Source: an uncultured Sphingomonas sp. (GTDB taxonomy: Bacteria > Pseudomonadota > Alphaproteobacteria > Sphingomonadales > Sphingomonadaceae). Taken from it: a stretch of DNA of 64,000 bases. The notes below the pieces were generated by a model. The model saw only the letters and a list, made by a program, of their open reading frames with translations, was not told where the DNA came from and did not search any database. The stretch is from positions 388 to 64,387 of the forward strand of contig CBINJP010000020.1 in NCBI GenBank assembly GCA_966251045.1. The letters are read 5' to 3'. This document shows positions 1 to 64,000 of this stretch, one piece after another (positions within the stretch are counted from its first letter, which is position 1; each line of letters starts with the position of its first letter). Made by a program: the position numbers and the translations under genes.

Positions 1-82
1 CTTCCGATTTCTGATCGCTGCGGCCATGCGCCACAGACCGCCTCGCAAATGACCTCACGGGTCCAGACGAGGAGATACGCTC

Positions 83-586
83 ATGATCATCCGCACCTGC
101 CTGAAAGTCGCGCCGCTGGCGCTACTCGCGCTCACGCTCGGCACGCCCGCCACTGCCGCCAATCCGGTACATACCGCCGCACAGGACCCGGCGACCGCCA
201 AGGGCGTGATCCGCCTTCGCAGCACCAAGGACTTCGACGCCACGGTCGCCGCGATCAAGGCGGATATCGCCGCGAAGGGCATCCGCTTCTTCACCGAGAT
301 CGACCAGCAGGCGCTGGGCGCCGAGGCGGGGCTCAAGGTCCGCCGCTCGACGCTGATCCTGTTCGGCAATCCGCCGCTGGGCGTACAGTTCCTCCAGTCC
401 AATCCCTATGCGGGGCTCGACTGGCCGGTGCGGATGCTGGTGCTGGAAGACGAGGCCGGGCAGGTCTGGGTCGCTTGGACCGATTTCGACTGGATCGCCG
501 ACCGCTATGGCATCGCCGATCGGGGGCCGCAGTTCCGCATGGCGAGCATGGTCGCGGCGTCGATCGCGTCTTCGGCCAATCGCTGA
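83..586 (+). CDS. DUF302 domain-containing secreted protein
   Basis: 167-aa ORF with a GAGGAG Shine-Dalgarno 7 nt upstream of the ATG. Has a signal peptide (LALLALTLGTPATAA). The core STLILFGNPPLG...GLDWPVRMLVLEDEAGQVWVAW fits my recollection of DUF302. Confidence 0.75.
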   Translation: MIIRTCLKVAPLALLALTLGTPATAANPVHTAAQDPATAKGVIRLRSTKDFDATVAAIKADIAAKGIRFFTEIDQQALGAEAGLKVRRSTLILFGNPPLGVQFLQSNPYAGLDWPVRMLVLEDEAGQVWVAWTDFDWIADRYGIADRGPQFRMASMVAASIASSANR

Positions 587-589
587 GCA

Positions 590-1528
590 ATGCCCGTCAT
601 GATCGAGAGCGCGGGCTTCGCGCTCGCGCTGCTCTGCGCGGTGCTGATGGGCTATGGCGTCCAGCGCGGCGCGACCTGCGCCGTTTCGGCGATGGACGAG
701 ATCGTCAGCAAGCGCAGCGCGCGCAAGCTGATCGCCATTATCGAGGCGGGGCTGTGGGTCGCGGGCGGATTGCTCGTGTTGCGCGCGCTGGGCCTGACCA
801 TGGCGACGCCCACCGGCTATGCGGTGGGCGCGTCGACCGTGGCGGGCGGGATGCTGCTCGGGCTCGGCGCGTTGGTGAACCGGGCCTGCGTGTTCGGCAC
901 GGTCGCGCGGATCGGATCGGGGGAGTGGGTCTATCTGCTCACACCGATCGGATTCCTCGCCGGCTGTTTCGTGGCCGCGCCCTACGCCCTGCCGCTTCGG
1001 GCCGAGGCGATCTCGCCGGTCATCACCGCGTCCCTCTATCTGCTCATCCCCTTCGCATTGCTCGCGCTCTGGCGTTTGTGGCAGGCCGGACGCGCCGCAC
1101 GATCGGGCGCGCTCGCGCGCCATATCTGGTCGCCGCACATGGCGACCGTGGTGATCGGCATCGCCTTCGTCATCATGCTGATCACCGTGGGCAGCTGGGC
1201 CTATACCGAGGCACTTGCCGATTTCGCGATGGGCAAGATCGGCGGGCTTAATCCGCGCATGATCCTGCTTGGCGGGCTGTTCGCCGGATCGGTGCTGGCC
1301 GGATGGATCGGCGGGCAGATCAGGCACCAGCGGCCGACGCTCGGCGTGGCACTCCGCTGCCTTGCGGGCGGCGCGCTGCTCGGCGCTGGCGGGGTGCTGG
1401 TGCCCGGAAGCAATGACGGGCTGTTGCTGCTCGGCATCCCGCTGCTCCAGCCCCATGCCTGGCTGGCCTTCGCGATGATGATGGCAGCGATCTGGATCGG
1501 GCTGGTCGCGATGCGGCGCCTGGCATGA
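590..1528 (+). CDS. YeeE/YedE family inner-membrane protein (putative sulfur-compound transporter)
   Basis: 312-aa polytopic ORF that starts 4 nt after the DUF302 stop. It has two halves, each with a G-x-C motif (GATCAVSA; NRACVFG) typical of YeeE/YedE. DUF302 is a frequent neighbour of this family. Confidence 0.65.
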   Translation: MPVMIESAGFALALLCAVLMGYGVQRGATCAVSAMDEIVSKRSARKLIAIIEAGLWVAGGLLVLRALGLTMATPTGYAVGASTVAGGMLLGLGALVNRACVFGTVARIGSGEWVYLLTPIGFLAGCFVAAPYALPLRAEAISPVITASLYLLIPFALLALWRLWQAGRAARSGALARHIWSPHMATVVIGIAFVIMLITVGSWAYTEALADFAMGKIGGLNPRMILLGGLFAGSVLAGWIGGQIRHQRPTLGVALRCLAGGALLGAGGVLVPGSNDGLLLLGIPLLQPHAWLAFAMMMAAIWIGLVAMRRLA

Positions 1529-2256
1529 TCGGTCCCGCGATCGGGCTGGCCGGGCTCGCCGCGCGCGTGCCCGGCTGGCTGGCCTGTCCCGCGCGTTCGC
1601 CCGCCGCGCGCCGATACGAGCGCGCGGCGCTGGCCGGGATCGCGCGGGGCTTCCGCATTGCGCTGGAGGTCGAAGGCCTGCGGGCCGATGGCCCCACGCT
1701 GTTCGCCGCCAATCATGTGAGCTGGGCGGACATTGCCGTGCTCGGAAGCTTCCTCGACGCCGATTTCGTATCGCGCGCCGATGTCGCGGACTGGCCGCTG
1801 ATCGGCCCGCTCGCGCGCCGCGTCGCGCCGGTCTTTGTCGCGCGCCATTGCCGCGCCACGACTGCCACGCAGGCCGACGCGATCCGCGCGCGATTGAGTG
1901 CCGGGCGATCGGTGCTGCTCTTCGCCGAAGGGACAACCTCGGATGGCGCGGACGTGCTGCCGTTCCGCTCGAGCCTCTTCGACGCCGCCGATGCGGCGCG
2001 GACGGTCCAGCCGGTGATGTTGCGCTATCTGACTCGCGACGGCGATGCGCTCGATGCGGCGCGGATGCGCGAGATCGCGTGGATCGGCGACGACCGCTTC
2101 CTGCCCAACGCCATCGCCCTCGCGCGCTCACCCGTGCTGGCGCGTATCGCCTTTCTCCGGCCGCTCGATCCGGCCACGCCGCGCAAGTCGCTCGCCGCCG
2201 AAGCGCGCGAGCGGATCCGCGCGGCTTATGCCGCCGCCCCGAACCGGTCGAGATAA
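1525..2256 (+). CDS. olsA: Lysophospholipid (1-acyl-sn-glycerol-3-phosphate-type) acyltransferase, probable lyso-ornithine-lipid acyltransferase OlsA
   Basis: Carries the HX4D motif (NHVSWAD) and the EGT motif (LLFAEGTTSDG) of the PlsC/LPLAT family. Its ATGA start/stop overlaps the upstream gene. It lies next to an OlsB-like gene. Confidence 0.7.
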   Translation: MIGPAIGLAGLAARVPGWLACPARSPAARRYERAALAGIARGFRIALEVEGLRADGPTLFAANHVSWADIAVLGSFLDADFVSRADVADWPLIGPLARRVAPVFVARHCRATTATQADAIRARLSAGRSVLLFAEGTTSDGADVLPFRSSLFDAADAARTVQPVMLRYLTRDGDALDAARMREIAWIGDDRFLPNAIALARSPVLARIAFLRPLDPATPRKSLAAEARERIRAAYAAAPNRSR

Positions 2257-2993
2257 CGCGCCGAAATCGCCTCCACCGGCACCGCCAGGAAGACATCCAC
2301 GGTATTGAATTGATGATCGATCACCGCCCCATCGCCCACCATCGCGCCGACGCGCAGATAGCCCTTGATGAGCGGGGGCAGCATCCGCATCGCCTGACGC
2401 GGATCGTAACCGCCCACAGGGAGCGTGTTCATCTCCACGCGCCGTCCGGGCAGCGCCCGGGCGCGCATCGGCGCCGGCGCCAGATGGTTGTGGAAGAGAT
2501 AGGCGAGCGGCGCGGCATGCGCTGCGGGATCGACGCCGGGAAAGCTCGCGCAGCCGAACATCCGGCTGATCCCGTGCCGGGTGAGATAGTGCGCAATTCC
2601 GCGCCACAGCAGCTGGATCGTCCCAGCGTCGCGATACTCGGGCGCGACGCACGAGCGGCCGAGCTCGAGCAGCTCGCCCGTCGCCGAACCGAGCATTGGC
2701 GCGATCTCATATTCGCCCGCGGTGTAGAAGCCCGAATGGCGCTCGGCGACGCTCTGCCGCAGCAGCCGGTAGGTGCCGACGACCCGGCCATGATCCTCGA
2801 CGAGAAGATGATCGCAGACCGCGTCATACGGATCCTGGTCGAGCCCCGCCGGGCTCGCCGGATCGGGCGTCGCGCCCATGTCGCCATAGAAGATGTCCCA
2901 GCGCAGCCGCTGCGCGGCCTCGATATCGGCGGGGCAATCGGCGAGGCGGACGCTGAGCTGGCGCGGCCGCGCGGGATCGGCAAGCGAGATCAT
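2226..2993 (-). CDS. olsB: Ornithine-acyl-ACP N-acyltransferase-like GNAT (OlsB / hemolysin-like family)
   Basis: ATG at 2993 (MISLADPARPRQLSVRLA...). Motifs AQRLRWDIFYGDMG and YDAVCDHLLVED are typical of OlsB-type acyltransferases. Its 3' end overlaps olsA convergently by 31 nt. Confidence 0.7.
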   Translation of the reverse strand: MISLADPARPRQLSVRLADCPADIEAAQRLRWDIFYGDMGATPDPASPAGLDQDPYDAVCDHLLVEDHGRVVGTYRLLRQSVAERHSGFYTAGEYEIAPMLGSATGELLELGRSCVAPEYRDAGTIQLLWRGIAHYLTRHGISRMFGCASFPGVDPAAHAAPLAYLFHNHLAPAPMRARALPGRRVEMNTLPVGGYDPRQAMRMLPPLIKGYLRVGAMVGDGAVIDHQFNTVDVFLAVPVEAISARYLDRFGAAA

Positions 2994-3076
2994 GGCATGA
3001 TTCCTATCTGCATGACTGGTGAAGTTCGTTGTGGGCGGGTAATGACCGGTCGAACCGGGCGGAGGCACTGACGCCG

Positions 3077-4012
3077 ATGGAGATGCAGCAGGTCCGCTAT
3101 TTCGTGGCGCTGGCGCGGACGCTTAATTTCACGCGCGCGGCGGAGCAGTGCAATGTCAGCCAGCCGGCGCTGACTCGCGCGATCCAGCAGCTCGAGCATG
3201 AGCTGGGCGGCCCGCTGTTCAATCGCGAGCGTAACAACACCCACCTTTCCGAACTTGGCCGGATGATGCTGCCCTATCTGGAGACGGTGGAGGCATCGAC
3301 TCGCGCGGCCAAGGACGCGGCCAAATCGGCGAAGAAGCTCGACGGGGTGACGCTGACGATCGGCGCGATGTGCACGATCGGGCCGCAGCTCGTTTCCGAT
3401 CTGATGGTCCGCTTCCAGGCGGCCAATCCGGGGATCGAAGTCCGCGTCATCGATTCCGCGCCCGATGTGATGGTCGAGCGGCTCGAGAAGGGCGAGCTGG
3501 AGATCGCGATCCTTGGCATCCCCGAGGAACTTCCCGAGAGCCTGCACCAGTTGCCCGTCTTCCAGGAACGGTTCGTGGTCGTGCTGCCGCAGAACCACCA
3601 CCTGCTCGCGCGCAATCCGGTGCGGGTCGCCGATCTGCACGACGAGCCCTATGTCGCGCGCACCAATTGCGAAGTGTTCGACGTCGTCCATGCAGACTTC
3701 AAGCGGCGCGGTGTGCTCACGCGGAAAGTGTTCAGCAGCCCGCGCGACGATTGGGTTCAGGGGATGATCCAGGCCGGGCTCGGCCTTGGCTTCTTCCCCG
3801 AATATTGCGTGACCAATCCGGAAGTGGCGGTACGCCCGCTTGTCGATCCGGGCTATTCGCGCACCATCTATCTGGCGACGGTACGCGGGCGTCCGCATTC
3901 GCCGGCGGTGGGCGCGTTCGTGCGGGAGGCGCGGCGGCATCAATGGCCATCGCCCAATCCGGAGCTCTGGGCGGGGCTGCAGCCGCCTCCGGACGTCGAG
4001 AGCATATCGTGA
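3077..4012 (+). CDS. LysR family transcriptional regulator
   Basis: Internal ATG at 3077 gives MEMQQVRYFVALARTLNFTRAAEQCNVSQPALTRAIQQLE, a canonical LysR winged-HTH, followed by a substrate-binding domain. It is divergent from olsB. Confidence 0.85.
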   Translation: MEMQQVRYFVALARTLNFTRAAEQCNVSQPALTRAIQQLEHELGGPLFNRERNNTHLSELGRMMLPYLETVEASTRAAKDAAKSAKKLDGVTLTIGAMCTIGPQLVSDLMVRFQAANPGIEVRVIDSAPDVMVERLEKGELEIAILGIPEELPESLHQLPVFQERFVVVLPQNHHLLARNPVRVADLHDEPYVARTNCEVFDVVHADFKRRGVLTRKVFSSPRDDWVQGMIQAGLGLGFFPEYCVTNPEVAVRPLVDPGYSRTIYLATVRGRPHSPAVGAFVREARRHQWPSPNPELWAGLQPPPDVESIS

Positions 4013-4353
4013 CAGCCGACGAGCGCGTTTAGCGCCGCCGGAAACCCCGCAAAGACGGCGACCTGCATGATCGCCTCGATCAGCTCCTCGCGCGTCCAGC
4101 CAAGGGTGAGCGCGGCGGCGACATGCACGCGCAACTGCGGCAGCGCATTGCCCATCGCGGCCAGCGCGGAAATCGCCGCGATCTCGCGGATCTTGAGGTC
4201 GAGGCCGGGCCGGGAAAACAGCTCGCCATAGGGAAAGGCGATCGCCATCCGCGCGAAGTCGGGCGCCACTTCGGCGGCGCGGTTCGCGGTGGTCTCGCTG
4301 ATGGCGCTCATCCGCGCCAGCACTTCCACGCCCAGGCGGTAGCTGTCGGTCAT
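3940..4353 (-). CDS. Carboxymuconolactone decarboxylase (CMD/AhpD-like) family protein
   Basis: ATG at 4353 (MTDSYRLGVEVL...). LDLKIREIAAISALAAMG...QLRVHVAAALTLGWTREELIEAIMQVAVFAGFPAALNAL is a typical CMD domain. The first 65 codons of the ORF-track entry are Arg/Pro-rich and were discarded. Confidence 0.75.
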   Translation of the reverse strand: MTDSYRLGVEVLARMSAISETTANRAAEVAPDFARMAIAFPYGELFSRPGLDLKIREIAAISALAAMGNALPQLRVHVAAALTLGWTREELIEAIMQVAVFAGFPAALNALVGCHDMLSTSGGGCSPAQSSGLGDGH

Positions 4354-4468
4354 CCGCAGACTCTCGGAAAAGGGGGGCGCGACGCCGCCGCATCCTCTCA
4401 GAAGACGGCGCCGCGCCTTGTGCCGGCGGGTCAGGGAAGGAGTCCCGCCGGCACCTGGGGGCTCGGGA

Positions 4469-4939
4469 TCAGTCGTCGGCCTTGACGTCCGCCGACAGCA
4501 GCACGGCGGGCATGCGGCCATTGTTGCGCCAGTAATGGCTGATGCCATCGGCCTCGCGCGAGACGTCGCCGGCGCGGTGCGTGATCGGGGTGGCGCAGTT
4601 GCTGCGATATTCGGTGATCTCGCCCGAAACGACCGTGATCAGCGCCGGACGGCCCTTGTGGCTGTGCATCGGCACGACGCCGCCGGGCTGAACCACGAGG
4701 CGGCGCAGGCGCAGATCGCGGCCGGCGACGCCGATCTCATTGTCCAGATCGATCGCACCGATGATGTCGTCGGTGACCTTCATCGGCATGGTGGGAGCGC
4801 CGGCGAGCGCATTGGCGGCCTGCTGGCCGGCCGGGCATTCGCCGAGCGTGGTCGCCTGGGCCGGAGCGGCGAGGGCGAAGGGGGCGGCCGCGGCAATCAT
4901 CGCCACGGCCAGACGGGTCTTGGTCAAACGCATTGCCAT
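4469..4939 (-). CDS. Secreted cupin domain protein
   Basis: ATG at 4939 (MAMRLTKTRLAVAMIAAAAPFALAAPAQA is a signal peptide). The cupin core is VVQPGGVVPMHSHKGRPALITVVSGEI...ADGISHYWRN. Confidence 0.75.
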   Translation of the reverse strand: MAMRLTKTRLAVAMIAAAAPFALAAPAQATTLGECPAGQQAANALAGAPTMPMKVTDDIIGAIDLDNEIGVAGRDLRLRRLVVQPGGVVPMHSHKGRPALITVVSGEITEYRSNCATPITHRAGDVSREADGISHYWRNNGRMPAVLLSADVKADD

Positions 4940-5174
4940 GTCCTTTGTCTGTTGAACGGGATCACGGAGCGCCGGCCGTCGGCACAGGGGGCGCGAAGAG
5001 GGGAGTGAGACGCCTGTGTGGCGGCCAGTGCCCCGTGACGGCCTTCCAACTAGACCGGGGTTCGCGGGCATTACATTCGATTGTCGGCATTGATTCGATG
5101 CACGATCCGTATTTCCGTCGCGCACCGCCTTTCCCGCATCCTTGGGCCATCGAGATTCCCCAAGGAGATTTGAA

Positions 5175-5996
5175 ATGCATGTCGAGATTCTGGAGCGCGT
5201 CGATGCGAGCAAACCGCTCAGCGGGCGCATCGCCATCGTCACCGGATCGACCAGCGGCATCGGGCTGGGCATCGCCCGCGCGCTCGCCGCCGCCGGCGCC
5301 GATGTGGTGATCAACGGCCTCGGCGCGCCGCGCGACATCGAGATCACCTGCGATTCGATCCAGTGCGACTGCGGTACCCGGGTCGCCTATAATGGCGCCA
5401 ACCTGATGGATCCCGCGGGTGCCCGCGCGCTGGTCGAAGAGACGATCGACCTGTTCGGGCGGGTCGACATCCTCGTCAACAATGCCGGCATCCAGCATGT
5501 CAGCCCGATCGAGGATTTCCCGCCCGAGAAATGGGATGCGATCATCGCGCTCAATCTCTCGGCCGCCTTCCACACCATCCACGCCGCGTTCGGCGCGATG
5601 AAGGATCGCGGCTGGGGCCGGATCATCAATGTCGCCTCCGCCCATGCATTGGTCGCCTCGCCCTTCAAGTCCGCCTATGTCGCCGCCAAGCATGGCGTGC
5701 TGGGGCTGACCAAGGTGGTCGCGCTGGAAGGCGCGCGCTTCGGCGTCACCTGCAACGCGATCTGCCCCGGCTATGTCTGGACGCCTTTGGTCGAGAACCA
5801 GATCGAGGCGACCGCGATGGCGCGCGGGATCAGCCGCGAGGCGGTGATCCAGGACGTGCTGCTCGCCGCCCAGCCGAGCAAGCGCTTCGCCGAAGTCGAG
5901 GAGCTGGGCGCGCTCGCGCTGTTCCTGTGCGGCGAGGGCGGCAAGTCGGTGACCGGCGCGGCGTTGCCCGTCGATGGCGGGTGGACCGCGCAATGA
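5175..5996 (+). CDS. bdhA: 3-hydroxybutyrate dehydrogenase (short-chain dehydrogenase/reductase)
   Basis: AAGGAG RBS at 5162-5167 and ATG at 5175. Has the TGSTSGIGLGIA Rossmann motif, NNAG, the catalytic S...YxxxK (SAYVAAKHG) and a PGYVWTPLVE segment typical of BdhA-type SDRs. Confidence 0.8.
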   Translation: MHVEILERVDASKPLSGRIAIVTGSTSGIGLGIARALAAAGADVVINGLGAPRDIEITCDSIQCDCGTRVAYNGANLMDPAGARALVEETIDLFGRVDILVNNAGIQHVSPIEDFPPEKWDAIIALNLSAAFHTIHAAFGAMKDRGWGRIINVASAHALVASPFKSAYVAAKHGVLGLTKVVALEGARFGVTCNAICPGYVWTPLVENQIEATAMARGISREAVIQDVLLAAQPSKRFAEVEELGALALFLCGEGGKSVTGAALPVDGGWTAQ

Positions 5997-6132
5997 TGCC
6001 GCACCTCACCCTGCGGCCCGAGCTGGCGGCATGCTTCGCCGTCCGCCACGCGAGCCCCGCCCCCGCCCCCGCCGCGCCGCCGCGTCCGGCGGGCGGCGTG
6101 CTGCGCGAGCTCGAACGCTACCGGAGGCCGCG

Positions 6133-7383
6133 ATGACGCGGCCGCATATCGTCATCGTCGGCGCCGGTTTTGGCGGCCTCGCCGCCGCGCGCGCGTTGCG
6201 CCGGGCGGACGCCGAGGTGACGCTGATCGACCAGCGCAACCATCATTTGTTCCAGCCCTTGCTCTATCAGGTGGCGACTGCCGGACTTTCGCCCGCCGAT
6301 ATCGCCGAGCCGATCCGCGCGATCGTGCGCGGCCATCGCAACACCCGCGTGCTGCTCGGCCGGGTGGCCGGGGTGGATTCCGCGGCGCGCGAAGTGGCGC
6401 TCGAGTGCGGCCGCACGCTCGCCTATGACTGGCTGATCCTCGCGACCGGCGCGCGGCACAGCTATTTCGGCCAGGACGGCTGGGCCGAGCACGCCCCGGG
6501 CATCAAGACGATCGACGATGCGACGGCAGTCCGCCGCAAGGTGCTGCTCGCCTTCGAGCGCGCCGAGTCCGAGCCCGATCCGGCGCGCCGCCGCGCATTG
6601 CTGACCTTCGTGGTGATCGGCGGCGGACCGACTGGCGTCGAGATGGCGGGCGCGATCGCCGAGCTGGCGCGGCTCTCGGTCTCGAGCGATTTCCGCACCA
6701 TCACGCCGCATTGCTCGCGGGTCGTGCTGGTCGAGGGCGGCGAGCGGCTGCTCGGTAGCTTTCCCGAAACGCTGTCGGCCAAGGCGCGCGCGGCGGTCGA
6801 GCAGCTGGGCGTCGAGGTCCGCACCGGGCTGGCGGTCAGCGCAATCGATGCCGAGGGCGTGACCGTCGGCAACGAGCGCATCCCCAGCCACACCGCGGTC
6901 TGGGCGGCGGGCGTCCGCGCCTCCCCCGCCGCGGCCTGGCTGAATGCGCCGAGCGACCGCGCCGGCCGCGTGATCGTCGGGCCCAATCTGCAGGTGCTAG
7001 GCCATGCCGATGTCTTCGCGATCGGCGATACCGCCGCCTGCACCGACGCAAACGGCAGGGTGCTCCCCGGCGTCGCCCCGGTCGCCAAGCAGCAGGGCCG
7101 CTATGTAGCCCAGGTGATCCAGGGCCGGACGCGGCGGGCGTTCCGTTACAGGGACTATGGCAATCTCGCCACGATCGGCCGCCACCGCGCCGTGATCGAT
7201 TTCGGCTGGCTGCGCATGTCGGGCACGCTCGCCTGGCTGGTCTGGTGCACCGCGCACATCTTCTTCCTCGCCGGTTTCCGCAACCGCCTCGCGGTCGGCG
7301 CCACCTGGCTGTGGAACTACCTCACCTTCGAACGCGGCGCCCGGCTCATCACCGGCGACGCCCCCCGTGGAGATTTGCAATGA
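6133..7383 (+). CDS. ndh: Type II NADH:quinone oxidoreductase (NDH-2 family FAD/NAD(P)-dependent oxidoreductase)
   Basis: ATG at 6133 (MTRPHIVIVGAGFGGLAAA). A second dinucleotide fold is present (FVVIGGGPTGVEMAGA), plus GDTA and a C-terminal membrane-anchoring segment. The upstream 53 codons in the ORF track are Arg/Pro junk. Confidence 0.8.
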   Translation: MTRPHIVIVGAGFGGLAAARALRRADAEVTLIDQRNHHLFQPLLYQVATAGLSPADIAEPIRAIVRGHRNTRVLLGRVAGVDSAAREVALECGRTLAYDWLILATGARHSYFGQDGWAEHAPGIKTIDDATAVRRKVLLAFERAESEPDPARRRALLTFVVIGGGPTGVEMAGAIAELARLSVSSDFRTITPHCSRVVLVEGGERLLGSFPETLSAKARAAVEQLGVEVRTGLAVSAIDAEGVTVGNERIPSHTAVWAAGVRASPAAAWLNAPSDRAGRVIVGPNLQVLGHADVFAIGDTAACTDANGRVLPGVAPVAKQQGRYVAQVIQGRTRRAFRYRDYGNLATIGRHRAVIDFGWLRMSGTLAWLVWCTAHIFFLAGFRNRLAVGATWLWNYLTFERGARLITGDAPRGDLQ

Positions 7384-8528
7384 ACGACCAACTCAAGGCC
7401 GAACTGGCCGATCTGGGCCAGCAGGTACTGGTGCTTCAGGGCGGCGGCGCGCTCGGCGCCTATCAGGTCGGCGTCTATCAGGCGCTGCACGAGGCCGGAG
7501 TCGAGCCCGACTGGGTGATCGGCACCTCGATCGGTGCGATCAACGCCGCGATCATCGCGGGCAGCTCCAAGGCGGAGCGGATGGAGCGGCTGCGCGAGTT
7601 CTGGAAGCGCGTCGAGCATGGGCACTTCTTCGACGAATTGCTGCCCACCCAGCTCTCCGCGCCGCTGCGCAACATGAGCGCGGTGATGGGCGGGCTGCCG
7701 GCCTTCTTCCAGCCGAACCTTTCGGCCTTTCTCAGCCCGCACGCGCATCTGGGGGCCGAGGGCGCGGGTTATTATTCGGTCGATCCGCTGCGCGAGACGC
7801 TTGCCGACCTGGTCGATTTCGAGCTGATCAACGGATGCGAGGTGCGGCTGACCGTCGGCGCGTCGAACGTGCGGACCAGCGAGATGAAATATTTCGACTC
7901 GCGCGACATGCCGCTCGATATCCGTCACGTCATGGCCTCGGGGGCGCTGCCGCCCGCCTTCCCGGCGGTCAGGATCGACGACGAGCTCTATTGGGACGGC
8001 GGCATCCTGTCGAACACGCCGGTCGAAGTGGTGTTCGACGATAATCCGCGCCGCAACTCGATGGTCTATGCCGTCCATATCTGGAACCCGCACGGCGCCG
8101 AGCCCCAGACGATCTGGGAAGTGATGAACCGCCAGAAGGACGTCCAATATTCGAGCCGTTCGGCAACGCACATCCAGCGCCAGCGCCAGCTCCACAAGCT
8201 GCGCCACATCATCACCGAACTCGCGGCCCTGCTGCCCGCCGATCGCGCGACCAATGCCGATGTCTCGGCTATGGCCGCCTATGGCTGCCCGACGCGAATG
8301 CACGTGATCCGGCTGCTCGCCCCCGCGCTCGAATGCGAGGACCATTCAAAGGACATCGATTTCAGCCCCTCGGGCATCCGCGCGCGCTGGGACGCCGGCT
8401 ATCGCGATACGGTGCGCACGCTCGAGCAGGCGCCGTGGCGCGATGAGGTCGATCCGCTCGAAGGCTTTGTGCTGCACGAGGCGATGGGCGGGCAGATGGT
8501 CGAGACCCCGGCCGGGAGGCCGGTGTGA
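7380..8528 (+). CDS. Patatin-like phospholipase
   Basis: ATG at 7380 overlaps the ndh stop (ATGA). Has the oxyanion motif GGGALGAYQVG, the nucleophile elbow GTSIGA and the DGG Asp motif (WDGGILSNTP). Confidence 0.85.
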   Translation: MNDQLKAELADLGQQVLVLQGGGALGAYQVGVYQALHEAGVEPDWVIGTSIGAINAAIIAGSSKAERMERLREFWKRVEHGHFFDELLPTQLSAPLRNMSAVMGGLPAFFQPNLSAFLSPHAHLGAEGAGYYSVDPLRETLADLVDFELINGCEVRLTVGASNVRTSEMKYFDSRDMPLDIRHVMASGALPPAFPAVRIDDELYWDGGILSNTPVEVVFDDNPRRNSMVYAVHIWNPHGAEPQTIWEVMNRQKDVQYSSRSATHIQRQRQLHKLRHIITELAALLPADRATNADVSAMAAYGCPTRMHVIRLLAPALECEDHSKDIDFSPSGIRARWDAGYRDTVRTLEQAPWRDEVDPLEGFVLHEAMGGQMVETPAGRPV

Positions 8529-8626
8529 TGCGGCTCGTCATTGTCTTCGCCTTCTTCGCCCTGTGCCTCGGATCGATCGCCGACCGCAAGCCGCACTTCC
8601 CGCCGAGCCAGGCGAGGGTGCTGTGA
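8528..8626 (+). CDS. Possible 32-aa hydrophobic mini-protein (hypothetical)
   Basis: ATG overlaps the patatin stop (TGATG). Sequence is MRLVIVFAFFALCLGSIADRKPHFPPSQARVL. 30 of 32 codons end in G/C (hand count), consistent with coding, but there is no homology evidence. Confidence 0.25.
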   Translation: MRLVIVFAFFALCLGSIADRKPHFPPSQARVL

Positions 8627-8762
8627 AGCGCCGCATCGTCCCGCGGCCCGCGATTCCCGGACCGCTTCCCCATCCAAGCTGGTCGCGGGAAGATCGCGTT
8701 CAGACCGAACCGCGCGAGCGCAAGCGGCTGATGCTACGTTTCTGGAAGGCGGTGGATTCGGA

Positions 8763-9899
8763 CTAGCCGAGATGCGCGCGCACCGCCGCGAAGGCGTCGC
8801 GGTGGACCTCTTCGGTCTGGAGGTTCGATGCGAGCGGATGCGATCCGAAGCGGATCATCGCGAGCTGGTGGGTGGGATCGATCCAGATCCGCTGGCCGAA
8901 CACGCCATTCGCGGCGAGCATCGGCGGATCGCCATGATCGACCCACCAGAAGCTGCGATAGGATCCCTCGCCGCGTCTGGTCCCGGCGCGCGCGAACAGC
9001 TCGCGGTCGCCGCCGGCGATCAGCGCGGCGAGCAGGCCGGGCTGCTCCATCAGCCACAGGCTGACCCGCGCCAGGTCGCGCGCGGTGGCGTTGAGCCCGG
9101 TGCCGCCCATTTCGACCCCGGCGGTGTCGAGCAGCATATAGGCTTCATCCGCGCAGCCCGCTGGCAGCCAGACATGCTCGGCGACGAGGTCGCTCAGCCG
9201 TTTTCCCGTCGCGTGCGGCAATACCTGACCGAGCGCATCGGCGACCGGGGTGCGGTAGCGGAAGCTCGCCCCCGCTTCGGCCGAACGCGCGGTCAGGGCG
9301 CGCAGCGCGCCCAGCGTCCCGCCCTCGCCGTCTCCCCAATAGGCGGCGGAGTAACGATGCACATCGGCATCCCGATTGGCGTAATCCTCATCGAACGCGA
9401 CGCCATCGGTCATGTCGAGCAAATGGCGCAGCGACACGCCCGCGAAGCCGCTTCCGGAAAGCGCGGACACATGGCGCTCGACCGGCGACTCCGGATCGAG
9501 CTTCCCCAGCGCGATCAGCCGTTCGGCGACCAGCCCGATCACCGACTTGGTGATCGAAAAGCCCATATGCGGCGTTTCGGGGCCCATGCCGTTGGCATAA
9601 TGCTCGAAGACGACGCGACCGCGATGGAGCAGGAGCAGCGCGTCGGCATAGGTCGCTTCGAGAAAGCCGGGCCAGTCGAACGCCATGCCGGAGACGTCGA
9701 CAGGTTCGACGGGCAGGGCCCGGGGATGGGGCGAGCGCGGCAGCGCGCGGGAAGGCACCAGCTCGCGCGCATGCTGGAATGCCCAGCGCATATAGGGCCA
9801 GGTCCGCCAATTCTCGCTGGTCACGCGCCGTTCGGGCGGCAGCTCGGGATCGGGCCCGATACCGGCAGTGCGCCAATCGAGAGGGGGAGGGAGAGTCAC
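8763..9899 (-). CDS. Serine hydrolase, beta-lactamase (class C / DD-peptidase-like) family
   Basis: 378-aa ORF with the SxxK motif in GFSITKSVIGLV. Its start overlaps the upstream ATP-grasp gene stop by 4 nt. Confidence 0.75.
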   Translation of the reverse strand: MTLPPPLDWRTAGIGPDPELPPERRVTSENWRTWPYMRWAFQHARELVPSRALPRSPHPRALPVEPVDVSGMAFDWPGFLEATYADALLLLHRGRVVFEHYANGMGPETPHMGFSITKSVIGLVAERLIALGKLDPESPVERHVSALSGSGFAGVSLRHLLDMTDGVAFDEDYANRDADVHRYSAAYWGDGEGGTLGALRALTARSAEAGASFRYRTPVADALGQVLPHATGKRLSDLVAEHVWLPAGCADEAYMLLDTAGVEMGGTGLNATARDLARVSLWLMEQPGLLAALIAGGDRELFARAGTRRGEGSYRSFWWVDHGDPPMLAANGVFGQRIWIDPTHQLAMIRFGSHPLASNLQTEEVHRDAFAAVRAHLG

Positions 9900-10984
9900 G
9901 CCGTCTGCGGATAGCGCGAAACCGCCCGTTTTTCAGCCCGCCATCGCCGGATCAATGCGCGCCAGCCCTCGGGCCGGTGCCCGCGCTCGCGGTTAGTCGC
10001 GCCGATCGCGAAGAGTAGGCCATATTGATGCGTGAGGCTCGCCCAGGCGCCGCGCAGCGTCATCCGGCTGTCCCAGATATGCGTCGCCTCCGCGCCGGCG
10101 CCATTATATTCGACGATCGTCAGATCCTCGCCGCGCCGGAACGCCTCGAAATCGGAGAAGCGCACGTCGAAGCGGCCGAAATGGAAGCCCGGGATGCAAT
10201 CGGCGATCCGGTCCATCCGGTCGATCAGCGCGCGGGTGACGTGCGCGGTCCCGTCGCGGAAGATCGCGCCGCGGCAATGATTGCCCGCGAACACGAGCGG
10301 CACGCGCTCGCCCTTCCCGGGCACCTCGCCCAGCCGGCCGGCGAGGCGCGGAAGATAGAGATGCGGCACCTGGCCCGCGCGCGGATCGGCGCGGACCAGC
10401 GCCTCGATGGTCGAGCGGCCGTCGCCTGTGACCGAGGGGAAATATTTGAGCGTGAGCGAGAGGATCTGCCCGCGATCCGCGTCCGGCGCGCGGACATAGA
10501 AGATGCCCGCCTCGCCTTTGGCGGGCACGAGCCGCTGAAGGATCAGCGTCTCGCCCACCGGGAAATCGGCGAGATAGGTGGTGAGCTCGGCACTGTCGCG
10601 CACCGGCCGCACCCCGGCACCGCGGCAGCCGATATCGGGCTTGGCGACCACCGGATAATCGAGCCCGCCGGTCCACATCGCCATCTCCGCCTCGGCGAGC
10701 TGCGCCGCCGCCGAACCGGATCGCCGCAGCGTGACCCAGGCCGCCAGCGCATCGCGCTCGGGCGGCTGAATCGCGGCGAACACCGCGCTCTTGGATTCGC
10801 CCACCAGTCCGCCCGCCGGCAGCCCGGGATTGGCGAGCAGCGGCAGCCGCAGCCCGCGATGCCGGATCGCCAGCCCCGCGATCACCGCCATCATCGGCAG
10901 ATAGAAGATCGATGCCGGCCAGAATTCGAACCGCGACAGCAGCGGCGCGGGCTCGAGCGGGGGCATGGCCTCGCCATCACGCAC
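9896..10984 (-). CDS. Membrane-anchored ATP-grasp domain protein (carboxylate-amine ligase-like)
   Basis: N-terminal hydrophobic segment (FWPASIFYLPMMAVIAGLAI) followed by ATP-grasp features (YPVVAKPDIGCRGAGVRPV, EYNGAGAEATHIWD). The start could be 10984 or 10966. Confidence 0.65.
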   Translation of the reverse strand: MRDGEAMPPLEPAPLLSRFEFWPASIFYLPMMAVIAGLAIRHRGLRLPLLANPGLPAGGLVGESKSAVFAAIQPPERDALAAWVTLRRSGSAAAQLAEAEMAMWTGGLDYPVVAKPDIGCRGAGVRPVRDSAELTTYLADFPVGETLILQRLVPAKGEAGIFYVRAPDADRGQILSLTLKYFPSVTGDGRSTIEALVRADPRAGQVPHLYLPRLAGRLGEVPGKGERVPLVFAGNHCRGAIFRDGTAHVTRALIDRMDRIADCIPGFHFGRFDVRFSDFEAFRRGEDLTIVEYNGAGAEATHIWDSRMTLRGAWASLTHQYGLLFAIGATNRERGHRPEGWRALIRRWRAEKRAVSRYPQTA

Positions 10985-12182
10985 AGGCGAGCGCTCCGCC
11001 GCCGGTGCGCGCCCGGGTCAGCCCGTCGACGAACATCTCGTCGAACCAGCGCCGCTGCACCTGGCTCCCGCCAAGCAGCGCCAGCCGCGAACGCGCCTGG
11101 CCGAGCGCGATGGCGGCCGAATAATAGTGCCCGCGCGCATGCGCGACCACGCCGCGCGCCAGCTGGTCGAGCGCCGAGCCCTCGGCATGGCCGCGAATCT
11201 CGATCGAGCGCAGCAGCCGTTCGGCGAGCGCATCCTCGCCCGCGCGGGTCAGCGCATAGAGGTAATGGAGGTCCGCGAAATCGCTGATCGCATCGCCGAC
11301 GCGGGGCGCCGCGTGCACGGCGATATCATGCCAGCGCGCGCCGCCATGAACCCCGCGCGCCTCGATTCGGGCGAGCAGCGAGACGGCGTTGATCTGGTCC
11401 TGGCAATGGCCCTTGCGCACGCCCCAGACATGATCGTCGAACAGCGCCAGCGCGCCCTCGGCATCGCCCAGCCACAGCGCGAACAGCGCGGCATGCCACC
11501 AGTTATGCGTGAGCATGAAGGAGGAGCAGCGATCCCAGCTCGCGGCATGCGCGCGCATGAAGGCGCGGCCCTCGATCCAGTCCTCGCGCGCGCAATGGAC
11601 ATGCGCCATCGCATGTTGGGCCCAGGGATCGGTCAGCGGATTGCGGTCGACCGCGCGCGCGGCGATCGCGGCGGCGCGATCGGTCTCGCCCGCCTGGTCG
11701 AGTGCGAAGGCGAGCAACCCGCCGGCATAGCCCTTGGGATCGGCTGCGGCGGCGTGCGACGCGGTGCGCACCATCGAGACCGTCTCGCCCGAGGCGAGCT
11801 GGAGGATCTGGCAAAGCTTGGCGCTGACCACGTCATGCGGCCAGCGCATCACGACATCCGACAGCAGTCGTGCTGCCTTGCCTGGATCGCCCGCGCCCCA
11901 GCTCGCGATCGCCGCGACGATCCAGCGTTCGCGCTCGCTCGCATGAGTGGTCTGGAGCGCGGCGGCGCGCAGATGCGGACGCGCCTGGATTACCCCCTCT
12001 CGCGTGGTGAGCGAGAGGAAGAGGGCCGCGGCATAGGCATGCGCCACCGCGCAATCGGGGTCCGCCGCCAGCGCTTCGAAGATCGCCGAAGTGTGGCAGC
12101 CATGACTGAGCAGCTCGCCGCCGAACCGGTGGATCGCCGCCAGCGCCTCGGGGCTGCGCGTCGTTGCGTCGAGCTCAGGCAC
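10977..12182 (-). CDS. TTC38-like tetratricopeptide repeat protein
   Basis: DPWAQHAMAHVHCAREDW...FMLTHNWWHAALFALWLGDAEGALALFDDHVW matches my recollection of the TTC38 family signature. I propose the GTG start at 12182, which overlaps the DoxX stop by 8 nt. The ORF-track start at 12284 would overlap DoxX by more than 100 nt. Confidence 0.6.
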   Translation of the reverse strand: MPELDATTRSPEALAAIHRFGGELLSHGCHTSAIFEALAADPDCAVAHAYAAALFLSLTTREGVIQARPHLRAAALQTTHASERERWIVAAIASWGAGDPGKAARLLSDVVMRWPHDVVSAKLCQILQLASGETVSMVRTASHAAAADPKGYAGGLLAFALDQAGETDRAAAIAARAVDRNPLTDPWAQHAMAHVHCAREDWIEGRAFMRAHAASWDRCSSFMLTHNWWHAALFALWLGDAEGALALFDDHVWGVRKGHCQDQINAVSLLARIEARGVHGGARWHDIAVHAAPRVGDAISDFADLHYLYALTRAGEDALAERLLRSIEIRGHAEGSALDQLARGVVAHARGHYYSAAIALGQARSRLALLGGSQVQRRWFDEMFVDGLTRARTGGGALACA

Positions 12183-12627
12183 GGGCGCCTCCGAAGCGAT
12201 GGAGCAGCAGCAGCGCCGCCGCCGAGAGCCACACGCCGCACGCCAGCGCGAACAGCAGCCCGCCATCATAGCTGCCATCGGCATTGCGCACCGAGACGCC
12301 GAGCGGGGTGAACAGATGAAAGAAGATCGCGCCTGAAATCACGCTGAGCGCGAGCAGCGCACCCCAGGGCTGCAGCCAGCGCAGCGCCGGAAACAGCGCC
12401 GCCAGCAGCACCACCGACGCGACCAGCTCGGCCGTGCCCACCACATATTGCGAGGCGATGCCGTGCGGCCCGAACGTGCCGCCCAGCCCGAACCCGCCCG
12501 CCCATTTGTCGAGCGTGCCGAAGATATATTGCGTCTCGGGCGAGTTGGTGAATTTGAAGAACAGCGACTGGACGAAAACGAAGCCGATATAGAGCGTCAG
12601 CGCCGCCGGCGCGTAGGTGCGGATCAT
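12175..12627 (-). CDS. DoxX family membrane protein
   Basis: 150-aa ORF with four hydrophobic helices and a DoxX-like pattern (LYIGFVFVQSLFFKF...GTAELVASVVLLAALF...ISGAIFFHLF). Confidence 0.7.
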   Translation of the reverse strand: MIRTYAPAALTLYIGFVFVQSLFFKFTNSPETQYIFGTLDKWAGGFGLGGTFGPHGIASQYVVGTAELVASVVLLAALFPALRWLQPWGALLALSVISGAIFFHLFTPLGVSVRNADGSYDGGLLFALACGVWLSAAALLLLHRFGGARA

Positions 12628-12783
12628 GGGTCTGCTCCCTGAAATGGATGCAGCCCGTGTCGCGGCTCTGCGCCAAACGTGGAAATGCCGGTGCGTTACG
12701 GTTTCGATGCACGATCGGCATTTCAGCCGCGCATCGCGATTCCCTAGGTCGGGCGGATCACCCCCTATCGAAGGATCCGTACC

Positions 12784-13044
12784 ATGATTGCCATGCTTTC
12801 CACGCTCGCCCTGTTCCTCGCGCCCGTCGCGGCCAATGACGGCCCGGACGTCCGCGTCTCCTATGCCGATCTCAACCTCGCCAGCCCTGCCGGCCGCGCC
12901 GAGCTCGATCGCCGCATCGACCGTGCGCTCGACACGGTCTGCCCCGCCGCTCCCACGCGGCTGCTCGCCGAAGTCGAGGCGGTCGAGCGCTGCCGCGCCG
13001 AAGCGCGCACGCAGATCGATGCCCAGCGCATGACCGCTCGCTGA
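12784..13044 (+). CDS. UrcA family secreted protein
   Basis: 86-aa ORF with a signal peptide. VRVSYADLNLASPAGRAELDRRIDRALDTVC...CRAEA is the UrcA family signature. Confidence 0.75.
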   Translation: MIAMLSTLALFLAPVAANDGPDVRVSYADLNLASPAGRAELDRRIDRALDTVCPAAPTRLLAEVEAVERCRAEARTQIDAQRMTAR

Positions 13045-13076
13045 CGCATCCCGACCTTCACCGGAGTCCCAACATC

Positions 13077-13544
13077 ATGCGTTACCTTGTTCATGCTTTC
13101 GCGTTCGTTCTCGCGCTGGCTGTCACCACCGCCGTCACCACCGGCACCGCATCCGCGCAAAAGGCGGAAATCTACACCGGCTGGTTCGGCAAGGTCGCCG
13201 TGGGTGGATACGATACCGTCTCCTATTTCACTCAGGGACGTCCGGTGAAGGGCGATGCGCGGTTCAAGATGCAGTGGAAAGGGGCGGAATTCCGCTTCTC
13301 CACCGCCGCGAACCTCGCCGCCTTCCGCGCCGCGCCCGCGCGCTATGCCCCGCAATATGGGGGCTATTGCGCCTGGGCCGTCGCCCATAACTACACCGCA
13401 TCCGGCGATCCGCTCGCATGGCGGATCGTCGATGGAAAGCTCTACCTCAACTATAATGCCGAGGTGCAGCGCCAGTGGCAGAAGGACATCCCGCGCTATA
13501 TCGCGTCGGGCAATCGCAACTGGCCGGCGGTGCTGAAGAAATGA
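13077..13544 (+). CDS. YHS domain-containing periplasmic protein
   Basis: Signal peptide, then GGYDTVSYFTQGRPVKG...FRFSTAANLAAFRAAPARYAPQYGGYCAWAVA...GKLYLNYN, typical of the YHS-domain family. Confidence 0.75.
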   Translation: MRYLVHAFAFVLALAVTTAVTTGTASAQKAEIYTGWFGKVAVGGYDTVSYFTQGRPVKGDARFKMQWKGAEFRFSTAANLAAFRAAPARYAPQYGGYCAWAVAHNYTASGDPLAWRIVDGKLYLNYNAEVQRQWQKDIPRYIASGNRNWPAVLKK

Positions 13545-14140
13545 TGGCGGAGATGCTGGCCGGGTTCCTCGCGGACCTGGCCCGCCAGCCCGCCCTGCTG
13601 CTCGCCGTGATCTTCGCCGCATCGCTCCTGCTGGAGGATGCGGCGATCGTCGCGGCGGGTCTGCTTGCGGCGCATATGCTCGTCGATCCGCTGGCCGCGA
13701 TCGCGGTGCTGGTGGTGGGCACCACCGCCGGCGACATGGCGCTGCATGTCGCCGGGCGCTGGGCGGAAACGCATCGCTGGGTTCGCCGTCAGCGCAGGCG
13801 ACCCGCAGTCGATCACGCACTGCAATGGCTCGGACGTCATTGGTGGACAGCCCTTGCCGTGGCCCGCTTCACGCCGGGATTGCGCCTCCCGGTATATCTG
13901 GCCAGCGGGATGCTCCGGTTGCGGCCGTTACCCTGCATCGCCGTTATCGGCCTTGCCAGCCTGGTATGGACCCCGGGTCTGTTCCTGCTGAGCAAGGCGG
14001 GCGGAGAGGCGCTGCGGCAGACCCCGCGCCATGCCATCACCGCGCTCGTTCTGACTCTACTCGCCGTGTTCGCCGCGGCCCGGCTCGTCCACGCCGCCCG
14101 GATACGGAGGCGCCTCTATTCAACCGGAGAATCTTCGTAA
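13541..14140 (+). CDS. DedA / VTT (SNARE-associated) family membrane protein
   Basis: ATG at 13541 overlaps the YHS stop (ATGA). GTTAGDMALHVAGRW and ARFTPGLRLPVYLASGMLRL match DedA family motifs. Confidence 0.65.
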   Translation: MMAEMLAGFLADLARQPALLLAVIFAASLLLEDAAIVAAGLLAAHMLVDPLAAIAVLVVGTTAGDMALHVAGRWAETHRWVRRQRRRPAVDHALQWLGRHWWTALAVARFTPGLRLPVYLASGMLRLRPLPCIAVIGLASLVWTPGLFLLSKAGGEALRQTPRHAITALVLTLLAVFAAARLVHAARIRRRLYSTGESS

Positions 14141-14506
14141 TACTCTCCTCGTGAGCGCCGCCGCCGCGCTGCTGGCTCCTTTGGCAATTGGCCGGGTCCA
14201 CGCCACCGCCCGTACAGGCCGAGGCAGCGCAACAGGCGCCATTTCGATTGTGCACATACGAAAGTGCATTGCTATCAGTAAAAACCTGATTAGTAATCCT
14301 ATTCGCTGACCTGCTCGCGGGACGGCGCGACAGGACGCCTCACCGCATCCGGGAATTGCCGGTCGATCGGAGCGCCGTGGCGTTGCTCCGCCTGCCCGCG
14401 TGATGAGCCAGCGGTCGGGGATGCCGGGGCAAGGGCGCGGCTGCGAGGCGAAAAAGACGCGCGGCCGGCGGAGACCCACCGGGATGCGTCGGACGAGCGG
14501 ACGGGA

Positions 14507-15937
14507 GTGGATATGTACCTGAAGGGACCTGGGACGGCCGTTTTCGCGCGGGGCTCGCATGGCCTTGGCGTCGCGGCACGAGCGCTGCTCGCCGGGCGCC
14601 GCGCCGCAGCGTCCCTTGTCCACTGGCTGTGGGTCGTGGCGATCGTTCTTTCGCTTGCCCCCGTCATGTCGAGCGCCCAGATCCTGACGGACGAGCAGCG
14701 CTCGGCCGCCAAGGTTTCCGGCGGCGACCCGGCCCTCGCGCCCGACCTGCTGCTTCCCGAGCGGGATATGGCCTGGTGGCGCGACGCCAAGTTCGGGATC
14801 TTCATCCATTGGGGGCTCTACGCCATTCCGGGCCGTGGCGAGTGGCACATGTTCAACGACAAGGTGCCCGCCGAAGATTATGCGAAGCTCGCCGCCCGCT
14901 TCCGGCCGCGCCACTATGATCCGGACCAATGGGCCGCGCTAGCGGGCGCCGCCGGCGCGCGCTACATGGTCATGACCGCACGGCATCATGACGGCTTTTC
15001 GCTCTTCGACAGCCCATCGAGCTATGGCCGGTTCGATTCGATGCATTCGGGTGCCGCGCGCGACCTGATCGCGCCCTTCGTCAGCGCGGTCCGCCGCAAG
15101 GGCCTCAGGGTCGGGCTCTATTATTCGCCGCTGGATTGGCGCTTCCCCGGCTATTTCCGGCCGAAGGAGCTGCCGGACAATGCGCGCCTGCTCAAGCAGC
15201 AGACCTGGGGCCAGGTCGAGGAATTGATGCGCAACTATGGCCCCATCGACATTCTGTGGTGGGACGGCGGATGGCTGGCGCATCAGGGGACCGATGCCGA
15301 CGCGGCGTGGTTTTGGGAATCCGACCGGCTCAACCGCATGGTCCGCCGCTATCAGCCCAGGATCGTGATCAACCCCCGATCGGGCTGGCAGGGCGATTTC
15401 GACATCGCTGAGGGACCCGCACCGATCACCGGACCCATCCGGACGCGTCCCTGGGAAAAGACATTCTCCCTCAATCGCGCGGCCTGGGGATTCACGCCGG
15501 GCGACACCGCGATGAGCGCCGACGAGGTCATCGTGCTGCTCGTCAACGCCGTGGTCCGGAACGGCAATGTCCTCGCCAACATGTCGCCCGATCCCGATGG
15601 CGTCATCCCGCCGAAACAGGTGGCGACGCTGCGCGCGATCGGGGTTTGGCTTCGGCAGAATGGGCGCGCGGTCTATGGCACGCGCCCCGGTCCGCTGCAG
15701 CCGGTGGACGGCATTTACGGCACCACGCAAAAGGGCCGCAGCGTGTTCGTCCATGTGCTTCGCTGGCCCGAGGGCGGATTGTCGCTGCCGCTCGAAGGAA
15801 GGGTCGCCTCGATCAGGGATTTTTCCGGCACGGCCCTGTCGTGGAAGCCCGAAGCGGGCGGAATCCGGATCCAGGCTCCCGCGCGATCGAACGGCGGGCC
15901 GGTGACAATTCTCGAGGTCAGGAGAGCGGGATCGTGA
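14507..15937 (+). CDS. Alpha-L-fucosidase (glycoside hydrolase family 29)
   Basis: WWRDAKFGIFIHWGLYAIPGRGEW...YMVMTARHHDGFSLFDS is the GH29 signature. There is a long N-terminal signal region. Confidence 0.85.
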   Translation: MDMYLKGPGTAVFARGSHGLGVAARALLAGRRAAASLVHWLWVVAIVLSLAPVMSSAQILTDEQRSAAKVSGGDPALAPDLLLPERDMAWWRDAKFGIFIHWGLYAIPGRGEWHMFNDKVPAEDYAKLAARFRPRHYDPDQWAALAGAAGARYMVMTARHHDGFSLFDSPSSYGRFDSMHSGAARDLIAPFVSAVRRKGLRVGLYYSPLDWRFPGYFRPKELPDNARLLKQQTWGQVEELMRNYGPIDILWWDGGWLAHQGTDADAAWFWESDRLNRMVRRYQPRIVINPRSGWQGDFDIAEGPAPITGPIRTRPWEKTFSLNRAAWGFTPGDTAMSADEVIVLLVNAVVRNGNVLANMSPDPDGVIPPKQVATLRAIGVWLRQNGRAVYGTRPGPLQPVDGIYGTTQKGRSVFVHVLRWPEGGLSLPLEGRVASIRDFSGTALSWKPEAGGIRIQAPARSNGGPVTILEVRRAGS

Positions 15938-18384
15938 AACGGCATGCCGATCGCGGGGGGCGCCGGGTGGCGGGCAGGCTCGCGCTGTGCGCGCTACTCG
16001 CCGCCGCGATCATGGCGCCGGCCGGCGCGCAGCGGACCGGCCTGTCGCAGGACTGGCTTTTCCTCGGCGGCGATGCTCCGGGAGCGGAGCGATCGGGCTT
16101 CGATGACCGTGGCTGGCAAAATACTGTCGTGCCGCACGACTGGTCGATCATGGACTGGCCCGACGGTCGCCCGCCTTTCGATCCGGGGGCCGAATCCGGT
16201 CAGGACTCGGGCTATCTGCCGGGCGGGATCGGCGCGTACCGCCGCGCGCTGAACCTGAGCGCGGCCGACGCCGCGCGCACCGTGCTGTTGAAGTTCGAGG
16301 CGGTCTATATGGACGCCGAAATCTGGCTCAACGGCGAGCCGGTCGCCCGCCATCGCTATGGTTACACCGCCTTCACCGTGGACCTCAGCGGCAAGGTTCG
16401 TCCCGGCAAGAATATCGTCGCGGTCAGGGCCAATCATGCCGATCCCTCCTCGCGCTGGTACGCCGGCTCGGGGATCATCCGTCCGGTGACGCTCGAGATC
16501 CTGAACTGCGTTCATCTCGAGCCGGACAGCGTGTTCGTCACTACCCCGGAGGCGAACACGGAGGCGGGCGCCGTGGCCAGTACGGCGTCCGCCTCGAACT
16601 GCGCGGCCAGGGCGCAGCAGGTCACTGTCACCACCAAGATCGTGTCGCAGGCGGGCGATGTCGTGGCGCGCACCACGCAGACCGAGCGTGTCGGGCCCAA
16701 ATCGCACGCGACCATCGCGTCGCGCCTCGCCGTGACCAGGCCCGCGCTTTGGTCGCCGGACTCGCCCAATCTCTACACGCTGGTGCACGAGGTGCGCGTC
16801 GGCGGCGCGCTGGTCGATACGCGGCGGACGCGGTTCGGCATCCGCACCATCACCGTCGATGCGCGGAACGGGCTGCGCATCAACGGCCAGCCGCTGAAGC
16901 TGCGCGGCGGCAACATCCATCACGACAATTACATGCTCGGCGCCGCCGGCTTTCCCGATGCCGACCGGCGCAAGGTCGCGCTGATGAAGGCAGCGGGGTA
17001 CAATGCCATCCGCAACGCGCATAATCCCGCGAGCCAGGCGACGCTGGACGCCGCCGACGAACTCGGCATGCTGGTGATCGACGAGGCGTTCGACAGCTGG
17101 AACAAGCACAAGCGCCCGCAAGATTATTCGCGCTTCTTCGCCGAGGACTGGCGGCAGGATATCGACAGCCTGGTCATCAGCGGGCGCAACCATCCCAGCG
17201 TGCTGTTCTGGAGCATCGGCAACGAGATACCCGAATCGGGCACGCCCCTGGGTATCGAGACGGCCAGGAGCCTGACCGCGCGCGTGCGCCTGCTCGATCC
17301 GACGCGCCCGGTGACTCAGGCGATCAACAATGATGCGCCGCTCAGCACCAGCCAGGCCGCCGTGCTCGATGTGCCCGCCTATAATTACCACGCCGAGCTG
17401 TTCACCACGGATCACGCCGCGCTGCCCGACAAGCCGATGTATACCGCCGAATCGCTGCCGAAGGACGCATTTCCCTATTGGCGCGAAGTCGAGACCAAGC
17501 CCTGGGTGATCGGCGACTTTGTCTGGACCGCCTTCGACTATCTCGGCGAAGCTGGGATCGGCTGGATGGGGTACAGCCAGGACTGGCAGAAGCTCGGGCC
17601 CTATCCGTGGCACCTCGCCTATTGCGGGGAGATCGACGCCACCGGGCGCAAGCGCCCCGCGGCCTATTACCGCCAGGTGTTGTGGAAGACCGGCATCGAT
17701 CCGATCGCGGCCTTTGTCCGCCAGCCCAAGGGGACCGAGGACCTGCCCGACCGCCATTATTTCCCGATCACGCCGCCGCATCTCGACTGGGCGCTCGACG
17801 ATGTCCATCCGAGCTGGACCTGGCCGGGGCAGGAAGGCAAGCCGCTCGAGGTCGTCGTCTATTCGGAGTTTCGGGAGGTCGAACTGTTCCTCAACGGCCA
17901 GAGTCTCGGCCGCAAGGCGGCGGGCCTCGAGACCGAGTACAAGGCAGTCTATCAGGTCGGCTACGCGCCGGGCGATCTTGTCGCGGTCGGCTATCGCGGC
18001 GGCAAGGAAGCCGGACGCTGGACGCTGCGTACCGCGGGTGCGCCCGCCGGCGCGCGGATCTCGCTCGACCGCCAGCGGATGGCGGCCAACGGGCAGGATC
18101 TGGCCTATGTCACGGTGGAGCTGACCGATGCCGGCGGCGTGCCGGTCTATTCGCGCCGCGACGAACGCCGGGTGAAGGTACGCGTGCTCGGCGCGGGGCG
18201 GCTCGCGGGCATGGGCAATGGCGACCCGCAGGACCCGTCAAGCCTGCAATCGGGCGACCGCAGGACCTTTCACGGCCGCGCCGTGGCTGTGGTGCGGGCA
18301 GGGACCCGGGCCGGCCGGGTGACCGTGGAAGTCGATATCGAGCGGCAGCCCCTGCGCCGGGTCCGGCTCGACGTGACCGCGTGA
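15934..18384 (+). CDS. Glycoside hydrolase family 2 (beta-galactosidase/beta-glucuronidase-like)
   Basis: GTG at 15934 overlaps the GH29 stop (GTGA). Has an RR-containing signal peptide, a sugar-binding domain (WQNTVVPHDWS), a TIM-barrel segment (NAIRNAHNPASQATLDAADELGMLVIDEAF) and the acid/base motif FWSIGNE. Confidence 0.85.
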   Translation: MKRHADRGGRRVAGRLALCALLAAAIMAPAGAQRTGLSQDWLFLGGDAPGAERSGFDDRGWQNTVVPHDWSIMDWPDGRPPFDPGAESGQDSGYLPGGIGAYRRALNLSAADAARTVLLKFEAVYMDAEIWLNGEPVARHRYGYTAFTVDLSGKVRPGKNIVAVRANHADPSSRWYAGSGIIRPVTLEILNCVHLEPDSVFVTTPEANTEAGAVASTASASNCAARAQQVTVTTKIVSQAGDVVARTTQTERVGPKSHATIASRLAVTRPALWSPDSPNLYTLVHEVRVGGALVDTRRTRFGIRTITVDARNGLRINGQPLKLRGGNIHHDNYMLGAAGFPDADRRKVALMKAAGYNAIRNAHNPASQATLDAADELGMLVIDEAFDSWNKHKRPQDYSRFFAEDWRQDIDSLVISGRNHPSVLFWSIGNEIPESGTPLGIETARSLTARVRLLDPTRPVTQAINNDAPLSTSQAAVLDVPAYNYHAELFTTDHAALPDKPMYTAESLPKDAFPYWREVETKPWVIGDFVWTAFDYLGEAGIGWMGYSQDWQKLGPYPWHLAYCGEIDATGRKRPAAYYRQVLWKTGIDPIAAFVRQPKGTEDLPDRHYFPITPPHLDWALDDVHPSWTWPGQEGKPLEVVVYSEFREVELFLNGQSLGRKAAGLETEYKAVYQVGYAPGDLVAVGYRGGKEAGRWTLRTAGAPAGARISLDRQRMAANGQDLAYVTVELTDAGGVPVYSRRDERRVKVRVLGAGRLAGMGNGDPQDPSSLQSGDRRTFHGRAVAVVRAGTRAGRVTVEVDIERQPLRRVRLDVTA

Positions 18385-18429
18385 TCATGGGCCGCATTGC
18401 CGAAACCAGCACCATAGCCAGAGGATGAT

Positions 18430-19971
18430 ATGAAGATCAGCAAACGCAACTTCCTGGGCGCCCCCCTTGTCGCGGCGCTGGGCTATTCCGCCGCCGCGCG
18501 GGCTTCCGATTGCGATGGCTATGGCGCGCCCTTCATTCCGCCCCAGGAAACCGGGCCGTTCCGGTCCGATGTGGAATCGCTGAAGCAATATCAGGCCCCC
18601 GACTGGTTCCGCGACGCCAAGCTTGGCATCTGGTCGCACTGGGGCCCGCAGGCCGTGCCGCGCGCCGGGGACTGGTATGCGCGCTTCATGTATGTGCCGG
18701 GGCACCCGCAATACGACCATCATGTGAAGCATTACGGCCAGCCCTCGAAGTCGGGCTACAAGGACATCATTCCCCTGTGGAAGGCCGAGCGGTTCGATCC
18801 CGAGGGATTGATGGACAAATATGTCGCGGCGGGCGCGAAATATTTCGTCAGCATGGGCGTTCATCACGACAATTTCGATCTGTGGAACTCGCGGCATCAC
18901 CGGTGGAACGCCGTCGCGATGGGGCCGAAGCGCGATATCGTCGGTGCCTGGCGCGCGGCGGCGCGCAAGTGCGGCCTGCGGTTCGGCGTGTCCGAGCATC
19001 TGGGCGCCAGCCATAACTGGTGGCACCCGAGCCATCTCTACAACCAGACCTGGCCGGCGATGGGCGAATATTATGACGGCGCGGACCCTGCCTATGCCGA
19101 TCTCTATCATCCGCCCCACAACGAGCCGTACCGGGGCCTCGGTCAGACCTGGTACACGGCCAATCCGAAATTCCACAAGATCTGGTATGACCGCGTTCGC
19201 GACCTGATCGATAGCTATCAGCCGGATCTGCTCTATTCCGACGGCGGCATCCCGTTCGGCGATGTCGGCCGGTCGCTGGTCGCCCATCTCTACAACAGCA
19301 GCATCGCGCGGACCGGCAAGCTCGAGGCGGTCTATAATCACAAGGAGCTGGGCTCCGGCGAATTCTACAAGGAAGCGGGCGTCCAGGATGTCGAGCGCGG
19401 CGTGCTGAACGGCATCAATCCGCGGCCCTGGCAGACCGATACCTCGAACGGCGACTGGTTCTTCAACGAGCAGGACAAGTACAAGACCCCGGCGCAGGTG
19501 ATTTCGATGCTCGCCGATGTGGTGAGCAAGAACGGCAATCTGCTGCTCAATATCGTGCAATATGCGGACGGCAGCCTGCCGCCCGAGTCCCAGCACCTGC
19601 TCGGTGAGCTCGCGGCGTGGATGAAGGTCAATGCCGAGGCGATCCATGGGACCCGGCCATGGAAGACCTTCGGCGAGGGCCCCACCCAGGGGGCCGGCGG
19701 CGCCTTTCAGGAGAATGTCGCCTATACCGCACAGGACATTCGCTTCACCACGCGCGGCACGACGCTCTACGCCATCACCTTGGGGGAGCCGGTGCAAAGC
19801 GTCGCCATCACGTCGCTGGGGCGGTCCGCCGGTGCGGTCAAGCGGGTGCATCTGCTGGGCGTCGCTGGCCCGTTGGCCTTCCGGCAGACCGAGGCCGGGC
19901 TGGTCGTGAATCTGCCCCCTTCCTTGCCGACGCGCCATGCGAGCGTCTTCCGGATTGCGTTTCGCGACTAG
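18430..19971 (+). CDS. Alpha-L-fucosidase (GH29), second copy
   Basis: Tat-like signal (KRNFLGAPLVAALGYSAAARA). WFRDAKLGIWSHWGPQAVP...YFVSMGVHHDNFDLWNS is the GH29 signature. Confidence 0.85.
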   Translation: MKISKRNFLGAPLVAALGYSAAARASDCDGYGAPFIPPQETGPFRSDVESLKQYQAPDWFRDAKLGIWSHWGPQAVPRAGDWYARFMYVPGHPQYDHHVKHYGQPSKSGYKDIIPLWKAERFDPEGLMDKYVAAGAKYFVSMGVHHDNFDLWNSRHHRWNAVAMGPKRDIVGAWRAAARKCGLRFGVSEHLGASHNWWHPSHLYNQTWPAMGEYYDGADPAYADLYHPPHNEPYRGLGQTWYTANPKFHKIWYDRVRDLIDSYQPDLLYSDGGIPFGDVGRSLVAHLYNSSIARTGKLEAVYNHKELGSGEFYKEAGVQDVERGVLNGINPRPWQTDTSNGDWFFNEQDKYKTPAQVISMLADVVSKNGNLLLNIVQYADGSLPPESQHLLGELAAWMKVNAEAIHGTRPWKTFGEGPTQGAGGAFQENVAYTAQDIRFTTRGTTLYAITLGEPVQSVAITSLGRSAGAVKRVHLLGVAGPLAFRQTEAGLVVNLPPSLPTRHASVFRIAFRD

Positions 19972-20092
19972 GCCGCGAACGCCCCTTGCCGCGGAGCATC
20001 GCATCAGATCACATCGAGTCCGATACCGGACCGGCAATTTGGAAGCGCTCCTCAAGCGGCCGAACTAGAAGGCCGCGCAAGCATCGGCCGAC

Positions 20093-21103
20093 TCAGAAGC
20101 TGGCGATTGCCTTCAGCACATGGTCGGCATCGGCGATGAGCTGCGGGATGCGCTCGGGCAGCTCTTCGGCGGGGAAGCCATGGGTCTGAAGCGCGTCCGA
20201 CGGGATCTGGCCGGACCGCATCGCGCGAATGACGCGCTCGAAATCCTCCGCAAGCGCATTGCGGCTGGCGAGCAGAGTGGTCTCCCGCTTGTGAAACTCG
20301 GGGGAGGCGAGGGCGAAATCGCCGGGCGCCACGCCGACAAAGACCAATGTGCCGCCGTGGCAGACATAGGTCAGGCTTTGCGCCATCGCCTCCAGCACGC
20401 CAGTGGCATCGAACACCACGTCGAACATGTCGCCGCCGGTTCGTTCGGCCAGGGTAGCCGTCAGATTGTCCTCCGCGAGGACCACATCACCAAAACCCAG
20501 ATGCGTGCGCGCATAGTCGAGCCTTGCCTGGCGCCTGTCGGCCAGCGTCACCGTCGCGGCGTTCTGGCGCGCGAAAAGACCGGTGGCGATCCCGATCGGC
20601 CCGGCGCCCACCACGAGCACGCGGTCGCCGGGCCTGAGGCGCGCGCGGCCGACGGCATGCGCGCCGATCGCCAGGAATTCGAGCATCGCCGCCTGTTCGA
20701 GCGTCAGGCCCGTCGCGTCGAGGACCGCGTGTTCGGGAACCGCAAGAAGCTCGCACATGCCGCCATCGATATGGACACCGAGCACGCGGATATTCGTGCA
20801 GGCATTCGGCTTTCCCTTGCGGCAGGCGATGCAATCGCCGCAGGCCAGATAGGGATTGATCGCGACGGTCTGTCCCGGGTGGAAGCGCGAACCCGGCGGC
20901 GCGCTCAGCACCTCGCCCGCCAGCTCGTGTCCCATCACGCGCGGATAGGCCAGAAACGGATGGCGGCCGGCGAAGATATGATAGTCGGTGCCGCATAGCC
21001 CGATCCGGCGAATGCGCACCAGAATCTCGCTCTCGGCCGGCTGCGGCGCCGGATATTCGACAATGCCCAGCTCGAACGGCCTGGCGCAAATCACGGCTTT
21101 CAT
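20093..21103 (-). CDS. Zinc-binding medium-chain dehydrogenase/reductase (sugar/polyol dehydrogenase-like)
   Basis: GLCGTDYH...GHELAGEV zinc-ligand motifs, structural-Zn cysteines (CGDCIACRKGKPNAC) and GAGPIG Rossmann motif. Confidence 0.8.
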   Translation of the reverse strand: MKAVICARPFELGIVEYPAPQPAESEILVRIRRIGLCGTDYHIFAGRHPFLAYPRVMGHELAGEVLSAPPGSRFHPGQTVAINPYLACGDCIACRKGKPNACTNIRVLGVHIDGGMCELLAVPEHAVLDATGLTLEQAAMLEFLAIGAHAVGRARLRPGDRVLVVGAGPIGIATGLFARQNAATVTLADRRQARLDYARTHLGFGDVVLAEDNLTATLAERTGGDMFDVVFDATGVLEAMAQSLTYVCHGGTLVFVGVAPGDFALASPEFHKRETTLLASRNALAEDFERVIRAMRSGQIPSDALQTHGFPAEELPERIPQLIADADHVLKAIASF

Positions 21104-21195
21104 GGGTGCCTTTCACGTCTTGCCGGACGATTAGACCATAATTCTATATGTGCAATCCAGTTTTCACATATGCAATAGCTTGGCTGGCACGCAAA

Positions 21196-21966
21196 TCACT
21201 TGCAAGGCGCCACCAGTGCGTGCGGTGCTTCCTCGAGCGCCTCTCGTGCCGGTTCCGAAGGGCCGGCCAATTGGCGCCGTACCCGGTCCGGCCCCTCATC
21301 GATGACCGCGCGCATCGCCCGCGCCGCCTCCTCGCCATCGCGGCGCTCGATCGCGTCGGCAATCCGCGTGTGGCTGGCGACCGCGGCCTCCATGGCGTCG
21401 ATCTGCAACGGCGTGCTGAGCGCGAAATAGGCCTCGAGCGCCGCCTCGATCACGCTCGCCAGAGACCGGAACAGCGGATTGCCCGACGCGGCCGCGACCG
21501 CGATGTGGAAGTCCAGATCGGCATCGGAAAAGGCGCGCTTGTCGCTACCCGCCGCTCGCGACATCGCCGCGAGCGCCTTCCGCATGTCCGCGATATGGGC
21601 TTCGGTGCGCTGCTCCGCCGCGACCGCCGCCGCCGCCGGCTCGACGGCACGGCGCATTTGCACGAGCTGCTCGAGGAACTGACGATCGAACCCGAGCCGC
21701 ACTTTCCAGGCAAGGATGTCCGGATCGTAATAGCTCCACTGTTCCGGCGGCGAAACGCGTGTGCCCACGCGGGGCTTGGCGATCGCCAGCCCCTTCGCAA
21801 CCAGGGTCTTGGTGATCTCGCGCATCAGGACCCGGGACGCGCCGAACTGGGCGAGCATTTCCTCCTCCGTCGGGAGGCGGCTGCCCGGCGGACGGGCGCC
21901 CGACAGGATCTGGGAACCCAGGATCGCAACGATCTCGTCATGGCGCGCGACGCGGCCGCTACGCAT
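21196..21966 (-). CDS. GntR family transcriptional regulator, FadR (FCD) subfamily
   Basis: N-terminal wHTH (LPTEEEMLAQFGASRVLMREITKTLVAKGL) and a helical FCD-type C-terminal domain (DLDFHIAVAAASGNPLF). Lies upstream of and co-directional with the Zn-dehydrogenase. Confidence 0.85.
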   Translation of the reverse strand: MRSGRVARHDEIVAILGSQILSGARPPGSRLPTEEEMLAQFGASRVLMREITKTLVAKGLAIAKPRVGTRVSPPEQWSYYDPDILAWKVRLGFDRQFLEQLVQMRRAVEPAAAAVAAEQRTEAHIADMRKALAAMSRAAGSDKRAFSDADLDFHIAVAAASGNPLFRSLASVIEAALEAYFALSTPLQIDAMEAAVASHTRIADAIERRDGEEAARAMRAVIDEGPDRVRRQLAGPSEPAREALEEAPHALVAPCK

Positions 21967-22019
21967 GGGCGGCCGGCAAGCGGATATCAGGAGCGGAAAT
22001 GAGCCTGGCCGTGATTGGC

Positions 22020-22100
22020 TGCATTGAAAATCTTATCCCCTCCGGAATCGTAAAGTCCGATATCATATATAAAAATCAGAGTTATTCACCCAAAAAGCGG
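22020..22100 (-). promoter_or_regulatory. AT-rich putative promoter region for the GntR/dehydrogenase operon
   Basis: The locally very AT-rich stretch (gatatcatatataaaaatcagagttattcac) stands out in an otherwise GC-rich intergenic region upstream of the minus-strand regulator. No -35/-10 assignment was attempted. Confidence 0.35.
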
Positions 22101-22204
22101 CGCGGGGCTCCGGCTTCCATGCATGCGCGGCGCGGCAACGGCACCGAGGGTGGGGTGTCGCGCCACCCGCTGGCCGTCCTCCAGTCGACAAGGATGTGCC
22201 GCAC

Positions 22205-22894
22205 CTAAAAGGTGCGGATCCGGATGTCGCGAAACCAGACGCGGTCGCCATGATCCTGCAGCGCGATGCGCCCGCGCGGGACCTTCGCGAAGTGCGGCAT
22301 CGCCTTGAACTTCGATCCCGCAACCAGTGTGTTCCAGTTCGCGTCGCCATAGTTGGTGACGACGATCTGCTCGCCGTTGAGCCAATGCTCGATCCGTCCG
22401 CCGCGCACCATGATCCTGACGCGGTTCCACTCGCCCACCGGCTTGGCGGCCGCCTTTGCGGGTGCGATCAGGTCGTAAAGCGCCCCGGCGCGGTGCGAGG
22501 GCAGCTTCCCGTCCGAATGACGGGCGTCGTCGAGCACCTGCATCTCGAGACCGGTCGACCAGGTGTAGGGCGCGTCCCCCGGCTCCTGCACGAAATAGAA
22601 GATGCCGCTATTGCCGCCCTCGGAGATTTTCCAGTCGAGCTCGAGCTCGAAATCGCCGAATTCCTCGGTGGTGACGAGATCGCCCTCGGTTCCTTCCTTC
22701 CCCAGCGCGATCACGCCGTTCTCGACATGCCAGCGCGTCGGAACCGGCGCGTCCTTGTAGCCGCGCCAGCCGGTGAAATCGGTGCCGTTGAACAAAAGCC
22801 GCCACTCCGAAACCGCGGCATTTTCCGCCGGCGCGCAGGCGAGCACAGTCAGAGCGCACGCGAACATCGCCGCCAGGATCACTGTCCGCATCAT
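22205..22894 (-). CDS. DUF1080 (3-keto-disaccharide hydrolase-like) secreted protein
   Basis: Signal/lipobox-like N-terminus, then WRLLFNGTDFTGWRGY...GDFELELDWKISEGGNSGIFY...ALQDHGDRVWFRDIRI, the typical DUF1080 pattern. Confidence 0.8.
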   Translation of the reverse strand: MMRTVILAAMFACALTVLACAPAENAAVSEWRLLFNGTDFTGWRGYKDAPVPTRWHVENGVIALGKEGTEGDLVTTEEFGDFELELDWKISEGGNSGIFYFVQEPGDAPYTWSTGLEMQVLDDARHSDGKLPSHRAGALYDLIAPAKAAAKPVGEWNRVRIMVRGGRIEHWLNGEQIVVTNYGDANWNTLVAGSKFKAMPHFAKVPRGRIALQDHGDRVWFRDIRIRTF

Positions 22895-22907
22895 TCGATT
22901 TCTCCCG

Positions 22908-23576
22908 TCACGCGCCCATCCTGGCGATCACCTGCTGGATATGCGCCATCGCCTCAGGCGTGGGGCCCGGATACGGCCCCTCGATCGGCGTGTTGCCCAT
23001 ATAGCCGAGCTGCGCCCAGCCTTCCTCGGTCGAATAGTAAGCGCGAAGCGTCAATCTGCGCACATTGGCGAAGAAGGAGGCAGGCTTCTCGAACCCGGGC
23101 TTCACCCGGCCGGCAAAGGCGATGTCGTCGCAGATCGCCGCGCGCTCGCCGTTCGCGGCGTCGGCGAAGGGCTTGCCGAACCGGCGGACGCTTTCGGCAT
23201 CGATCCAGGCAAGGCCCGGCACGATCATCTCGCGATCCTGTTGCTGCCGGGGGTAAGGCGCGCTGATCCATTCGTCGACGAACGCCGGAACCCCGACGGC
23301 GGAGGCGGCACTGTACTGGCCGTCCGCCGGAAGGATCATGTCGCACAGCGCCGCCGCCGCCTTCAGCTCGGTCTTGTTCAGCGTCAGCGGCCAGGGGACC
23401 TTGGGATTGAGCAGGTCGGGATCGACGCCATAGCCCGGCGCGGTGATCGGCGTCAGCTTGATCTCGGGCCATTGCGTTCCCTCCAGCCCGCTGCCTCGCG
23501 CGGACTCCGGGACGGCAAGCGCGGCGGCGAGCCAGGCGAGGGTGGTGCGCCGATCGACGGCGAGCCCCCCGCTCAC
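22908..23576 (-). CDS. Gluconate 2-dehydrogenase subunit 3 family protein (small Tat-exported subunit of a GMC dehydrogenase)
   Basis: Tat-like signal (VDRRTTLAWLAAALAVP). Its start overlaps the GMC oxidoreductase stop by 4 nt. The pairing of this small subunit with a GMC oxidoreductase is well established. Confidence 0.7.
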   Translation of the reverse strand: MSGGLAVDRRTTLAWLAAALAVPESARGSGLEGTQWPEIKLTPITAPGYGVDPDLLNPKVPWPLTLNKTELKAAAALCDMILPADGQYSAASAVGVPAFVDEWISAPYPRQQQDREMIVPGLAWIDAESVRRFGKPFADAANGERAAICDDIAFAGRVKPGFEKPASFFANVRRLTLRAYYSTEEGWAQLGYMGNTPIEGPYPGPTPEAMAHIQQVIARMGA

Positions 23577-25246
23577 AGCTCGCCCTTCCGCAGGCGAGTG
23601 GCGATATGGTCGGCGGACCGCATCGCCAGCGCCATGATCGTCAGCGTCGGGTTCTTGTGCGCCTTGGAGGCGAACACCGCGCCATCGCCGATATAGAGAT
23701 TGTCGACGTCCCAGCAGCGGCCATAGGGATCGGTCACCGAGGTCCTTTTGTCCGCGCCCATACGCGCCGTCCCAACCTCATGGATGATCTCGCCGCCCTT
23801 TCTCAGCGCGCGGTCCGCCGATCGTACCGGCGTGACCAGCTTGCCGCCCATCGCGGTGACGATATCCTGCGTCGTCTTGTGGAAATGATCGACCATGTTC
23901 CGCTCCTGATCGGTCCAGCCGAAGTGGAAGCGCAGCGCGGGGATGCCGAACTTGTCCTTCAGGTCCGGATCGATCTCGCACCAGCTCTTGTCGTTGGGGA
24001 TCATCTCGCCGCGGAGGGTAAACCAGATGCTGGTGCCGTAGCTTTGCCGCGCCGCCGCGCGCAGCCCGGCGCCATAGCCGTCCAGCCCGCCCAGATCGCC
24101 GGGATCGTTGAATCCCCCGCCCACCTCGTAATGATAGCCGCGCGCGAAGTTGAGTTTGCCGGCCTTCTGCTCCTTGTAGAGCCAGAAGGGCATATAGACG
24201 TGCAGCCCCATCGCGCCGTCCTCATTGTAGCGCGGCCGGCCCTCGAGCGCGGGGAACACCGCGCCCAGATCGGCGCCGACGGTATCCATCAGGTTGCGCC
24301 CGAGCTGCCCGCTCGAATTGGCCAGCCCTTCCGACCGCCCCGCCACCTTGGTGTTGAGCAGGATGCGCGCGGTCTCGCCGGTGCTGGCCGCGAGGATCAC
24401 GACCCGGCCGCGCGCCTCGCGCTGGGCCCGAGTCTTGCGATCGATGAAGCGCACGCCCGAGGCCTTGCCGGTCTTGTCGAGCATCACCTCATAGACCATC
24501 GCGTCGGTGCGCACGGTGAGCTTGCCCGTCGCGCGCGCCTGGGGGATCAGCGAGGTCGTGGTCTGAAACGCGGCGCCGATCGCGCAGCCGCGGCCGCATC
24601 CCGACGCCCAGTAACAGGGCTGGCGCGTATCGAGGGCGCGAGTCAGCACCGCCCGCCGCGCCGGGATCACCGGAACCCCGACCTTCCCCGCGCCCGCCTT
24701 CAGGAAAATCTCCCACGCGCGCGGCGCGGGCGGATCGTGCAGCACGCCGTCGCCCGAATTGGGGTGGTTCTCCATGTTCGGGTTGTTGCCGTAGACGCCG
24801 ACGATCGTCTCGGTCCTGTCGTACCAGGGCGCCATCTCGTCATAGCTGACCGGCCAGTCCACCCCCATGCCGTCGCGGGTGAAGGGCTTGAAGTCATATT
24901 CCCCCATCCGGAAGCTGTTGCGCGCCCAATGGTTGGTGCGGCCGCCGAGCATCCGGCTGCGCCACCATTTGAATTCCGTGCCCTCGGCCATCGAATAGGG
25001 TTCGCCGGGAATGTCCCATCCGCCATCCACGGTCGCATCGTAATAGCCGAAATCCTTGTCCGGCGTGCCGACCCCGCGCAGCGGCGCGTCGCGCTCGAAG
25101 TTGAGCATCGCGGCCTCGCCCGGATCATAGTCGCGGCCGGCCTCGAGCATCAGCACCTTCGCCCCGGCCTTGGTGAGCATCCACGCCGCCATCGCGCCGC
25201 CGGCGCCCGATCCCACGACGACTGCATCGTAGCTCTCGATTGCCAT
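23573..25246 (-). CDS. GMC family FAD-dependent oxidoreductase
   Basis: ATG at 25246 (MAIESYDAVVVGSGAGGAMAAWML, an FAD fold). The C-terminal HEVGTARMG...NLYIGDGAVF is typical of the GMC family. Confidence 0.85.
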   Translation of the reverse strand: MAIESYDAVVVGSGAGGAMAAWMLTKAGAKVLMLEAGRDYDPGEAAMLNFERDAPLRGVGTPDKDFGYYDATVDGGWDIPGEPYSMAEGTEFKWWRSRMLGGRTNHWARNSFRMGEYDFKPFTRDGMGVDWPVSYDEMAPWYDRTETIVGVYGNNPNMENHPNSGDGVLHDPPAPRAWEIFLKAGAGKVGVPVIPARRAVLTRALDTRQPCYWASGCGRGCAIGAAFQTTTSLIPQARATGKLTVRTDAMVYEVMLDKTGKASGVRFIDRKTRAQREARGRVVILAASTGETARILLNTKVAGRSEGLANSSGQLGRNLMDTVGADLGAVFPALEGRPRYNEDGAMGLHVYMPFWLYKEQKAGKLNFARGYHYEVGGGFNDPGDLGGLDGYGAGLRAAARQSYGTSIWFTLRGEMIPNDKSWCEIDPDLKDKFGIPALRFHFGWTDQERNMVDHFHKTTQDIVTAMGGKLVTPVRSADRALRKGGEIIHEVGTARMGADKRTSVTDPYGRCWDVDNLYIGDGAVFASKAHKNPTLTIMALAMRSADHIATRLRKGEL

Positions 25247-25440
25247 GTGCGCCCCTCCTTTCGACATCCTGGTTGGCGGCGATCTTGCGCATCGTACGGG
25301 GTCCAAGGCAACCGGCCTCCGAACGATTCTTGCGCCCGCTTCGGCGCGACCCCGGAAAATCGCCCGATGCCAGCCGCCGCTTGCACCGCCACGGGCGTTA
25401 ACTATGCTGCGCGCGAACAGAATCCGCCGGGGGGCGCGAC

Positions 25441-26382
25441 ATGTTGAGGATCATCGCGACGGTGTTGGCGGCTTCGCTCCTCTGGGCGATCCCTGCCAGC
25501 GCGCAACCGAAGATGGAAATCGACTATCGGCGCATCGCCAATTGTCAGGCTTATCGCGATTTCGTCAAAGCCTATGGCTCGCCTGCGGAACTGGCCGCAG
25601 GGCTGGCTCAGAAACAGCGTGAATATTGTATTCCCGCGCGCCCCCGGCCTGATCCGATCGCCCGCGAGTGGCGGCAGATCGGCGATTGCAGGTCTCTGGA
25701 AGCATTCGCCGCGCGCTATGGCAGGCTTCGCTATTACAGAAGCAGGATTCCGGCCAAGCGCAGCCAATATTGCAAGCCGTCGCCGCCCCCCAGTCCCGCG
25801 CCGCGCGCTCCGTCGCCCGGCGCCTATCTCTCCGGGTGGGACATGCTCGACCTCTATCGCGACAATTATTTCTGCTACAAATATGAGTCGGGAAATAGCT
25901 GTTCGGACTATGAGGAGCTTTACAGCTTCAACGACGGCCGGCTCACGCTGCGCAAATATCTGCTCTTCCCCGTGCCGGCCAGCAAGGTGCCGCTATGGGC
26001 GACGCGCAGGGAGCCCAATATGCGGCTCACGCTCTTCCAGACCCTGACGCCGCGTGCCGACGGGCTGTGCTGGGACCAATCCGCGCGTGTGGCCGCGGCA
26101 TCCTTCGCCGAGGGCTCGGTCTATACCGCCAATCATTCCTATATCCGGCCCTTCACCGGCCCCGCGCTTGGTGATCTGCGCGGCATGCTGAGCCAGATCG
26201 CCCGGCAGAACAGCACGAGGCTGATCTGTTCGCGCTATCGCAGGGTCTCGGGATCGGTGATCGCTGAGGATGCATTCGACGGCGACGAACAATATGCCTT
26301 TGGCGACCGGATCGTGCTGATCCCGCGCGGGGAATATCAGCCGGTTCTGCGGCTCACCACCGACGGCTATGGCTGGAAATAG
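25441..26382 (+). CDS. Secreted cysteine-rich hypothetical protein with two N-terminal ~35-aa repeats
   Basis: Signal peptide MLRIIATVLAASLLWAIPASA. Internal repeat YRRIANCQAYRDFVKAYG...YC / WRQIGDCRSLEAFAARYG...YC, then a Pro-rich linker and a ~190-aa C-terminal domain. I recognise no family. It has many A/T-ending and AGG/AGA codons. Confidence 0.6.
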   Translation: MLRIIATVLAASLLWAIPASAQPKMEIDYRRIANCQAYRDFVKAYGSPAELAAGLAQKQREYCIPARPRPDPIAREWRQIGDCRSLEAFAARYGRLRYYRSRIPAKRSQYCKPSPPPSPAPRAPSPGAYLSGWDMLDLYRDNYFCYKYESGNSCSDYEELYSFNDGRLTLRKYLLFPVPASKVPLWATRREPNMRLTLFQTLTPRADGLCWDQSARVAAASFAEGSVYTANHSYIRPFTGPALGDLRGMLSQIARQNSTRLICSRYRRVSGSVIAEDAFDGDEQYAFGDRIVLIPRGEYQPVLRLTTDGYGWK

Positions 26383-26397
26383 GCGAAGGCCGCCGCA

Positions 26398-27831
26398 TCA
26401 GTTGCAATTGCTCCAGGTTTCCGACGGACCGTTTTCGGATCGCATGACGAGGCTCGCGCCATCGCGCGACGGCTCGTAGCGGTAGATCTTGCCACCCTCG
26501 CGTCCCACCACGGTCCCCGTTTCCCGATCGCGATCGATGATTTCCGCCCTGAACGGGGCCATGCCTTCCACGCGCACAACAAGGGTTCCGCCCTCCACCG
26601 CGACATTGCGGGCGACCTCGCACCGCGGATCGGTGGCATGGCGCCAGCGCCCCTCGACGCTTGGCGCATTCGCGACTTTTGGCGTGGGTGTGGGCGCGGG
26701 CGTCGGTTTGGCCTTCCGCTGCGGGACAGGTGTCTCGATCGCCGCATTCTCCAGCACGACCTCGTTATTCGTGAGCTCGAACGTGGGGACGGGTTCGGTG
26801 CCCCACCGCACCCAGACGATCGCCGCCGCCGCCGCTGCCATCACAAGCAGGCCGGCCGCGATGATCGACAGCGTCAGTCTCCGCCACCGCGGCGTATAGG
26901 TCGGCCAAGGCTCGCCACCACGATCGATCGGGCACGGATCTTTCTCGTCGGAGACGTACCCGGGCGGCTCCGATCTGGGCGCAGCGCCCGGGTCGAGCGT
27001 CAGCCTGTCGGCCCACGCCTCGAGGTCGCTGCCGCGCTTCGCGATGTCCGGCTCGAGCCCATCGACGATCGCGGCGATCAGCCGCTCGCCACGTCCGTTG
27101 GGGAGGTCGATCCGTCCACGAAGGATGTCCGCCATCGCCGCCGAGGCCCCGCGCAGGTCCGCGAGGCGGTCGCGGAAGTCGGGCGGCGCCTCGCCAACGA
27201 TGGTCCGGAACAGCGTCGCGGCCAGCCCGTACAGGTCGGTCCACGGTCCGAGCAGGGCGCGGCGCGATGCGTCCCAGAGTTCAGGCGCGGCGAAGCCGAT
27301 GCGGGCAAGTTCGCGATTGTCGGGCCGGAACGATGCGGTGGAGCGGATATCGATACCGCATCCGATCGGCGAAGCGCCGCTTTCCGTCATCTCGATCATC
27401 TCGGGGTGGACGTCGAGATGCAGCACCTGCCGGCGGTGCATCGCCGCCAGCTCCCTCGCCGCGTCGCGTGCGGTCGCGAGGAGCGCGAGCGGCTCCATCG
27501 GCGGCATTTGATCGAGTGTCGCGAGAGGCCTGGGCGAGACGGTCCACAGGATGCCGTCCTCGGAGCGGATCGCGTCCGTCCCGCCCGGGCGCCGCGTGCA
27601 CGCCCCGGCCATGCCTGTGGAAAGCGCGCGATAGGCGTCGGACGCCTTGGCCGGGATGCCCGCGGCGGGTATCGCCATTCCGTCGGGTCGCAACGGCCCG
27701 GGCAGGAAGGCCCAGGCGAGGTTCCGGGGTTCCTGCCCCTCGATTTCGTAGATCTGCCATTGCGGCGTGATCCGCCACAGGGACGAAAGCCGACCCAACT
27801 CGGCGGGCGGAGTGGGCATGTCCGGGGTCAT
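26398..27831 (-). CDS. Membrane-anchored Hanks-type kinase-like protein (degenerate motifs) with a small Cys-bracketed periplasmic domain
   Basis: ATG at 27831. Has an HRDxKPxN-like loop HLDVHPEMI (27394-27420), an APE-like AAPELW, DLYGLAATLF, GEAPPDF and C-lobe LEPDIAKRGSDLEAWADRL. No GxGxxG is seen. One TM helix (LSIIAAGLLVMAAAAAAIVWV), a Pro/Thr linker and an ~85-aa C-terminal domain follow. Confidence 0.6.
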   Translation of the reverse strand: MTPDMPTPPAELGRLSSLWRITPQWQIYEIEGQEPRNLAWAFLPGPLRPDGMAIPAAGIPAKASDAYRALSTGMAGACTRRPGGTDAIRSEDGILWTVSPRPLATLDQMPPMEPLALLATARDAARELAAMHRRQVLHLDVHPEMIEMTESGASPIGCGIDIRSTASFRPDNRELARIGFAAPELWDASRRALLGPWTDLYGLAATLFRTIVGEAPPDFRDRLADLRGASAAMADILRGRIDLPNGRGERLIAAIVDGLEPDIAKRGSDLEAWADRLTLDPGAAPRSEPPGYVSDEKDPCPIDRGGEPWPTYTPRWRRLTLSIIAAGLLVMAAAAAAIVWVRWGTEPVPTFELTNNEVVLENAAIETPVPQRKAKPTPAPTPTPKVANAPSVEGRWRHATDPRCEVARNVAVEGGTLVVRVEGMAPFRAEIIDRDRETGTVVGREGGKIYRYEPSRDGASLVMRSENGPSETWSNCN

Positions 27832-27862
27832 CGCGGGCAGGCCCTGTAGCGGCTGCGGCGCC

Positions 27863-28189
27863 TCATTTGCGCTCCGCCTTGTCCGCGTCCATCTCGTCGC
27901 GTTCGAAATGGATGCCCTCGTCATCGACCCGCAGATAGGGTTCCACGCGCGCATCCAGCCCATAGAGGCGAACCACGTCGCTCACGTTCGAGACGGGGCC
28001 GTCGCCGGTTTGCTGCGGAACCAGATCGTGCGAGCCGGCGCCAGGGCGCCAGAGGGTATCATAGGGGATGAGCGCGAATCCGATCATCGCGATGCTCGCC
28101 GCCACCGCGGCAGTAACGGGCCAGCGCATTCCCGTCTGCTCCTGGCGGGGCCCCGGGGTCTTGCGTTTCTGGATCCTCTGGAGAGCCAT
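27863..28189 (-). CDS. Small single-pass membrane protein (hypothetical)
   Basis: 108-aa ORF with ATG at 28189. Has a basic N-terminus and one TM helix (WPVTAAVAASIAMIGFALI). It is packed 9 nt after the PBP-like gene and 31 nt before the kinase-like gene. Confidence 0.5.
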   Translation of the reverse strand: MALQRIQKRKTPGPRQEQTGMRWPVTAAVAASIAMIGFALIPYDTLWRPGAGSHDLVPQQTGDGPVSNVSDVVRLYGLDARVEPYLRVDDEGIHFERDEMDADKAERK

Positions 28190-28198
28190 GGCGCGTTC

Positions 28199-30574
28199 CT
28201 AGTTTCCGGGCGCCGGCGCCCGGCAGGGCGTCGTCATCCATCGCAGATAGGCCGAATCGGGAGCGGTCAGCAGTTCGGCGGCGAAGGCGAGCGCGTCGGT
28301 GGTCCGGCGCTGCAGGTTGATGACCAGCACTTTCAGCCCGCAGATTTGCGAGGGCATGGCGGGCAGCGCGCCCGTGCTGGTCCGCACCGCCATCAGCACC
28401 AGGATATGCCCCTGTTCCTTCGCGGGCTGATCGACGTCGGCGGTACCGGTCTTGGCGAAGAAAAAGACACTGCCCTCCACGCCCTGGGGCTGCGCGAGCA
28501 GCTTCCATAACTGTTTGGCGGTGCCCTTCTGGACCACGTTCGACATGGCATCGCGAATCTCGCGCCAGGCCTCCGCATGCATTGCGACGGTATCGGGGGC
28601 GACGTCGCCCTTGGCGGGCGTGAGCCTGGGGCTGATCCCGCGGCCGGAAAGGATGCGCGCATAGGCCTGACCCAGATTGGCGGTACTCCACAGGCTCCGG
28701 TTTCCGCCGATCACGCTCAGGTAGAAATCGATAAAGTCATTGTCCCGCAGCCCCATCATCAGATTGAGCCGCGGCAGTTCGAATGCATTCGACCCGAGCG
28801 GCTGATTGTCCGCGTCGCGCCACAGATGAGGCGAGCAATGGCTGGTGGTCCCATCCCATCCAAGGTCGGGCGCGCCCGGCCGGATGCCATAGGGAATCAC
28901 GCAGCCGAACCGCCAGAGATTCGCCGCCCAGCTTCTTTCGGACGAAAAGCTCTGGCCGGTCCGCTCATCATGCTCGACGCCCTTCTTGGCGAGCACCAGC
29001 GCATATTCGTTGTTGGAGAAAGTGAGGAAGGCATTGAAATCGACCTTCCCGTCGCCGCGATGCCCCGGGGCGTTTTCGATGCCCTGCTTGTCACCCAGCA
29101 TCAGTTGATGCCCATCGACATCGTGAAAGACAGGACGGTAGGGAATGACGAGCTTCAGCAGGTCGGGATAGCGATCGGTCACGGCCGCCGCGAACGGCAC
29201 CTTCGCGGCGGAGCCGATCGTCAGCCCCCGGAAATTCATGTTGGTCCGCAGCCAGTTGAGCCGCGTGCTATCCTCGCGATCGTCCATCGCGAGCTGGTTG
29301 ACCTCGGTGGGGAAGGTCGCCGCGGCGGCGATCTCGCCCGTCAGCCCGTCCATCATCAGTGCCGCGCCGCGATACGAGAAGCGAGGGGGCGATCCGGGCG
29401 CGTTGTCGGCGGTCATCCGCACCGCCAGCCGGCGTTGCAGATCGAGATGCATCCGCCCAACGATCGACGATTCGAAATCGCCGCCCTCGATTCCCGATTG
29501 CTCGAACCATTGCGACACGTCGCGCAGGCTGGGCTCGCGGATCCTCCGGCCAGCCGAGAGTTCGGAAATCGACCCCGGCGTCTCGGCGAGCTGCAGCGTA
29601 CGCTTGCGCCCGCCCTGACCTTCGATCGTCAGGAACTGATCGGGGCGGATCAGCCAGTAACGGACATTGTCATAGGCCGGCTTGGCCTTCCCGGCCTCCC
29701 CCTTCGCGACGAGGCGGCCATCGATATAGATCTGTACCGTGCCGAGCCGCGACGGAATCTCCACCAGCAGCGCCCGGCCGAGCGGCACCAGCGCGATCGC
29801 GGTGGGCTGGAAGGGCGAACCCGGCACGCGCGATTCGAGTGCGAGCACGACGCGCGATGCCTCGCCCCCGTCGAACTCGCCCGCGAAGAGCTGATCGACC
29901 GGGAATTCGGCTTTGGCGCGCCCGCGCGCAAACCTGAAGACGGCGCGCTTCCCGCCGACTTCGGAAAGAACCAGCATCGGCTGGGCGGGGTCATAGCCTT
30001 TCGCCTTGCCCGCGGATTCGCCGCGATAGTTGACGACGCCTTCCCATATCTTTCGCGGCCCGCCCGCCGCGATCAGCACATGCGCGGTGGGCTGCAGGCC
30101 AGCCACACCATTGTCCTCAAGCTGCCAGCGGTTGATCTGCCGCATGTCGAGATCGAGATAGCTGCGGCTCGCATAGGTCATCAGCCGCTTCTCGCACGGC
30201 CCCCGGGGATCCGCGACGAACCAGGGCAGGAAGCGCTGGCGCTCCCACAAGGTCCGGCAATCGCCCCCGGCCTTCAGCACGCGCGCGATCGCGTCCTTGT
30301 CCCACTGGACCCGGATCAGCGGCGGCTGGCCGGGACGCTCGACCATCGTCCGCTTGAACAGGCCTTCGTGCGCCATCTTGTCCACTGCCGCGCGATACCC
30401 GATCTCGGCCGAGAGCTGGCGCGAGCCCGAATTGCCCGCCGGCCAGGGCGGCGAGGCGAGGACCAGCAGCGTTAGCAGCGCGATGCTGAGCGCGATCAGC
30501 ACCTTCTCGGCGCTGACTCGCGGCCACTTGCGCTTGACCTGCGCGGGGGCGTCGCGGCGCGCGAGTTTAGCCAT
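28199..30574 (-). CDS. Divergent class B penicillin-binding-protein-like transpeptidase with a large unknown N-terminal ectodomain
   Basis: ATG at 30574 (MAKLARRD...; the track start at 30610 is a TTG). One TM helix. All three PBP active-site motifs are present with normal spacing: SAAK (29201-29212), SNN (29009-29017) and KTG (28445-28453). The pre-SxxK motif RGAALMMDGLTGEIAAAATFP resembles the conserved bPBP block. Confidence 0.7.
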   Translation of the reverse strand: MAKLARRDAPAQVKRKWPRVSAEKVLIALSIALLTLLVLASPPWPAGNSGSRQLSAEIGYRAAVDKMAHEGLFKRTMVERPGQPPLIRVQWDKDAIARVLKAGGDCRTLWERQRFLPWFVADPRGPCEKRLMTYASRSYLDLDMRQINRWQLEDNGVAGLQPTAHVLIAAGGPRKIWEGVVNYRGESAGKAKGYDPAQPMLVLSEVGGKRAVFRFARGRAKAEFPVDQLFAGEFDGGEASRVVLALESRVPGSPFQPTAIALVPLGRALLVEIPSRLGTVQIYIDGRLVAKGEAGKAKPAYDNVRYWLIRPDQFLTIEGQGGRKRTLQLAETPGSISELSAGRRIREPSLRDVSQWFEQSGIEGGDFESSIVGRMHLDLQRRLAVRMTADNAPGSPPRFSYRGAALMMDGLTGEIAAAATFPTEVNQLAMDDREDSTRLNWLRTNMNFRGLTIGSAAKVPFAAAVTDRYPDLLKLVIPYRPVFHDVDGHQLMLGDKQGIENAPGHRGDGKVDFNAFLTFSNNEYALVLAKKGVEHDERTGQSFSSERSWAANLWRFGCVIPYGIRPGAPDLGWDGTTSHCSPHLWRDADNQPLGSNAFELPRLNLMMGLRDNDFIDFYLSVIGGNRSLWSTANLGQAYARILSGRGISPRLTPAKGDVAPDTVAMHAEAWREIRDAMSNVVQKGTAKQLWKLLAQPQGVEGSVFFFAKTGTADVDQPAKEQGHILVLMAVRTSTGALPAMPSQICGLKVLVINLQRRTTDALAFAAELLTAPDSAYLRWMTTPCRAPAPGN
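29201..29212 (-). other. SxxK (SAAK) putative acyl-enzyme serine motif of the PBP-like protein
   Basis: The reverse complement of 29201-29212 reads TCC GCC GCG AAG (S-A-A-K), within LTIGSAAKVPF. Confidence 0.6.
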
Positions 30575-33140
30575 TGCCCGGCGCCTCCCCGGTTGGCCGT
30601 CCGCAGACAAAGGGCAGCGCCGTCAGCAGCAGCACCGCCATCGCCTCGGCCAGATCGCCGCCCGAGGTCACCGCGAGCAGATAGATGTTCCGCCCGGTGA
30701 ACGGGACCCAGTTCAGATTGGCGAGCACCATATAGGCCGCGGCCCAGAAAAAGGTGATTCGCGCCGCGACCCCGGCGATGCGCGGCCAGTCGCAGGCGGT
30801 ATCGTCCCCGGCTTCGGCATCATCGCGCGGCCTCAGCGCGAGCATCCCCGCCAGGATCACCGCCAGCACCGCCAGCGCACCCAGGCGGCCCCAGGGCCAG
30901 ATGATGTGAACCGCGGCGAGATTGTCCGAATATTGATATTTGCGCAGCGATTGCTGGATGTTCGACTGGGCGAGATATCCATGGCCGATCATCTCGCGGG
31001 TGAGGGGGCCGAGGCTGGTGGTCTGGTCGAGCGATTCGAAGGCGTGGGTGGTGCCGATCTGTTCGACGCGCGAAGGCCAGAGATAGGCGAGCATGCGAAT
31101 GTCGTTGCGATCCCACTCGGAAGTGGTGGCCAAATGCTCGTTGAGCTTCTGCTGGGGTGAGGGAATCTCGCCGCTGAGCGCGATCCCCAGCGCGAACAAG
31201 GCGACCAGCGTGGGCGCCATGGCGAGGGGCATGAGCCACGGCCACCGCTTGACGATCCCGCCAAGCCCTTTCGCGTCCCGAAATCCGAACCAGGCGATCG
31301 CGACCGCGAGCGGTATGCCGTAGACGAGCATCGAACCGAAATCATGGGTCAGCCACGGAACCACGCCATAGGCGGCGAGGAAGAGGACGAGCATCAGTCC
31401 GGTCGAAAGCCCGCGTTTGCGCAGACGCTGCGTACCGTCGAGGAGCAGCGCGAACCCCAGGATCATCGCCGGCACGTAGATCAGGCTCAGCGGCACGCCG
31501 AAGGGCCGCTCGCTGAAGCGCGATCCCAGCAGATAGGCGCCGATCAGCAGCAGGAACAACCGGAAGGCGACCATGGCGACGATGATCGCGATGCCGAGCG
31601 TATAGGTCCGCGGCAGGCGGTCGATCCACGCGAGCAAGGGCCGGACGCGCTGCCAGATACCCTTCTCGCGACGCGGGACCTTCCCGCCGGGGGCTTGCAG
31701 CAGGGCGCCCAGCAACGCGCAGGCGAGCGCCAGCGGGCTCTCGCGTCCCGGCCATACCAACCGTGCCGTCACCGCGACGCCCGTCATGTAAAAGAGGGCC
31801 GCGGGGAGCCCGCCCCAGGCGACCCCGCCCAGCGCGATCGCGATCGCGGTAAAGCCGGCGAGCAGGAGCAATAGGAAAGCGCTCAACATCGGCCGCAGAT
31901 CCGCATCGGCCTGCCGGAAGGCGAGCACGATCAGCATGGGCAGGCAAAGGAAGGATGCCAGTGGATCCCAGAGCACCTCGGTCAGCCCCTGGCGCGAATC
32001 ATAATATAATCCAGCCACGCCAATCAGCAGCCGTAGCGCGAGCAGCCATTGCACCAGCGGCACGAGTACGCGCTCGGGCGTCGGCTTGCGCCACGCCGCG
32101 GCGCAGAGTGCATGCATCGCCAGTGCGCAGAATATCACGAAGAAGCCGGAAAAGACCGGCAGGAACACCTTGCTCGCGTGAAGCGACAACCTGGCGTCGG
32201 CCGCCTCGACGCCGCTGGGCCACGCGAAATCGGTGTCGGTCTTGGCGCAGAGCGACGAGGGTTCGGCCACCGGGCCCAGCCATTTGGCTTCGGCCACGGG
32301 ATTGGCGCCGCCCAGCCCGAGTCCGGTGAAGACGAGATTGTCCGGATCGAGGAATTCCGGCTCCTGTCCGTCGCCGCCCGCCGCGGGCGAAAGGCGCAGG
32401 CGCGGGAGCTTGCACGAGCCGGCATCGGCGACCAGTGGCTCATTCAGGTTGAGCTCGATGACCGGCGAATCGCCGCCCCGCAGATAGAGCGTGAAGGAGC
32501 GCCGCGGGGCCCATTTGCCGTCGAGGTCGATTCTCGAAACGGTGAGCTCGATCGGCTCGCCCGGGATCAACTCGCGTGTCTCGGGCGCACCGGGCTGGAG
32601 CTCGGTATCGCCGATCTTCACGCCCATCCCCGGAATTTCCTGGTCGGACTGCGGCGCGAAGCTCTGGAGCACGATCTCGGCCTTCATCACCGCATCGCTG
32701 TCGGCGGGCCGAGACGGGGCCTTCGCGCGCACCGTCACAAAGGCGCGCGGATCGGCTGGCATCGAAATGCGTGAAAGGCTCTGATCGGCATAGGGCGGTA
32801 CCACCAGGTCCGCCGAATCGCGGCTGTCGCCGACGATCAGGAAGGGCTGGAACTCCGGCGCGGCCGTGTCCTGACGCTTTGCCTCAGTCCCGTCCTCTGC
32901 CCTGGTCGCTTCCGTGGCGACGACGACCGACTGGGGTATCCGCAACTGCATGATCCGGACGGTCAACTGGTCGCCCTCGCCGCCGGCGAGCGCGGCGACG
33001 AAAGCGGCAAAGGGAATGGCGATCAGCAGGAAGGTGCGGAGCAGGCGAAAAACGCCCTTTTCGCCCAGTGACACCCGGTCGAACCATAGCAGCAGGCCGA
33101 ACGCGACGTTCAATCCGGAGAAGATGAGGGTCTCGAACAA
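30567..33140 (-). CDS. Giant SEDS (FtsW/RodA/SpoVE)-like polytopic membrane protein with a ~320-aa N-terminal extension
   Basis: TTG start at 33140, preceded by AAGGA 6 nt upstream. The C-terminal ~520 aa has about 10 hydrophobic helices. SEDS-like blocks are HDFGSMLVYGI (cf. PDLGTAL), GHGYLAQSN (cf. GxGxGxG), QYSDNLAAV (cf. HTDFIFA) and VPFTGRNIYLLAVTSGGDLAEA (cf. PxTGxxLPFxSYGGSS). The N-terminus has two TM helices and a ~270-aa soluble insert. Confidence 0.6.
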   Translation of the reverse strand: MFETLIFSGLNVAFGLLLWFDRVSLGEKGVFRLLRTFLLIAIPFAAFVAALAGGEGDQLTVRIMQLRIPQSVVVATEATRAEDGTEAKRQDTAAPEFQPFLIVGDSRDSADLVVPPYADQSLSRISMPADPRAFVTVRAKAPSRPADSDAVMKAEIVLQSFAPQSDQEIPGMGVKIGDTELQPGAPETRELIPGEPIELTVSRIDLDGKWAPRRSFTLYLRGGDSPVIELNLNEPLVADAGSCKLPRLRLSPAAGGDGQEPEFLDPDNLVFTGLGLGGANPVAEAKWLGPVAEPSSLCAKTDTDFAWPSGVEAADARLSLHASKVFLPVFSGFFVIFCALAMHALCAAAWRKPTPERVLVPLVQWLLALRLLIGVAGLYYDSRQGLTEVLWDPLASFLCLPMLIVLAFRQADADLRPMLSAFLLLLLAGFTAIAIALGGVAWGGLPAALFYMTGVAVTARLVWPGRESPLALACALLGALLQAPGGKVPRREKGIWQRVRPLLAWIDRLPRTYTLGIAIIVAMVAFRLFLLLIGAYLLGSRFSERPFGVPLSLIYVPAMILGFALLLDGTQRLRKRGLSTGLMLVLFLAAYGVVPWLTHDFGSMLVYGIPLAVAIAWFGFRDAKGLGGIVKRWPWLMPLAMAPTLVALFALGIALSGEIPSPQQKLNEHLATTSEWDRNDIRMLAYLWPSRVEQIGTTHAFESLDQTTSLGPLTREMIGHGYLAQSNIQQSLRKYQYSDNLAAVHIIWPWGRLGALAVLAVILAGMLALRPRDDAEAGDDTACDWPRIAGVAARITFFWAAAYMVLANLNWVPFTGRNIYLLAVTSGGDLAEAMAVLLLTALPFVCGRPTGEAPGNG

Positions 33141-33150
33141 GCGCCGTCCT

Positions 33151-33753
33151 TCAGGAAACGACGTTGCTTGAGTAGAGCCAGAAATAGGCCCTGCGCGTGA
33201 CGAAGAGCATCGCGATCGAAATGAGAGCGAGCACGAACAGCGCCGGCCACAACAGCGTGAAGAGCCATCCGAACCAGTTCGGCATCACGTCGAGCACGGG
33301 TGACTTCGCCGCGAGCCAGTCCGCAAAGCCGCAATCGCCGAAATCCTTCGTGACGAGCGTCCGGACCACCTCGCGATGCGCGCCCCATCCCTCGAGCCCG
33401 CAGACATGGGTGACCATCCATTCGCTTTCGCGCTCGGGAAGCGGGACCATCCCGGGGCCGCTCGAATCCAGCGCTCCCGAGCGGCGTACATTGTTCGCCT
33501 CTTCGGCAAGCAGCGTCCGCATGCGCAGCCCGAAACCCGCATCCAGCCTGGTCGCGGCCGCAATCGCGGCTGGCGGCTTCGGCCCCCTGAGATCCTGGTT
33601 GAACGCGGTATTCTGGCTGTCGTTGAAGGTCGGGTTCGTGAACACGCCCAGCACCCAGAGCGACACGAAGAACAGCACCCCCAAGGCCCCGGTCAGCGCC
33701 GCCCACCCCCAGCGGAGCTGGTCGCGAAACAGAAAGGCAAGGATCACCTTCAT
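33151..33753 (-). CDS. Two-TM membrane protein (hypothetical)
   Basis: 200-aa ORF with ATG at 33753. TM helices lie near both ends (WAALTGALGVLFFVSLWVLGVF; WLFTLLWPALFVLALISIAMLFV), flanking a ~120-aa loop with two Cys. It sits 15 nt after the GTPase gene and 10 nt before the SEDS-like gene. Confidence 0.5.
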   Translation of the reverse strand: MKVILAFLFRDQLRWGWAALTGALGVLFFVSLWVLGVFTNPTFNDSQNTAFNQDLRGPKPPAAIAAATRLDAGFGLRMRTLLAEEANNVRRSGALDSSGPGMVPLPERESEWMVTHVCGLEGWGAHREVVRTLVTKDFGDCGFADWLAAKSPVLDVMPNWFGWLFTLLWPALFVLALISIAMLFVTRRAYFWLYSSNVVS

Positions 33754-33768
33754 GGATGCCGCTCCACT

Positions 33769-35256
33769 TCAGAATTCCGGGATAACGCCGGCATGGGCAA
33801 TCCCCGCGAGCCGCCTGCGCACATTGGCTGCCCAGGAATAATGCTGCCGGAACACCCAGTTGCGGCTTCCCAGTTTCCGGGCGAGCGAGATCCACTGCAG
33901 TACCTCGACCACGCCGTGCGGCGGATGCTTGCGGTAGTGCTCGCGGCTCAGCAGATCGCTGTCCGGCGCCCCGAAATATTCGGGCTGATGCCCGTAAAAT
34001 GCAGTCGCATAATCGAATTTCGAGAGCGGAAAAACCGAGATCAGCTGAGCATGCAGATCGCGCCGCGCCTGATGGATCGTATCCCACGGATTTTCGAGCG
34101 GCAGGTTGCCGGCGCGGTCCGCCAGCGCCCGCAACACGCCGGTCTCCGGACGCTCGCGAAGCTCCGCGTTGCGCAGGCGCAGCATCGCGTCATTCTCGTC
34201 ATTGTAGAAGAGCGACAGCGCCCGGTCCGCCTTGGTCAAGGCGAAGAAGGTCGGGCAATCGAACCCGTTCGGGCCGCCGATGGGGCCGCGATTGGTGACA
34301 TAGTGGCTCTTCACCACCGCCGGCGTGACGCGCTTGAAAGCCTCGGCATCGGCAGGGTCGATATTCTCGTGGCGCATATAGCCGAGCACGCTCGCGACGC
34401 GGAATACGCCCGCCGCGAACTCCTCGAGCTGGTCGGTGCCCCTGCGGAAGTCCTTGGCCCATGCCAGCAGATGCGGCTTGGCCTGATTCACCTGCCTTGC
34501 GGCTGCGCGAAGCGCGGCGGGACTGGGAGCCTCGCCCTCCGGCATGCTCAGCTTGGCGAGGCCGGCCTTGGCGTCGGCCAGCACCTCCTTGTCGTCCGCC
34601 GGCATCAACTCTCCGAAGATCATCAGATCGGTCGGGAGCGCGACGATCATCGCCTTGGCGTAATCCATCGCGCCGAGCAGCATCCGCAGTCTGCTATAGT
34701 CGGCGCTGATCAGGTCGTGAGTCTGGTCGCCCGGCATGTCGATCAGCACGAACGTCTTCGGCTTGCCATGGACATAATGGAACTGGAGGTCGCTGGTGCT
34801 CGGCAACGTCGCCGATTCGCCGTCCTCCGCCGTGACCCGCTTGAATTCGGGATCGCTCGGCATGCTGAAGGGCGCCTTAAGCAGCTGCTCCTTCATCCGG
34901 TGCAGCAGCCAGGTCTTGCCGGCGCCGCCGAAGCCGACGAACAGAATCGCGAACAGGCCCTTCGCCTTGATCTCCTTCAACTCGTCGAAGAAAATCTCTT
35001 CCTGGGTCTTTGGCCGAATGGGAATGGTGCCGCCTCGCGCCGCGCCGCCGCCCGGCGCCATGGGCGGAGGAGCCGGGGTCGGGCCGGGGCCGGGACCGGG
35101 CACGGGCAGCGCGACGACCCGTTGAGTCGTCGGTTCGGGGGTCTTGTCGTCCTGCTCTTCCACCTTTTCCCCCGCGCCGAATATCTCGCAAAGGCTGCAT
35201 CGACCCGTTTCAGGATCGATGGGTTCCCGGTGGACACCGCAGACCTCGCTGGCCAC
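33769..35256 (-). CDS. P-loop GTPase (TRAFAC-type motifs) with N-terminal Cys/His cluster and Pro-rich linker
   Basis: GTG start at 35256-35254 overlaps the upstream TAG by 1 nt. Motifs: G1 GFGGAGKT (34912-34935), G3 DMPG (34729-34740) and G4 TKAD (34225-34236). The N-terminus has C-x2-H...C-x2-C (CGVHREPIDPETGRCSLC). There are about 165 aa between G3 and G4. Confidence 0.65.
   Translation of the reverse strand: MASEVCGVHREPIDPETGRCSLCEIFGAGEKVEEQDDKTPEPTTQRVVALPVPGPGPGPTPAPPPMAPGGGAARGGTIPIRPKTQEEIFFDELKEIKAKGLFAILFVGFGGAGKTWLLHRMKEQLLKAPFSMPSDPEFKRVTAEDGESATLPSTSDLQFHYVHGKPKTFVLIDMPGDQTHDLISADYSRLRMLLGAMDYAKAMIVALPTDLMIFGELMPADDKEVLADAKAGLAKLSMPEGEAPSPAALRAAARQVNQAKPHLLAWAKDFRRGTDQLEEFAAGVFRVASVLGYMRHENIDPADAEAFKRVTPAVVKSHYVTNRGPIGGPNGFDCPTFFALTKADRALSLFYNDENDAMLRLRNAELRERPETGVLRALADRAGNLPLENPWDTIHQARRDLHAQLISVFPLSKFDYATAFYGHQPEYFGAPDSDLLSREHYRKHPPHGVVEVLQWISLARKLGSRNWVFRQHYSWAANVRRRLAGIAHAGVIPEF
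34912..34935 (-). other. Walker A / G1 motif of the GTPase
   Basis: The reverse complement reads GGC TTC GGC GGC GCC GGC AAG ACC (G-F-G-G-A-G-K-T). Confidence 0.7.
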
Positions 35257-36701
35257 TAACGCGCCTTGAGCAGCATCATCGCGAAGAAGAGCGATTCAAC
35301 CACCGGCCAATGCCGATGCCCGCACCCCTCCGAATAATATTCACGCTGCAGGACAGTGGTCGACAACGCTTCCAGAACCCCCCGAGACTTGGTTGAGATA
35401 ATCTTCAACAAATCCTTGCTTGTCAAAACAAGAAGGTCGCGCCGGAATGCCGGAGGCCATGATTTGATGGTCGCCTTGAGCTTCTCGAACGATTCGTTCC
35501 GGGGTTCGAGCGTGTCGATCGATTTTCGAATCAACGAGATGATGTTTCCGCGCAGATCCGGATCGGTCGCGGTCTTGCCGGACCGCGTCGCTTCGAGCGC
35601 ATATCCCACCAATTCGGACAGGTCGCCGGCATGGACGTTCCCGTCCATCTGCTTGCCGTAGCAGGCCAGCGCGAGCGCGGCGAAATCGGGCGAGCCACTG
35701 CCCATTGCCTTCAGCACGGCGCTCAGCGGCGCGTCCATCCCCTGTTCGTGAAGCGCCGCGACATATTCGGGCTGCACGCTGCGTACCGCGCCCGCCAATG
35801 CAGGCACCCCGGCATCCCGGAAAGTACCGAGCAGCTCGAGCATGGTCAGGGGGGGGAGCGCGCTGCTGGCCATGCGCAGCGCATCCGCCGCCACGCGCTC
35901 GGCCGGCAGCGCGCCATAGCCCTGGCGCCATTTCAGTGCGGACACTGCCGGCGCGAAATTATTCTTCCCGCCGATATGCTGCTTGGCCGCCTCCCAGGCG
36001 AGCCAGGCCGGCGGCGGCGGGGCGGCAGGCTTCTCGCCGTCCGATTTCATGGAATAGGGCAACAGACCCGGCGGCGGTGCCGCGACGGGCTCGGTAGCGA
36101 CCACCAGCTGGCTGTCCCGAAGCAGATCGAGCCCTCCGCGCGGCACCAGCTGCGCCGAGGTCGCCCAGCCGGCTACTCGCGGCCGTTCCTCGACGGGCCA
36201 AACCGACCGAAGCGCTTCGATCAGGATGGCATCGCGGTCCTCGTCACGCTCGACCAGGATCAGGCGATCGGCCCAGGCCAGGCCCAGATCCGGCCAGTCC
36301 AACTGCTCCTGCTCCGGAACGGCCACCTCTACGGGATCGCGCCCGAAATTGCCGGTCCCGTCGGGCTCCTTGATCTCGCCCAGCACCAGTTCGGTGCGAT
36401 GGCCGAGCGCCGCCAGACTCGCGCTGTCGATCATTACGCCATTCAGAAAGGCTTCTTCGCCCAGCGCGCCGCGACCGCGATACCACGCGCGGAACACGAC
36501 CGCGCCCTCGCCCTCGGGCAGCGCCACGCACGCGGCGAAGCTCTTCTCATCCGTTCTGGACCATTCCATCAGCACCATCGCCAGGTCGGTGGCGCGGGTG
36601 AAGGCGATGGGCGAGGATTGGGCAAGCACGCGATAATTGCGCCCCTGCGATTGCGGCCCGATCACGAAGGTCGGCAGCGTGAGCCGCCCGCCTCCAGTCA
36701 T
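35256..36701 (-). CDS. Hypothetical 481-aa soluble protein, candidate GTPase partner
   Basis: ATG at 36701 forms an ATGA overlap with the upstream gene stop (36698-36700). I recognise no motif. The N-terminal ~120 aa alternate beta/alpha-like segments. There is a Pro-rich linker (PVAAPPPGLLP...KPAAPPPPAW). The C-terminal half is helical, with visibly lower GC. Confidence 0.55.
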   Translation of the reverse strand: MTGGGRLTLPTFVIGPQSQGRNYRVLAQSSPIAFTRATDLAMVLMEWSRTDEKSFAACVALPEGEGAVVFRAWYRGRGALGEEAFLNGVMIDSASLAALGHRTELVLGEIKEPDGTGNFGRDPVEVAVPEQEQLDWPDLGLAWADRLILVERDEDRDAILIEALRSVWPVEERPRVAGWATSAQLVPRGGLDLLRDSQLVVATEPVAAPPPGLLPYSMKSDGEKPAAPPPPAWLAWEAAKQHIGGKNNFAPAVSALKWRQGYGALPAERVAADALRMASSALPPLTMLELLGTFRDAGVPALAGAVRSVQPEYVAALHEQGMDAPLSAVLKAMGSGSPDFAALALACYGKQMDGNVHAGDLSELVGYALEATRSGKTATDPDLRGNIISLIRKSIDTLEPRNESFEKLKATIKSWPPAFRRDLLVLTSKDLLKIISTKSRGVLEALSTTVLQREYYSEGCGHRHWPVVESLFFAMMLLKAR

Positions 36702-37465
36702 CCGCCCGAACCTCTCCGCGTTGGCGCTGGCCCGCAATCGGTGCTCGCGTTGGGCCGTACCTTCGCCAAGTTTTGCTCAACCCTGCAAAGTTCGTTCGTA
36801 TCGCGATACTTGTTTGTCGCCGCGCAACCCACTTTGAAGCCCTCAGAAGCGCGAATCCGCGCTATTTCCGCATCGATATTCCACCTCGCCTGGCAGATTT
36901 TCAGGTCGGCGTCGGACACTGCCTTACGTGCTTCATTGCCCAAGGCCAGTTCGCGCTCCTGCCCGGCGCTGTTTTGTGAGAAATAAAGGGCTGCGCCACC
37001 CAATAGTAACGCGAGCGGTAGCGCGATCAAAATAAACAGAAGGAATTGCCTCACTTGGACAGTCCGGGCCCACCGGCTTGTACCATCTTCGCCGGGCGGC
37101 TTGCCCTCGACCGGCGGATCGGAGTCCAGCGGTGCTTCGGCGGTCACGGGCTCGTCCGGCGGTATGGAAGGGAGCGGCGGGTCCGGGACTTCGCTCTTCG
37201 GTGGGTCCTTCGGGCCGAGGGTCTTCGGCAACTTTGCGATCACCGCATCGGCCACCGCCTGCGCGTCGGGCCAGGCGATTCCCTTCAGACTTGCCGTCAT
37301 CGACGATTTAATCTGCGCGTCGATCGATTCCTTGAAGGCCTTGTCCAGCCCTGTCTGACGCCCCGCCGCGACTTCCCTCGCGATGAATTCAAGCACGAAC
37401 TCCGCCATTTGCTGCTGGAGGGTCGCGAAGGCGTCCGGTTCTTCTTGTTCGTCGGTGGCGCTCAT
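36698..37465 (-). CDS. Bitopic membrane protein: acidic cytoplasmic N-terminus, Pro-rich linker, four-Cys C-terminal domain (hypothetical)
   Basis: 255-aa ORF with ATG at 37465, the first gene of the operon. Has a TM helix FLLFILIALPLALLLGGAALYF and a C-terminal segment with 4 Cys (KICQARW...GCAATNKYRDTNELCRVEQ...STDCGP). Confidence 0.55.
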   Translation of the reverse strand: MSATDEQEEPDAFATLQQQMAEFVLEFIAREVAAGRQTGLDKAFKESIDAQIKSSMTASLKGIAWPDAQAVADAVIAKLPKTLGPKDPPKSEVPDPPLPSIPPDEPVTAEAPLDSDPPVEGKPPGEDGTSRWARTVQVRQFLLFILIALPLALLLGGAALYFSQNSAGQERELALGNEARKAVSDADLKICQARWNIDAEIARIRASEGFKVGCAATNKYRDTNELCRVEQNLAKVRPNASTDCGPAPTRRGSGG

Positions 37466-37924
37466 GACTTGCCGGGTCCCCGCAGCAGCTTGGTTCTCCT
37501 AATGGTGCTGCGGATTGCCAGCAATCGCAAGATGCGGGGCCATCGCTTCGACGATGGTTGCCGCGCGCTGGATGGGGGCGCCGGCATATCCTCTCGACGA
37601 TTCGCCCGCCGATCGTGCCGCGCGTTGGCGCATGGCTGTCGAGCTGGCGTTCCAGTTGGTCGTTGCGGGTCGTTAATTGTCCACAACAAGATGTTGTTCG
37701 AATAGATTTTTTCAGATTCGAACGGTGCTCAGAATCGGCGCGATAAAATACTAGAAAACATTGTTGGCCGTGAATATGCTGACTGCGGCAATAAGCGGTA
37801 TGCCGCTCGTTTGTAGCATTCCGACCGTATAGGCCGAGTATATTCTCGCAAACAGAGACTTGCCGTCAGCGCAAGCATTCCATGGTCGCATCGTCCCGCC
37901 TCGTGCACACGAGAGTGATCGACC
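37466..37924. promoter_or_regulatory. Divergent control region between the GTPase/SEDS/PBP operon and the Tc toxin genes
   Basis: 459-bp intergenic region with an AT-rich core (about 37680-37860). Contains inverted repeats ACAACA-aga-TGTTGT (37683-37697), GTTCGAA-N14-TTCGAAC (37696-37723), GCGGCA-N10-TGCCGC (37785-37806) and CTCGTG-ca-CACGAG (37900-37913, 11 nt before the Tc ATG). Confidence 0.45.
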
Positions 37925-40900
37925 ATGCCGGCATCGACCAAGGCAGAGAATGGAAAAGAGGCGCCTCCGGCGGCGTCTCCCCCTGCCATCTCGCTCGCCA
38001 AGGGCGGCGGGGCGATCCGCAGCATGGGGGAGAAGTTCGCCGCCAATCCGGTAACCGGCACTGCCTCGATGACGATTCCCGTCGCGGTGAGCCCGGGACG
38101 GGCGGACTTCGGCCCCCAATTGTCGCTCAGTTACGATTCGGGTTCGGGAAACGGCATATTCGGCCTTGGCTGGAGTCTGTCGCTGCCCGCCATCGCGCGC
38201 AAGACCGCGAAGGGACTCCCCCGCTATCGCGACTCCGAGGAGTCGGACGATTTCATCCTGTCGGGCACCGACGATCTGGTGCCCGTGCTGCTTCCGGACG
38301 GAACCCGGCAGCGCGATGAGACGATTGCGGCGGGCTATATCGTTCACCGCTACCGGCCGCGCATCGAAGGGCTGTTTGCGCGCATCGAGCGCTGGACACG
38401 CAAGAGCGACGGCGATGTCCATTGGCGCACGCTCTCGCGCGAGAATGTCCTGAGCCTCTATGGCGCCAATGCGGACTCGCGAATCTTCGATCCCGCGGAC
38501 AAGACCCGCATCTTCAGCTGGCTGATCAGCGAGACCCGCGACGATCGCGGCAATGTGATCCTTTACGATTACAAACCGGACGACGGCGTCGGCGTCGATC
38601 TGTCGCGGGTCTGCGAACGCAGCCGCGGCGTGGCGAACGCGCCGGGACGAGCCACCAACCGCTATCTGAAGTCGGTTCGCTACGGGAACAGGGCGCCGCT
38701 GCTGACGGCGGCGGGCAAGCGCCCGGCATTCCTGTCCGACCTGCCGGCCGCGAAGCTTGCCGGCGCCGAATGGATGTTCCGGGTCGTGCTCGATTATGGC
38801 GAGCATGACGGCGCCGCGCCCTCTCCGGGCGATGCGGGCGTCTGGGCCTTCCGTGCCGATCCCTTCTCGTCCTGCCGCTCGGGATTCGAGGTTCGCACCA
38901 CGCGCCTGTGCCGCCGCGTCCTCATGTTTCACCATATCCCCGATCTCCCGACCGGCGAGGCGGGGTATGACGGCCTCGTCCGGTCGACCGACTTCACCTA
39001 TCGCGGCGACCTCGATCCGTCCGATGCCCGCAATCCGGTCTATGCCCAGCTGGTCCAGGTGGAGCAGGCGGGATACCGCAAGCTGGGCGACGGCAGCTAT
39101 GTCCGGCGCAGCCTGCCGCCGGTCGAGTTCGATTATTCGGTCCCCGAGATCGACGAGACGGTCCGCGACATCGACCCGGCGAGCATGGAGAATCTTCCGG
39201 GCGGGGTGGACGGCTCGCATTATCGCTGGGTCGATCTTCACGGCGAAGGGGTGCCCGGCATCCTCTCCGAACAGGCCGGCGCCTGGTTTTACAAACGCAA
39301 TATAAGCCCGATCAGCGCCACGCCGGTCGGCTTCGCCCCGGCCGAATGCGTCGCCGCAAAGCCGAACCGGGCGATTGCGGGGGGGCATGCCCAGTTCATG
39401 GATCTGGCCGGAGACGGCCTCCCCGACCTGGTCGATCTGCGCGTGCCCGGCGCGGGCCTGTACGAGCATGACCTTGCCGAGGGCTGGGAGAAGTTCCGGC
39501 CGTTCGTCGCCCCTCTCAACCGCGATACGCGCGATCCCAATGTCCGCCTGATCGATCTGACCGGCGACGGCGCGCCCGACATCCTGGTCACCGAAGACGA
39601 TGCGATGGTCTGGCATCCGTCATTGGCCGAGGACGGGTTCGGCCCGGGCCAGCGGGTCGCCTGGGCCGCCGATGAGGAAAAGGGGCCGCGGCTGCTGTTC
39701 GCCGACGCGACCCAGTCCATCCACTTCGCCGATCTCAGCGGTGACGGGCTAACCGACCTCGTGCGCATCCGGAACGGCGAGATCTGCTATTGGCCGAATC
39801 TCGGTTATGGCCGGTTCGGCGCGAAGATCACGATGAACGGATCGCCGCTGTTCGATCATGCCGATCGCTTCGATCACCGGCGCGTGCTGCTAGGCGATAT
39901 CGATGGCTCCGGCACGACCGATATCGTCTATCTCCACCCCGACGGGATCAGGCTCTACTTCAACCAGTCGGGCAATGGCTGGAGCGCCGCGCGGCTGCTG
40001 CGGGTGCTGCCGCCGGCGGGGCCGATGGTGTCGGTGACCATCGCCGACCTGCAAGCCAACGGCACCGCGAGCCTGGTCTGGTCGTCGCCGCTTGCGAGCG
40101 ATGCGCGCCGGCCGATGCGCTACCTGAACCTGATGGGTGCCACCAAGCCGCATCTGATGGTCAGGATGGCGAACAATCTGGGTGCCGAGACCCTCATCAG
40201 CTACGCGACCTCGACCAAATTCTACCTTCGGGACCGGCGCGACGGCACGCCCTGGATCACGCGGCTGCCCTTCCCGGTGCACGTCGTCGAGCGCGTCGAG
40301 ACGCTGGACCGGGTCGCGCGGAACCGCTTCGTCACGCGCTATGCCTATCACCATGGTTATTTCGACGGGCCCGAGCGCGAATTCCGCGGCTTCGGCATGG
40401 TCGAGCAATGGGATACCGAGGATTATGCCGCGCTCGCCGCCGATGGCGTGCTCGCGCCGGGCGACAACGAGCATCCGTCCTCGCGCGTGGCGCCGGTCCA
40501 TTCCAAGACCTGGTTCCACACCGGCGCCTGGTTCGGCCGCGACCATGTGTCGGACTATTTCGCCGGGCTGCTGAACGGCGTCGATCGCGGGGAATATTAT
40601 CGCGAGCCGGGCCTGAGCGACGCCCAGGCGCGGGCAATGCTGCTTGCGGATTCAATCCTTCCGCCGGGCCTGTCGATCGAGGAGGAGCGCGAGGCGGTCC
40701 GCGCGCTCAAGGGATCGACTCTGCGCACCGAACTCTATGCCGATGACGGCACCGCGCGCGCGGTGCATCCCTATACGGTCACCGAGCAAAATCTCGCGGT
40801 CAGGCTCGAACAGGGACGCGGGATCAATCGTCACGCGGTCTTCTCCACCCATGCCAGCGAGACGCTCACCTACGAATATGACCGCGATCCCGCCGACCCG

Positions 40901-43900
40901 CGGATCCAGCATGGGCTCACGCTCGAGGTCGATGCGTTCGGCAATGTGCTCAAGGACGCGGCAGTCTCCTATGGGCGGCGCGTTCCGGACGCGGGGCTGC
41001 CGCTCCCGGCGGATCGCGCCCGGCAGGCGGTGCCGCTCGTCACTTATACCGAGCGCCGCTTCACCAACGCGATCGACGATCCCGCCCTGTTCCCCGGCGA
41101 TCACCGCACGCCGCTTCTCTGCGAGACCCGCGCCTTCGAACTGACCGGCTATTCTCCGGGCGGTCCGGCGGGGCGCTTCCGCGCCGCGGACCTGGTGCAG
41201 CCGGTCGCGGGCAAGCTCCAGAACGTCTTCGACACCGAGCTTGGCTATGAGATGTCCGCGACGACCGGGCGCCAGCGCCGGCTGATCGATCTGGAACGCG
41301 GCCTGTTCCGGCGTTCCGATCTGACCGCGCTGTCGCCGCTGGGGACGATCGACTCGCTCGCGCTTGCCGGCGAAAGCTACCGGCTGGCATTCACGCCCGA
41401 ACTGATCGCCGCGGTGTTCGAGCGCGACGGCACGGCGCTGATGGCGAGCCCCTCCGCCATTCTCGGGGCGAGCGGTGGCAGCGGCGGCGGCTATCTGCTC
41501 AGCCAGGCCGCCAAGGCCGATGGCCGGTTCCCGGCCTCCGACAAGGATCACTGGTGCTGGGTGCCGTCCGGCCGCAGCTATTTGTCGCCCGGGTCCGCCG
41601 ACACGCCGGCGGCGGAGCGCGCCTATGCGCAGGACCATTTCTTCCTGCCGCTGCGCAAGCGCGACGGATTCCACGCGGCGGGCTTCAGTACCGAAAGCCT
41701 CGTGACCTATGACGGGCACGACCTGCTGCCCGTCGAGTCACGCGACGCCGTCGGCAACCGCGAAACGGCAGGCGAGCGCAAGGCCGACGGTACCCGCGAT
41801 CCGGCCAGCCTCGGCAACGACTACCGGGTCTTGCGGCCGGCTTGCGTCACCGATCCCAACGGCAACCGGGGGCAGGTTGCCTTCGATGTGCTCGGCATGG
41901 TGGCGGGCTCGGCGGTGATGGGGAAGCCGGGCGAGAGCCTAGGCGATCGTCTGACCGGCTTCGCGCCCGACCTGACGCAAGCTGAGATAGCGTCGCACAT
42001 CGCCAATCCACTCGCCGCGCCCGAGCTGATCCTGGGCCATGCGACGACACGCTCGGTCTATGATCTCTTCGCCTATCACCGGACGCGCACGGACCCGCAG
42101 CCTATGCCGGTCACGGTCGCGACCTTGATGCGCGACACGCATGACGCCGAGGTGGCGAGCGGCGCCGCGCTGGGCATCCAGCTGGGCTTTTCCTATTCCG
42201 ACGGCTTCGGCCGCGAGGTCCAGCAGAAGGTGCGGGCGGAGGCCGGCGCGCTCGTCGACGGCGGTGCGCCGCTGGCGGTGCGGTGGGTCGGGACCGGCTG
42301 GACCATCCACAACAACAAGGGCAAGCCGGTCCGGCAATTCGAGCCCTTTTTCTCGGCCACCCACCAGTTCGAATTCGGCATCGCGGTCGGCGTCAGTCCG
42401 ATCCTCTTCTACGATCCGCTGGAACGCGTCGTGGTCACGCTCCACCCCGACGAAACCTATGAGAAGGCGGTGTTCAGCCCGTGGCGCGAGGCCAATTGGG
42501 ATGCCAATGACACGGTCGACGGCGATCCGCGCACCGACCCCGACATCATGGGCTACACCGCCGCCTATTTCGCTGGCCCGGCCCCGCCCGCGTGGCAGGG
42601 ATGGAAGAACCGGCGCGCGGGCGGCGCGATGGGGGCGGAGGAACAGGACGCCGCCACCAAGGCGGCGCGGCACGCGGGCACGCCCAGCATCGTCCATCTC
42701 GACGTATTGGGGCGGGCGTTCCTCACGCTTTCGGACAATGGCCCCGATCCCGCCATGCCGGGCCAGCATCTCCTGTTCGCGAACCGGGTCGAACTCGACA
42801 TCGAGGGCAATTCGCGCAGCGTGCGCGACGCGATCGTGCAGGCGGGGGACGCCGCCGGCCGGATCGTCATGCGCTACGCCTATGACATGCTCGGCAATCG
42901 TGTCCGGCAGGAGAGCATGGAGGCGGGCCGCCGGTGGATGCTCAATGACGCCGCCGTGAAGCCGATCCGCGGCTGGGACGATCGCGGGCATGTCGTCCGT
43001 ACTGAATATGATCCGTTGCGCCGCCCGGTTCGGTCGTTCGTGCTGGGTGCCGATCCGTCCGATCCCGCGCTGGATGTGCTGACCGAACGGCTCGTCTATG
43101 GCGAGCAGCATCCCGATGCGGAGGCGCGCAACCTGCGCGACACGCTCTATCTCCATCTCGACCAGGCGGGGGCGGTCGCGACCGAGCGGAAGGATTTCAA
43201 GGGCAATGCCCTCGCCGCATCGCGCCGGCTGACCAAGGGGACCCTGTACCGGGGGACCATCGACTGGACCGCTGTCGACGCGGACGCCACCGCACTGCCC
43301 CCGGACGCGACCGCGCCGCTGGGCCTCGCCGCGCTGGCGACCGCACTCGGCGCGCAGCTCGAAGCCGATGCCTATGTGAGCGGCAGCAGCTTCGACGCGC
43401 TCGACCGCGCGGTCCTGGTCACCTCGCCGCATACCGCCGCGATGAAGCCCAGCGTGATGCGTCCGGCCTATAATCTGGCCGGGCTGCTCGAGCGGGTCGA
43501 TGCGAACCTCAGGGGCGAGGAGGTGGCCGGCGTTCCCGTCTGGACGGCGTTCATCGCCAATATCGATTACGACGCCAAGGCCCAGCGGCGGCGGATCCTG
43601 TACGGCAACCAGGTCTCCACGCGTTACGATTATGATCCGCTGACCTTCCGGATGCGGCGCATGGTGACCGCGCGCGCCGCTGCCGCCTATCCGGCCGATT
43701 GCCCGAACCCGCCCGTCGCCGGCTGGCCGGGATGTGAGGTGCAGAGCCTCCACTATACATACGATGCCGTCGGCAACATCACCCGCGTCCGCGACGCCGC
43801 GCAGCAGGCGGTGTACTTCACGAACCAGCGAGTCGAGCCGAGCGCGGACTATACCCATGATGCGCTCTACCGCCTGATCGGGGCCACCGGCCGCGAGCAT

Positions 43901-51900: not shown

Positions 51901-54900
51901 TCACGCCCGCCGCGGACGATTTCACCGTCGATGTCTGCCTGTCGGGCGACTCTTCTACTATGCATCGCATCGGGCGGTTCCTGCTGACCGGCTGCAAGGG
52001 CTATCCCGAGGCGGGCGGCGCCTCCGGCTCGGTCCTCGTCCTTCCCCAGTTCGACGAGGCGGTGCTGCGCGGCCAGCGCCAGGTCGAGCTCAACCCGCGC
52101 AGCCGCGAGCGGCTGGCGATCTACAACGGTTTCGGCAGCGACTTCTCGACGCTGTTCGCGAAGACGCCCGGCATCTTTCGCGTCACCTATCCCTATCAGG
52201 CGTCCGAGATCGACCGGCTGCTGTCGAGCTTCTTCAAGTCGGTGATGGGCGCCGCCTCGCACTATAATATCCGTTTCTTCGGAACGCTGATGCCGTTCTT
52301 CTTCGAGGATAATGTCCGCGGCTATGTGCTGACGCCCGGCTTTTACGGGCCGCTCGATCCCGCGACGAACACGCGCAAGACGCAGAAGACCTTTTCCAAC
52401 GTTCGCAAGCTGCTGGTCGATATCATCGCCCTGATCACGCAATATCTGGAGCTGTGGACCGAGGCGCAGTCGCCCCAGGAGCAGCAGGCGGTGATCGACA
52501 AGCTGTTCGCGGATCAGCAGCTCCTCGACATATTGACCGAAATCGAATCCTATCTGGTCACCCAGCCCGGGATCGTCGTCCGCAATTTCTATCATCCGCT
52601 GGCCTGCCGGCTGCGCGAGCATTTCTTCGAGGGCGGCATCCCCAAATTGCTGGCGCGCGAATCCCAGCTCGAGGTCGGCGCCTTCCAGTTCGAAGACCCC
52701 ACGAAAGGCTATGCGCCCGAGCCGATCATCCTGCCGCCCTATCCCAAGGTCGAGCTCGAATTCGGCAGCGACAGCGCCTATTCGGCCTATAATTGGGAGC
52801 TGACCTTCCACGCGCCGCACCTGATCGCCAGCAAGCTGATGGAGGCGGAGCAGTTCGACGATGCCGAGACCTGGCTTCGCTACATCTTCGATCCGCTCGG
52901 CTCCTCCAACGACCCCGCTCCGGCCCGCTACTGGAACACCAAGCCCTTCGTCCTGCGGGGCGCGGCCGATTATGCCGACCAGCTCGTCACCGAGATCATG
53001 GACCGGCTGGCGAAGGACCCGACCGGCGCGGTCGAAACCGAGCTTGCCAACACGGTGCTCGACTGGCGGCGCAATCCGTTCAAGCCCTATCTGGTCGCGC
53101 GCGGGCGTACCGTCGCGTTCCAGCAGGCGATCGTCGACCTGACCGTGCGGATGTTCATCGGCCGCGGCGATCAGTATTTCCGGCGCGACCAGCTCGAGGA
53201 CCTGGTGCGGGCGTCGCTCGATTATTCGCGCGCGGAAAGACTGCTGGGGCCGCGGCCCAAACTCGTCCCGCCCGCGGTCCCGGTGCCGCCCGAAACCTAC
53301 AACCAGCTGGCGGCAAAACTCGATCTGTTCGGGAATGCGCTGCGCAAGATCGAGAACCTCCTTCCCGATCTCTCGGTGCTCCCGCATGGCGGGGCGGAGC
53401 TGCCGCCGACGCCGCTGTCGCTGGAGAGCCTCTATTTCTGCATCCCGCCAAGCGAGAAGCTGTTCGAGCTCTGGGACCTGCTCGAGGAACGCCAGACCAA
53501 TCTGCGCAACAGCCGCACCATCGACGGCGTCGAACGCTCGCTGTCGATCTTCGCGCCGCCCTTGTCGGTCGAGGAACTGATCAAGGCGGCCGCGTCCGGC
53601 CTCTCGGTCTCGGCGATCCTTGCCGGCATGAGCGCCCCCAAGCCGCCCTATCGCTTCCGCGTCATGCTGCGCCATGCCATCGAGCTCGCCGAGATCGCCG
53701 GCAGCTTCGGCAGGCAGATGGAGCAGGCGATCGCCAGCGGGGACGGGGAGGGCCTGTCCGTGCTCAAGGCGACCAACGAAGGCCGTTATCTCGAGCAGCA
53801 GGCCAATGTGCTGCGCGAGGAGGTCAAGGCCGCGGGTGGCGCCATCGCCAGCGCCAAGCGCGTGCGCAGGATGCACGCCGACACCGCGAAATTCTACAGC
53901 GAGCGGCCGTACATGAACGCGTGGGAGATCGCGGGGACGGCGACCGCCGGGGTTTCGCTCGGTCTCCAGGCGGTCCTGGCCATCGGCTATATCGCGGCGG
54001 GCGGGCTTGCGCTGATCCCCAAATTCATGGTCGGCGCGGCCGGCTTTGGCGGCTCGCCTACCGCCAATGTCTCCACCGGGGGCGACCAGATCTCGCAGGC
54101 AGCGCGCGATGCGATGGTCGGCGCGATCGGCGCCAGCGTCGGTGCGCTCGACAAGGCGGTGGGGCTGCTCGACAAGCAGGCGAGCTATCTGACGCGCCAA
54201 CAGGATTGGGGCCAGGCGGCGGCGGTCGCGCAGGCGGAAGCCGAGCGCTCGGACATCGAGATCGCGGTCGCCGGCATTCGCGAAACCATCGCCAAGGAAC
54301 AGTTGCGGCTCCACGGGATCCGGCGCCAGCAATCCGCCGCGGAACTCAGCTATCTCAAGGGCAAGTTCACCAATCGCGAGCTGTTCGACTGGCTGGCGCA
54401 GCAGACCCGCGGCCTTTCGAAACGGATGTTCAACCTGGCGTTCGAAGCCGCCAAGGCCGCCGAGCGGTGCCACAATTTCGAACTGGGCCTGACCGACAGC
54501 TTCGTCCGGGCGGGCCAGTGGAACGACACGCGCCGCGGGCTTCTCGCCGCGGAGAACCTGGTCGCGGACCTGCGGCAGATGGAGAGCGCGCATTTCAAGC
54601 GAAACGTCCGCGAGCGCGAGATCAGCAAGCAATTGTCGCTGGCCCGGCTGGATCCGACCGCCTTGCTGGAGCTTCGCACCACCGGGCGCTGCGTGATCCA
54701 GCTGCCCGAAGCAGTGTTCGACCTCGAGCATCCTGGGCACTATTTCCGGCGGATCAAGGCGCTGAGCGTGACGGTGCCGTGCGTCGCCGGCCCCTATGCG
54801 TCGGTGCCGGTAAAGGTCACCCAAACCTCGAACCGCGTCCGCGTATCGACCGCCAAGACCGTCGGCGCGATGACCGATGCCACCGCCTATGCGGAGGACC

Positions 54901-55580
54901 CGGCGGGCGATCCCCGGTTCAAATATAATGTCGGATCGATCCAGACGATCGAGACCAGCCGGAGCGAGGACGATGCGGGCCTGTTCGCGCTCGATCTCAA
55001 CGATGAACGCTATCTGCCGTTCGAGGGTAGCGGCCTTTGCGGCACCTTCATGATCGAACTACCGCCGACGCTCAGGTCATTCGATTACGGGACGATCTCC
55101 GATCTGGTGCTGCACCTTCGCTACACCGCGCGCGATGGCGGCGGCAGCTTCCGCACGATGGTCGCCAATGGCGTACGCGAGCGGCTGAATGCAATTGTCC
55201 TGGCGACGGGCCGCACGGGCCTGTTCCACGCGATCGACCTCAGGCGCGATCGGCCCGACATGTGGCACCGCCTCGTGACGGCGGGCGCCGCCGACCTGAC
55301 GCTGACGGCAGGCGAATTGCCCTATCTCACCAGCGGGCACGCCACCCCGATCTCGGCCACGCGGATCCTGGCGCGGGTCAAGGGAGCGCCGGCGACCTAT
55401 GACCTCACCATCGGAGGCACCCCCACAACCCTCAGCCCGGCGGCGGAACCCCAACTCGCGGGATATCTGTCCGCCTCGATTCCGGGCCTGGCGCTGGACA
55501 CGCCCTTGCCCATCGCCGCGCCGATCCCGAGCCTGATCGAGGAAATGGTCGTGATCGCGAACTATACGGTCAGTCCGTAA
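45963..55580 (+). CDS. TcA-like Tc toxin subunit (3205 aa) with N-terminal peptidoglycan-binding-like repeats
   Basis: ATG at 45963 is preceded by GGGGAGA (the track start at 45948 is a TTG). Has the SpvA/VRP1-type motif STDACECDQCNSIYGPAAYFADVMRFLRNR (CxCxxC at 48222-48239) and a hydrophobic Gly/Ala-rich channel-tip-like segment (53931-54053). The C-terminal DERYLPFEGSGLCGTFMIELP motif is typical of the TcA TcB-binding region. Confidence 0.85.
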   Translation: MRKIGFPLGRGQRGAGVSNLHRILGALLDRAGLLADDDDERDRSRLALEPERESGEFGEATHALVSAFQQSRGIDATGEVDEVTAAAIHAAFGDDEFEAGYPGWGQARAPLQLGSAGRDVRLAQEILSGLGLTIAFQERDGGEYGATTATAVAAWRKRRGLADDNALDRAALDQLASEGKDLPRIVRGTVTLADGSAVPGVLVVAFDRDFRTEQVLGNCLTDANGAYRIGYSAAAFTRAEKGQADLGVRVLAPDGETQLFATPDRDLVMNASDDTVIPIVVAVPEGATISEYERVDEAVAPLIGQVPVADIARERGADEGGFLAREIGVDAARMAHFVVAHRVSEMAKARADYFYALLREDGLYGILPDRPRAVQVPVGYHTDTRAVLFEAALLDADTTSSAIDRAVRGNIVPPSLRGEWEAIWRGLQHYRDEARQFVDKELPAKILDVVERLIESGRTEQLLHVLATLDPDDAAGLFDGLDAEGAFADRDRDGARTRLDLGSLLGFNTALVEDVAKRAGVSSPDDIPALARLDRKEWAKLLGGGGKKGRSAARAAETDAAAVERHAAAIEARFERKFPAVAIAARLGRQKTSALPEHKKLAAFLDAHPNFDLRRHRLVPFLNKAGVDPAAMDPAVMLGAEKLQRMYQLTGDYAKTQALIEAGYSASADIVDAGRSQFVRDARKSGMREDEADALYRVAENNNIATLAVATTFRTLSSPQALSGEAELNLAKHIEKVVADQPDLALLFGSTDACECDQCNSIYGPAAYFADVMRFLRNRLVKDAAAPNAPSTKTAKEVLFERRPDLGEIDLNCDNARIEVPHIDIVCELAEEAVFPDPGFGYSGAIADGAAPADLIDAVRTAKFEIGDDAVIYGPYAADRFILRDKGITIAVDGPGPNWKLRRLRQTHGTAEERGAAPEYVNADAYKELAKGKAAFGLPFDLFHTETSAYLAAAGIDRAALMAALATGGAPSADAIAGQTLGLAAGEQALIFAAAVGDQPKIWSVTASPASAKMAKLDLFSDRTGLDFKGIEQLLTGAYVRSGADLFVHHLDSGCNLANKQIENLDDTALDRIHRVLRLARKTGLTPRDIDRLAAGPRLGGADLGTAALRALAGLVRLSDDLKIDIPTLITWLDRIPADGERSDHARLFENPTVTGELSKGLAAAAIAKNDADEKVTPGSAPRLSTVAGDLVIAFGVRPADLDILRDRIADAGVMGPNPPLTSSALGALYGRIGLARQLGLTLPNLVILERLAEIDPLASPDALKAFADAARGVGEAGISIPDLAYLLKRDAPDLAARDLADTAIGPVLLDLRAQLLAAIAENKSVFDPGLAPAEQIVALEALLGRQPQLQAGSIAALLDIVRTAAPSAALGTAAKAVIDADVAGGGLKELVDGLAVKAKIDALVTTPGDALRLDILKLLMDGLSASATDRASREIADTVMAQMLGLSSEQAGAILRGATLTVGVTHPRLIALLTTGDIIAPAVAISAGTTPALYRALRLAFTIKTLTSPVSPSADTLAFLFANAAALDWLPLDSTPFETAVPAIPPVPLARYLELADGFALLAEYPGVVVPGQIDATIDAADVFLLAAGGGGKPALLDALATVTGWPRDLVGEADARLAFPVADYRKPATWRAIGRLVAMLKQLGVPLAKAVAFAAPSLTENERRDARTMLRARYADADWLPALKAIMDPIRERKRDALVAWLLAENPTLTKPDLYDHFLTDTEWSAKMPSSRLVHAHSTVQLFIERCIARLEPKAMADLDGDRDWKWWDWMKNYRVWEVNRKVFVDAQYYLRPEWRDDKTEPFAAMESMLLQNEINGENIEAAYEGYLDRLDEIAFLDVLATCYDFDRQDMHVFGATKGGEPRSYFHRVLQGERIWTPWTKIELDISGEHLIAFFRNKRLYLAWATFMEKGNDQQQAVFPQASGSKQSLPPSERWSEIQLAVSEYTGKKWLPRRVSEGAVATPISTVSLDKKRIFLTVTPAADDFTVDVCLSGDSSTMHRIGRFLLTGCKGYPEAGGASGSVLVLPQFDEAVLRGQRQVELNPRSRERLAIYNGFGSDFSTLFAKTPGIFRVTYPYQASEIDRLLSSFFKSVMGAASHYNIRFFGTLMPFFFEDNVRGYVLTPGFYGPLDPATNTRKTQKTFSNVRKLLVDIIALITQYLELWTEAQSPQEQQAVIDKLFADQQLLDILTEIESYLVTQPGIVVRNFYHPLACRLREHFFEGGIPKLLARESQLEVGAFQFEDPTKGYAPEPIILPPYPKVELEFGSDSAYSAYNWELTFHAPHLIASKLMEAEQFDDAETWLRYIFDPLGSSNDPAPARYWNTKPFVLRGAADYADQLVTEIMDRLAKDPTGAVETELANTVLDWRRNPFKPYLVARGRTVAFQQAIVDLTVRMFIGRGDQYFRRDQLEDLVRASLDYSRAERLLGPRPKLVPPAVPVPPETYNQLAAKLDLFGNALRKIENLLPDLSVLPHGGAELPPTPLSLESLYFCIPPSEKLFELWDLLEERQTNLRNSRTIDGVERSLSIFAPPLSVEELIKAAASGLSVSAILAGMSAPKPPYRFRVMLRHAIELAEIAGSFGRQMEQAIASGDGEGLSVLKATNEGRYLEQQANVLREEVKAAGGAIASAKRVRRMHADTAKFYSERPYMNAWEIAGTATAGVSLGLQAVLAIGYIAAGGLALIPKFMVGAAGFGGSPTANVSTGGDQISQAARDAMVGAIGASVGALDKAVGLLDKQASYLTRQQDWGQAAAVAQAEAERSDIEIAVAGIRETIAKEQLRLHGIRRQQSAAELSYLKGKFTNRELFDWLAQQTRGLSKRMFNLAFEAAKAAERCHNFELGLTDSFVRAGQWNDTRRGLLAAENLVADLRQMESAHFKRNVREREISKQLSLARLDPTALLELRTTGRCVIQLPEAVFDLEHPGHYFRRIKALSVTVPCVAGPYASVPVKVTQTSNRVRVSTAKTVGAMTDATAYAEDPAGDPRFKYNVGSIQTIETSRSEDDAGLFALDLNDERYLPFEGSGLCGTFMIELPPTLRSFDYGTISDLVLHLRYTARDGGGSFRTMVANGVRERLNAIVLATGRTGLFHAIDLRRDRPDMWHRLVTAGAADLTLTAGELPYLTSGHATPISATRILARVKGAPATYDLTIGGTPTTLSPAAEPQLAGYLSASIPGLALDTPLPIAAPIPSLIEEMVVIANYTVSP

Positions 55581-55597
55581 GCACGGGGCCATTTCGG

Positions 55598-57211
55598 TCA
55601 GCCGGGAATGTGAACGATTCCGACGCCTCCCTGCACGCGAATCTGTGTGCCGAACGGGCGCGAATAGTCGATCACCTGCTCGAGGATGCGGCGCGCCATG
55701 GCGGGGGAGGGACGGCGCGGGGTGCCGAATTGCGAGCCGGGGCGGTCGATCGGGCCGAGATCGACGGGATAGAGGCGCACCTCGACCAGCCGGCCCTTGT
55801 CGAACCGGGTTTGGGTCAGCAGCGCGACGAGGTTGGCGGGTTGCTGCAACCGGCTCCAATAGACCGCATTGGTCTCGCCCTCGCCGACGATCGGGCCGTC
55901 GAGCGGGGCCGGGGGCTGATCGCCATGATCGCTCCAGGTCCGCACCATCTGCGACTGGAAGACGAAGTTCGAGAGGCCGTAGAAGATCGGCTTGCCCTTG
56001 TAGATCTCGACGCCCTTCAGCGTGTGCATCCCGTGGGCGAAGAACAGGTCGGCGCCCTGATCGATCGCCGCATGCGCGAATTCGATCTGGAAGGCGGGCG
56101 GATAATGGTCGTTCGAATAGCGCTGAAAGGCGAAGCGGTTCTGGTGCCAGTGCGCGGTGACCGCGAGGAAATCGTTGAACTGCTTGCCGGTGCGGATCTC
56201 GCGCAGGATGTTGCGCAGCGATTGCGGCTCCATCTCGTAGTCGTATTCGCCGGGCCCGGGCATGATCTTGAAGCGTGTGCGGAACGCCTCGAGCGTGTCG
56301 CCGGTCCCCGTGTCGCCGGCAATCGCGCGGAGCTGCGCCATCTGTTCGGCGGTGACGCCGTTATAGGTAATCAGGTTGAGGTCGTTGGTCTTCGACGTCA
56401 CCTCGCCGCGTTCCTGCTCGCGCCGGCGCTGGTTGGCGGCGAAGGGATGGTCGGCGGCCTCCGCGCCGCGCAGGCGGAAGCTGGTGCCGAACACAGTGAC
56501 TTCGTCGGCGTTGTTCGCGGGGACTTCGATCGGATTGGGAGTCTCGCCGCGGCGCGCGACGATCGCGTCGCGCATCGCCCTAAGCTGCTCGAGCTGGGGC
56601 GCGGTGACATAGACCGGATCGCCGGTCGCGATGCCCGACATCCGGCTGGTGCTCTCGCTGCGCGCATAGACTCCGATCAGCCCCGCGCTGCCCCTGGGCG
56701 TAGCGAAGCTTCGCGTCAGCCGCGCCTCGGTCGCGCTGTAATCGGCGCCGGCATGGACGATGCCGACGCGGTCGAGCTCGCGGAAATTCGCCCAAAGCCC
56801 CGCCTCGCCCCCGTCCCAGGTGTGATTGTTGGCCTTGGTCACCATGTCGATGCCCATGCTGTGCCAGTCATCGGCGATGGTCGCGGGCGAGCGCTGGTGG
56901 CCGATGGGGCCGCGATAGCTGCCGAAATCGACGATGAAATTCTCGTTGTTGGCGAGCGTGAGGTCGGCGCCGCGCATCAGGCTGACGAGCGCGGCGATAT
57001 CGGGATCGCTGCTTTGCGCGAAGGGGGCGACCTGGATCATGTCGCCCACAGCGACCACCGTGAAGCTGCCCCGGACCTTGAGCGCGAGTTCGACGCGCTG
57101 GTCGCGCTGGAAAACCGGGCCCGCATAGGGGCGCGCATCCTGCGCGGAAGCGGGGATCGCGAGCAGCAGGCAGGCGGCAACGAGCTTGGGGGCGAGCGTG
57201 CGGGCGATCAT
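55598..57211 (-). CDS. CapA family (PGA_cap, metallophosphoesterase-fold) periplasmic protein
   Basis: Signal peptide (LVAACLLLAIPASA). FTVVAVGDMI...ADLTLANNEN...MVTKANNHTWDGG...GIVHAGAG fits the CapA family. Its ATGA overlaps the MFS gene stop. Confidence 0.7.
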   Translation of the reverse strand: MIARTLAPKLVAACLLLAIPASAQDARPYAGPVFQRDQRVELALKVRGSFTVVAVGDMIQVAPFAQSSDPDIAALVSLMRGADLTLANNENFIVDFGSYRGPIGHQRSPATIADDWHSMGIDMVTKANNHTWDGGEAGLWANFRELDRVGIVHAGADYSATEARLTRSFATPRGSAGLIGVYARSESTSRMSGIATGDPVYVTAPQLEQLRAMRDAIVARRGETPNPIEVPANNADEVTVFGTSFRLRGAEAADHPFAANQRRREQERGEVTSKTNDLNLITYNGVTAEQMAQLRAIAGDTGTGDTLEAFRTRFKIMPGPGEYDYEMEPQSLRNILREIRTGKQFNDFLAVTAHWHQNRFAFQRYSNDHYPPAFQIEFAHAAIDQGADLFFAHGMHTLKGVEIYKGKPIFYGLSNFVFQSQMVRTWSDHGDQPPAPLDGPIVGEGETNAVYWSRLQQPANLVALLTQTRFDKGRLVEVRLYPVDLGPIDRPGSQFGTPRRPSPAMARRILEQVIDYSRPFGTQIRVQGGVGIVHIPG

Positions 57212-58482
57212 TGCGGGTCTCCCTTGCGCGTGAGCAGCACCGCGGCGAGGCTGATCGCGGCGGCGAGGCTGAGCCAGGCGCCAGGGATCGCCTTGTCGCC
57301 GGTCTCGGCGATCAGCCAGGTGGCAAGCGCGGGGGTGAAGCCGCCGAAGATCGCGGTGGCGCAGCTATAGGCGATCGAGAAGCCGGCGGTGCGCACGCGC
57401 TTGGGCATGATCTCGGTCAGGTGGACGATCATCGCGCCATTGTAGGTGGCGTAGATCAAAGCCAGCCAGATCTCGACGATCAGCAGCCGGGTGAGCGAGG
57501 GCGCTGCGACCAGCCACGACAGCGCCGGATAACCGGTGAGAATAGCAAGCAGGGCCGCGCCGATCAGCAGCGGCCGCCGTCCGATCCTGTCCGACACCGC
57601 GCCCATTGTTGGCAGCATCACGAAGTTGGTCAGGCCGACGCACAAGGTCACCATCATCGCGCCCGCGGCGCTCAGATGCAGGACGCTGTTGCCATAGGTC
57701 GGGGTGTAGGCGGTGATCATGTAGAAGAAGACGGTGGTCATCACCGCGGTGAACATACCCGCGAGCATGATCGGGGCGTTGGCGGCCATGCTGCGATAGA
57801 GCATGCCGAAGGTCGGCGGCGGCGCGCTCTTGTCGAACTCGGGCGATTCCTCGAGCAGGTGGCGGATGACGAACAGGAAGGGGACCATCAACGAGCCGAT
57901 CAGGAAGGGGATGCGCCAGCCGTCCCCAGCCACTTCGGCGGGCGAGAGCCAGGTGTTGAGCATCATGCCCACGAACGCCGCGAAGATCACCGCGACCTGC
58001 TGGCTGGCTGATTGCCAGGCGACATAGAAGCCGCGGCGGCCGGGGGTGGCGATCTCCGAAAGATAGACCGAGACCCCGCCGACCTCGACACCCGCCGACA
58101 GGCCCTGGATGAGCCTGCTGAGCAGGATCAGCACCGGGGCGAGCAGGCCGATCTGCGCATATTCCGGCATCAGCCCGATCGCGAGCGTGCCGACGCCCAT
58201 CAGCGCGAGGGTGAGTAGCAGCCCGTTCCGCCGCCCGTTGCGGTCGATATAGGCGCCGAGCACCACCGCGCCGACCGGGCGCATCAGGAAGCCCGCGCCG
58301 AAGGTCATCAGCGCCAGCATCAGCGACGCGGCTTCGTTGCCTGTCGGGAAGAAGGTCTGGCCGATCGCCTTGGCGTAATAGCCGAAGACCATGAAATCGT
58401 ACATTTCGAGGAAGTTGCCGCTGGCGACGATGAAGACGTTCTTGACCGGCGAACGCCTGGTCAGGATTGCTGGATCTGTCAT
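57208..58482 (-). CDS. MFS transporter, metabolite:H+ symporter (MHS) type
   Basis: 424 aa with about 12 TM helices. FLEMYDFMVFGYYA and MRPVGAVVLGAYIDRNGRR motifs are typical of MHS family transporters. Confidence 0.8.
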   Translation of the reverse strand: MTDPAILTRRSPVKNVFIVASGNFLEMYDFMVFGYYAKAIGQTFFPTGNEAASLMLALMTFGAGFLMRPVGAVVLGAYIDRNGRRNGLLLTLALMGVGTLAIGLMPEYAQIGLLAPVLILLSRLIQGLSAGVEVGGVSVYLSEIATPGRRGFYVAWQSASQQVAVIFAAFVGMMLNTWLSPAEVAGDGWRIPFLIGSLMVPFLFVIRHLLEESPEFDKSAPPPTFGMLYRSMAANAPIMLAGMFTAVMTTVFFYMITAYTPTYGNSVLHLSAAGAMMVTLCVGLTNFVMLPTMGAVSDRIGRRPLLIGAALLAILTGYPALSWLVAAPSLTRLLIVEIWLALIYATYNGAMIVHLTEIMPKRVRTAGFSIAYSCATAIFGGFTPALATWLIAETGDKAIPGAWLSLAAAISLAAVLLTRKGDPQ

Positions 58483-58556
58483 GGCAATAGGGCTCCTTTC
58501 GCCGGCGCGGGGCCGGCCGCCAAAGTCTTGTTGGAGGAAGGAGGGCTGCTCGCGCG

Positions 58557-60236
58557 TCAGCGCTGGCGCAGCAGCAGCCGTCCGAAGCGTTGGGGCGCCG
58601 CCCTGCCGCGGGAAACCGCCGCGCGCCCGTTGATGAAGAGGAAATCGACGCCTTCGGCATAGGCGTGCGGCTTGTCATAGGTCGCGGTGTCGCGGATCGT
58701 GGCGGGATCGAAGATGAGGATGTCGGCGAAAGCGCCCGCGCGCAGCACGCCGCGGTCGGTGATGCCGAAGACCATCGCGGGCAACCCGGTCGCGGCACGG
58801 ATCGCCTGCGCCATGGTCAGCACCGGACGGTCGAGCACATAGCTGCGGATCTTGCGCGGGAAGGTGCCGTAGGCGCGGGGATGTTCGGAGCCCTCCCCGA
58901 ACTTGACCAGCGCGCCATCGGTGCTGGTCATCGTCCAGGGCTGGCGCATGATCGCGTCGACATCTTCGTCGCTCATGTTGAACGAGATCGTCTTGGCGCC
59001 GCCCGCGATCAGCATGTCGATCGCGGTGTCGAGAGGGTCCTGCCCGCGCGCCGCGGCGATGACGTCGAGGCGTTTGCCTTCAAGGCTGTGATCGGCGGGG
59101 TAGCTGCGGATCTGGATCGTCGCCGCGCCCCCGCGCAGCGCGAGATTGGGCGCCATCGCAGCGCGAATCTTCGCGCGTTGCGCCGGGTCCTGGAGCCGCT
59201 TCGCCAATGCCTGCGCACCGCCCTCCTGCGCCCAATCGGGCACGAGCGCCGAAGCGAGGTTCGATCCAGATGCGGTATAAGGATATTGATCCGCCCAGAT
59301 CGAAAGCCCCTCGGCGCGCGCGGCCTCGATCATCCGGATCGCCTCGGCCGATTGGCCCCAGACACTGGGCCCGAGCATCTTCATATGGGTAACCACGCCG
59401 CGAATGCCGGTCTGGCGCGACACCTCGATCAGCTCGCCGATCGCGCGGAGCACGCCAATATCGTAGGAGGATTCGTCGCGGATGTGGCTGGTGTGGACCG
59501 CGCCCGGATAGCGCGCGGCGATACGGGCGAGCGCGATCAGCTCGGGCGTCTTCGAATATTTGCCGGGGACGTAGAAGGGGCCGCTCGACAGGCCGAACGC
59601 GCCGAGGTCCATCGCCTTGGCGACCAGCCCCTCCATCCGCGCCAGTTCCTCGGGCGAAGGGTCGCGATTGGCGAGCCCCATCACCGCCTCGCGCACCGCG
59701 TTATGGCCGATCAGCGGCACCAGGTTCACGCCCGGTGTCAGCGCGCGGATCCGGGCGAATTGCGGGGCGAGATCGGCGGGGCCCTTGCCGTCGGGATTGA
59801 TCACGACGGTCGAGACGCCCTGGTAGAGGATCGGCAACGCGGCGGCGAGCTCGGGGGTCTCGATTATTCCGGGCGCGGCGTGGCTGTGGACGTCGATGAA
59901 GCCCGGCGCGACGATCTTGCCGGTGGCGTCGATCACCGTGCCGGCGCTGGCATCGGCGGGGATCGCGCCGAGCTTGACGATGCGGTCGCCGGTGATGGCG
60001 AGATCGGCGCGGCGGCCTTCGCTGCCGGTGCCGTCGTACAAAGTCCCGCCGCGGATCAGCACGTCGTAATGCGCGGACTTTCGGAGCGGGTGTGCGGCGG
60101 TGAGGGTGCAGAGCATTGCCCCGGCGACGATTATGCGTCTCGACCATGCGGGCAGTCTCGACACTCTATCCCTCCCGGCCAGACGTTTTCGTTCAGCACA
60201 GACTGGCGCGCGTCGCGCCGAAAGGTCAATCGGCAC
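58557..60236 (-). CDS. N-acyl-D-amino-acid deacylase (D-aminoacylase) family amidohydrolase
   Basis: YDVLIRGGTLYDGTG...DATGKIVAPGFIDVHSHA metal-binding HxH motif and a long D-aminoacylase-like body. The start is uncertain: an RR-containing signal-like segment (SRRIIVAGAMLCTLTAA) suggests export. Confidence 0.75.
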   Translation of the reverse strand: MPIDLSARRAPVCAERKRLAGRDRVSRLPAWSRRIIVAGAMLCTLTAAHPLRKSAHYDVLIRGGTLYDGTGSEGRRADLAITGDRIVKLGAIPADASAGTVIDATGKIVAPGFIDVHSHAAPGIIETPELAAALPILYQGVSTVVINPDGKGPADLAPQFARIRALTPGVNLVPLIGHNAVREAVMGLANRDPSPEELARMEGLVAKAMDLGAFGLSSGPFYVPGKYSKTPELIALARIAARYPGAVHTSHIRDESSYDIGVLRAIGELIEVSRQTGIRGVVTHMKMLGPSVWGQSAEAIRMIEAARAEGLSIWADQYPYTASGSNLASALVPDWAQEGGAQALAKRLQDPAQRAKIRAAMAPNLALRGGAATIQIRSYPADHSLEGKRLDVIAAARGQDPLDTAIDMLIAGGAKTISFNMSDEDVDAIMRQPWTMTSTDGALVKFGEGSEHPRAYGTFPRKIRSYVLDRPVLTMAQAIRAATGLPAMVFGITDRGVLRAGAFADILIFDPATIRDTATYDKPHAYAEGVDFLFINGRAAVSRGRAAPQRFGRLLLRQR

Positions 60237-60339
60237 GGCCTTTCAGAGGGTTTGGACACCCATAACCTCAGGGCATGGCTGCCTTGCCGAGGCCCGCGCG
60301 GGCCGATACGCTGCCGCGATCATATGCAGGTCGTACGCC

Positions 60340-64000: not shown

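Follow-up and report, generated by a model that had tools for sequence, protein, structure and literature searches.

Eight minus-strand genes (26398-37465, in the order A-B-C-D-E-F-G-H) of the 64-kb stretch of DNA analysed here ('the window') form a real operon. The reading that we favour, at roughly even confidence, is that they encode a self-contained, horizontally mobile accessory peptidoglycan (PG)-synthase complex gated by a membrane-tethered GTPase. Gene E, a very divergent SEDS-type glycosyltransferase, would polymerise lipid II, and gene F, a divergent class B PBP (bPBP) with an intact active site, would cross-link the gene E product. The two-TM protein D would hold an Arf/Sar-like GTPase, C, at the membrane, where C, assisted by soluble protein B (possibly a GAP, GEF or effector), would serve as a nucleotide switch, licensing or positioning E and F. 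Housekeeping SEDS-bPBP pairs are licensed or positioned by FtsZ/FtsA-FtsQLB or MreB-RodZ-MreCD, and the role proposed for C may be compared with theirs. The bitopic proteins A and G and the putative pseudokinase H, which is PpkA/PknB-like and has a Cys domain in the periplasm, may serve as sensor or scaffold subunits, and the trigger is likely to be conditional envelope remodelling or repair. By topology prediction, the catalytic domains and those rich in Cys are periplasmic; B, C and the kinase-like domain are cytoplasmic.

The ORF coordinates and a re-reading of the junctions bear out what an earlier note on this DNA had described: eight minus-strand CDS with gaps of ≤ 31 nt (successively −4, −1, 15, 10, −8, 9 and 31 nt from A to H) and three overlaps. 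Read on the minus strand, the first two join a stop codon to the next start codon: ATGA (36698-36701) between A and B, and TAGTG (35254-35258) between B and C, the latter with a GTG start. The third, ATGGCTAA at 30567-30574, is the 8-nt overlap of E and F. The protein sizes and topologies that the note gave likewise agree with the ORF translations and topology prediction, and the scanned ORFs of the window include no mre, mur, fts or mraZ gene, as it had stated. The operon reading is firmer than packing alone would make it, because the identical gene order is found in eight other loci. A divergent intergenic region of 459 bp (37466..37924) separates the operon from a TcB-TcC fusion and a TcA gene on the other strand; the TcA carries a PG-binding domain. 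GC content dips to 0.49-0.51 in this region (about 0.66 nearby), which also contains a palindrome of 15 bp (37683-37697) and is probably the promoter region, although no sigma-70-like hexamers were called in it.

At its thresholds, Pfam detects none of the four folds proposed for E, F, C and H (SEDS, PBP, GTPase and kinase-like), all of which stand through remote methods only. Gene E (30567..33140) encodes an 857-aa polytopic membrane protein that has about 14 TM segments and a periplasmic domain of 268 aa. Its N-terminal region is periplasmic and of beta-sandwich type, and its C-terminal ~520 aa form a domain that aligns with the SEDS glycosyltransferases RodA and FtsW. In hhalign against a 12-sequence SEDS alignment it reached P = 1.5e-4 (score 42.3, 237 columns), a score above that of all 120 shuffle controls (maximum 31.4), while the WaaL and MraY controls gave P > 0.5. 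Transitive support came from three members of the gene E family (P0062, P0065 and P0011), which the SEDS HMM matches at values between 1.4e-6 and 4.7e-5; none of 852 decoys did better than 0.05. Equivalents of four motifs (QPSE, QPDLGT, TDFIF and P.TG..LP..SYGGS) are collinear in gene E, with spacing similar to that in SEDS proteins, but the Glu and Lys of QPSE are not recovered in the alignment. D600 and D739, which align with D159 and D262 of E. coli RodA, are respectively retained and acidic in 142/142 diverse relatives. Searches of Pfam, NCBIfam and PDB sequences gave nothing significant, and AF2 gave a poor model (pLDDT 59), for which no structural match was found; the case for gene E as a remote SEDS homologue, as the earlier note had guessed, thus rests on remote sequence statistics.

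For gene F (28199..30574), which encodes a bitopic protein of 791 aa, the class B PBP assignment draws on predicted structure and invariant motifs. Behind a TM anchor lies a divergent, beta-rich N-terminal region (the first ~300 periplasmic residues are novel), followed by a transpeptidase domain with the motifs SAAK, SNN and KTGT; the SxxK/SxN/KTG triad is invariant in 14 homologues. With the AF2 model (pLDDT 73.5) as query, the top 50 Foldseek matches in the PDB were all class B PBPs (E down to 4.8e-14). Sequence matches to PBP2/PBP5 are weak, and Pfam recognises no PBP-dimer/pedestal domain.

Gene C (33769..35256; 495 aa) has a Cys-pair zinc ribbon at its N-terminus, which a low-complexity linker joins to a GTPase domain; a conserved extension follows at the C-terminus. 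The motifs on which it had been called a P-loop GTPase (GFGGAGKT, DMPGD and TKAD in the window) are conserved across 13 orthologues as G1 (GxxxAGKTWLLHR), G3 (DxPGE/D) and G4 (TKAD), and Glu or Asp occupies the position of the catalytic Gln of Ras/Arf. The best PDB profile matches are to the Sar1/Arf P-loop (E about 0.04) and eight of the 13 orthologues have weak Pfam Arf matches, so that the domain is best described, from its sequence, as divergent Arf/Sar/SR-beta-like. Gene D (33151..33753; 200 aa) has two TM segments, a 128-aa periplasmic loop with two conserved Cys and a conserved cytoplasmic tail. In two loci, L003 (816 aa) and L022 (791 aa), C and D are fused, with the GTPase N-terminal and D C-terminal; this Rosetta-stone fusion suggests that D tethers C to the membrane. 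For its part, C may regulate E-F, or may simply be co-inherited with them.

In gene H (26398..27831; 477 aa from an MTPDMP start), a single TM segment links a Hanks-kinase-like domain in the cytoplasm to a periplasmic domain of 136 aa that carries a conserved pair of Cys. Profile matches to PpkA (6e-16) and PknB (2e-8) in the PDB cover the C-lobe only, and there are weak matches to the defence-associated kinases PD-T4-6 (1e-7) and MADS6. Missing are the Gly loop, the Lys of VAIK and the Asp of DFG (which reads GFG/CGI), and the L020 orthologue has also lost HxD (the HRD Asp). Lacking these catalytic motifs, H is probably a pseudokinase; the kinase-like resemblance seen in the earlier note survives for the C-lobe.

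The three remaining proteins are A, B and G. Gene A (36698..37465) encodes a bitopic protein of 255 aa, predicted to have its N-terminal 141 aa in the cytoplasm, a single TM segment and a periplasmic tail of 95 aa that contains four Cys; it matches nothing in Pfam or the PDB, and its orthologues are the first cassette gene in L001, L002, L005, L007 and L020. The soluble cytoplasmic protein B (35256..36701; 481 aa) has no match in Pfam, NCBIfam, PADLOC or the PDB, and is kept in every full locus and in L022, a distant clade (33% identity); we infer that it is a partner or regulator of C. Gene G (27863..28189) encodes a 108-aa bitopic protein in which the motif ALIPYD is conserved where the TM segment ends on the periplasmic side. 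The gene has F and H as its neighbours in the window and in L001, L002, L005, L007, L020, L025 and L026, and is missing from the fusion clade L022.

The cassette order recurs in eight other loci (L001, L002, L005, L007, L020, L025, L026 and, partly, L006), where the SEDS-like, PBP-like, kinase-like and GTPase genes that the earlier note had proposed to survey do occur together. It is retained down to 31% GTPase identity in unrelated contexts, and B, C, D, E, F and H keep their order down to 25-31% identity in L020 and L022. Most loci have a ninth gene, for a secreted beta-helix protein, which has no counterpart in this window. The hosts that bear names are two MAGs, one of Caulobacterales and one of Sphingomonas, with relatives in Thermoanaerobaculia and unclassified Pseudomonadota. 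Flanking genes differ between all loci, and IS elements flank L007 and L022/L023. Among 185,579 species representative genomes the family has one match, so it is not a housekeeping pair; being rare, patchy and sometimes IS-flanked, the cassette is accessory and mobile, not a lineage trait. The labels on its proteins are 'hypothetical protein' throughout, and our literature searches found no published description of the gene combination, in keeping with the earlier note's failure to recognise it.

Such a rare, patchy distribution, with flanks that change from locus to locus and IS elements at L007 and L022/L023, is equally typical of conflict systems, and a role in defence or envelope surveillance is the alternative that we take most seriously, unlikely as we think it. 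Here a PpkA-like sensor would detect envelope attack (phage, T6SS effectors or antibiotics) and the GTPase switch would then activate E-F; the outcome would be a hardened or repaired wall or, in an abortive response, derailed wall synthesis. Among solved structures, H is indeed closest to a T6SS threat-sensing kinase, it has the weak defence-kinase matches given above, and just upstream in the P0010 context are genes for an ImmA/IrrE-type HTH-Peptidase_M78 protein and a Pfam Beta_protein. Yet PADLOC matches are limited to H, and typical effectors, such as a nuclease, NADase or pore-former, are absent from the cassette. Genes of ordinary metabolism or regulation surround it in L001, L002, L025 and the window, and E and F retain all of their catalytic residues, which fits a constructive enzyme role.

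Somewhat less probable still is that the product is not canonical peptidoglycan. Gene E might polymerise another undecaprenyl-linked glycan and F might be a serine acyl-transferase or peptidase on a different substrate, with the beta-helix protein processing the polymer. The distance of E from canonical SEDS proteins (no Pfam match, QPSE Glu/Lys unaligned), its large additional periplasmic domain, the novel N-terminal region of F and the usual linkage to a gene of glycan-acting fold would all suit this idea. Against it, the nearest structures to F are exclusively class B PBPs and the D-Ala-D-Ala transpeptidase triad is retained, while E matches SEDS proteins but not WaaL, an O-antigen ligase related to them. 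A SEDS gene that adjoins and overlaps a bPBP gene is, moreover, an established hallmark of PG synthase pairs (surveyed in PMC12516126).

Where Ser/Thr kinases flank an additional SEDS/bPBP pair, that pair is often developmental (PMC12516126), and a developmental or polar morphogenetic machine of certain Alphaproteobacteria (for a stalk, bud or cyst wall), like SpoVE-SpoVD, would suit the named hosts and the MreB-like gene divergently upstream in L002. We consider this improbable, as that neighbour is limited to one locus, a single match among the species representatives does not make a lineage trait, Thermoanaerobaculia and unclassified Pseudomonadota also have relatives, and IS elements flank some loci. 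It is very improbable that the operon serves the divergent Tc (ABC) toxin genes, for instance in export or release through the wall, or is a housekeeping SEDS/bPBP pair, since Tc genes, for all their proximity and the PG-binding domain of TcA, flank the cassette in none of the other listed loci, and the extreme rarity of the family excludes the housekeeping role.

Returning to the GTPase-gated PG synthase, the succession of SEDS, bPBP and a membrane protein that combines a Hanks-type kinase fold with a sensor domain outside the cytoplasm is that of actinobacterial rodA-pbpA-pknA-pknB, as the earlier note had remarked, and of other accessory pairs flanked by Ser/Thr kinases (PMC12516126). The order stands, but with H degenerate and probably a pseudokinase the parallel is architectural only; the sensor domain is not PASTA, and a GTPase module (B, C, D) replaces the FHA and PP2C genes of the actinobacterial operon (with pstP-fhaA-fhaB). 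The kinase-like domain of H has its best solved match in PpkA (PDB 5HNV), also bitopic with a periplasmic sensor part. PpkA is a membrane threonine kinase of a T6SS threat-sensing pathway, active and working with Fha1 and PppA, whereas the catalytic motifs of H are degenerate and the cassette has no T6SS, FHA or phosphatase genes.

Gene C resembles Arf/Sar1/SR-beta, MglA and SofG in its P-loop (closest to Sar1/Arf), in the presence of G1, G3 and G4, and as a putative membrane-associated switch with a dedicated co-encoded partner. It departs from these GTPases in its length, zinc ribbon and long C-terminal extension, in the replaced catalytic Gln and in having no recognisable Roadblock/MglB-type partner; it is also putatively tethered by a two-TM protein, to which it is fused in some loci. 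We know of no Arf/Sar1/SR-beta or MglA/SofG-type GTPase linked to a SEDS-bPBP pair. As in RodA-PBP2, FtsW-FtsI and SpoVE-SpoVD, a polytopic glycosyltransferase gene is followed by an overlapping bitopic transpeptidase gene and small bitopic partners are co-encoded; F shares the bPBP fold and triad, and E can be aligned to all four SEDS motifs and retains acidic equivalents of RodA D159 and D262. Known SEDS proteins are of about 370-420 aa, whereas E is roughly twice as long, with its many TM segments and large periplasmic domain, and is invisible to PF01098; in F the pedestal domain of known bPBPs is undetectable. Finally, unlike those pairs, the cassette is rare, mobile and without mre, fts or mur neighbours, and where they are partnered by actin- or tubulin-like filaments, it has a small GTPase, soluble protein B and a putative pseudokinase.

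The eight minus-strand open reading frames at 26398–37465, which the earlier note had described as closely packed with overlapping junctions, were recovered with the junctions exactly as stated. In transcription order they encode a bitopic protein with four cysteines (A, 36698–37465), a soluble protein (B, 35256–36701), a GTPase-like protein (C, 33769–35256), a two-transmembrane (TM) protein (D, 33151–33753), a protein resembling the SEDS (FtsW/RodA/SpoVE) glycosyltransferases (E, 30567–33140), a class B penicillin-binding protein (bPBP)-like protein (F, 28199–30574), a second bitopic protein (G, 27863–28189) and a kinase-like protein (H, 26398–27831); this gene set, here and at other loci, is referred to below as the cassette. 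The intergenic gaps from A to H are, in order, −4, −1, 15, 10, −8, 9 and 31 nt, with A and B meeting at ATGA, B and C at TAGTG, and E and F overlapping by the 8 nt ATGGCTAA (all minus strand). Only an unassigned plus-strand open reading frame (25441–26382) was found downstream of H. Upstream lies a 459-bp divergent intergenic region (37466–37924), a trough of 49–51% G+C in surroundings of about 66%, in which a sigma-70 scan called no promoter; a unique 15-bp palindrome within it, ACAACAAGATGTTGT at 37683–37697, is a candidate operator. Divergent from the operon, the plus strand at 37925–55580 carries a Tc (ABC) toxin locus, comprising a 2669-aa TcB–TcC fusion (SpvB, TcdB mid-N and mid-C, and FG-GAP domains) that ends in an Ntox5 toxin domain, and a TcA of 3210 aa that carries PG_binding_1 at its N-terminus as well as neuraminidase-like and TcB-binding domains.

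Hydropathy scans of the eight proteins placed most of them at the membrane. A has 141 cytoplasmic residues and a 95-aa periplasmic tail that holds its four cysteines, D has two TM segments on either side of a 128-aa periplasmic loop with two cysteines, and E has about 14 TM segments with a 268-aa periplasmic insert after the second. F, through a single N-terminal TM segment, and G are bitopic with the N-terminus inside, H has one TM segment, with 322 residues on its cytoplasmic and 136 on its periplasmic side, and B and C are soluble. Scans of all eight against Pfam, NCBIfam and PADLOC returned sub-threshold matches only; profile searches of the PDB with A, B and D gave no match, and no relatives were detectable for A, B, D and G.

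The SEDS-like protein is about twice the normal SEDS size. Neither PF01098 nor NCBIfam recognized E, nine close homologues or 12 distant relatives, even at E ≤ 1–5, and an E profile matched nothing in the PDB. An AlphaFold2 model built from nine sequences was poor (pLDDT 59), and Foldseek found nothing for it in the PDB at E ≤ 0.001, only noise. Because of these results we built an alignment of 12 SEDS sequences (E. coli RodA and FtsW, and ten diverse plasmid-borne genes). Against it, the last 538 residues of the aligned E family scored P = 1.5e-4 over 237 columns in hhalign, with four motifs collinear and similarly spaced: FGVPLS opposite QPSE, T(H/R)D600xG opposite QPDLGT, YSD739N..A.H opposite HTDFIF, and PFTGRN..L..TSGGD opposite P.TG.PLP.SYGGS. 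The score of 42.3 lay above the maximum of 31.4 reached by 120 block- or window-shuffled versions and above the 23.3 of the reversed alignment, and the controls E. coli WaaL and MraY gave P = 0.93 and P = 0.51. Significance was reached only with the 12-sequence alignment, as a two-sequence RodA/FtsW profile gave E = 0.12–0.13; when a far larger E-family profile, aligned automatically, was used, the match weakened to P = 0.0037 and was confined to the C-terminal motifs.

A SEDS HMM run without filters on 142 E-family members matched three of them (P0062, P0065 and P0011) at 1.4e-6, 6.4e-6 and 4.7e-5, respectively, in alignments that span QPDLGT to TDFIF, while among 142 reversed and 710 window-shuffled decoys none did better than about 0.05. 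The distant members matched by this purpose-built HMM were missed by PF01098. D600 of E is Asp in 142 of 142 relatives and aligns with D159 of E. coli RodA (QPDLGT), and D739, acidic in all 142 (118 Asp, 24 Glu), aligns with D262 (TDFIF). RodA D159 and D262 are the conserved acidic residues of SEDS catalysis, and E. coli D262 corresponds to D255 of T. thermophilus. The QPSE..K motif (RodA E114/K117) has as its counterpart FGVPLSLIYVP, where the Pro and Ser are kept and the Glu and Lys are not recovered; a Glu that is invariant in 141 of 142 relatives (E544) lies eight residues ahead of the aligned S552. From these sequence comparisons we conclude that E is a remote SEDS homologue in which, with good probability, catalysis is retained, and that it is elaborated by a novel N-terminal periplasmic beta-sandwich. 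The earlier suggestion that E is SEDS-like is thus borne out by remote homology above controls, at a level that does not reach the curated PF01098 threshold.

In F, the SxxK (S455/K458), SxN (S520/N522) and KTGT (708–711) motifs are invariant in 14 homologues, the distant clade included. Scores against the Pfam Transpeptidase family (PF00905, cut-off 22.1 bits) straddle the threshold: F itself scores 16.8 bits, its distant relative P0026 21.3, and the member at locus L021 just passes with 22.6. The pbp2_mrdA match (E = 6e-5) was also sub-threshold, and in profile searches of the PDB class B PBPs came top, weakly. Foldseek was run with the AlphaFold2 model of F (pLDDT 73.5); among 410 PDB matches at E ≤ 1e-3, the best 50 were all class B PBPs (E about 5e-14, probability 1.0), namely PBP3/FtsI of P. 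aeruginosa, E. coli, Y. pestis and M. tuberculosis. Together, the model and the invariant motifs uphold the earlier assignment of F. As to the region before the transpeptidase domain, Pfam found no PBP dimerisation/pedestal domain (PF03717) in F, only the segment directly preceding the transpeptidase domain aligns with T. thermophilus PBP2 (residues 202–279), and residues ~50–345, the first ~300 of the periplasmic part, are beta-rich and novel in the model. Because a bPBP fold is here combined with these beta-rich ~300 residues that lack a PBP-dimer match, F is modelled as a bPBP-like protein with an unusual pedestal region.

The GTPase motifs that had been noted in C hold up across the family: 13 orthologues share G1 (GxxxAGKTWLLHR), G3 (DxPGE/D) and G4 (TKAD), an N-terminal zinc ribbon built on a Cys pair, and a conserved C-terminal extension; no small-GTPase family threshold was reached. 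The curated matches (Pfam, NCBIfam, PADLOC) are sub-threshold P-loop hits. The nearest PDB profiles are Sar1, Arf and SR-beta (P-loop only, E about 0.04), and eight of 13 members match Pfam Arf, all below threshold (best E = 0.0034). Directly behind DxPG, where the catalytic Gln would be expected, the family has Glu or Asp. Given the conserved motifs, the nearest profiles and these weak Arf matches, C can be classed by its sequence as a very divergent Arf/Sar-like TRAFAC GTPase without the catalytic Gln. In a distant clade C and D are fused into a single polypeptide of 791–816 aa (L003, 117–2567; L022, 3691–6066), which is direct evidence for joint action of the GTPase and D at the membrane.

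H had been described as a membrane Hanks-type kinase-like protein, a description that holds for the fold. A profile of six H sequences matched PpkA (5HNV) at 6e-16 and PknB at 2e-8, as well as StkP, with 731 kinase chains in the PDB at E ≤ 1, which supports homology to the kinase fold, whereas the catalytic motifs are degenerate. The alignment is limited to the C-lobe, where it takes in APE and the helix after it, and the N-terminal part shows neither a conserved Gly-rich loop nor the VAIK Lys. HRD is HLD at most loci and HLG at the divergent locus L020, the Asn that goes with it is missing, and GFG, CGI, GAG or AIL stands in place of DFG. With its catalytic motifs lost, H is rejected as an active Hanks kinase; most likely it is a pseudokinase that acts as sensor or scaffold.

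The cassette is rare, and its gene order is conserved. Among 5.8 billion proteins there were only nine full-length close homologues of E, 13 of F and 12 of C; one match, in a complete Caulobacterales MAG (GCA_038236615.1), was found in 185,579 species genomes, a scan of metagenome contigs added two loci, and none of 72,556 plasmids matched E or C in tblastn. The order A-B-C-D-E-F-G-H is kept at seven loci (L001, L002, L005, L007, L020, L025 and L026), and at L020 it is intact even though the GTPase is just 31% identical; the SEDS-like, PBP-like, kinase-like and GTPase genes thus recur together at these loci, a co-occurrence that the earlier note had proposed to survey. The distant clade (L003, L022 and L023) has the order B, C::D fusion, E, F, H and is missing the small G gene. 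Five of the full-order loci carry a ninth gene that overlaps the end of the H gene (L001, 16759–17946; L005, 16916–18052; L007, 14311–15441; L025, 18983–20143; L026, 12640–13797); its 376–395-aa product, predicted to be secreted, has an N-terminus resembling a signal peptide and matches the right-handed beta-helix family PF13229 (best E = 2e-7). A tblastn search found no homologue of this gene in the window.

Flanking genes differ at every locus. Transposases flank L007 and L022/L023, the latter two copies being followed by a DDE_Tnp_1 transposase and a Trypsin_2–Sel1 protein, and a SopB-type gene follows the cassette at L026. At L002 an MreB/Mbl-family gene (4442–5485) lies immediately upstream and divergent; since none was seen at the other loci, this may be coincidence. 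SEDS homologues occur in 300 plasmid records, so that mobility alone does not make a SEDS gene unusual. Small mobilizable Enterococcus faecium plasmids of 9–12 kb, and one plasmid of 47 kb, carry an FtsW/RodA/SpoVE-family gene, and in the one examined (L019, CP063584.1, 436–1976) a bacteriocin gene directly adjoins it.

Beyond the cassette, an exhaustive HMMER search of sequences clustered at 50% identity put the wider E family at 547 clusters for E ≤ 1e-3, of which 248 reach E ≤ 1e-30. The ten cluster records inspected were nameless or labelled ‘hypothetical protein’, and the few with a named source came from Pseudomonadota and Thermoanaerobaculia MAGs. More distant E-like/F-like pairs were seen at L021 (2718–8341; 913 and 961 aa) and at the P0010 locus (1045 and 882 aa), where the upstream genes had no BLAST match to B, C or D. 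The family probably contains several cassette types.

What the cassette contains can be stated with some assurance: a SEDS-like/bPBP-like pair that looks catalytic in its sequence, a GTPase, probably tethered to the membrane, whose gene is translationally coupled to that of a partner, a probable pseudokinase that extends into the periplasm with a domain of its own, and three small Cys-bearing or bitopic periplasmic partners, all inherited as one unit. A plausible scheme is that E would polymerise lipid II and F cross-link the product; the B-C-D GTPase module would serve as an on/off or positioning switch in place of FtsZ/FtsA–FtsQLB or MreB–RodZ–MreCD, and H, A and G would relay signals from the periplasm to it. 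That the cassette is rare and mobile speaks for an accessory function needed under certain conditions, for instance to repair, harden or defend the envelope, and on rarity we reject a housekeeping role in growth. Among the rival readings, the cassette might be a conflict system; PADLOC-DB 2.0 gave nothing for A or for B–G, and for H alone weak generic kinase matches (PD-T4-6, 9.6e-8). Alternatively, the pair might make a polymer other than peptidoglycan, or the whole might be a developmental machine. That the cassette serves the Tc toxin is rejected, because Tc genes occur at none of the other cassette loci.

The most far-reaching interpretation, which we offer tentatively and at somewhat less than even probability, is that an Arf/Sar-like (Ras-superfamily) GTPase on its own two-TM tether directly gates a dedicated SEDS–bPBP peptidoglycan synthase, as a third, filament-independent control of wall synthesis packaged in a mobile cassette of eight to nine genes, and that the E family (~550 sequence clusters) is a hidden, unannotated SEDS branch. 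SEDS–bPBP pairs are core wall-building enzymes and major antibiotic targets, and to our knowledge every pair characterised so far is under the control of actin- or tubulin-like filaments with their adaptors. The cassette would show that this catalytic pair can also answer to a small GTPase switch and a pseudokinase sensor, and that the whole set can travel from one genome to another. As E and F both stay below the Pfam thresholds, surveys of morphogenetic synthases that rely on domain matches would miss the cassette and cannot see the sizeable E family. Were it a device for envelope repair or defence, it would represent a new class of conditional wall synthesis, and should beta-lactams bind only poorly to F, it could serve as a mobile determinant of tolerance.

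The cassette is real and undescribed: our literature search found no description of the gene cluster, in keeping with the earlier note, which had not recognized the combination. The closest known kind is the SEDS–bPBP synthase pair and, in architecture, the kinase-flanked accessory pairs (rodA-pbpA-pknAB; PMC12516126). The cassette differs from the kinase-flanked pairs in having no FHA or PP2C genes, and from these and other known pairs in its proposed regulators, a small GTPase module together with a probable pseudokinase. In contrast to known SEDS–bPBP pairs, moreover, its E and F both fall outside the curated families, E is of double size, and the cassette is mobile.

Follow-up and report, generated by a model that had tools for sequence, protein, structure and literature searches.

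Kinase folds at bacterial membranes

In Actinobacteria, the kinase genes pknA and pknB follow rodA and pbpA (rodA-pbpA-pknA-pknB cluster), and Hanks kinases of the PpkA/PknB type consist of a cytoplasmic kinase fold, one transmembrane (TM) helix and an extracytoplasmic domain. Bacterial pseudokinases, i.e. kinase folds without at least one of the VAIK Lys, the HRD Asp and the DFG Asp (10.1101/2025.01.12.632604), are barely studied: a 2025 census recognized seven families, with functional data essentially only for EssB/YukC and MviN. The MviN/MurJ pseudokinase domain of Mycobacterium tuberculosis (ActPs3; 3uqc) is membrane-tethered, does not bind ATP, and is a regulatory scaffold of cell-wall synthesis with an extracytoplasmic domain of the ligand-binding type (PMC12599244). 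The bitopic EssB/YukC proteins have one TM helix, an extracellular domain and a cytoplasmic pseudokinase domain whose G-loop and catalytic motifs are degraded, and recruit type VIIb secretion subunits (PMC12599244, PMC9600267); together, these two provide the precedent for scaffolding by membrane pseudokinases (PMC12599244). Among the other families, the Pseudomonas aeruginosa example of DLHK reads AVLT, HRDLRPAS and GFG, keeping the HxD Asp, missing the beta3 Lys and carrying G-F-G at the DFG position, and GLW pseudokinases are named for the GLW that replaces HRD (PMC12599244).

The window studied here, the whole stretch of 64,000 nucleotides analyzed from an uncultured Sphingomonas sp., encodes a protein that compares with all of these:

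26398-27831, minus strand: coding sequence of a 477-aa bitopic pseudokinase, stop codon at 26398-26400 (open reading frame and translation)

The frame is open over 26398-27963 on the minus strand, and the ATG at 27831, from which the 477 aa are counted, lies 31 nt past the stop of an upstream 108-aa gene; in the alignment, this Met1 is matched by Met1 in 18 of 18 relatives. Along the protein, a predicted cytoplasmic kinase fold (residues ~3-285) is followed by a TM helix (315-343), a linker and an 86-aa putative periplasmic domain.

PpkA/PknB-type Hanks kinases (5hnv, 1mru) are its best matches in both sequence and structure and have the same architecture, and, as in the PknB cluster, its gene comes after SEDS-like and PBP-like genes. 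Unlike them, however, it is without the ATP- and Mg-binding residues and carries a lipocalin-like barrel in place of PASTA repeats, while its operon lacks FHA and PP2C genes, contains a Zn-ribbon GTPase, and belongs to an alphaproteobacterial soil/rhizosphere organism. With MviN it shares membrane tethering, an extracytoplasmic domain and a link to cell-wall synthesis (here by gene neighborhood), but ActPs3 has a deletion of ~40 residues in the activation loop and has lost HRD, whereas the present protein has an activation segment of full length and retains HxD. Regulation by MviN moreover needs phosphorylation by PknB, and FhaA, whereas the host genome holds no Pkinase match over the Pfam cut-off, and thus no obvious kinase acting in trans, and no operon protein has an FHA match in Pfam. 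EssB/YukC are likewise a cytoplasmic pseudokinase domain, one TM helix and an external domain, but differ in their attenuated activation loop, their occurrence in Firmicutes and their secretion-system context, and no sequence relationship to them was detected. The proteobacterial DLHK pseudokinases (O'Boyle et al. 2025) show a very similar pattern of degeneration but, compared by description (PMC12599244), lack a TM helix and are fused to helicase/DNA2 domains, whereas one TM helix and a barrel are found here; where GLW proteins have their signature, this protein has HLD. Set apart by their descriptions, none of the seven families accommodates the 477-aa protein, which would define a further, membrane-anchored one.

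Functionally, because a kinase fold without ATP-binding residues is encoded by the last gene of a cell-wall-synthase-like/GTPase operon, we consider it most likely, at a probability of roughly 0.6, that the protein is a non-catalytic bitopic pseudokinase acting as a transmembrane adaptor of an accessory envelope machine. Its cytoplasmic domain would have descended from PpkA/PknB-like proteobacterial Hanks kinases with the bilobal scaffold left whole, and, as the product of the terminal and often translationally coupled gene of an accessory operon, it would serve as adaptor or scaffold of that operon's machine. The rigid pseudokinase domain could offer cytoplasmic operon partners a docking surface, with a well-ordered activation segment and an invariant D161-x-R163, while a disulfide-bracketed periplasmic barrel, joined to it by the TM helix and a linker that is flexible and Pro/Thr-rich, would be an exchangeable ectodomain whose target may be a ligand, a partner or an anchor in the periplasm. 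A bolder extension, possible and put forward tentatively, is that the protein couples, across the membrane, the parts of a so far undescribed envelope machine: a cytoplasmic Zn-ribbon GTPase switch would control a highly divergent, accessory SEDS-like/PBP-like polymerase pair, as a counterpart, alphaproteobacterial and non-catalytic, of PknB-RodA-PbpA control, and the barrel would read a wall- or partner-derived signal such as the neighboring secreted Cys-motif protein; the family would then be the eighth among bacterial pseudokinases and the first tied to a SEDS-like/PBP-like pair. Its fixed place after that pair and the GTPase makes it a testable case of non-catalytic kinase-fold signaling in the envelope of Gram-negative soil bacteria.

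A conserved operon ending in the pseudokinase gene

The genes upstream of the pseudokinase gene, and one convergent with it, are:

27863-28189, minus strand: 108-aa bitopic protein w7, upstream of the pseudokinase (equivalently placed orthologues in L002, L004 and L009)
28199-30610, minus strand: PBP-like protein (SxxK, SxN and KTG invariant in five orthologues)
30567-33140, minus strand: 857-aa polytopic SEDS-like protein (orthologues in 5 of 5 loci compared, that of L009 by tblastn)
33151-37465, minus strand: four upstream operon genes (same order in L002, L004, L006 and L007), namely the next four
33151-33753, minus strand: 200-aa protein (open reading frame)
33769-35256, minus strand: Zn-ribbon P-loop GTPase (open reading frame)
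35256-36737, minus strand: 493-aa soluble protein (open reading frame)
36698-37465, minus strand: 255-aa bitopic protein (open reading frame)
25441-26382, plus strand: convergent secreted protein of 313 aa in which C..[LY]..F...YG occurs twice (motif common to gene 9 of L002 and L004)

The conserved order, soluble protein, Zn-ribbon GTPase, SEDS-like, PBP-like, small bitopic protein and, last, the pseudokinase, was seen in six independent loci (L002, L004, L006, L007, L009 and the P0011 contig), with stop/start overlaps joining the PBP-like, w7 and pseudokinase genes in L002, L006 and L007. The PBP-like protein carries its motifs at S467/K470, S532/N534 and K720-T721-G722, and matches Pfam Transpeptidase below the cut-off (E 0.004) and, as a profile against PDB sequences, PBP3/PBP2 weakly (E 0.4-1). 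For the SEDS-like protein, nothing was matched in Pfam or, by profile search, among PDB sequences, and alignment to genuine RodA/FtsW by hhalign gave E 3.6e-4 at 37% probability across 237 columns and put Asp600 and Asp739 on the QPDLG and HTDFIF motifs. The two neighbors may thus tentatively be read as a SEDS/PBP pair on what are weak statistics. For the four upstream genes, Pfam gives weak P-loop matches only. The operon is rare and no gene in it is annotated, so that the pseudokinase is an entry point to a wholly unannotated gene set. Co-folding of the periplasmic part of the PBP-like protein (58-803) with w7 (48-108) and the barrel returned "no answer" (score 0.00, mark 0.32), a result that speaks neither for nor against binding.

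The convergent secreted protein probably corresponds to gene 9 of the related operons, as its motif had no match in six frames of 1.26 Mb of unrelated loci. A putative Tc-toxin gene adjoins the operon.

The same gene set could instead be a mobile, GTPase-centered conflict system (defense or competition), with the pseudokinase as its sensor or adaptor in the membrane, and its envelope effectors would be the SEDS-like and PBP-like proteins. This overlaps with the adaptor reading in the molecular role of the pseudokinase, and differs from it in biological purpose. In its favor, the distribution is patchy: none of 36 genomes of the same genus or 24 of the same order yielded the pseudokinase gene, and a scan of species-representative genomes with a narrower family alignment returned a single family member among its best 80 loci (L002, a Caulobacterales MAG), the rest being essentially ordinary kinases. 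Transposases also flank L007 and L009, and TM components and kinase domains likewise occur in the Zn-ribbon GTPase systems of Kaur et al. 2020, who found most kinase domains of the related MoxR-vWA conflict systems to have disrupted catalytic residues (PMC7159879). However, the GTPase has no Pfam match to any DO-GTPase model at E<=10, GAP1, GASH and FNIII components were not recognized, and PADLOC gave generic kinase matches for the pseudokinase only (PD-T4-6, 30 bits) and none for the other eight proteins. We therefore regard a conflict system as unlikely.

Kinase fold and catalytic residues

26977-27804, minus strand: cytoplasmic Hanks-type kinase fold (pseudokinase domain), residues 10-285 (AF2, Foldseek, VIA, hhalign)

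The kinase homology of the 477-aa protein is certain and goes far beyond chance. Its AF2 model reaches a pLDDT of 85 for the whole protein and >90 within each folded domain (mostly >90 in the kinase) and shows the full bilobal fold, with alphaC and five strands in the N-lobe and helices in the C-lobe, so that the initial annotation of a kinase-like protein, for which a fold of another kind had been named as one refutation, stands. Foldseek matched the model to PknB, PknI and PpkA at E ~2e-9, and structure comparison with VIA gave Z 20.6 against PpkA 5hnv over 260 aligned residues (model residues 3-280). The family profile aligned to active kinases with 99.9% probability and E 8e-36 (hhalign), and to PDB sequences at E 2.7e-19 for PpkA and 1.4e-13 for PknB, the nearest active relatives being PpkA-like; motifs specific to the clade (VAIKEYxP/LAWAFLP and GPWTDIY) are common to the pseudokinase and its PpkA/PknB-type relatives. 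The C-lobe motifs first picked out by eye are all encoded, HLDVHPEMI at residues 138-146, AAPELW at 181-186, DLYGLAATLF at 199-208, GEAPPDF at 213-219 and LEPDIAKRGSDLEAWADRL at 259-277, and the ePK residues among or near them, E184 (APE), D199 (alphaF, DxW) and R266 (subdomain XI), are invariant in 19 relatives and share alignment columns with their equivalents in active kinases (hhalign). Single-sequence statistics are weaker: at 10.6 bits (E 0.36) the protein does not reach the PF00069 Pkinase gathering threshold of 31.7 bits, and 17 of 19 relatives match that model at E<=0.01 (best 3.3e-9). In NCBIfam it matches the lanthionine-synthetase kinase domain (2.5e-8) and, more weakly, a PLuB helicase-like model (E 0.0013).

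The catalytic elements lie in four short segments:

27748-27771, minus strand: beta1-beta2 turn at the place of GxGxxG, residues 21-28, ITPQWQIY (model strands 15-21 and 25-30; family alignment)
27700-27723, minus strand: beta3, residues 37-44, NLAWAFLP, aligned with VAIKEYxP of active relatives, Lys position Ala41 (hhalign)
27394-27420, minus strand: catalytic-loop remnant, residues 138-146, HLDVHPEMI, aligned with HRDIKPxNI
27343-27363, minus strand: DFG region, residues 157-163, GCGIDIR, with G157-C158-G159 at DFG (HMMER and hhalign)

As first noted, there is no Gly-rich loop: T-P-Q-W stands in its place, residues 14-31 contain no Gly, and no family member has more than one Gly in the turn region. 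A Trp, Trp25, is nearly invariant there and, judged by alignment register, would fall on the third Gly of GxGxxG. The beta3 Lys position is A, R, V, L, E or Q across the family, never K (Arg in subtype-B members), and the alphaC Glu is also missing. Only two Lys occur in the whole kinase domain, K265 and K62, the latter being the single N-lobe Lys already remarked upon. In the catalytic loop, Arg is replaced by Leu, and the earlier reading of the Lys as His and the Mg-binding Asn as Met holds in the hhalign alignment (His142, Met145); the Lys position varies freely (H/Q/E/N/S/C), and the Asn is kept only in four relatives, P0019, P0022, P0026 and P0131, of the HLDxHPxNI type. His138 is invariant, while Asp140 is Asp in 17/19 members and Glu in 2/19. 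The DFG Asp is present in 0/19 members of the clade; the initial annotation had placed the motif at G-I-D (159-161), two residues too far along by both profile alignments. Asp161, at DFG+4, and Arg163 do not vary among the 19 aligned family sequences. Asp161 was considered as a DFG Asp displaced by four residues and rejected as such, or as a metal ligand, because the sister clade carries D-F-A-x-D-x-R, that is, both residues. Residues 160-184, the activation segment, are present at full length and modeled with confidence.

Mapped by profile-profile alignment, the three defining residues thus become Ala41 (VAIK Lys), a retained Asp140 (HRD Asp) and Gly157 (DFG Asp). A fully conserved active site was not found, only the HxD Asp140 remaining, and with the VAIK Lys and DFG Asp gone the protein falls within the sequence definition of a pseudokinase. 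Of the two options first proposed, pseudokinase or atypical kinase, the sequence evidence favors the former. With the G-loop, beta3 Lys, catalytic-loop Lys and Asn, and DFG Asp lost, canonical ATP-Mg binding and phosphate transfer should not be expected.

An atypical active enzyme or nucleotide-binding switch would need a non-canonical, perhaps metal-independent site, built from His138-x-Asp140, Asp161/Arg163 and other basic residues, with which it would phosphorylate an operon partner or small molecule, or bind or hydrolyze NTP as a switch. The retention of Asp140, the invariance of Asp161 and Arg163 near the cleft, the Asn of some relatives and the beta3 Arg of subtype B are all compatible with such a site, and there are parallels in the non-canonical nucleotide-binding or catalytic sites proposed for DLHK, DYD, WNK or CASK, including AlphaFold3-based proposals of ATP binding by DLHK (HxD kept, GFG for DFG) and DYD (PMC12599244). 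Yet the six elements, alphaC Glu included, are missing all at once, neither kinase-domain Lys is conserved or near beta3, Asp140 gives way to Glu in two members, the catalytic-loop Lys position is unconstrained, and the sister clade has the Asp161 equivalent alongside a genuine DFG-type Asp. We consider such an activity quite unlikely.

Evolutionarily, these losses are shared by a family. A word-index homologue search returned only the protein's own 99% cluster and ordinary kinases, and family members were recovered by an exhaustive phmmer search, in which 5123 library proteins matched at E<=1e-3, nearly all of them ordinary kinases aligned to residues ~104-300. The 19 full-length relatives share 24-31% identity and eight invariant residues, and ~28 cluster representatives form one clade, parted from all DFG-bearing kinases by a branch with 98% SH-aLRT support; the named members are all annotated "hypothetical". 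The degenerate motifs and the newly conserved Trp25, Asp161 and Arg163 persist across this clade at <40% identity, and states in between survive in the sister clade, with Arg at beta3 and D-F-A at DFG; catalytic degeneracy is a trait of the whole family and not decay. These features, a clean family-wide loss of ATP-binding residues, the conserved Trp25/Asp161/Arg163, the sister-clade intermediates and a swappable ectodomain, make the family distinctive. At the population level, strain variants from four metagenomes comprise 11 synonymous and 5 nonsynonymous changes and no indels (pN/pS ~0.16), and the gene is therefore maintained by purifying selection. That it is a functionless, decaying kinase remnant, as the low Pkinase score and the many lost catalytic residues might suggest, is highly improbable given the intact frame, this selection, the clade-wide conservation of degenerate motifs and new invariant residues, the high-confidence AF2 model and the conserved operon position.

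Transmembrane helix, linker and barrel

26803-26889, minus strand: single TM helix, residues 315-343 (hydropathy peak 323-341; model helix 315-343)
26659-26802, minus strand: Pro/Thr-rich, low-confidence linker, residues 344-391 (pLDDT <50 at 345-383)
26401-26658, minus strand: predicted periplasmic eight-stranded lipocalin-like beta-barrel, residues 392-477, bracketed by Cys404 and Cys476 (AF2, fold matches)

This layout agrees with the one TM helix, Pro/Thr-rich linker and two-Cys-bracketed C-terminal domain first described (315-343; 344-391; C404 and C476). By the positive-inside rule, RWRR ahead of the helix suggests an N-in topology, and the Cys404 and Cys476 equivalents, kept in 12-13 of 13 homologous domains, probably form a disulfide. 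The ectodomain is modeled with a pLDDT of 93.5 as eight antiparallel strands in an up-and-down, lipocalin-like barrel, the structure prediction proposed for it having thus given a definite fold. The initial view that it is not a PASTA domain is borne out by this all-beta model and by the absence of PASTA from Pfam matches at E<=10; across 13 barrel sequences Pfam gave nothing meaningful, DUF3471 included.

Structurally, the top VIA matches of the barrel are Pab87 (2qmi, Z 8.4), DAP (1ei5, 7.5), 5hal (7.1) and Ulm16 (8fek, 6.7), with 71-84 residues aligned and Z values that, per the tool, fall in a range common for unrelated barrels. These top matches are to lipocalin-like domains carried on enzymes of the serine beta-lactamase/PBP fold (DUF3471), and here too the barrel gene lies near a PBP-like gene, but the barrel belongs to a different polypeptide and has no sequence-family match. 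Near-equal scores were obtained for ordinary lipocalins, PliC, potempin, staphostatin and NlpE, and lipocalin-family matches include HP1028 (Z 7.2) and CRABP and FABP, the latter two at a Foldseek probability of 0.9-1.0 but E ~0.04. An ESM-Atlas row with Beta-lactamase or DUF3471 reached TM 0.62 to the barrel, and an ESM-Atlas feature search with the ectodomain gave scores <=0.84, which are leads only. Where the pseudokinase carries another tail type, w7 is absent. Among operon subtypes the tail is a barrel, TonB_C or multi-TM, and, as judged from these sequences, the ectodomain appears to be a module exchangeable between them.

Kinase fold and catalytic-site mapping

The minus-strand frame 26398-27963 is open, and ATG 27831 is the biologically sensible start of the pseudokinase gene: it sits 31 nt past the point where the upstream 108-aa gene stops and aligns with the Met1 of every relative in the family alignment. 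The product is 477 aa long. All strings quoted in the initial annotation were found in place, and the coordinates of each part were verified by translation. The genes considered here are:

25441-26382, plus strand: convergent downstream gene, secreted protein with two C..[LY]..F...YG copies, then a Pro-rich linker
26398-27831, minus strand: predicted membrane pseudokinase
27863-28189, minus strand: 108-aa bitopic protein, encoded directly upstream of the pseudokinase

As a single sequence, the pseudokinase was nearly missed by Pfam Pkinase (E 0.36, 10.6 bits versus a cut-off of 31.7), with stronger matches to the NCBIfam kinase-domain models LanL (2.5e-8) and MAD6 (4e-6) and, by phmmer against PDB sequences, to PpkA (E 2e-5). 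Run exhaustively over 1.84 billion representatives, phmmer returned 5123 matches at E<=1e-3; nearly all are ordinary kinases covering residues ~104-300, and only about twenty are full-length relatives (24-40% identity). Searched against the PDB, a 19-relative profile matched PpkA (2.7e-19) and PknB (1.4e-13), and comparing the family with 15 active proteobacterial kinases by hhalign gave a probability of 99.9% (E 8e-36, 241 columns). Structurally, an AlphaFold2 model built from a 36-sequence alignment (mean pLDDT 85; >90 over residues 10-285) retrieved only kinases in Foldseek (PknB, PknI, PpkA, IRAK4; E ~2e-9), and VIA-align superposed it on PpkA with Z 20.6 (260 residues aligned, rmsd 3.8 Å). 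Because this alignment spans model residues 3-280, both kinase lobes are present. The protein is without doubt kinase-like.

Catalytic residues were mapped from hhalign and HMMER alignments, which agree. At beta3, the VAIKEYxP of active relatives is represented by L-A-W-A-F-L-P, with Ala41 at the Lys position; the following Pro44 is invariant in the family, an inheritance from the parent clade. The catalytic loop reads HLDVHPEMI versus HRDIKPxNI, retaining His138 and Asp140, with Arg changed to Leu (a non-RD loop), Lys to His142 and Asn to Met145, the last two as already read for the catalytic-loop Lys and the Mg-binding Asn. The DFG position, in contrast, had been read as G-I-D, whereas both alignments place G157-C158-G159 there, with Asp161 at DFG+4 and Arg163 at DFG+6. 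The absence of a GxGxxG loop holds, the beta1-beta2 turn at that site reading T-P-Q-W with a nearly invariant Trp25. No conserved acidic residue was found in alphaC of the family alignment, and K62 and K265, neither of them conserved, are the sole Lys of the kinase domain. Invariant, on the other hand, are the structural hallmarks of eukaryotic-like kinases: Glu184 (APE), Asp199 (alphaF) and Arg266 (subdomain XI).

A degenerate family under constraint

Catalytic degeneracy is a family trait, no accident. In the motif table, the beta3 Lys is absent from every family member (A, R, V, L, E or Q instead) and the DFG Asp is absent throughout the 19-member clade; four members retain the catalytic-loop Asn (HLDxHPxNI), and two have Glu at the Asp140 position. 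A tree of 101 kinase domains (quick maximum-likelihood search, no bootstraps, midpoint root only) separated 28 representatives from every DFG-bearing kinase by a branch with 98% SH-aLRT support, and put the window protein in a 19-row subclade (95% support). Its sister subclade (proteins P0045, P0051, P0052, P0055 and P0084) reads V-R-L-R-E-Y-x-P at beta3 and L-x-D-F-A-x-D-x-R in the DFG region, and thereby preserves intermediate states of degeneration. Asp161 as a relocated metal ligand was ruled out, since it coexists there with a genuine DFG-type Asp. Trp25, Asp161 and Arg163 are newly invariant, Arg177 and Asp187 nearly so, and together with the activation segment, which is modelled with high confidence (pLDDT ~95), they would fit a rigid, constitutively ordered surface.

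A 2025 census of bacterial Ser/Thr kinases describes seven pseudokinase families (10.1101/2025.01.12.632604; PMC12599244), and by their published criteria the window protein fits none of them. Unlike it, the GLW family has GLW in place of HRD and the ActPs3 (MviN) family has no activation loop. The DLHK family, closest in degeneration pattern (HxD kept, GFG at DFG), differs in being soluble and helicase-fused; CP1 is soluble with COG3899, and DYD and ActPs1/2 belong to Actinobacteria and Firmicutes. Judged from the published family descriptions, the protein would represent a new family of bacterial membrane pseudokinase.

Searches of 36 same-genus and 24 same-order genomes did not find the protein, and a pattern scan of a species-representative genome collection gave one family member (a Caulobacterales MAG) among the best 80 loci listed; the two named members, both 'hypothetical protein', come from Sphingomonas MAGs. 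Rhizosphere and soil metagenomes of several studies contain near-identical DNA. At 16 CDS positions, contigs from four of these metagenomes depart from the window sequence (11 synonymous, 5 nonsynonymous), and with a pN/pS of ~0.16 (from this small sample of 16 variants) and no indels, the gene is maintained, a direction that is clear. One soil-metagenome strain carries Pro143Ser (window 27405, codon 143) in the otherwise nearly invariant HLDVHP loop.

Transmembrane helix and modular ectodomain

Hydropathy, model and sequence confirm the proposed layout of one transmembrane helix (hydropathy peak 323-341; model helix 315-343), a Pro/Thr-rich linker (low model confidence) and a domain between two Cys. 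Residues 392-477 form eight antiparallel strands, whether folded alone or in the full-length model (pLDDT 93.5), and match no Pfam family, PASTA included, in line with the original view of a non-PASTA domain. The ectodomain also occurs in 12 other clade proteins; across its homologues, the last Cys (C476) never varies, and Gly394 and the first Cys (C404) hardly do. As these are the sole Cys past the helix, a C404-C476 disulfide is likely.

The Foldseek matches, to lipocalin, CRABP or FABP, were all weak (E ~0.04). A wider VIA search ranked first the C-terminal lipocalin-like domain of 2qmi, a Pyrococcus PBP homologue (Z 8.4), followed by the 5hal 'putative beta-lactamase' barrel (7.5), D-aminopeptidase 1ei5 (7.1), Lip3 and Ulm16, with lipocalins, PliC, potempin, staphostatin and NlpE scoring close behind; ESM-Atlas rows include the Beta-lactamase/DUF3471 and NlpE families. 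Since these Z values lie within the range the tool calls common, we predict a calycin-like barrel at fold-class level only, and kinship to PBP-appended barrels is a lead.

Operon subtypes differ in their ectodomain, which is modular: the window protein, P0011 and P0030 carry a short barrel, those of loci L002 and L004 a longer domain bracketed by Cys, P0023 and P0028 TonB_C instead of the barrel (Pfam E 7.7e-5), and P0019 and P0022 extra transmembrane helices as the tail. The small bitopic gene was found only where the tail is a barrel. The sister-clade pseudokinase P0052 (L011 495-2276) likewise has the short barrel, together with Arg at beta3 and D-F-A at DFG; its gene is followed directly by a TerC/TerD/ATP-grasp_Ter/PRTase gene set, and the contig begins just before the P0052 gene.

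Operon context and proposed role

The pseudokinase gene ends a run of eight co-directional genes, which encode, in order, a bitopic protein, a ~480-aa soluble protein, a Zn-ribbon P-loop GTPase, a ~200-aa protein, a ~830-aa polytopic protein, a PBP-like protein, a ~106-aa bitopic protein and the pseudokinase. Orthology of the block was assessed by BLAST in five loci reached via relatives (L002, a Caulobacterales MAG; L004; L006; L007; and L009, a Sphingomonas MAG), and the P0011 contig, compared by gene sizes and order alone, matches the window operon in both. The PBP-like protein, below the Pfam cut-off (E 0.004), retains SxxK, SxN and KTG in 5/5 orthologues. Aligned with genuine RodA/FtsW by hhalign, the polytopic protein reaches E 3.6e-4 (probability 37%, 237 columns), its invariant Asp600 and Asp739 falling on the QPDLG and HTDFIF motifs; because this alignment is weak, a SEDS identity is plausible, not proven. 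Genes for housekeeping RodA and FtsW lie at other sites of the source genome. Stop and start codons overlap around the pseudokinase gene in L002, L006 and L007, and the translational coupling of the pseudokinase and PBP-like genes suggests that their products share one complex.

We posit, with a probability of about 0.6, that the pseudokinase is a non-catalytic transmembrane adaptor. This reading is preferred as the most economical, and its weight combines a strong probability that canonical kinase activity is lacking with an even to slightly better than even chance that the protein's role is scaffolding in this operon's machine. The conserved pseudokinase domain would dock a cytoplasmic operon component, while the variable ectodomain would supply a periplasmic input or anchor, in parallel to EssB/YukC of the type VIIb secretion system and the MviN pseudokinase of mycobacterial wall synthesis (PMC12599244). 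PknB-to-MviN-style trans-phosphorylation is not obviously available in this genome, since no Pkinase match exceeds the Pfam cut-off and the single sub-threshold match (29.5 bits) lies on another contig (C39, locus L013 116-2979). That gene encodes a 623-aa atypical kinase with GxGxxG, AxK and D-x-K-P-x-N intact, and overlaps the stop of a gene that by eye resembles a PP2C-type phosphatase.

Differing from the adaptor reading in purpose, not in molecular role, the operon could be a mobile conflict system centred on a GTPase, like those in the catalogue of Kaur et al. 2020, in which inactive kinase domains are frequent (PMC7159879). Its patchy distribution and neighbouring mobile or toxin genes would fit, but Pfam DO-GTPase and PADLOC gave no match in support, and we consider this unlikely. 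The main rival to a non-catalytic adaptor, a non-canonical nucleotide-binding or catalytic site around the retained Asp140 and the invariant Asp161 and Arg163, seems quite unlikely.

In a second operon subtype (L006 3178-5664; L007 3098-5473), the Zn-ribbon GTPase and the ~200-aa protein are fused (791-828 aa), which argues that the two may interact. In L009 (5400-6900), the SEDS-like gene is seen only as short fragments (tblastn matches to residues 350-413 and 662-829) beside intact PBP-like, small bitopic and pseudokinase genes, reflecting either pseudogenisation or an assembly artefact. The C..[LY]..F...YG motif of the convergent downstream gene had no matches in 1.26 Mb of unrelated loci (six frames), and also opens the ninth co-directional gene of the L002 (11527-12714) and L004 (11644-12801) operons, whose product is beta-helix-like and secreted. 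The secreted Cys-motif protein could be a variable ninth component of the system and, in the periplasm, a candidate partner for the barrel.

Follow-up and report, generated by a model that had tools for sequence, protein, structure and literature searches.

A gene in the 64,000-nucleotide stretch of DNA analysed here (the window) encodes a large membrane protein, g5, which, judging from its predicted structure, is best explained as a whole as belonging, very remotely, to the lipid-linked glycan polymerases of the SEDS structural family, a reading we consider probable. Directly downstream lies the gene for g6, a divergent class B PBP (bPBP). The two stand in a cluster of eight genes that, on the basis of sequences and models, most likely represents an undescribed accessory SEDS-bPBP peptidoglycan synthase system. 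No description of the g5 family was found in the literature.

The g5 gene and its SEDS-like fold

The g5 gene occupies 30567..33140 on the minus strand, stop codon included, and its reading frame, translation, homologues and AF2 model describe a protein of 857 aa with 15 predicted TM helices. That this ORF is a real gene, as the first-pass annotation had it, is borne out by nine full-length homologues (43–49% identity, E down to 0) and by an identical 857-aa product from independent gene calls on other contigs; a threshold of E≤1e-3 collects at least 426 cluster representatives of the family. The TTG start and AAGGA ribosome-binding site (RBS) noted earlier were likewise confirmed. The TTG lies at 33138–33140, with GAAGGA 7–12 nt 5' of it, and this start is supported because the N-termini of homologues (MLETAVF, MIHTILY and similar) agree with it. 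The RBS overlaps the TGA that ends g4, the next gene upstream (33151..33753, minus strand); a mechanical ORF at 33110–34087 was rejected as the gene in this place.

Membership of the SEDS family was not found by sequence. The RodA/FtsW HMM, PF01098, gave no match to g5 at E≤0.1 and matched none of 52 diverse relatives (0/52), even at E≤1. A Pfam scan of these relatives returned nothing relevant, and g5 itself had no match in Pfam, NCBIfam or PADLOC. Among PDB sequences, neither the single g5 sequence nor profiles of 9, 78 and 132 sequences found a SEDS protein; these searches gave nothing but spurious matches (SRP receptor beta, E 1e-3). Profile–profile alignment (hhalign) of the g5 family with 13 SEDS sequences, of which PaFtsW and TtRodA were rebuilt from PDB alignments, was marginal (P=0.021, probability 2.2%); column-shuffled controls equalled its score in 1 of 100 cases, giving an empirical P of about 0.01–0.02. 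A profile search with E. coli RodA and FtsW for diverse SEDS proteins yielded Enterobacterales sequences only.

The relationship emerges from the fold. The template-free AF2 model of full-length g5 has a mean pLDDT of 92.3 and a pTM of 0.92, and a Foldseek search with it against 350,542 PDB chains placed 6pl6_A and 6pl5_A (TtRodA), 8p1u_A (PaFtsW) and 8tj3_B (EcRodA) at ranks 1–4, each with prob 1.00, target TM of 0.51–0.55 and modest E values (1e-3 to 5e-3). WaaL ranked fifth (prob 0.90, target TM 0.34), and the next few ranks (prob≤0.21) were noise. As modelled, g5 has the ten-helix SEDS fold, which is formed by the last 10 of the 15 helices (TM6–15, residues 409–857, 30570..31916, minus strand), as delimited by the top four Foldseek matches and the extended hhalign alignment. 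Thus, the earlier description of g5 as SEDS-like stands by fold, with RodA and FtsW as the top four matches of the AF2 model, but not by sequence, whether judged by PF01098, NCBIfam or PDB searches.

The WaaL match raises an alternative that we regard as unlikely, namely that g5 uses its SEDS/WaaL (GT-C class B) fold on another undecaprenyl-linked glycan, polymerising or ligating, for instance, a surface polysaccharide or a modified wall precursor, with g6 acting jointly as a peptidase, carboxypeptidase or attachment enzyme and not as a classical transpeptidase. The failure of the SEDS family HMM on g5 and its relatives would fit such a role as well. However, the SEDS structures beat WaaL clearly in target TM (0.51–0.55 vs 0.34), and no Wzy_C/O-antigen ligase HMM matched in 52 g5 members.

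Topology and conserved residues of g5

The first-pass annotation had described an extension of two TM helices plus a soluble, cytoplasmic insert. Hydropathy and the model do show two hydrophobic helices (residues 3–20 and 29–52) followed by a soluble stretch of 277 aa, but three further TM helices come after it (TM3–5, residues 329–408, 31917..32156, minus strand; hydropathy and model), ahead of the SEDS-like core. The side of the insert was also contradicted. Across 78 g5 members, the K+R density is 0.165 in loops opposite the insert and 0.066 on the insert side, a 2.5-fold difference that amounts to 23 vs 4.9 residues per protein; by the positive-inside rule, the insert is therefore predicted to be periplasmic and not cytoplasmic. 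The first two helices form a hairpin (residues 1–52, 32985..33140, minus strand; hydropathy and model helices) with the N-terminus outside and a K/R-rich cytoplasmic loop, the K+R density being 0.19 in loop L1-2 and 0.005 in the N-tail. Since this tail carries no positive charge, TM1 is assigned as N-out and not as a signal peptide. The K+R topology puts the DxG loop, the ECL4-like loop and the PFTG loop of the core (see below) on the same predicted periplasmic side as the insert.

The insert folds, in the AF2 model, into a beta-sandwich-rich domain (residues 53–328, 32157..32984, minus strand), placed in the periplasm by the topology and belonging to no fold family matched by Foldseek. Modelled alone, it reached a pLDDT of 90.1 and a pTM of 0.90; its best Foldseek match in the PDB had an E of 0.08, with weak resemblance to C2- and FN3-type sandwiches. 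A stretch within it (residues 98–205, 32526–32849) had been likened to an FHA domain, an idea that the confident model does not bear out, as no FHA domain appeared among its top 50 PDB matches. The canonical FHA residues (G-R, S-x-x-H and N-G) are absent from this stretch, and the periplasmic location makes a phosphothreonine reader implausible. The nine closest homologues all have the two cysteines C243 and C298, which are present in less than half of 132 representatives of clusters formed at ≤50% identity, the sample used for all conservation counts below. In TM3–5, the intramembrane R370 (codon 32031–32033) is found in 132/132.

Within the core, a cytoplasmic insertion occurs at about 463–510 and an ECL4-like periplasmic loop of 91 aa at 656–740. 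Relaxed hhalign aligned the core collinearly with EcRodA 3–370, D600 falling on D159, and the comparison with 13 SEDS sequences gave 131 collinear columns pairing R682 with R210, GHGYL with GKGWL, D739 with D262, WGRLG with ELGLVG and PFTG with PVVG. All residue equivalences given here derive from such weak sequence alignments. The four blocks quoted in the first-pass annotation are all present, HDFGSMLV at 599–606, GHGYLAQSN at 719–727, QYSDNLAAV at 736–744 and VPFTGRNIYLLAVTSGGD at 812–829, and in hhalign they are collinear with the SEDS motifs QPDLG, GxGxG, HTDF and PxxG...SYGG.

Which aspartate corresponds to the catalytic one required a correction. In SEDS proteins, the catalytic Asp is D262 of EcRodA, or D297 of FtsW (PMC10449877, PMC8765783). 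The Asp of the HDFG block was proposed earlier as essential, and its position (31341..31343, minus strand) is exact: it is D600, in the sequence T-H-D-F-G. By relaxed hhalign and conservation, however, D600 is the counterpart of EcRodA D159 in QPDLG and not of the usual catalytic Asp. The counterpart of the latter (EcRodA D262, EcFtsW D297) would be D739, in Y-S-D-N-L (30924..30926, minus strand; hhalign and conservation), which sits in the QYSDNLAAV block and fell on D262 in three hhalign comparisons, although the alignment is statistically weak (P 0.02). Conservation of both is nearly complete. D600 is Asp in 131/132 representatives and G602 is found in all 132; D739 is Asp in 131 and Glu in the remaining one; R682, G719, G751 and G816 are invariant (132/132), and T815 and S826 occur in 129 and 131, respectively. 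T815 and G816 belong to the periplasmic loop that leads into the last TM helix, P813-F-T-G-R-N818 (30687..30704, minus strand), which hhalign equates with PxxG...S-Y-G-G and which is followed by S826, D829 and E832.

Other parts of the SEDS active site are hard to trace. Residues K97–W102 and R109–Q111 of EcRodA, in ECL2, form part of the modelled active site (PMC10449877). At this position, g5 has only a short loop, G-S-R-F-S-E-R-P-F-G, of which E544 is kept in 129/132, its match to the Glu of QPSE resting on a low-confidence alignment; a counterpart of R48–K49 in ECL1 was not evident in relaxed hhalign. With ECL1 and ECL2 elements reduced or not evident, the active site is likely remodelled and the substrate could differ. 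The other-glycan role raised above gains from this, and from the five extra TM helices, the invariant R370 and the novel periplasmic domain, which together could form a different substrate site; the order of the g5 motifs, on the other hand, is SEDS-specific.

Taken to its extreme, the same divergence, with several active-site elements lost, might mean that g5 is an inactive scaffold or pseudoenzyme that retains the SEDS fold only. We consider this very improbable. Pseudoenzymes usually lose catalytic residues, whereas D600, D739, G602, G719, G751, G816 and S826 each show at most one exception in the 132 sequences.

The class B PBP and the eight-gene cluster

The gene for g6 (28199..30574, minus strand) was assigned by motifs, profile search, synteny and gene call. 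It encodes 791 aa from an ATG at 30572–30574, so that it shares 8 nt with the end of g5; the mechanical ORF, on which our residue numbering is based, has 803 aa and begins at a TTG at 30610. The protein is a divergent class B PBP by sequence. Its motifs are S467-A-A-K, S532-N-N and K720-T-G, and SxxK, SxN and KTG are invariant in 46 orthologues. The family profile retrieved TtPBP2 (6pl5_B, E 1e-13) as the best PDB match, then FtsI, PBP2 and PBP3, with over 50 bPBP chains below an E of 1e-3; hhalign against EcPBP2/FtsI gave a probability of 93.7% (E 1.9e-7) and placed S467 on S330, the active-site Ser of EcPBP2. The single sequence scores under the Pfam Transpeptidase cut-off (16.8 vs 22.1 bits). 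An N-terminal TM anchor spans residues about 37–57. No Pfam match to PBP_dimer (the pedestal) was obtained, and the junction motif S-L-D-x-x-L-Q is all that could be aligned with bPBPs in the approximately 350 aa before the transpeptidase domain. In 52 of the 53 testable loci, from Alphaproteobacteria to Acidobacteriota, g6 lies directly downstream of the g5 family gene. A bPBP with intact motifs in this position is a hallmark of peptidoglycan SEDS proteins, and it speaks against g5 working on another glycan.

The other six genes are also on the minus strand, and the spacing within the cluster ranges from −40 to +31 nt. The first, g1 (36698..37465), encodes 255 aa with one TM helix and was assigned by synteny; g4, assigned by gene call and synteny, encodes 200 aa with two TM helices. 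Their syntenic counterparts in loci L001 and L002 measure 220–222 and 209–217 aa, respectively. The product of g2 (35256..36737) is a soluble protein of 493 aa without detectable relatives of known function and with no match in PDB or Pfam; its gene lies upstream of the g5 family gene in 25/51 loci, and that of g3 in 32/51. The latter (33769..35256) encodes a Zn-ribbon, a Pro-rich linker and a TRAFAC-type GTPase, recognised by GFGGAGKT, DMPG and TKAD; its weak PDB matches are a GTPase and the ArnA Zn-ribbon, and MMR_HSR1 was matched in 7/29 orthologues. Downstream of g6, g7 (27863..28189) encodes a single-TM protein of 108 aa, syntenic in close relatives, and g8 (26398..27831) a kinase-like protein of 477 aa with weak kinase-family matches, a single TM helix and a periplasmic tail that varies. 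The catalytic loop of g8 is degenerate (HLDVHPEM), and the catalytic Lys and Asn are missing in an alignment of 14 orthologues.

The gene order is common to the L001, L002 and P0010/P0011 loci. In the window, a Tc toxin locus adjoins the cluster, and an HTH/Peptidase_M78 pair is found near it at P0010. An MreB gene beside the cluster at L002 was rejected as a linked partner; it is unique to that locus, and the proximity is thus taken as coincidence. In 185,579 species genomes, 66 loci of the g5 family were counted; within Caulobacter, some species carry one and others do not. Carriers belong to Caulobacterales, Sphingomonadales, Rhizomicrobium and Acidobacteriota. Neither the window nor the 66 loci contain a canonical SEDS gene. 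Given the sporadic occurrence of the cluster among species, the synthase is probably accessory and condition-specific, and not housekeeping.

The same distribution would suit a conflict or stress-response module, in which g5 and g6 would serve as envelope sensors or effectors signalling via g8 and g3; for example, they might sense cell-wall damage or beta-lactams without building wall. The Tc toxin locus, the HTH/Peptidase_M78 pair, a weak likeness of g8 to defence-associated kinases (PD-T4-6, MADS6) and a weak DO-GTPase2 match in 3/29 g3 orthologues lend it some colour. Nevertheless, we judge it improbable. PADLOC had no match for g1–g7, the flanking genes vary from locus to locus, and tblastn found no g5 family member on plasmids. 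Furthermore, the near-absolute conservation of the glycosyltransferase Asp equivalents and of the transpeptidase triad favours catalysis, not sensing alone.

For the accessory synthase that we favour, we propose the following mechanism. In RodA-PBP2 and FtsW-FtsI, the SEDS protein polymerises lipid II and the PBP cross-links the product. Similarly, g5 and its presumably co-transcribed, translationally coupled partner g6 would form a cognate SEDS-bPBP pair, in which g5 would polymerise lipid II into glycan strands, with D739 of the ECL4-like loop as the catalytic-Asp equivalent and D600 as a second active-site Asp, and g6 would cross-link the stem peptides with Ser467 as nucleophile. The pair would act within a self-contained envelope module of eight genes, comprising the cytoplasmic Zn-ribbon GTPase g3 and a partner, g2, the small membrane proteins g1, g4 and g7, and g8 as a membrane-anchored, probably inactive kinase-like sensor. 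We infer that g1–g4, g7 and g8 place the synthase or switch it on, as MreB/MreCD/RodZ do in the elongasome or FtsZ/FtsQLB in the divisome. It is also quite possible, if short of probable, that the cluster is a third SEDS-bPBP morphogenetic machine, apart from elongasome and divisome, with its own GTPase switch and pseudokinase sensor, making specialised peptidoglycan. If so, this peptidoglycan would be made at one specific site or under stress, an acquired module of five helices and the periplasmic domain would substitute for the missing SEDS active-site loops or for accessory activators (such as MreC or FtsQLB), and such a machine would have been missed by every domain-based census of cell-wall synthases.

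Comparison with known systems

SEDS-bPBP pairs are core bacterial wall synthases and prime antibiotic targets. Published censuses identify such pairs by Pfam or InterPro domains (for example, PMC12516126) and thus cannot see the g5 family. This clade, with its at least 426 representatives, has kept the fold and the two aspartates while doubling in size, losing recognisable ECL1/ECL2 elements and gaining a periplasmic domain; it thereby shows how much divergence the SEDS scaffold allows and offers a natural experiment on which active-site parts are indispensable. Culturable carriers, which include Asticcacaulis biprosthecium C19, Caulobacter sp. Root343, Sphingosinicella sp. YJ22 and Acanthopleuribacter pedis, make the g5-g6 system experimentally testable.

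The SEDS-like GT-C fold has one other branch with a solved structure, that of the O-antigen ligase WaaL (7TPG), a structural cousin of SEDS proteins. WaaL is a polytopic enzyme whose periplasmic active site handles undecaprenyl-linked glycans, traits that g5 would share, but it differs in its lower TM-score and in the Wzy_C family, to which g5 has no match. Pairing of WaaL enzymes with PBPs is not known.

The closest comparison is RodA-PBP2 (MrdB-MrdA; 6PL5/6PL6 from T. thermophilus and 8TJ3 from E. coli), whose structures match the g5 core best. The motifs are collinear, both active-site aspartates included, the bPBP gene is adjacent and co-oriented, and TtPBP2 is the best PDB match of the g6 family. 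Several differences are nevertheless evident. First, RodA has about 370 aa and 10 TM helices, as opposed to 857 aa and 15 in g5, which adds the periplasmic domain and the cytoplasmic insertion, has a much reduced ECL2 and is missed by the family HMM. Second, unlike PBP2, g6 has no recognisable pedestal domain. Third, g5 and g6 are accompanied by a GTPase, a kinase-like protein and membrane proteins, in place of MreBCD/RodZ. FtsW-FtsI (8P1U, 8BH1; P. aeruginosa), the source of the third-best structural match, shares the SEDS-bPBP logic and likewise includes small bitopic accessory proteins together with FtsZ, a cytoplasmic GTPase. However, g3 is not tubulin-like but a TRAFAC GTPase with a Zn-ribbon, the cluster has no dcw context, and no sequence-level similarity between g5 and FtsW was detectable.

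A kinase-type partner, finally, is found in the actinobacterial fhaA-fhaB-pstP-rodA-pbpA-pknA-pknB operon, where the Hanks kinases are active and carry PASTA domains, and where the FHA proteins are separate cytoplasmic ones. Common to that operon and the present cluster are a SEDS protein, a bPBP and a membrane protein of the Ser/Thr-kinase type with an extracytoplasmic domain. Here, in contrast, g8 is without the catalytic Lys and Asn, no FHA domain was found, and a GTPase is present; the conserved association of the g5-g6 pair with this GTPase and with the kinase-like g8 suggests a new mode of control over wall synthesis.

The g5 gene and the fold of its product

The gene for g5, the large SEDS-like protein (SEDS being the RodA/FtsW polymerase family), occupies 30567..33140 on the minus strand. 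The 857-aa reading frame of the first-pass annotation, with its TTG start and ribosome-binding site, is borne out by the ORF and its translation, by the N-termini of homologues and by genes called independently on further metagenomic contigs, which concur on both start and length. The start codon (33138-33140, minus strand) has GAAGGA 7-12 nt upstream, sharing bases with the TGA that ends the gene before it; residue numbers are counted from this codon. All four SEDS-like sequence blocks pointed out in that annotation are found in the translation, as are two hydrophobic helices (residues 3-20 and 29-52) followed by a 277-aa soluble stretch.

Taken alone, the sequence evidence for g5 as a SEDS protein is marginal, because HMM searches found no SEDS match and profile-profile comparison gave a score that a shuffled control could reach. 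Scans against Pfam, NCBIfam and PADLOC gave no match for g5, and searching PDB chains with phmmer/hmmsearch, using either the single sequence or 9- and 132-sequence family profiles, retrieved no SEDS chain. The suggested check against RodA/FtsW HMMs was likewise negative, with none of 52 diverse family members matching PF01098 or an O-antigen-ligase model even at E<=1. The 13 SEDS sequences used for profile-profile comparison were nine enterobacterial ones, RodA and FtsW of E. coli (NC_000913), and two reconstructed from PDB alignments, FtsW of P. aeruginosa and RodA of T. thermophilus. The g5 family matched the profile of this set with a probability of 2.2% (P=0.021), a score equalled by one of 100 column-shuffled SEDS profiles. 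The alignment spans 131 columns, is collinear and pairs each conserved block: R682 with R210 of E. coli RodA, GHGYL with GKGWL, Y-S-D739-N-L-A-A-V with H-T-D262-F-I-F-A-V, W-G-R-L-G with E-L-G-L-V-G, and P-F-T-G with P-V-V-G. At a relaxed threshold, g5 residues 407-856 aligned across the whole of RodA (residues 3-370), additionally pairing T-H-D600-F-G with Q-P-D159-L-G.

An exhaustive profile search collected 426 cluster representatives of the g5 family at E<=1e-3, 293 at 1e-10 and 99 at 1e-30; those listed are about 720-1120 aa, evident fragments aside. A template-free AlphaFold2 model of g5, built from a 78-sequence alignment, has a mean pLDDT of 92.3 and a pTM of 0.92. When it was compared by Foldseek with 350,542 PDB chains, the first four ranks, all with probability 1.00, went to T. 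thermophilus RodA (6pl6_A, E 1.3e-3, target TM 0.55; 6pl5_A, E 2.5e-3, 0.54), P. aeruginosa FtsW (8p1u_A, E 4.8e-3, 0.55) and E. coli RodA (8tj3_B, E 5.0e-3, 0.51). The fifth was WaaL (7tpg_B, E 5.3e-2, probability 0.90, target TM 0.34), and lower ranks were unrelated channels and transporters of low probability. As WaaL and the SEDS enzymes are structural relatives, this ranking gives the polytopic C-terminal part of g5 a SEDS fold, which by Foldseek resembles that of the peptidoglycan polymerases more closely than that of the WaaL ligase. The original SEDS-like reading is therefore supported by fold, but not by sequence recognition in HMM and PDB searches.

Topology and conserved residues of g5

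The model contains 15 long helices, the last ten of which (about 415-846) match SEDS TM1-10, with a cytoplasmic insertion at about 463-510 and a 91-aa loop (residues 656-740) resembling extracytoplasmic loop 4 (ECL4); helices 741-768 and 785-808 are the equivalents of TM8 and TM9. Ahead of these lies an N-terminal extension of TM1-TM2, a soluble domain (53-328) and three more TM helices (329-408). The first-pass annotation had placed the soluble insert in the cytoplasm; this is unsupported because of the positive-inside rule, an N-tail free of positive charge and two cysteines shared by close homologues. Across 78 family members, the K+R density of the loops opposite the insert is 0.165 (23 per protein), against 0.066 (4.9) on its own side, so that the soluble domain, DxG loop, ECL4-like loop and PFTG loop are all predicted to be periplasmic. 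The N-tail carries zero positive charge, and TM1 is hence no signal peptide; the N-terminus lies outside. Invariance of C243 and C298 among the nine closest homologues fits a periplasmic location of the soluble domain.

A confident model of residues 51-331 by themselves, built from 24 aligned sequences, shows strand-rich sandwiches (pLDDT 90.1, pTM 0.90). A Foldseek search of the PDB found no identifiable relative of this domain: the best match had E=0.08, and the weak matches were to C2 domains, FN3 domains and a phage baseplate protein. The idea of an FHA domain, put forward tentatively and made to depend on the fold, is refuted by that criterion, as none occurs in the best 50 PDB matches.

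D262 is the catalytic residue of E. coli RodA, whose modelled active site is made up of R48-K49, K97-W102, R109-Q111, D159-L160, E258-F263 and S340-G343 (PMC10449877); in FtsW its equivalent D297 is catalytic (PMC8765783). We counted conservation in g5 over 132 representatives of <=50%-identity clusters. G602, R682, G719, G751 and G816 are found in 132/132, D739 in 131/132 (the remaining one having Glu), D600 and S826 in 131/132, E832 in 130/132 and E544 in 129/132. The Asp of HDFG (D600, codon 31341-31343), earlier proposed as the essential one, is thus conserved, but it appears to be the equivalent of D159, since the alignments pair it with that residue and D739 with the catalytic D262. D739 (codon 30924-30926), within the QYSDNLAAV block of the first-pass annotation, is the putative counterpart of the canonical catalytic Asp.

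The g5 active site seems remodelled relative to SEDS. Where SEDS proteins have ECL2 (R-W-x-D-L-G...F-Q-P-S-E), g5 has only a short loop, G-S-R-F-S-E-R-P-F-G, and no counterpart of the Arg-Lys of SEDS ECL1 is evident. Such remodelling would suit a same-fold enzyme working on another lipid-linked glycan, the most plausible of three rivals to a divergent SEDS polymerase. R370 (codon 32031-32033, minus strand), which sits mid-membrane in the extra TM4, is invariant (132/132); its role may be to bind a lipid-linked substrate's pyrophosphate or to stand in for the missing Arg-Lys.

The class B PBP neighbour and the other cluster genes

Directly downstream, g6 (28199-30574, minus strand; 791 aa by independent gene calls, 803 aa as a mechanical ORF) overlaps g5 by 8 nt. 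As a single sequence it falls under the Pfam Transpeptidase cut-off. In an alignment of 46 orthologue sequences, S467-x-x-K470, S532-x-N534 and K720-T-G722 are invariant, and the family profile matches T. thermophilus PBP2, RodA's partner (6pl5_B, E=1e-13), along with dozens of FtsI, PBP2, PBP3 and PBP2x structures. Against E. coli PBP2 and FtsI, hhalign gave a probability of 93.7% (E 1.9e-7), with S467 over the active-site serine. Ahead of the transpeptidase domain only the junction motif is recognisable, and no pedestal similarity was detectable in the about 350 aa between TM anchor and junction motif. By these sequence criteria, g6 is identified as a class B PBP (bPBP). That catalytic residues are conserved almost absolutely in g5 and g6 alike disfavours two further rivals, namely a sensing or conflict module, the second most plausible of the three, and a pseudoenzyme, the third.

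The pair belongs to an eight-gene minus-strand cluster, g1 to g8, an 11-kb run (26398-37465) of conserved 'dark' genes, none of whose eight members reaches curated Pfam/NCBIfam thresholds. Intergenic spacing in the window is -40 to +31 nt, consistent with a single operon. The GTPase g3 (33769-35256, minus strand) has G1 GFGGAGKT, G3 DMPG and G4 TKAD motifs conserved in 29 orthologues. Its Cys-rich N-terminus, weakly matching the zinc-ribbon part of ArnA, is followed by a Pro-rich linker and the GTPase domain, with weak matches to GPN-loop, Der and Arf-like GTPases; MMR_HSR1 is matched in 7/29 orthologues and, weakly, Pfam DO-GTPase2 in 3/29. Conservation of this zinc-ribbon TRAFAC GTPase alongside the SEDS-like and PBP-like genes extends to loci of Acidobacteriota. 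The membrane protein g8 (26398-27831, minus strand) is probably a pseudokinase or atypical kinase: its catalytic loop, H-L-D-V-H-P-E-M, has neither the Lys nor the Asn that Hanks kinases carry in HRDxKxxN, and no clear Gly-rich loop was seen. Next come a TM helix and a periplasmic tail of high variability; the tail differs wholly between lineages, and that of one orthologue (locus L009) exceeds the tail of g8 in the window by several hundred residues. For g2 no relatives of known function were detectable, and the small membrane proteins of the cluster are g1 and g7, with one TM helix each, and g4, with two. A mechanical 325-aa ORF (33110-34087, minus strand) overlapping the true 200-aa g4 (33151-33753) in a different frame was rejected as a gene, its Arg/Gly-rich nonsense translation being typical of off-frame ORFs in 67% GC DNA.

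Flanking genes vary from locus to locus. Here a Tc (ABC) toxin locus (37925-55580, plus strand) divergently adjoins the cluster, with no link to it at other loci. The first of its genes codes for a TcB/TcC-type fusion of 2669 aa (SpvB, TcdB middle N and C domains, FG-GAP, C-terminal Ntox5 toxin domain) and the second for a 3210-aa TcA-type protein (ABC_toxin_N, neuraminidase-like, TcA_TcB_BD and an unusual N-terminal PG_binding_1 domain). On the other side, sugar-metabolism genes (15646-25306) look like ordinary context: a GH2 glycosidase (15646-18384), Zn-dependent dehydrogenase (20093-21103), 3-keto-disaccharide hydrolase (22205-22894) and GMC oxidoreductase (23573-25306).

Distribution and proposed role

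Scanning one genome per species across 185,579 species found 66 g5-family loci, in Caulobacterales (Caulobacter spp., Asticcacaulis biprosthecium C19, Brevundimonas), Sphingomonadales, Rhizomicrobium, other Alphaproteobacteria and Acidobacteriota (Holophagae, Thermoanaerobaculia, Acanthopleuribacter). The g5-g6 adjacency is near-obligate, a PBP-like gene lying immediately 3' of the SEDS-like gene in 52/53 loci with >=2.5 kb downstream. The sole exception, in a Pseudomonadota MAG (L067, 10001-10588), has 10 kb of downstream sequence with no detectable PBP-like gene. Where upstream sequence suffices, g3 is present in 32/51 loci and g2 in 25/51; the kinase-like gene is detectable in 14/46. The complete order g1-g2-g3-g4-g5-g6-g7-g8 is common to the close relatives L001 and L002, and the pattern recurs in the distant loci P0010 and P0011, where several unannotated genes lead up to the large SEDS-like gene and a PBP-like gene and then a small one come after it. 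A plasmid search found no copy of the cluster. This sporadic distribution argues for an accessory system.

In the literature searched we found no description of the g5 family, whose proteins are 'hypothetical' or unnamed in source databases. A recent SEDS/bPBP census is domain-based, on PF01098/IPR001182 (PMC12516126), and a census of this kind would miss the family. The predicted SEDS fold and logic of g5 are of a known kind; new are its place outside the SEDS sequence family, its 400-residue N-terminal module and its gene context.

The best-supported interpretation is that g5 and g6 are a very divergent SEDS-bPBP pair. Beyond what the analysis shows, namely the fold, conserved residues and topology of g5, the PBP identity of g6 and their adjacency, we infer catalytic activity, a lipid II substrate, a physical complex, regulatory roles and the physiological function. 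In this interpretation g5 would polymerise glycan and g6 would be its transpeptidase partner, and both belong to a module of their own in which the GTPase, the kinase-like sensor and the small membrane proteins would presumably position or activate the pair. Such control would parallel that of the elongasome over RodA-PBP2 and of the divisome over FtsW-FtsI.

Follow-up and report, generated by a model that had tools for sequence, protein, structure and literature searches.

A gene in a 64,000-nucleotide stretch of DNA from an uncultured Sphingomonas sp. (contig CBINJP010000020.1, hereafter the window) was confirmed by sequence and model comparisons to encode a real but very divergent penicillin-binding transpeptidase. 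[quoted passage not shown] It belongs to an operon with the conserved eight-gene order small transmembrane (TM) protein, GAP1-like protein, Zn-ribbon P-loop GTPase, 2-TM protein, SEDS-like protein, PBP-like protein, small TM protein and Hanks-like kinase, which recurs in relatives down to ~20% identity (Table 1). SEDS-bPBP pairs are the central wall synthases of morphogenesis and important targets of antibiotics. Here we propose that the most likely function of the operon, to which we give an even chance, is that of an accessory peptidoglycan synthase pair gated by the GTPase and the kinase. The link of a rare, unannotated GTPase/kinase operon to cell-wall enzymes appears to be new.

Table 1. 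Operon products and domains of the PBP-like protein, with positions in the window.
Feature	Position	Strand	Description
Single-TM protein, first operon gene	36698..37465	-	255 aa; no known domain
GAP1-like soluble protein	35256..36737	-	493 aa (481 aa by public gene call)
P-loop GTPase, DO-GTPase-like	33769..35256	-	495 aa; N-terminal Zn-ribbon-like CxxH...CxxC
2-TM protein	33151..33753	-	200 aa; two TM helices flank a ~115-aa Cys-containing domain
Polytopic membrane protein, probable SEDS-like	30567..33140	-	857 aa
PBP-like protein	28199..30574	-	791 aa from ATG; basic cytoplasmic tail, TM 22-39, ectodomain 40-363, transpeptidase domain 364-791
Family-specific N-terminal ectodomain	29486..30457	-	residues 40-363; folded in AF2 model
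Ectodomain, alpha/beta module			residues ~59-160; hallmarks Y60, L140, D143, W150, W177 (conservation)
Ectodomain, beta-rich module			residues ~180-320; missing from ~640-aa relatives
Ectodomain, linker			residues ~324-363; carries R344/R346
Penicillin-binding (DD-transpeptidase-fold) domain	28202..29485	-	residues 364-791
Small single-TM protein	27863..28189	-	108 aa
Hanks-type kinase-like protein	26398..27963	-	C-terminal TM helix and ~110-aa periplasmic domain

Recomputing the frame returned the PBP-like open reading frame of the first-pass annotation, with a single TM helix. The frame could also be read from TTG 30610, which would lengthen it, but the ATG is preferred since a GGAGG precedes it by ~10 nt and since it makes up ATGGCTAA together with the stop codon of the preceding gene. 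The TM helix (~22-39 by hydropathy and as an AF2 helix), the basic tail that precedes it and Cys pairs that co-occur across the family (C106/C127, C558/C580 and C745/C784) indicate that the catalytic domain is periplasmic, behind a single N-terminal anchor. SxxK (S455-A-A-K458, 29201-29212), SxN (S520-N-N522, 29009-29017) and KTG (K708-T-G710, 28445-28453) were all recovered from the frame at the positions and with the spacings, 65 and 188 residues, given before. The block preceding SxxK, RGAALMMDGLTGEIAAAATFP, corresponds to residues 402-422. Both the bitopic type II topology and the transpeptidase fold with these three motifs are those of the bPBPs in the PBP2-RodA, FtsI-FtsW and SpoVD-SpoVE pairs, and a 'TGEIxAxAxxP' strand before SxxK and an 'LxxxLQ' element at the domain boundary are likewise common to the PBP-like protein and class B PBPs.

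A fortuitous occurrence of the three motifs is ruled out by their invariance across the family, the fold match and the pairing of motifs in profile alignments, and we therefore consider them homologous to those of bPBPs. In a 92-sequence family alignment with a mean column identity of 19%, only residues G413, G454, S455, K458, S520, N522, G623, G684, K708 and G710 are invariant; hardly any position outside the catalytic motifs is. An AF2 model built from the 92 sequences (pLDDT 89.2, pTM 0.86), which replaced an earlier run on 9 sequences with pLDDT 56.9, resembled class B PBPs only (E ~1e-13) when compared with the PDB by Foldseek: these form all of the top 50 matches, with E from 1.6e-13 and TM-scores <=0.63 as normalised to the TP-domain targets. 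Alignment by hhalign, in which S455, S520xN and KTG fall on the catalytic motifs of E. coli FtsI (prob 96, E 3.3e-9) and PBP2 (prob 90, E 1.7e-6), bears out the homology of the motifs; the counterparts are S307/S359xN in FtsI and S330/SxD/KSG in PBP2. Pfam model PF00905 was matched by 31 of 56 relatives at E<=0.01 (best E 2.2e-11). The PBP-like protein itself stays under the gathering score of this model, at 16.9 vs 22.1 bits, and reaches 21.9 bits against a cutoff of 455 for NCBIfam's TIGR03423. Screening of PDB sequences by phmmer and hmmsearch, with the full protein or a 9-sequence profile, gave a borderline bPBP match only (4ovd, E 0.25). SxxK, SxN and KTG also serve DD-carboxypeptidases, DD-endopeptidases, beta-lactamases and acylation-based sensors, so the intact motifs are no proof of cross-linking.

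The N-terminal ectodomain had been called unrecognisable, and at the level of sequence it is. No Pfam model, PDB sequence or canonical pedestal matched residues 40-363, the PBP_dimer pedestal (PF03717) was found by Pfam neither in the PBP-like protein nor in the relatives scanned, and a profile of the N-terminal part alone had no match among PDB sequences. The hhalign alignments to FtsI and PBP2 begin only at residue ~364, and the final 'LxxxLQ' is the sole element of the pedestal region that the protein has in common with bPBPs. AF2 models residues 40-363 with confidence as folded. A Foldseek search of BFVD had no match at E<=0.001, and the modules were therefore not identified by this route. 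Sequence and model together confirm a folded, family-specific two-module ectodomain of ~320 aa that replaces the pedestal, a difference from the PBP2-RodA, FtsI-FtsW and SpoVD-SpoVE pairs. To our knowledge, characterised SEDS-bPBP pairs all couple allosterically via the pedestal and are all driven by cytoskeletal complexes (MreB, FtsZ/FtsA). Since the pedestal mediates this allostery in known pairs, its absence here counts against a synthase pair.

The 8-nt overlap with the upstream gene, from which a cognate SEDS-like partner had been proposed, is present in the frame coordinates. Its syntenic part held: the polytopic gene lies directly upstream of the PBP-like gene in 13 of 13 loci examined and is start/stop-coupled, mostly by a 4-nt overlap (8 nt in the window), otherwise by a 1-nt overlap or a 1-9 nt gap. 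The SEDS homology, resting on a weak profile match, proved plausible but less secure. No match was found for the 857-aa protein with Pfam or NCBIfam (PF01098 and the TIGR SEDS models) or among PDB sequences; five relatives compared with SEDS models gave nothing even at E<=10, and Pfam annotation is absent from all 11 database relatives. An hhalign comparison of a 6-sequence alignment with E. coli RodA and FtsW found nothing. A 22-sequence profile of the C-terminal core did align with a profile of 75 RodA/FtsW sequences harvested from metagenomes over 283 collinear columns (score 38.4, P 2.6e-4, probability 42%), with a score ~9 SD above block-shuffled controls (16.8 +/- 2.4) and above the reversed control (25.2); across comparisons the hhalign probability for SEDS ranged over 9-42%. 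The aligned pairs follow the SEDS order: R545 with R101 of RodA, D600-x-G602 with QPD159LG, R682 with R210, G719/G721 with GxG, D739 with HTD262FIF and PFTG816 with LPVVG. Of the SEDS signature (RW...QPSE, QPDLGT, GxG, HTDFIF and PxxG...SYGGS), conservation is lacking at the W of RW and throughout SYGGS.

The protein is also larger than SEDS proteins, with ~860 aa against ~370-420. Two N-terminal TM helices, extra to the SEDS layout, and a ~265-aa domain (57-320) precede a core of ~12 TM helices; the domain, which has two conserved Cys, is probably periplasmic. By hydropathy a loop of ~85 aa (660-743), with D739 at its end, precedes the last three TM helices, an arrangement like ECL4-TM8-10 of the 10-TM SEDS fold, in which the catalytic Asp stands at the end of the large ECL4, before TM8. 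Invariant residues among relatives include E544, D600, G602, N679, R682 and F814-T-G816, and position 739 is always D or E. Taken together, the weak but collinear and control-beating profile match gives moderate support to a very divergent SEDS-like glycosyltransferase. A scan of viral contigs for SEDS found none.

Neither the GTPase, GAP1-like and kinase genes nor the three small TM proteins figured in the first-pass annotation. With this context, an accessory and regulated system becomes likelier than a housekeeping paralogue of the elongasome or divisome. Of the eight operon proteins, seven had no match above threshold in single-sequence searches of Pfam, NCBIfam and PADLOC; weak kinase matches were the exception. 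In the kinase-like protein, which likely starts at M45 (27831), D184 of the catalytic loop, the DFG-like D205 and the APE-like E228 never vary. Conservation does not extend to the Asn of HRDxxxxN, and the protein may be inactive. Most loci have a counterpart of the 108-aa protein (104-127 aa) right after the PBP-like gene. A promoter and terminator scan did no better than on shuffles.

DO-GTPases are TRAFAC GTPases with a Glu in Walker B and often N-terminal Zn ribbons, and for DO-GTPase/GAP1 systems a role as conflict systems whose effectors vary has been proposed (Kaur, Burroughs, Iyer, Aravind 2020, eLife; PMC7159879). The operon likewise has a probable TRAFAC-type GTPase, which bears a Zn ribbon at its N-terminus and, in relatives, DxPGE in Walker B, a GAP1-like neighbour, many TM components and an optional protein kinase, and mobile, sporadic spread is common to both. 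The GTPase motifs (G1 GFGGAGKT, G3 DMPGD, which reads DxPGE in relatives, and G4 TKAD) and the ribbon are conserved among relatives; in one locus (L013) the GTPase runs on at its C-terminus, as a fusion, into the region equivalent to the 2-TM protein, with the C-terminal TM helix of that region. Distant operons of the family pass the Pfam thresholds, whereas the GTPase and GAP1-like proteins of the window stay below them. DO-GTPase2 (PF19993) was passed in one neighbour only (L022, 3.3e-11) and GAP1-N2 (PF20013) by a neighbour in L008 (3.9e-7, 30.6 bits, cutoff 24). Within the window clade the DO-GTPase matches are weak (0.056 by Pfam in L011, hhalign E 6.5e-4), as are those to GAP1-N2 (hhalign E 5.2e-4 over 51 columns, with shared N-terminal residues), and Pfam returned nothing for ten further GTPase and GAP1-like proteins of the clade. 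The N-terminus of the 493-aa protein can be aligned with the GAP1-N2 domains of L008 and L022. For the window clade, weak hhalign matches and synteny suggest the DO-GTPase and GAP1 links.

GAP1-N2 systems come in tubulin, HSP70 and kinase+PP2C+vWA themes, include an FNIII-repeat protein and are found mainly in Actinobacteria and Firmicutes (PMC7159879). In contrast, the operon has no FNIII, vWA or PP2C (fn3 had no match in any operon protein of the window or the scanned loci), the GAP1-like gene precedes that of the GTPase, and the close-clade hosts are all Alphaproteobacteria or unclassified Pseudomonadota/Proteobacteria MAGs. The text of Kaur et al. has no occurrence of FtsW, RodA, transpeptidase or penicillin, and a SEDS/PBP component is unmentioned (PMC7159879). 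Garcia-del Portillo et al. 2025 (PMC12516126) described non-canonical bPBPs devoid of a pedestal as well as SEDS proteins whose beta-rich regions face outward. The window proteins similarly combine a replaced N-terminal module on the TPase domain with a probable extra extracytoplasmic domain on the putative glycosyltransferase partner. That survey chose proteins by their InterPro/Pfam annotations PF00905 and PF01098, and since neither is annotated on the window proteins they fall outside it; a GTPase/GAP1 context is not described there (PMC12516126).

The close clade was found in 7 of 185,579 species genomes. A word-indexed search of 5.8 billion proteins found only 10 clusters, and profile searches by word index, which yielded nothing beyond the same 10-11 close relatives, did not deepen the alignments; tblastn against plasmids gave no match. 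The wider PBP-like family defined here comprises 433 clusters at 50% identity and is largely missed by current domain databases. SIR2_2, type I R-M S subunit and transposase genes neighbour the operon at various loci, and a Tc toxin locus does so in the window; minus-strand open reading frames over 37.9-55.6 kb were rejected as genes, being shadows of the Tc toxin genes. A rare, horizontally scattered operon that is accessory rather than housekeeping is the best explanation of this distribution.

Ser/Thr kinases, a SEDS protein and a bPBP also occur together in the actinobacterial fhaA-fhaB-pstP-rodA-pbpA-pknA-pknB cluster. In this cluster as in the operon, the SEDS-type gene is accompanied by one for a bPBP whose N-terminal module is non-canonical and by one for a membrane Hanks-type kinase that has an extracytoplasmic domain. 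The operon differs in having a GTPase/GAP1 pair instead of FHA or PP2C, in a kinase that lacks PASTA repeats and the catalytic-loop Asn, and in its far more divergent enzymes. Further SEDS/bPBP loci flanked by Ser/Thr kinases are exemplified in PMC12516126.

In the synthase pair that we favour, the bitopic, periplasm-facing PBP-like DD-transpeptidase would do the cross-linking in a wall synthase of two dedicated enzymes. The other half would be the translationally coupled polytopic protein, as a SEDS-like polymerase of glycan that has an extra periplasmic domain of its own. The two would form the membrane output of the eight-gene module, whose cytoplasmic part may consist of the Zn-ribbon DO-type GTPase and its GAP1-like partner, held at the membrane by the small TM proteins. 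The kinase-like protein and the GTPase/GAP1 switch would read a cue from the periplasm or the cytoplasm, and this cue would license local synthesis and cross-linking of peptidoglycan or a peptidoglycan-like material. If confirmed, this would be a different way of switching on a wall synthase, without a pedestal and wired to a GTPase, GAP1 and kinase, with a new periplasmic domain on each partner. The DO-GTPase 'conflict systems', so far uncharacterised, would in that case also gain a defined biochemical output open to assay. A possible, if rather unlikely, version is an on-demand wall synthase, that is, a conflict-type DO-GTPase/GAP1 module whose output would be the dedicated SEDS-like/bPBP-like pair. 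On a cue from the envelope or from infection, read by the kinase-like sensor, the pair would build or re-cross-link peptidoglycan, which could wall off, fortify or seal the cell. If true, this would be the first immunity or conflict system with a peptidoglycan synthase as effector, and a fourth 'theme' of GAP1-N2 systems.

Three other explanations were weighed against these. That the host's own PBP2/RodA or FtsI/FtsW has evolved fast and is seen here as a housekeeping paralogue would agree with the adjacency of a SEDS-like and a bPBP-like gene and with the name JGI gives to one relative, 'cell division protein FtsI/penicillin-binding protein 2'. It is highly improbable, and effectively refuted by distribution and context: apart from the small number of genomes with a close relative, the operon lies outside any mreBCD, dcw/mrd or rlmH context and among GTPase, GAP1-like and kinase genes instead, and the protein has no pedestal and scores below Pfam and NCBIfam thresholds. 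We regard as unlikely that the PBP-like domain is an acylation-based periplasmic sensor of the BlaR1/MecR1 or PbpP type for beta-lactams or D-Ala-D-Ala muropeptides, signalling through the kinase-like protein and the GTPase/GAP1 switch with the polytopic protein as transducer or membrane effector. Invariant catalytic motifs would suit such a sensor as well, since acylation requires them, PbpP is reportedly a precedent of a PBP serving as sensor, and the operon centres on proteins of signalling type (the GTPase, the GAP1-like protein and the kinase-like protein, which has a periplasmic domain); the missing pedestal and the weak SEDS homology of the partner point the same way. However, the best Foldseek and hhalign matches are high-molecular-weight class B synthases and not BlaR1-type or class D-like sensor domains, and the strictly start/stop-coupled partner keeps the SEDS-like acids D600 and D/E739 collinear, as in a synthase pair.

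Similarly doubtful is a wall-damaging effector of a conflict system of the abortive-infection type, whose activation would arrest or kill the cell because the PBP-fold enzyme acts as a DD-endopeptidase or carboxypeptidase, or because the pair makes an aberrant, futile glycan. The SxxK fold includes hydrolases, the distribution is sporadic with defence and mobile genes and a toxin locus nearby, and variable effectors form part of the DO-GTPase/GAP1 proposal (PMC7159879). The N-terminal TM anchor, the high-molecular-weight class B-like fold and the SEDS-like pairing are, on the other hand, synthase traits, and PADLOC models matched no component except, weakly, the kinase-like protein.

Large insertions between SxN and KTG had also been reported for the transpeptidase domain. 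Extra sequence is indeed present at ~540-612, although the claim is only partly right as to size: the excess amounts to 30-50 residues, the 188-residue spacing comparing with 135 residues in E. coli FtsI and 157 in PBP2. The insertion carries W549, W554, C558, W573, C580 and W585.

Recomputed from the reading frame, the three transpeptidase motifs that the first-pass annotation had assigned to a class B PBP (bPBP), SAAK at 29201-29212, SNN at 29009-29017 and KTG at 28445-28453, stand as described, with spacings of 65 and 188 residues as originally counted, and the block preceding SxxK, RGAALMMDGLTGEIAAAATFP, corresponds to residues 402-422 of the PBP-like protein. The ATG is preceded by GGAGG and lies in the 8-nt overlap with the SEDS-like gene reported earlier, ATGGCTAA, which combines this start with the stop codon of the upstream polytopic gene. 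A basic tail is followed by a single TM helix (~22-39), and the Cys pairs C106/C127, C558/C580 and C745/C784 co-occur, a pattern that would fit a periplasmic protein.

The protein is barely visible to single-sequence searches. On its own it scored 16.9 bits with PF00905 (cutoff 22.1) and 21.9 bits with TIGR03423 (cutoff 455), phmmer found no match among PDB sequences, and a word-indexed search of 5.8 billion proteins returned only nine full-length relatives (42-50% identity). Even so, its family is both large and deep: when 1.84 billion cluster representatives were searched exhaustively with an HMM, 433 members were identified at E<=1e-3, of which 244 reached E<=1e-10; most are 840-960 aa long. 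At a mean column identity of 19%, the sole invariant residues in a 92-sequence alignment (A2) are G413, G454, S455, K458, S520, N522, G623, G684, K708 and G710, the same set as in a 56-sequence alignment; 31 of 56 family members match PF00905 (best 2.2e-11). By hhalign the family profile aligns with E. coli FtsI (prob 96, E 3.3e-9, residues 365-524 on 230-363) and PBP2 (prob 90, E 1.7e-6, residues 364-717 on 246-553), with S455, SxN and KTG falling on the catalytic motifs. An AlphaFold2 model built from the 92 sequences (pLDDT 89.2, pTM 0.86) retrieved by Foldseek against the PDB only class B PBPs among its best 50 matches (E from 1.6e-13), including B. subtilis PBP3, E. faecium PBP5, A. baumannii PBP2 and PBP3 of P. 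aeruginosa and E. coli; an earlier model from nine sequences (pLDDT 56.9) likewise indicated class B PBPs. Taken together, invariance, PF00905 matches, profile alignment and modelled fold establish that the motif matches are homologous rather than fortuitous and under strong purifying selection. The PBP-like protein represents a known kind of enzyme in a new lineage that is invisible to databases.

The large insertions described between SxN and KTG turned out to be a moderate one, with many conserved Trp and Cys residues; the two motifs stand 30-50 residues further apart than in E. coli FtsI and PBP2. In A2 most of the distant relatives (850-960 aa) carry some 100 extra residues after KTGT (window residues ~711-721), inside the transpeptidase domain; these are missing from the window protein and its close clade.

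That the N-terminal ectodomain is unrecognisable was borne out at sequence level. No Pfam model matches it, PBP_dimer and MecA_N included, a profile of this region found no PDB sequence, no part N-terminal of residue ~364 aligns with FtsI or PBP2 by hhalign, and BFVD Foldseek was uninformative on the region. It is confidently folded in the model (pLDDT mostly 85-96), as two modules and a linker in front of an 'LxxxLQ' element common to bPBPs. Foldseek alignments with bPBPs bearing N-terminal extensions span 650-715 columns, but at an rmsd of 14-18 Å, and do not establish domain homology.

A polytopic gene (840-1080 aa) lies immediately upstream of the PBP-like gene in 13 of 13 loci examined, with a 4-nt ATGA-type overlap in most, 8 nt in the window and a 1-nt overlap or 1-9 nt gap in the remainder. 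In the window its product (857 aa) has two N-terminal TM helices, a ~265-aa domain with two conserved Cys and a core of ~12 TM helices, the final three preceded by an 85-aa loop. Searches of Pfam, NCBIfam and PDB sequences gave no match, and none of 11 database relatives is annotated with a Pfam domain. Compared with a RodA/FtsW profile of 75 sequences drawn from metagenome loci, a 13-sequence polytopic profile scored 34.3 (pairwise P 0.0035) and a later 22-sequence profile 38.4-38.8 (P 2.6e-4), over 283-286 collinear columns; block-shuffled templates scored 16.8 +/- 2.4 (max 25.4) and a reversed template 25.2. These profile alignments are moderate evidence that the partner may be a SEDS-like polymerase.

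Operon gene order is conserved in relatives down to ~20% identity. Besides a Zn-ribbon-like motif at its N-terminus, the P-loop protein carries G1 GxxxxGKT, G3 DxPGE (DMPGD in the window) and G4 TKAD. In the kinase-like protein the catalytic-loop Asp, DFG-like Asp and APE-like Glu are retained but the loop Asn is not, and a C-terminal TM helix and a periplasmic domain are present; the protein's true start is probably M45 (27831), since the longer ORF would run 100 nt into the 108-aa gene. In one relative locus (L013:3691-6066, +) a 791-aa GTPase is extended C-terminally up to a final TM helix, and this extension takes the place of the separate ~200-aa 2-TM gene; the Rosetta-stone-type fusion suggests a role for the small TM protein as the membrane tether of the GTPase.

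Links to DO-GTPases and GAP1 are clearest in distant operons with the same PBP/polytopic pair, where one neighbour passes the Pfam DO-GTPase2 threshold (L022, E 3.3e-11) and another is GAP1-N2 (L008, E 3.9e-7, 30.6 bits, cutoff 24). They are weaker in the window clade (hhalign E 6.5e-4 for the GTPase; E 5.2e-4 plus shared N-terminal residues for the GAP1-N2 region); L011 matches DO-GTPase2 at E 0.056, and ten further clade GTPase and GAP1-like proteins gave no Pfam match. The distant versions hold additional regulators (L022:3-1034, L022:3872-5917, L008:5356-7227): L022 has an upstream AAA+ (AAA_5/MoxR-like) ATPase gene and a fusion that joins an N-terminus resembling GAP1-N2 (E 0.0045, below threshold) to a second P-loop domain, and L008 lacks the kinase and has a TPR protein where the 2-TM protein would be. 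DO-GTPases belong to the TRAFAC GTPases, have a Glu in Walker B and one or two N-terminal Zn ribbons, are paired with GAP1, are often membrane-proximal and are proposed to act in conflict systems, and GAP1-N2 occurs in three themes: tubulin, HSP70, and kinase with PP2C and vWA (Kaur et al. 2020, PMC7159879). That paper makes no mention of FtsW, RodA, transpeptidase or penicillin, and no account of a SEDS-like/bPBP-like pair associated with DO-GTPase/GAP1 modules turned up in the literature that could be searched.

Close relatives, as detectable with close-clade patterns, occur in only 7 of 185,579 species-representative genomes (Caulobacterales, Novosphingobium, Sphingosinicella, Beijerinckiaceae and unclassified Pseudomonadota/Proteobacteria MAGs), and none of the plasmids searched carries one. 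Database entries are named 'hypothetical protein', once 'FtsI/penicillin-binding protein 2'. Neighbours elsewhere include SIR2_2, a type I R-M S subunit, transposases and Trypsin_2/Sel1. The operon is an accessory, horizontally scattered module rather than the housekeeping elongasome or divisome, and a housekeeping paralogue is effectively refuted by distribution and context. The best-supported reading, to which we give an even chance, is a GTPase/kinase-regulated accessory peptidoglycan synthase that pairs a SEDS-like polymerase with a pedestal-less bPBP-like transpeptidase. An acylation-based sensor resembling BlaR1 or PbpP is unlikely; a wall-damaging or futile-synthesis effector of a conflict system is improbable to the same degree.

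Features of the window, of the operon and of its PBP-like and polytopic proteins
Feature	Position	Strand	Size or remark
NDH-2-type pyridine-nucleotide-disulphide oxidoreductase	5974-7383	+	
GH2 glycosidase	15646-18384	+	
GMC oxidoreductase	23573-25306	-	
PBP-like protein	28199-30574	-	791 aa, start ATG
Polytopic protein	30567-33140	-	857 aa
TcB/TcC-type fusion	37925-45934	+	2669 aa
TcA-like protein	45948-55580	+	3210 aa
PGA_cap capsule-synthesis-type protein	55598-57211	-	
Single-TM protein	operon gene 1		~250 aa
Soluble protein	operon gene 2		~480-520 aa
P-loop protein	operon gene 3		~500-550 aa
2-TM protein	operon gene 4		~200-235 aa
Polytopic protein	operon gene 5		
PBP-like protein	operon gene 6		
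Single-TM protein	operon gene 7		~105 aa
Kinase-like protein	operon gene 8		in alphaproteobacterial clade
PBP-like, alpha/beta module	residues ~59-160		family hallmarks Y60, L140, D143, W150, W177
PBP-like, beta-rich module	residues ~180-320		missing from ~640-aa relatives, e.g. L013, L017
PBP-like, linker	residues ~324-363		R344/R346, immediately before 'LxxxLQ'
Polytopic, aligned residue	R545		RodA R101
Polytopic, aligned residues	D600-x-G602		invariant; QPD159LG
Polytopic, aligned residues	N679/R682		R210 region
Polytopic, aligned residues	G719/G721		GxG
Polytopic, aligned residue	D739		D or E in 13/13; HTD262FIF
Polytopic, aligned motif	PFTG816		LPVVG

A complete Tc (ABC) toxin locus adjoins the operon in divergent orientation. 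The TcB/TcC-type fusion contains SpvB (3.5e-107), TcdB mid-N and mid-C, FG-GAP and, at the C-terminus, an Ntox5 toxin domain (7e-40), and the TcA-like protein ABC_toxin_N, a neuraminidase-like domain, TcA_TcB_BD (3e-92) and an N-terminal PG_binding_1. Five minus-strand ORFs of 560-1189 aa (37751-39616, 41939-44068, 44378-46192, 45828-49397 and 49437-51119) overlap the toxin genes, have no Pfam match and were rejected as genes; they are shadow ORFs, as is typical in DNA with 67% GC, and the same probably holds for the 613-aa ORF at 23606-25447 (+), which faces the GMC oxidoreductase gene on the other strand. Right after the operon's downstream end, on the opposite strand, lies a 313-aa ORF with a signal-like N-terminus and no Pfam match (25441-26382, +), whereas two related loci (L001, L003) have a same-strand gene of 375-395 aa there, with Beta_helix in L003, so the ninth position is variable. 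The genes flanking the operon look like ordinary chromosomal metabolism, and GC across 32-38 kb is 0.63-0.65, slightly below most other window DNA (up to ~0.70).
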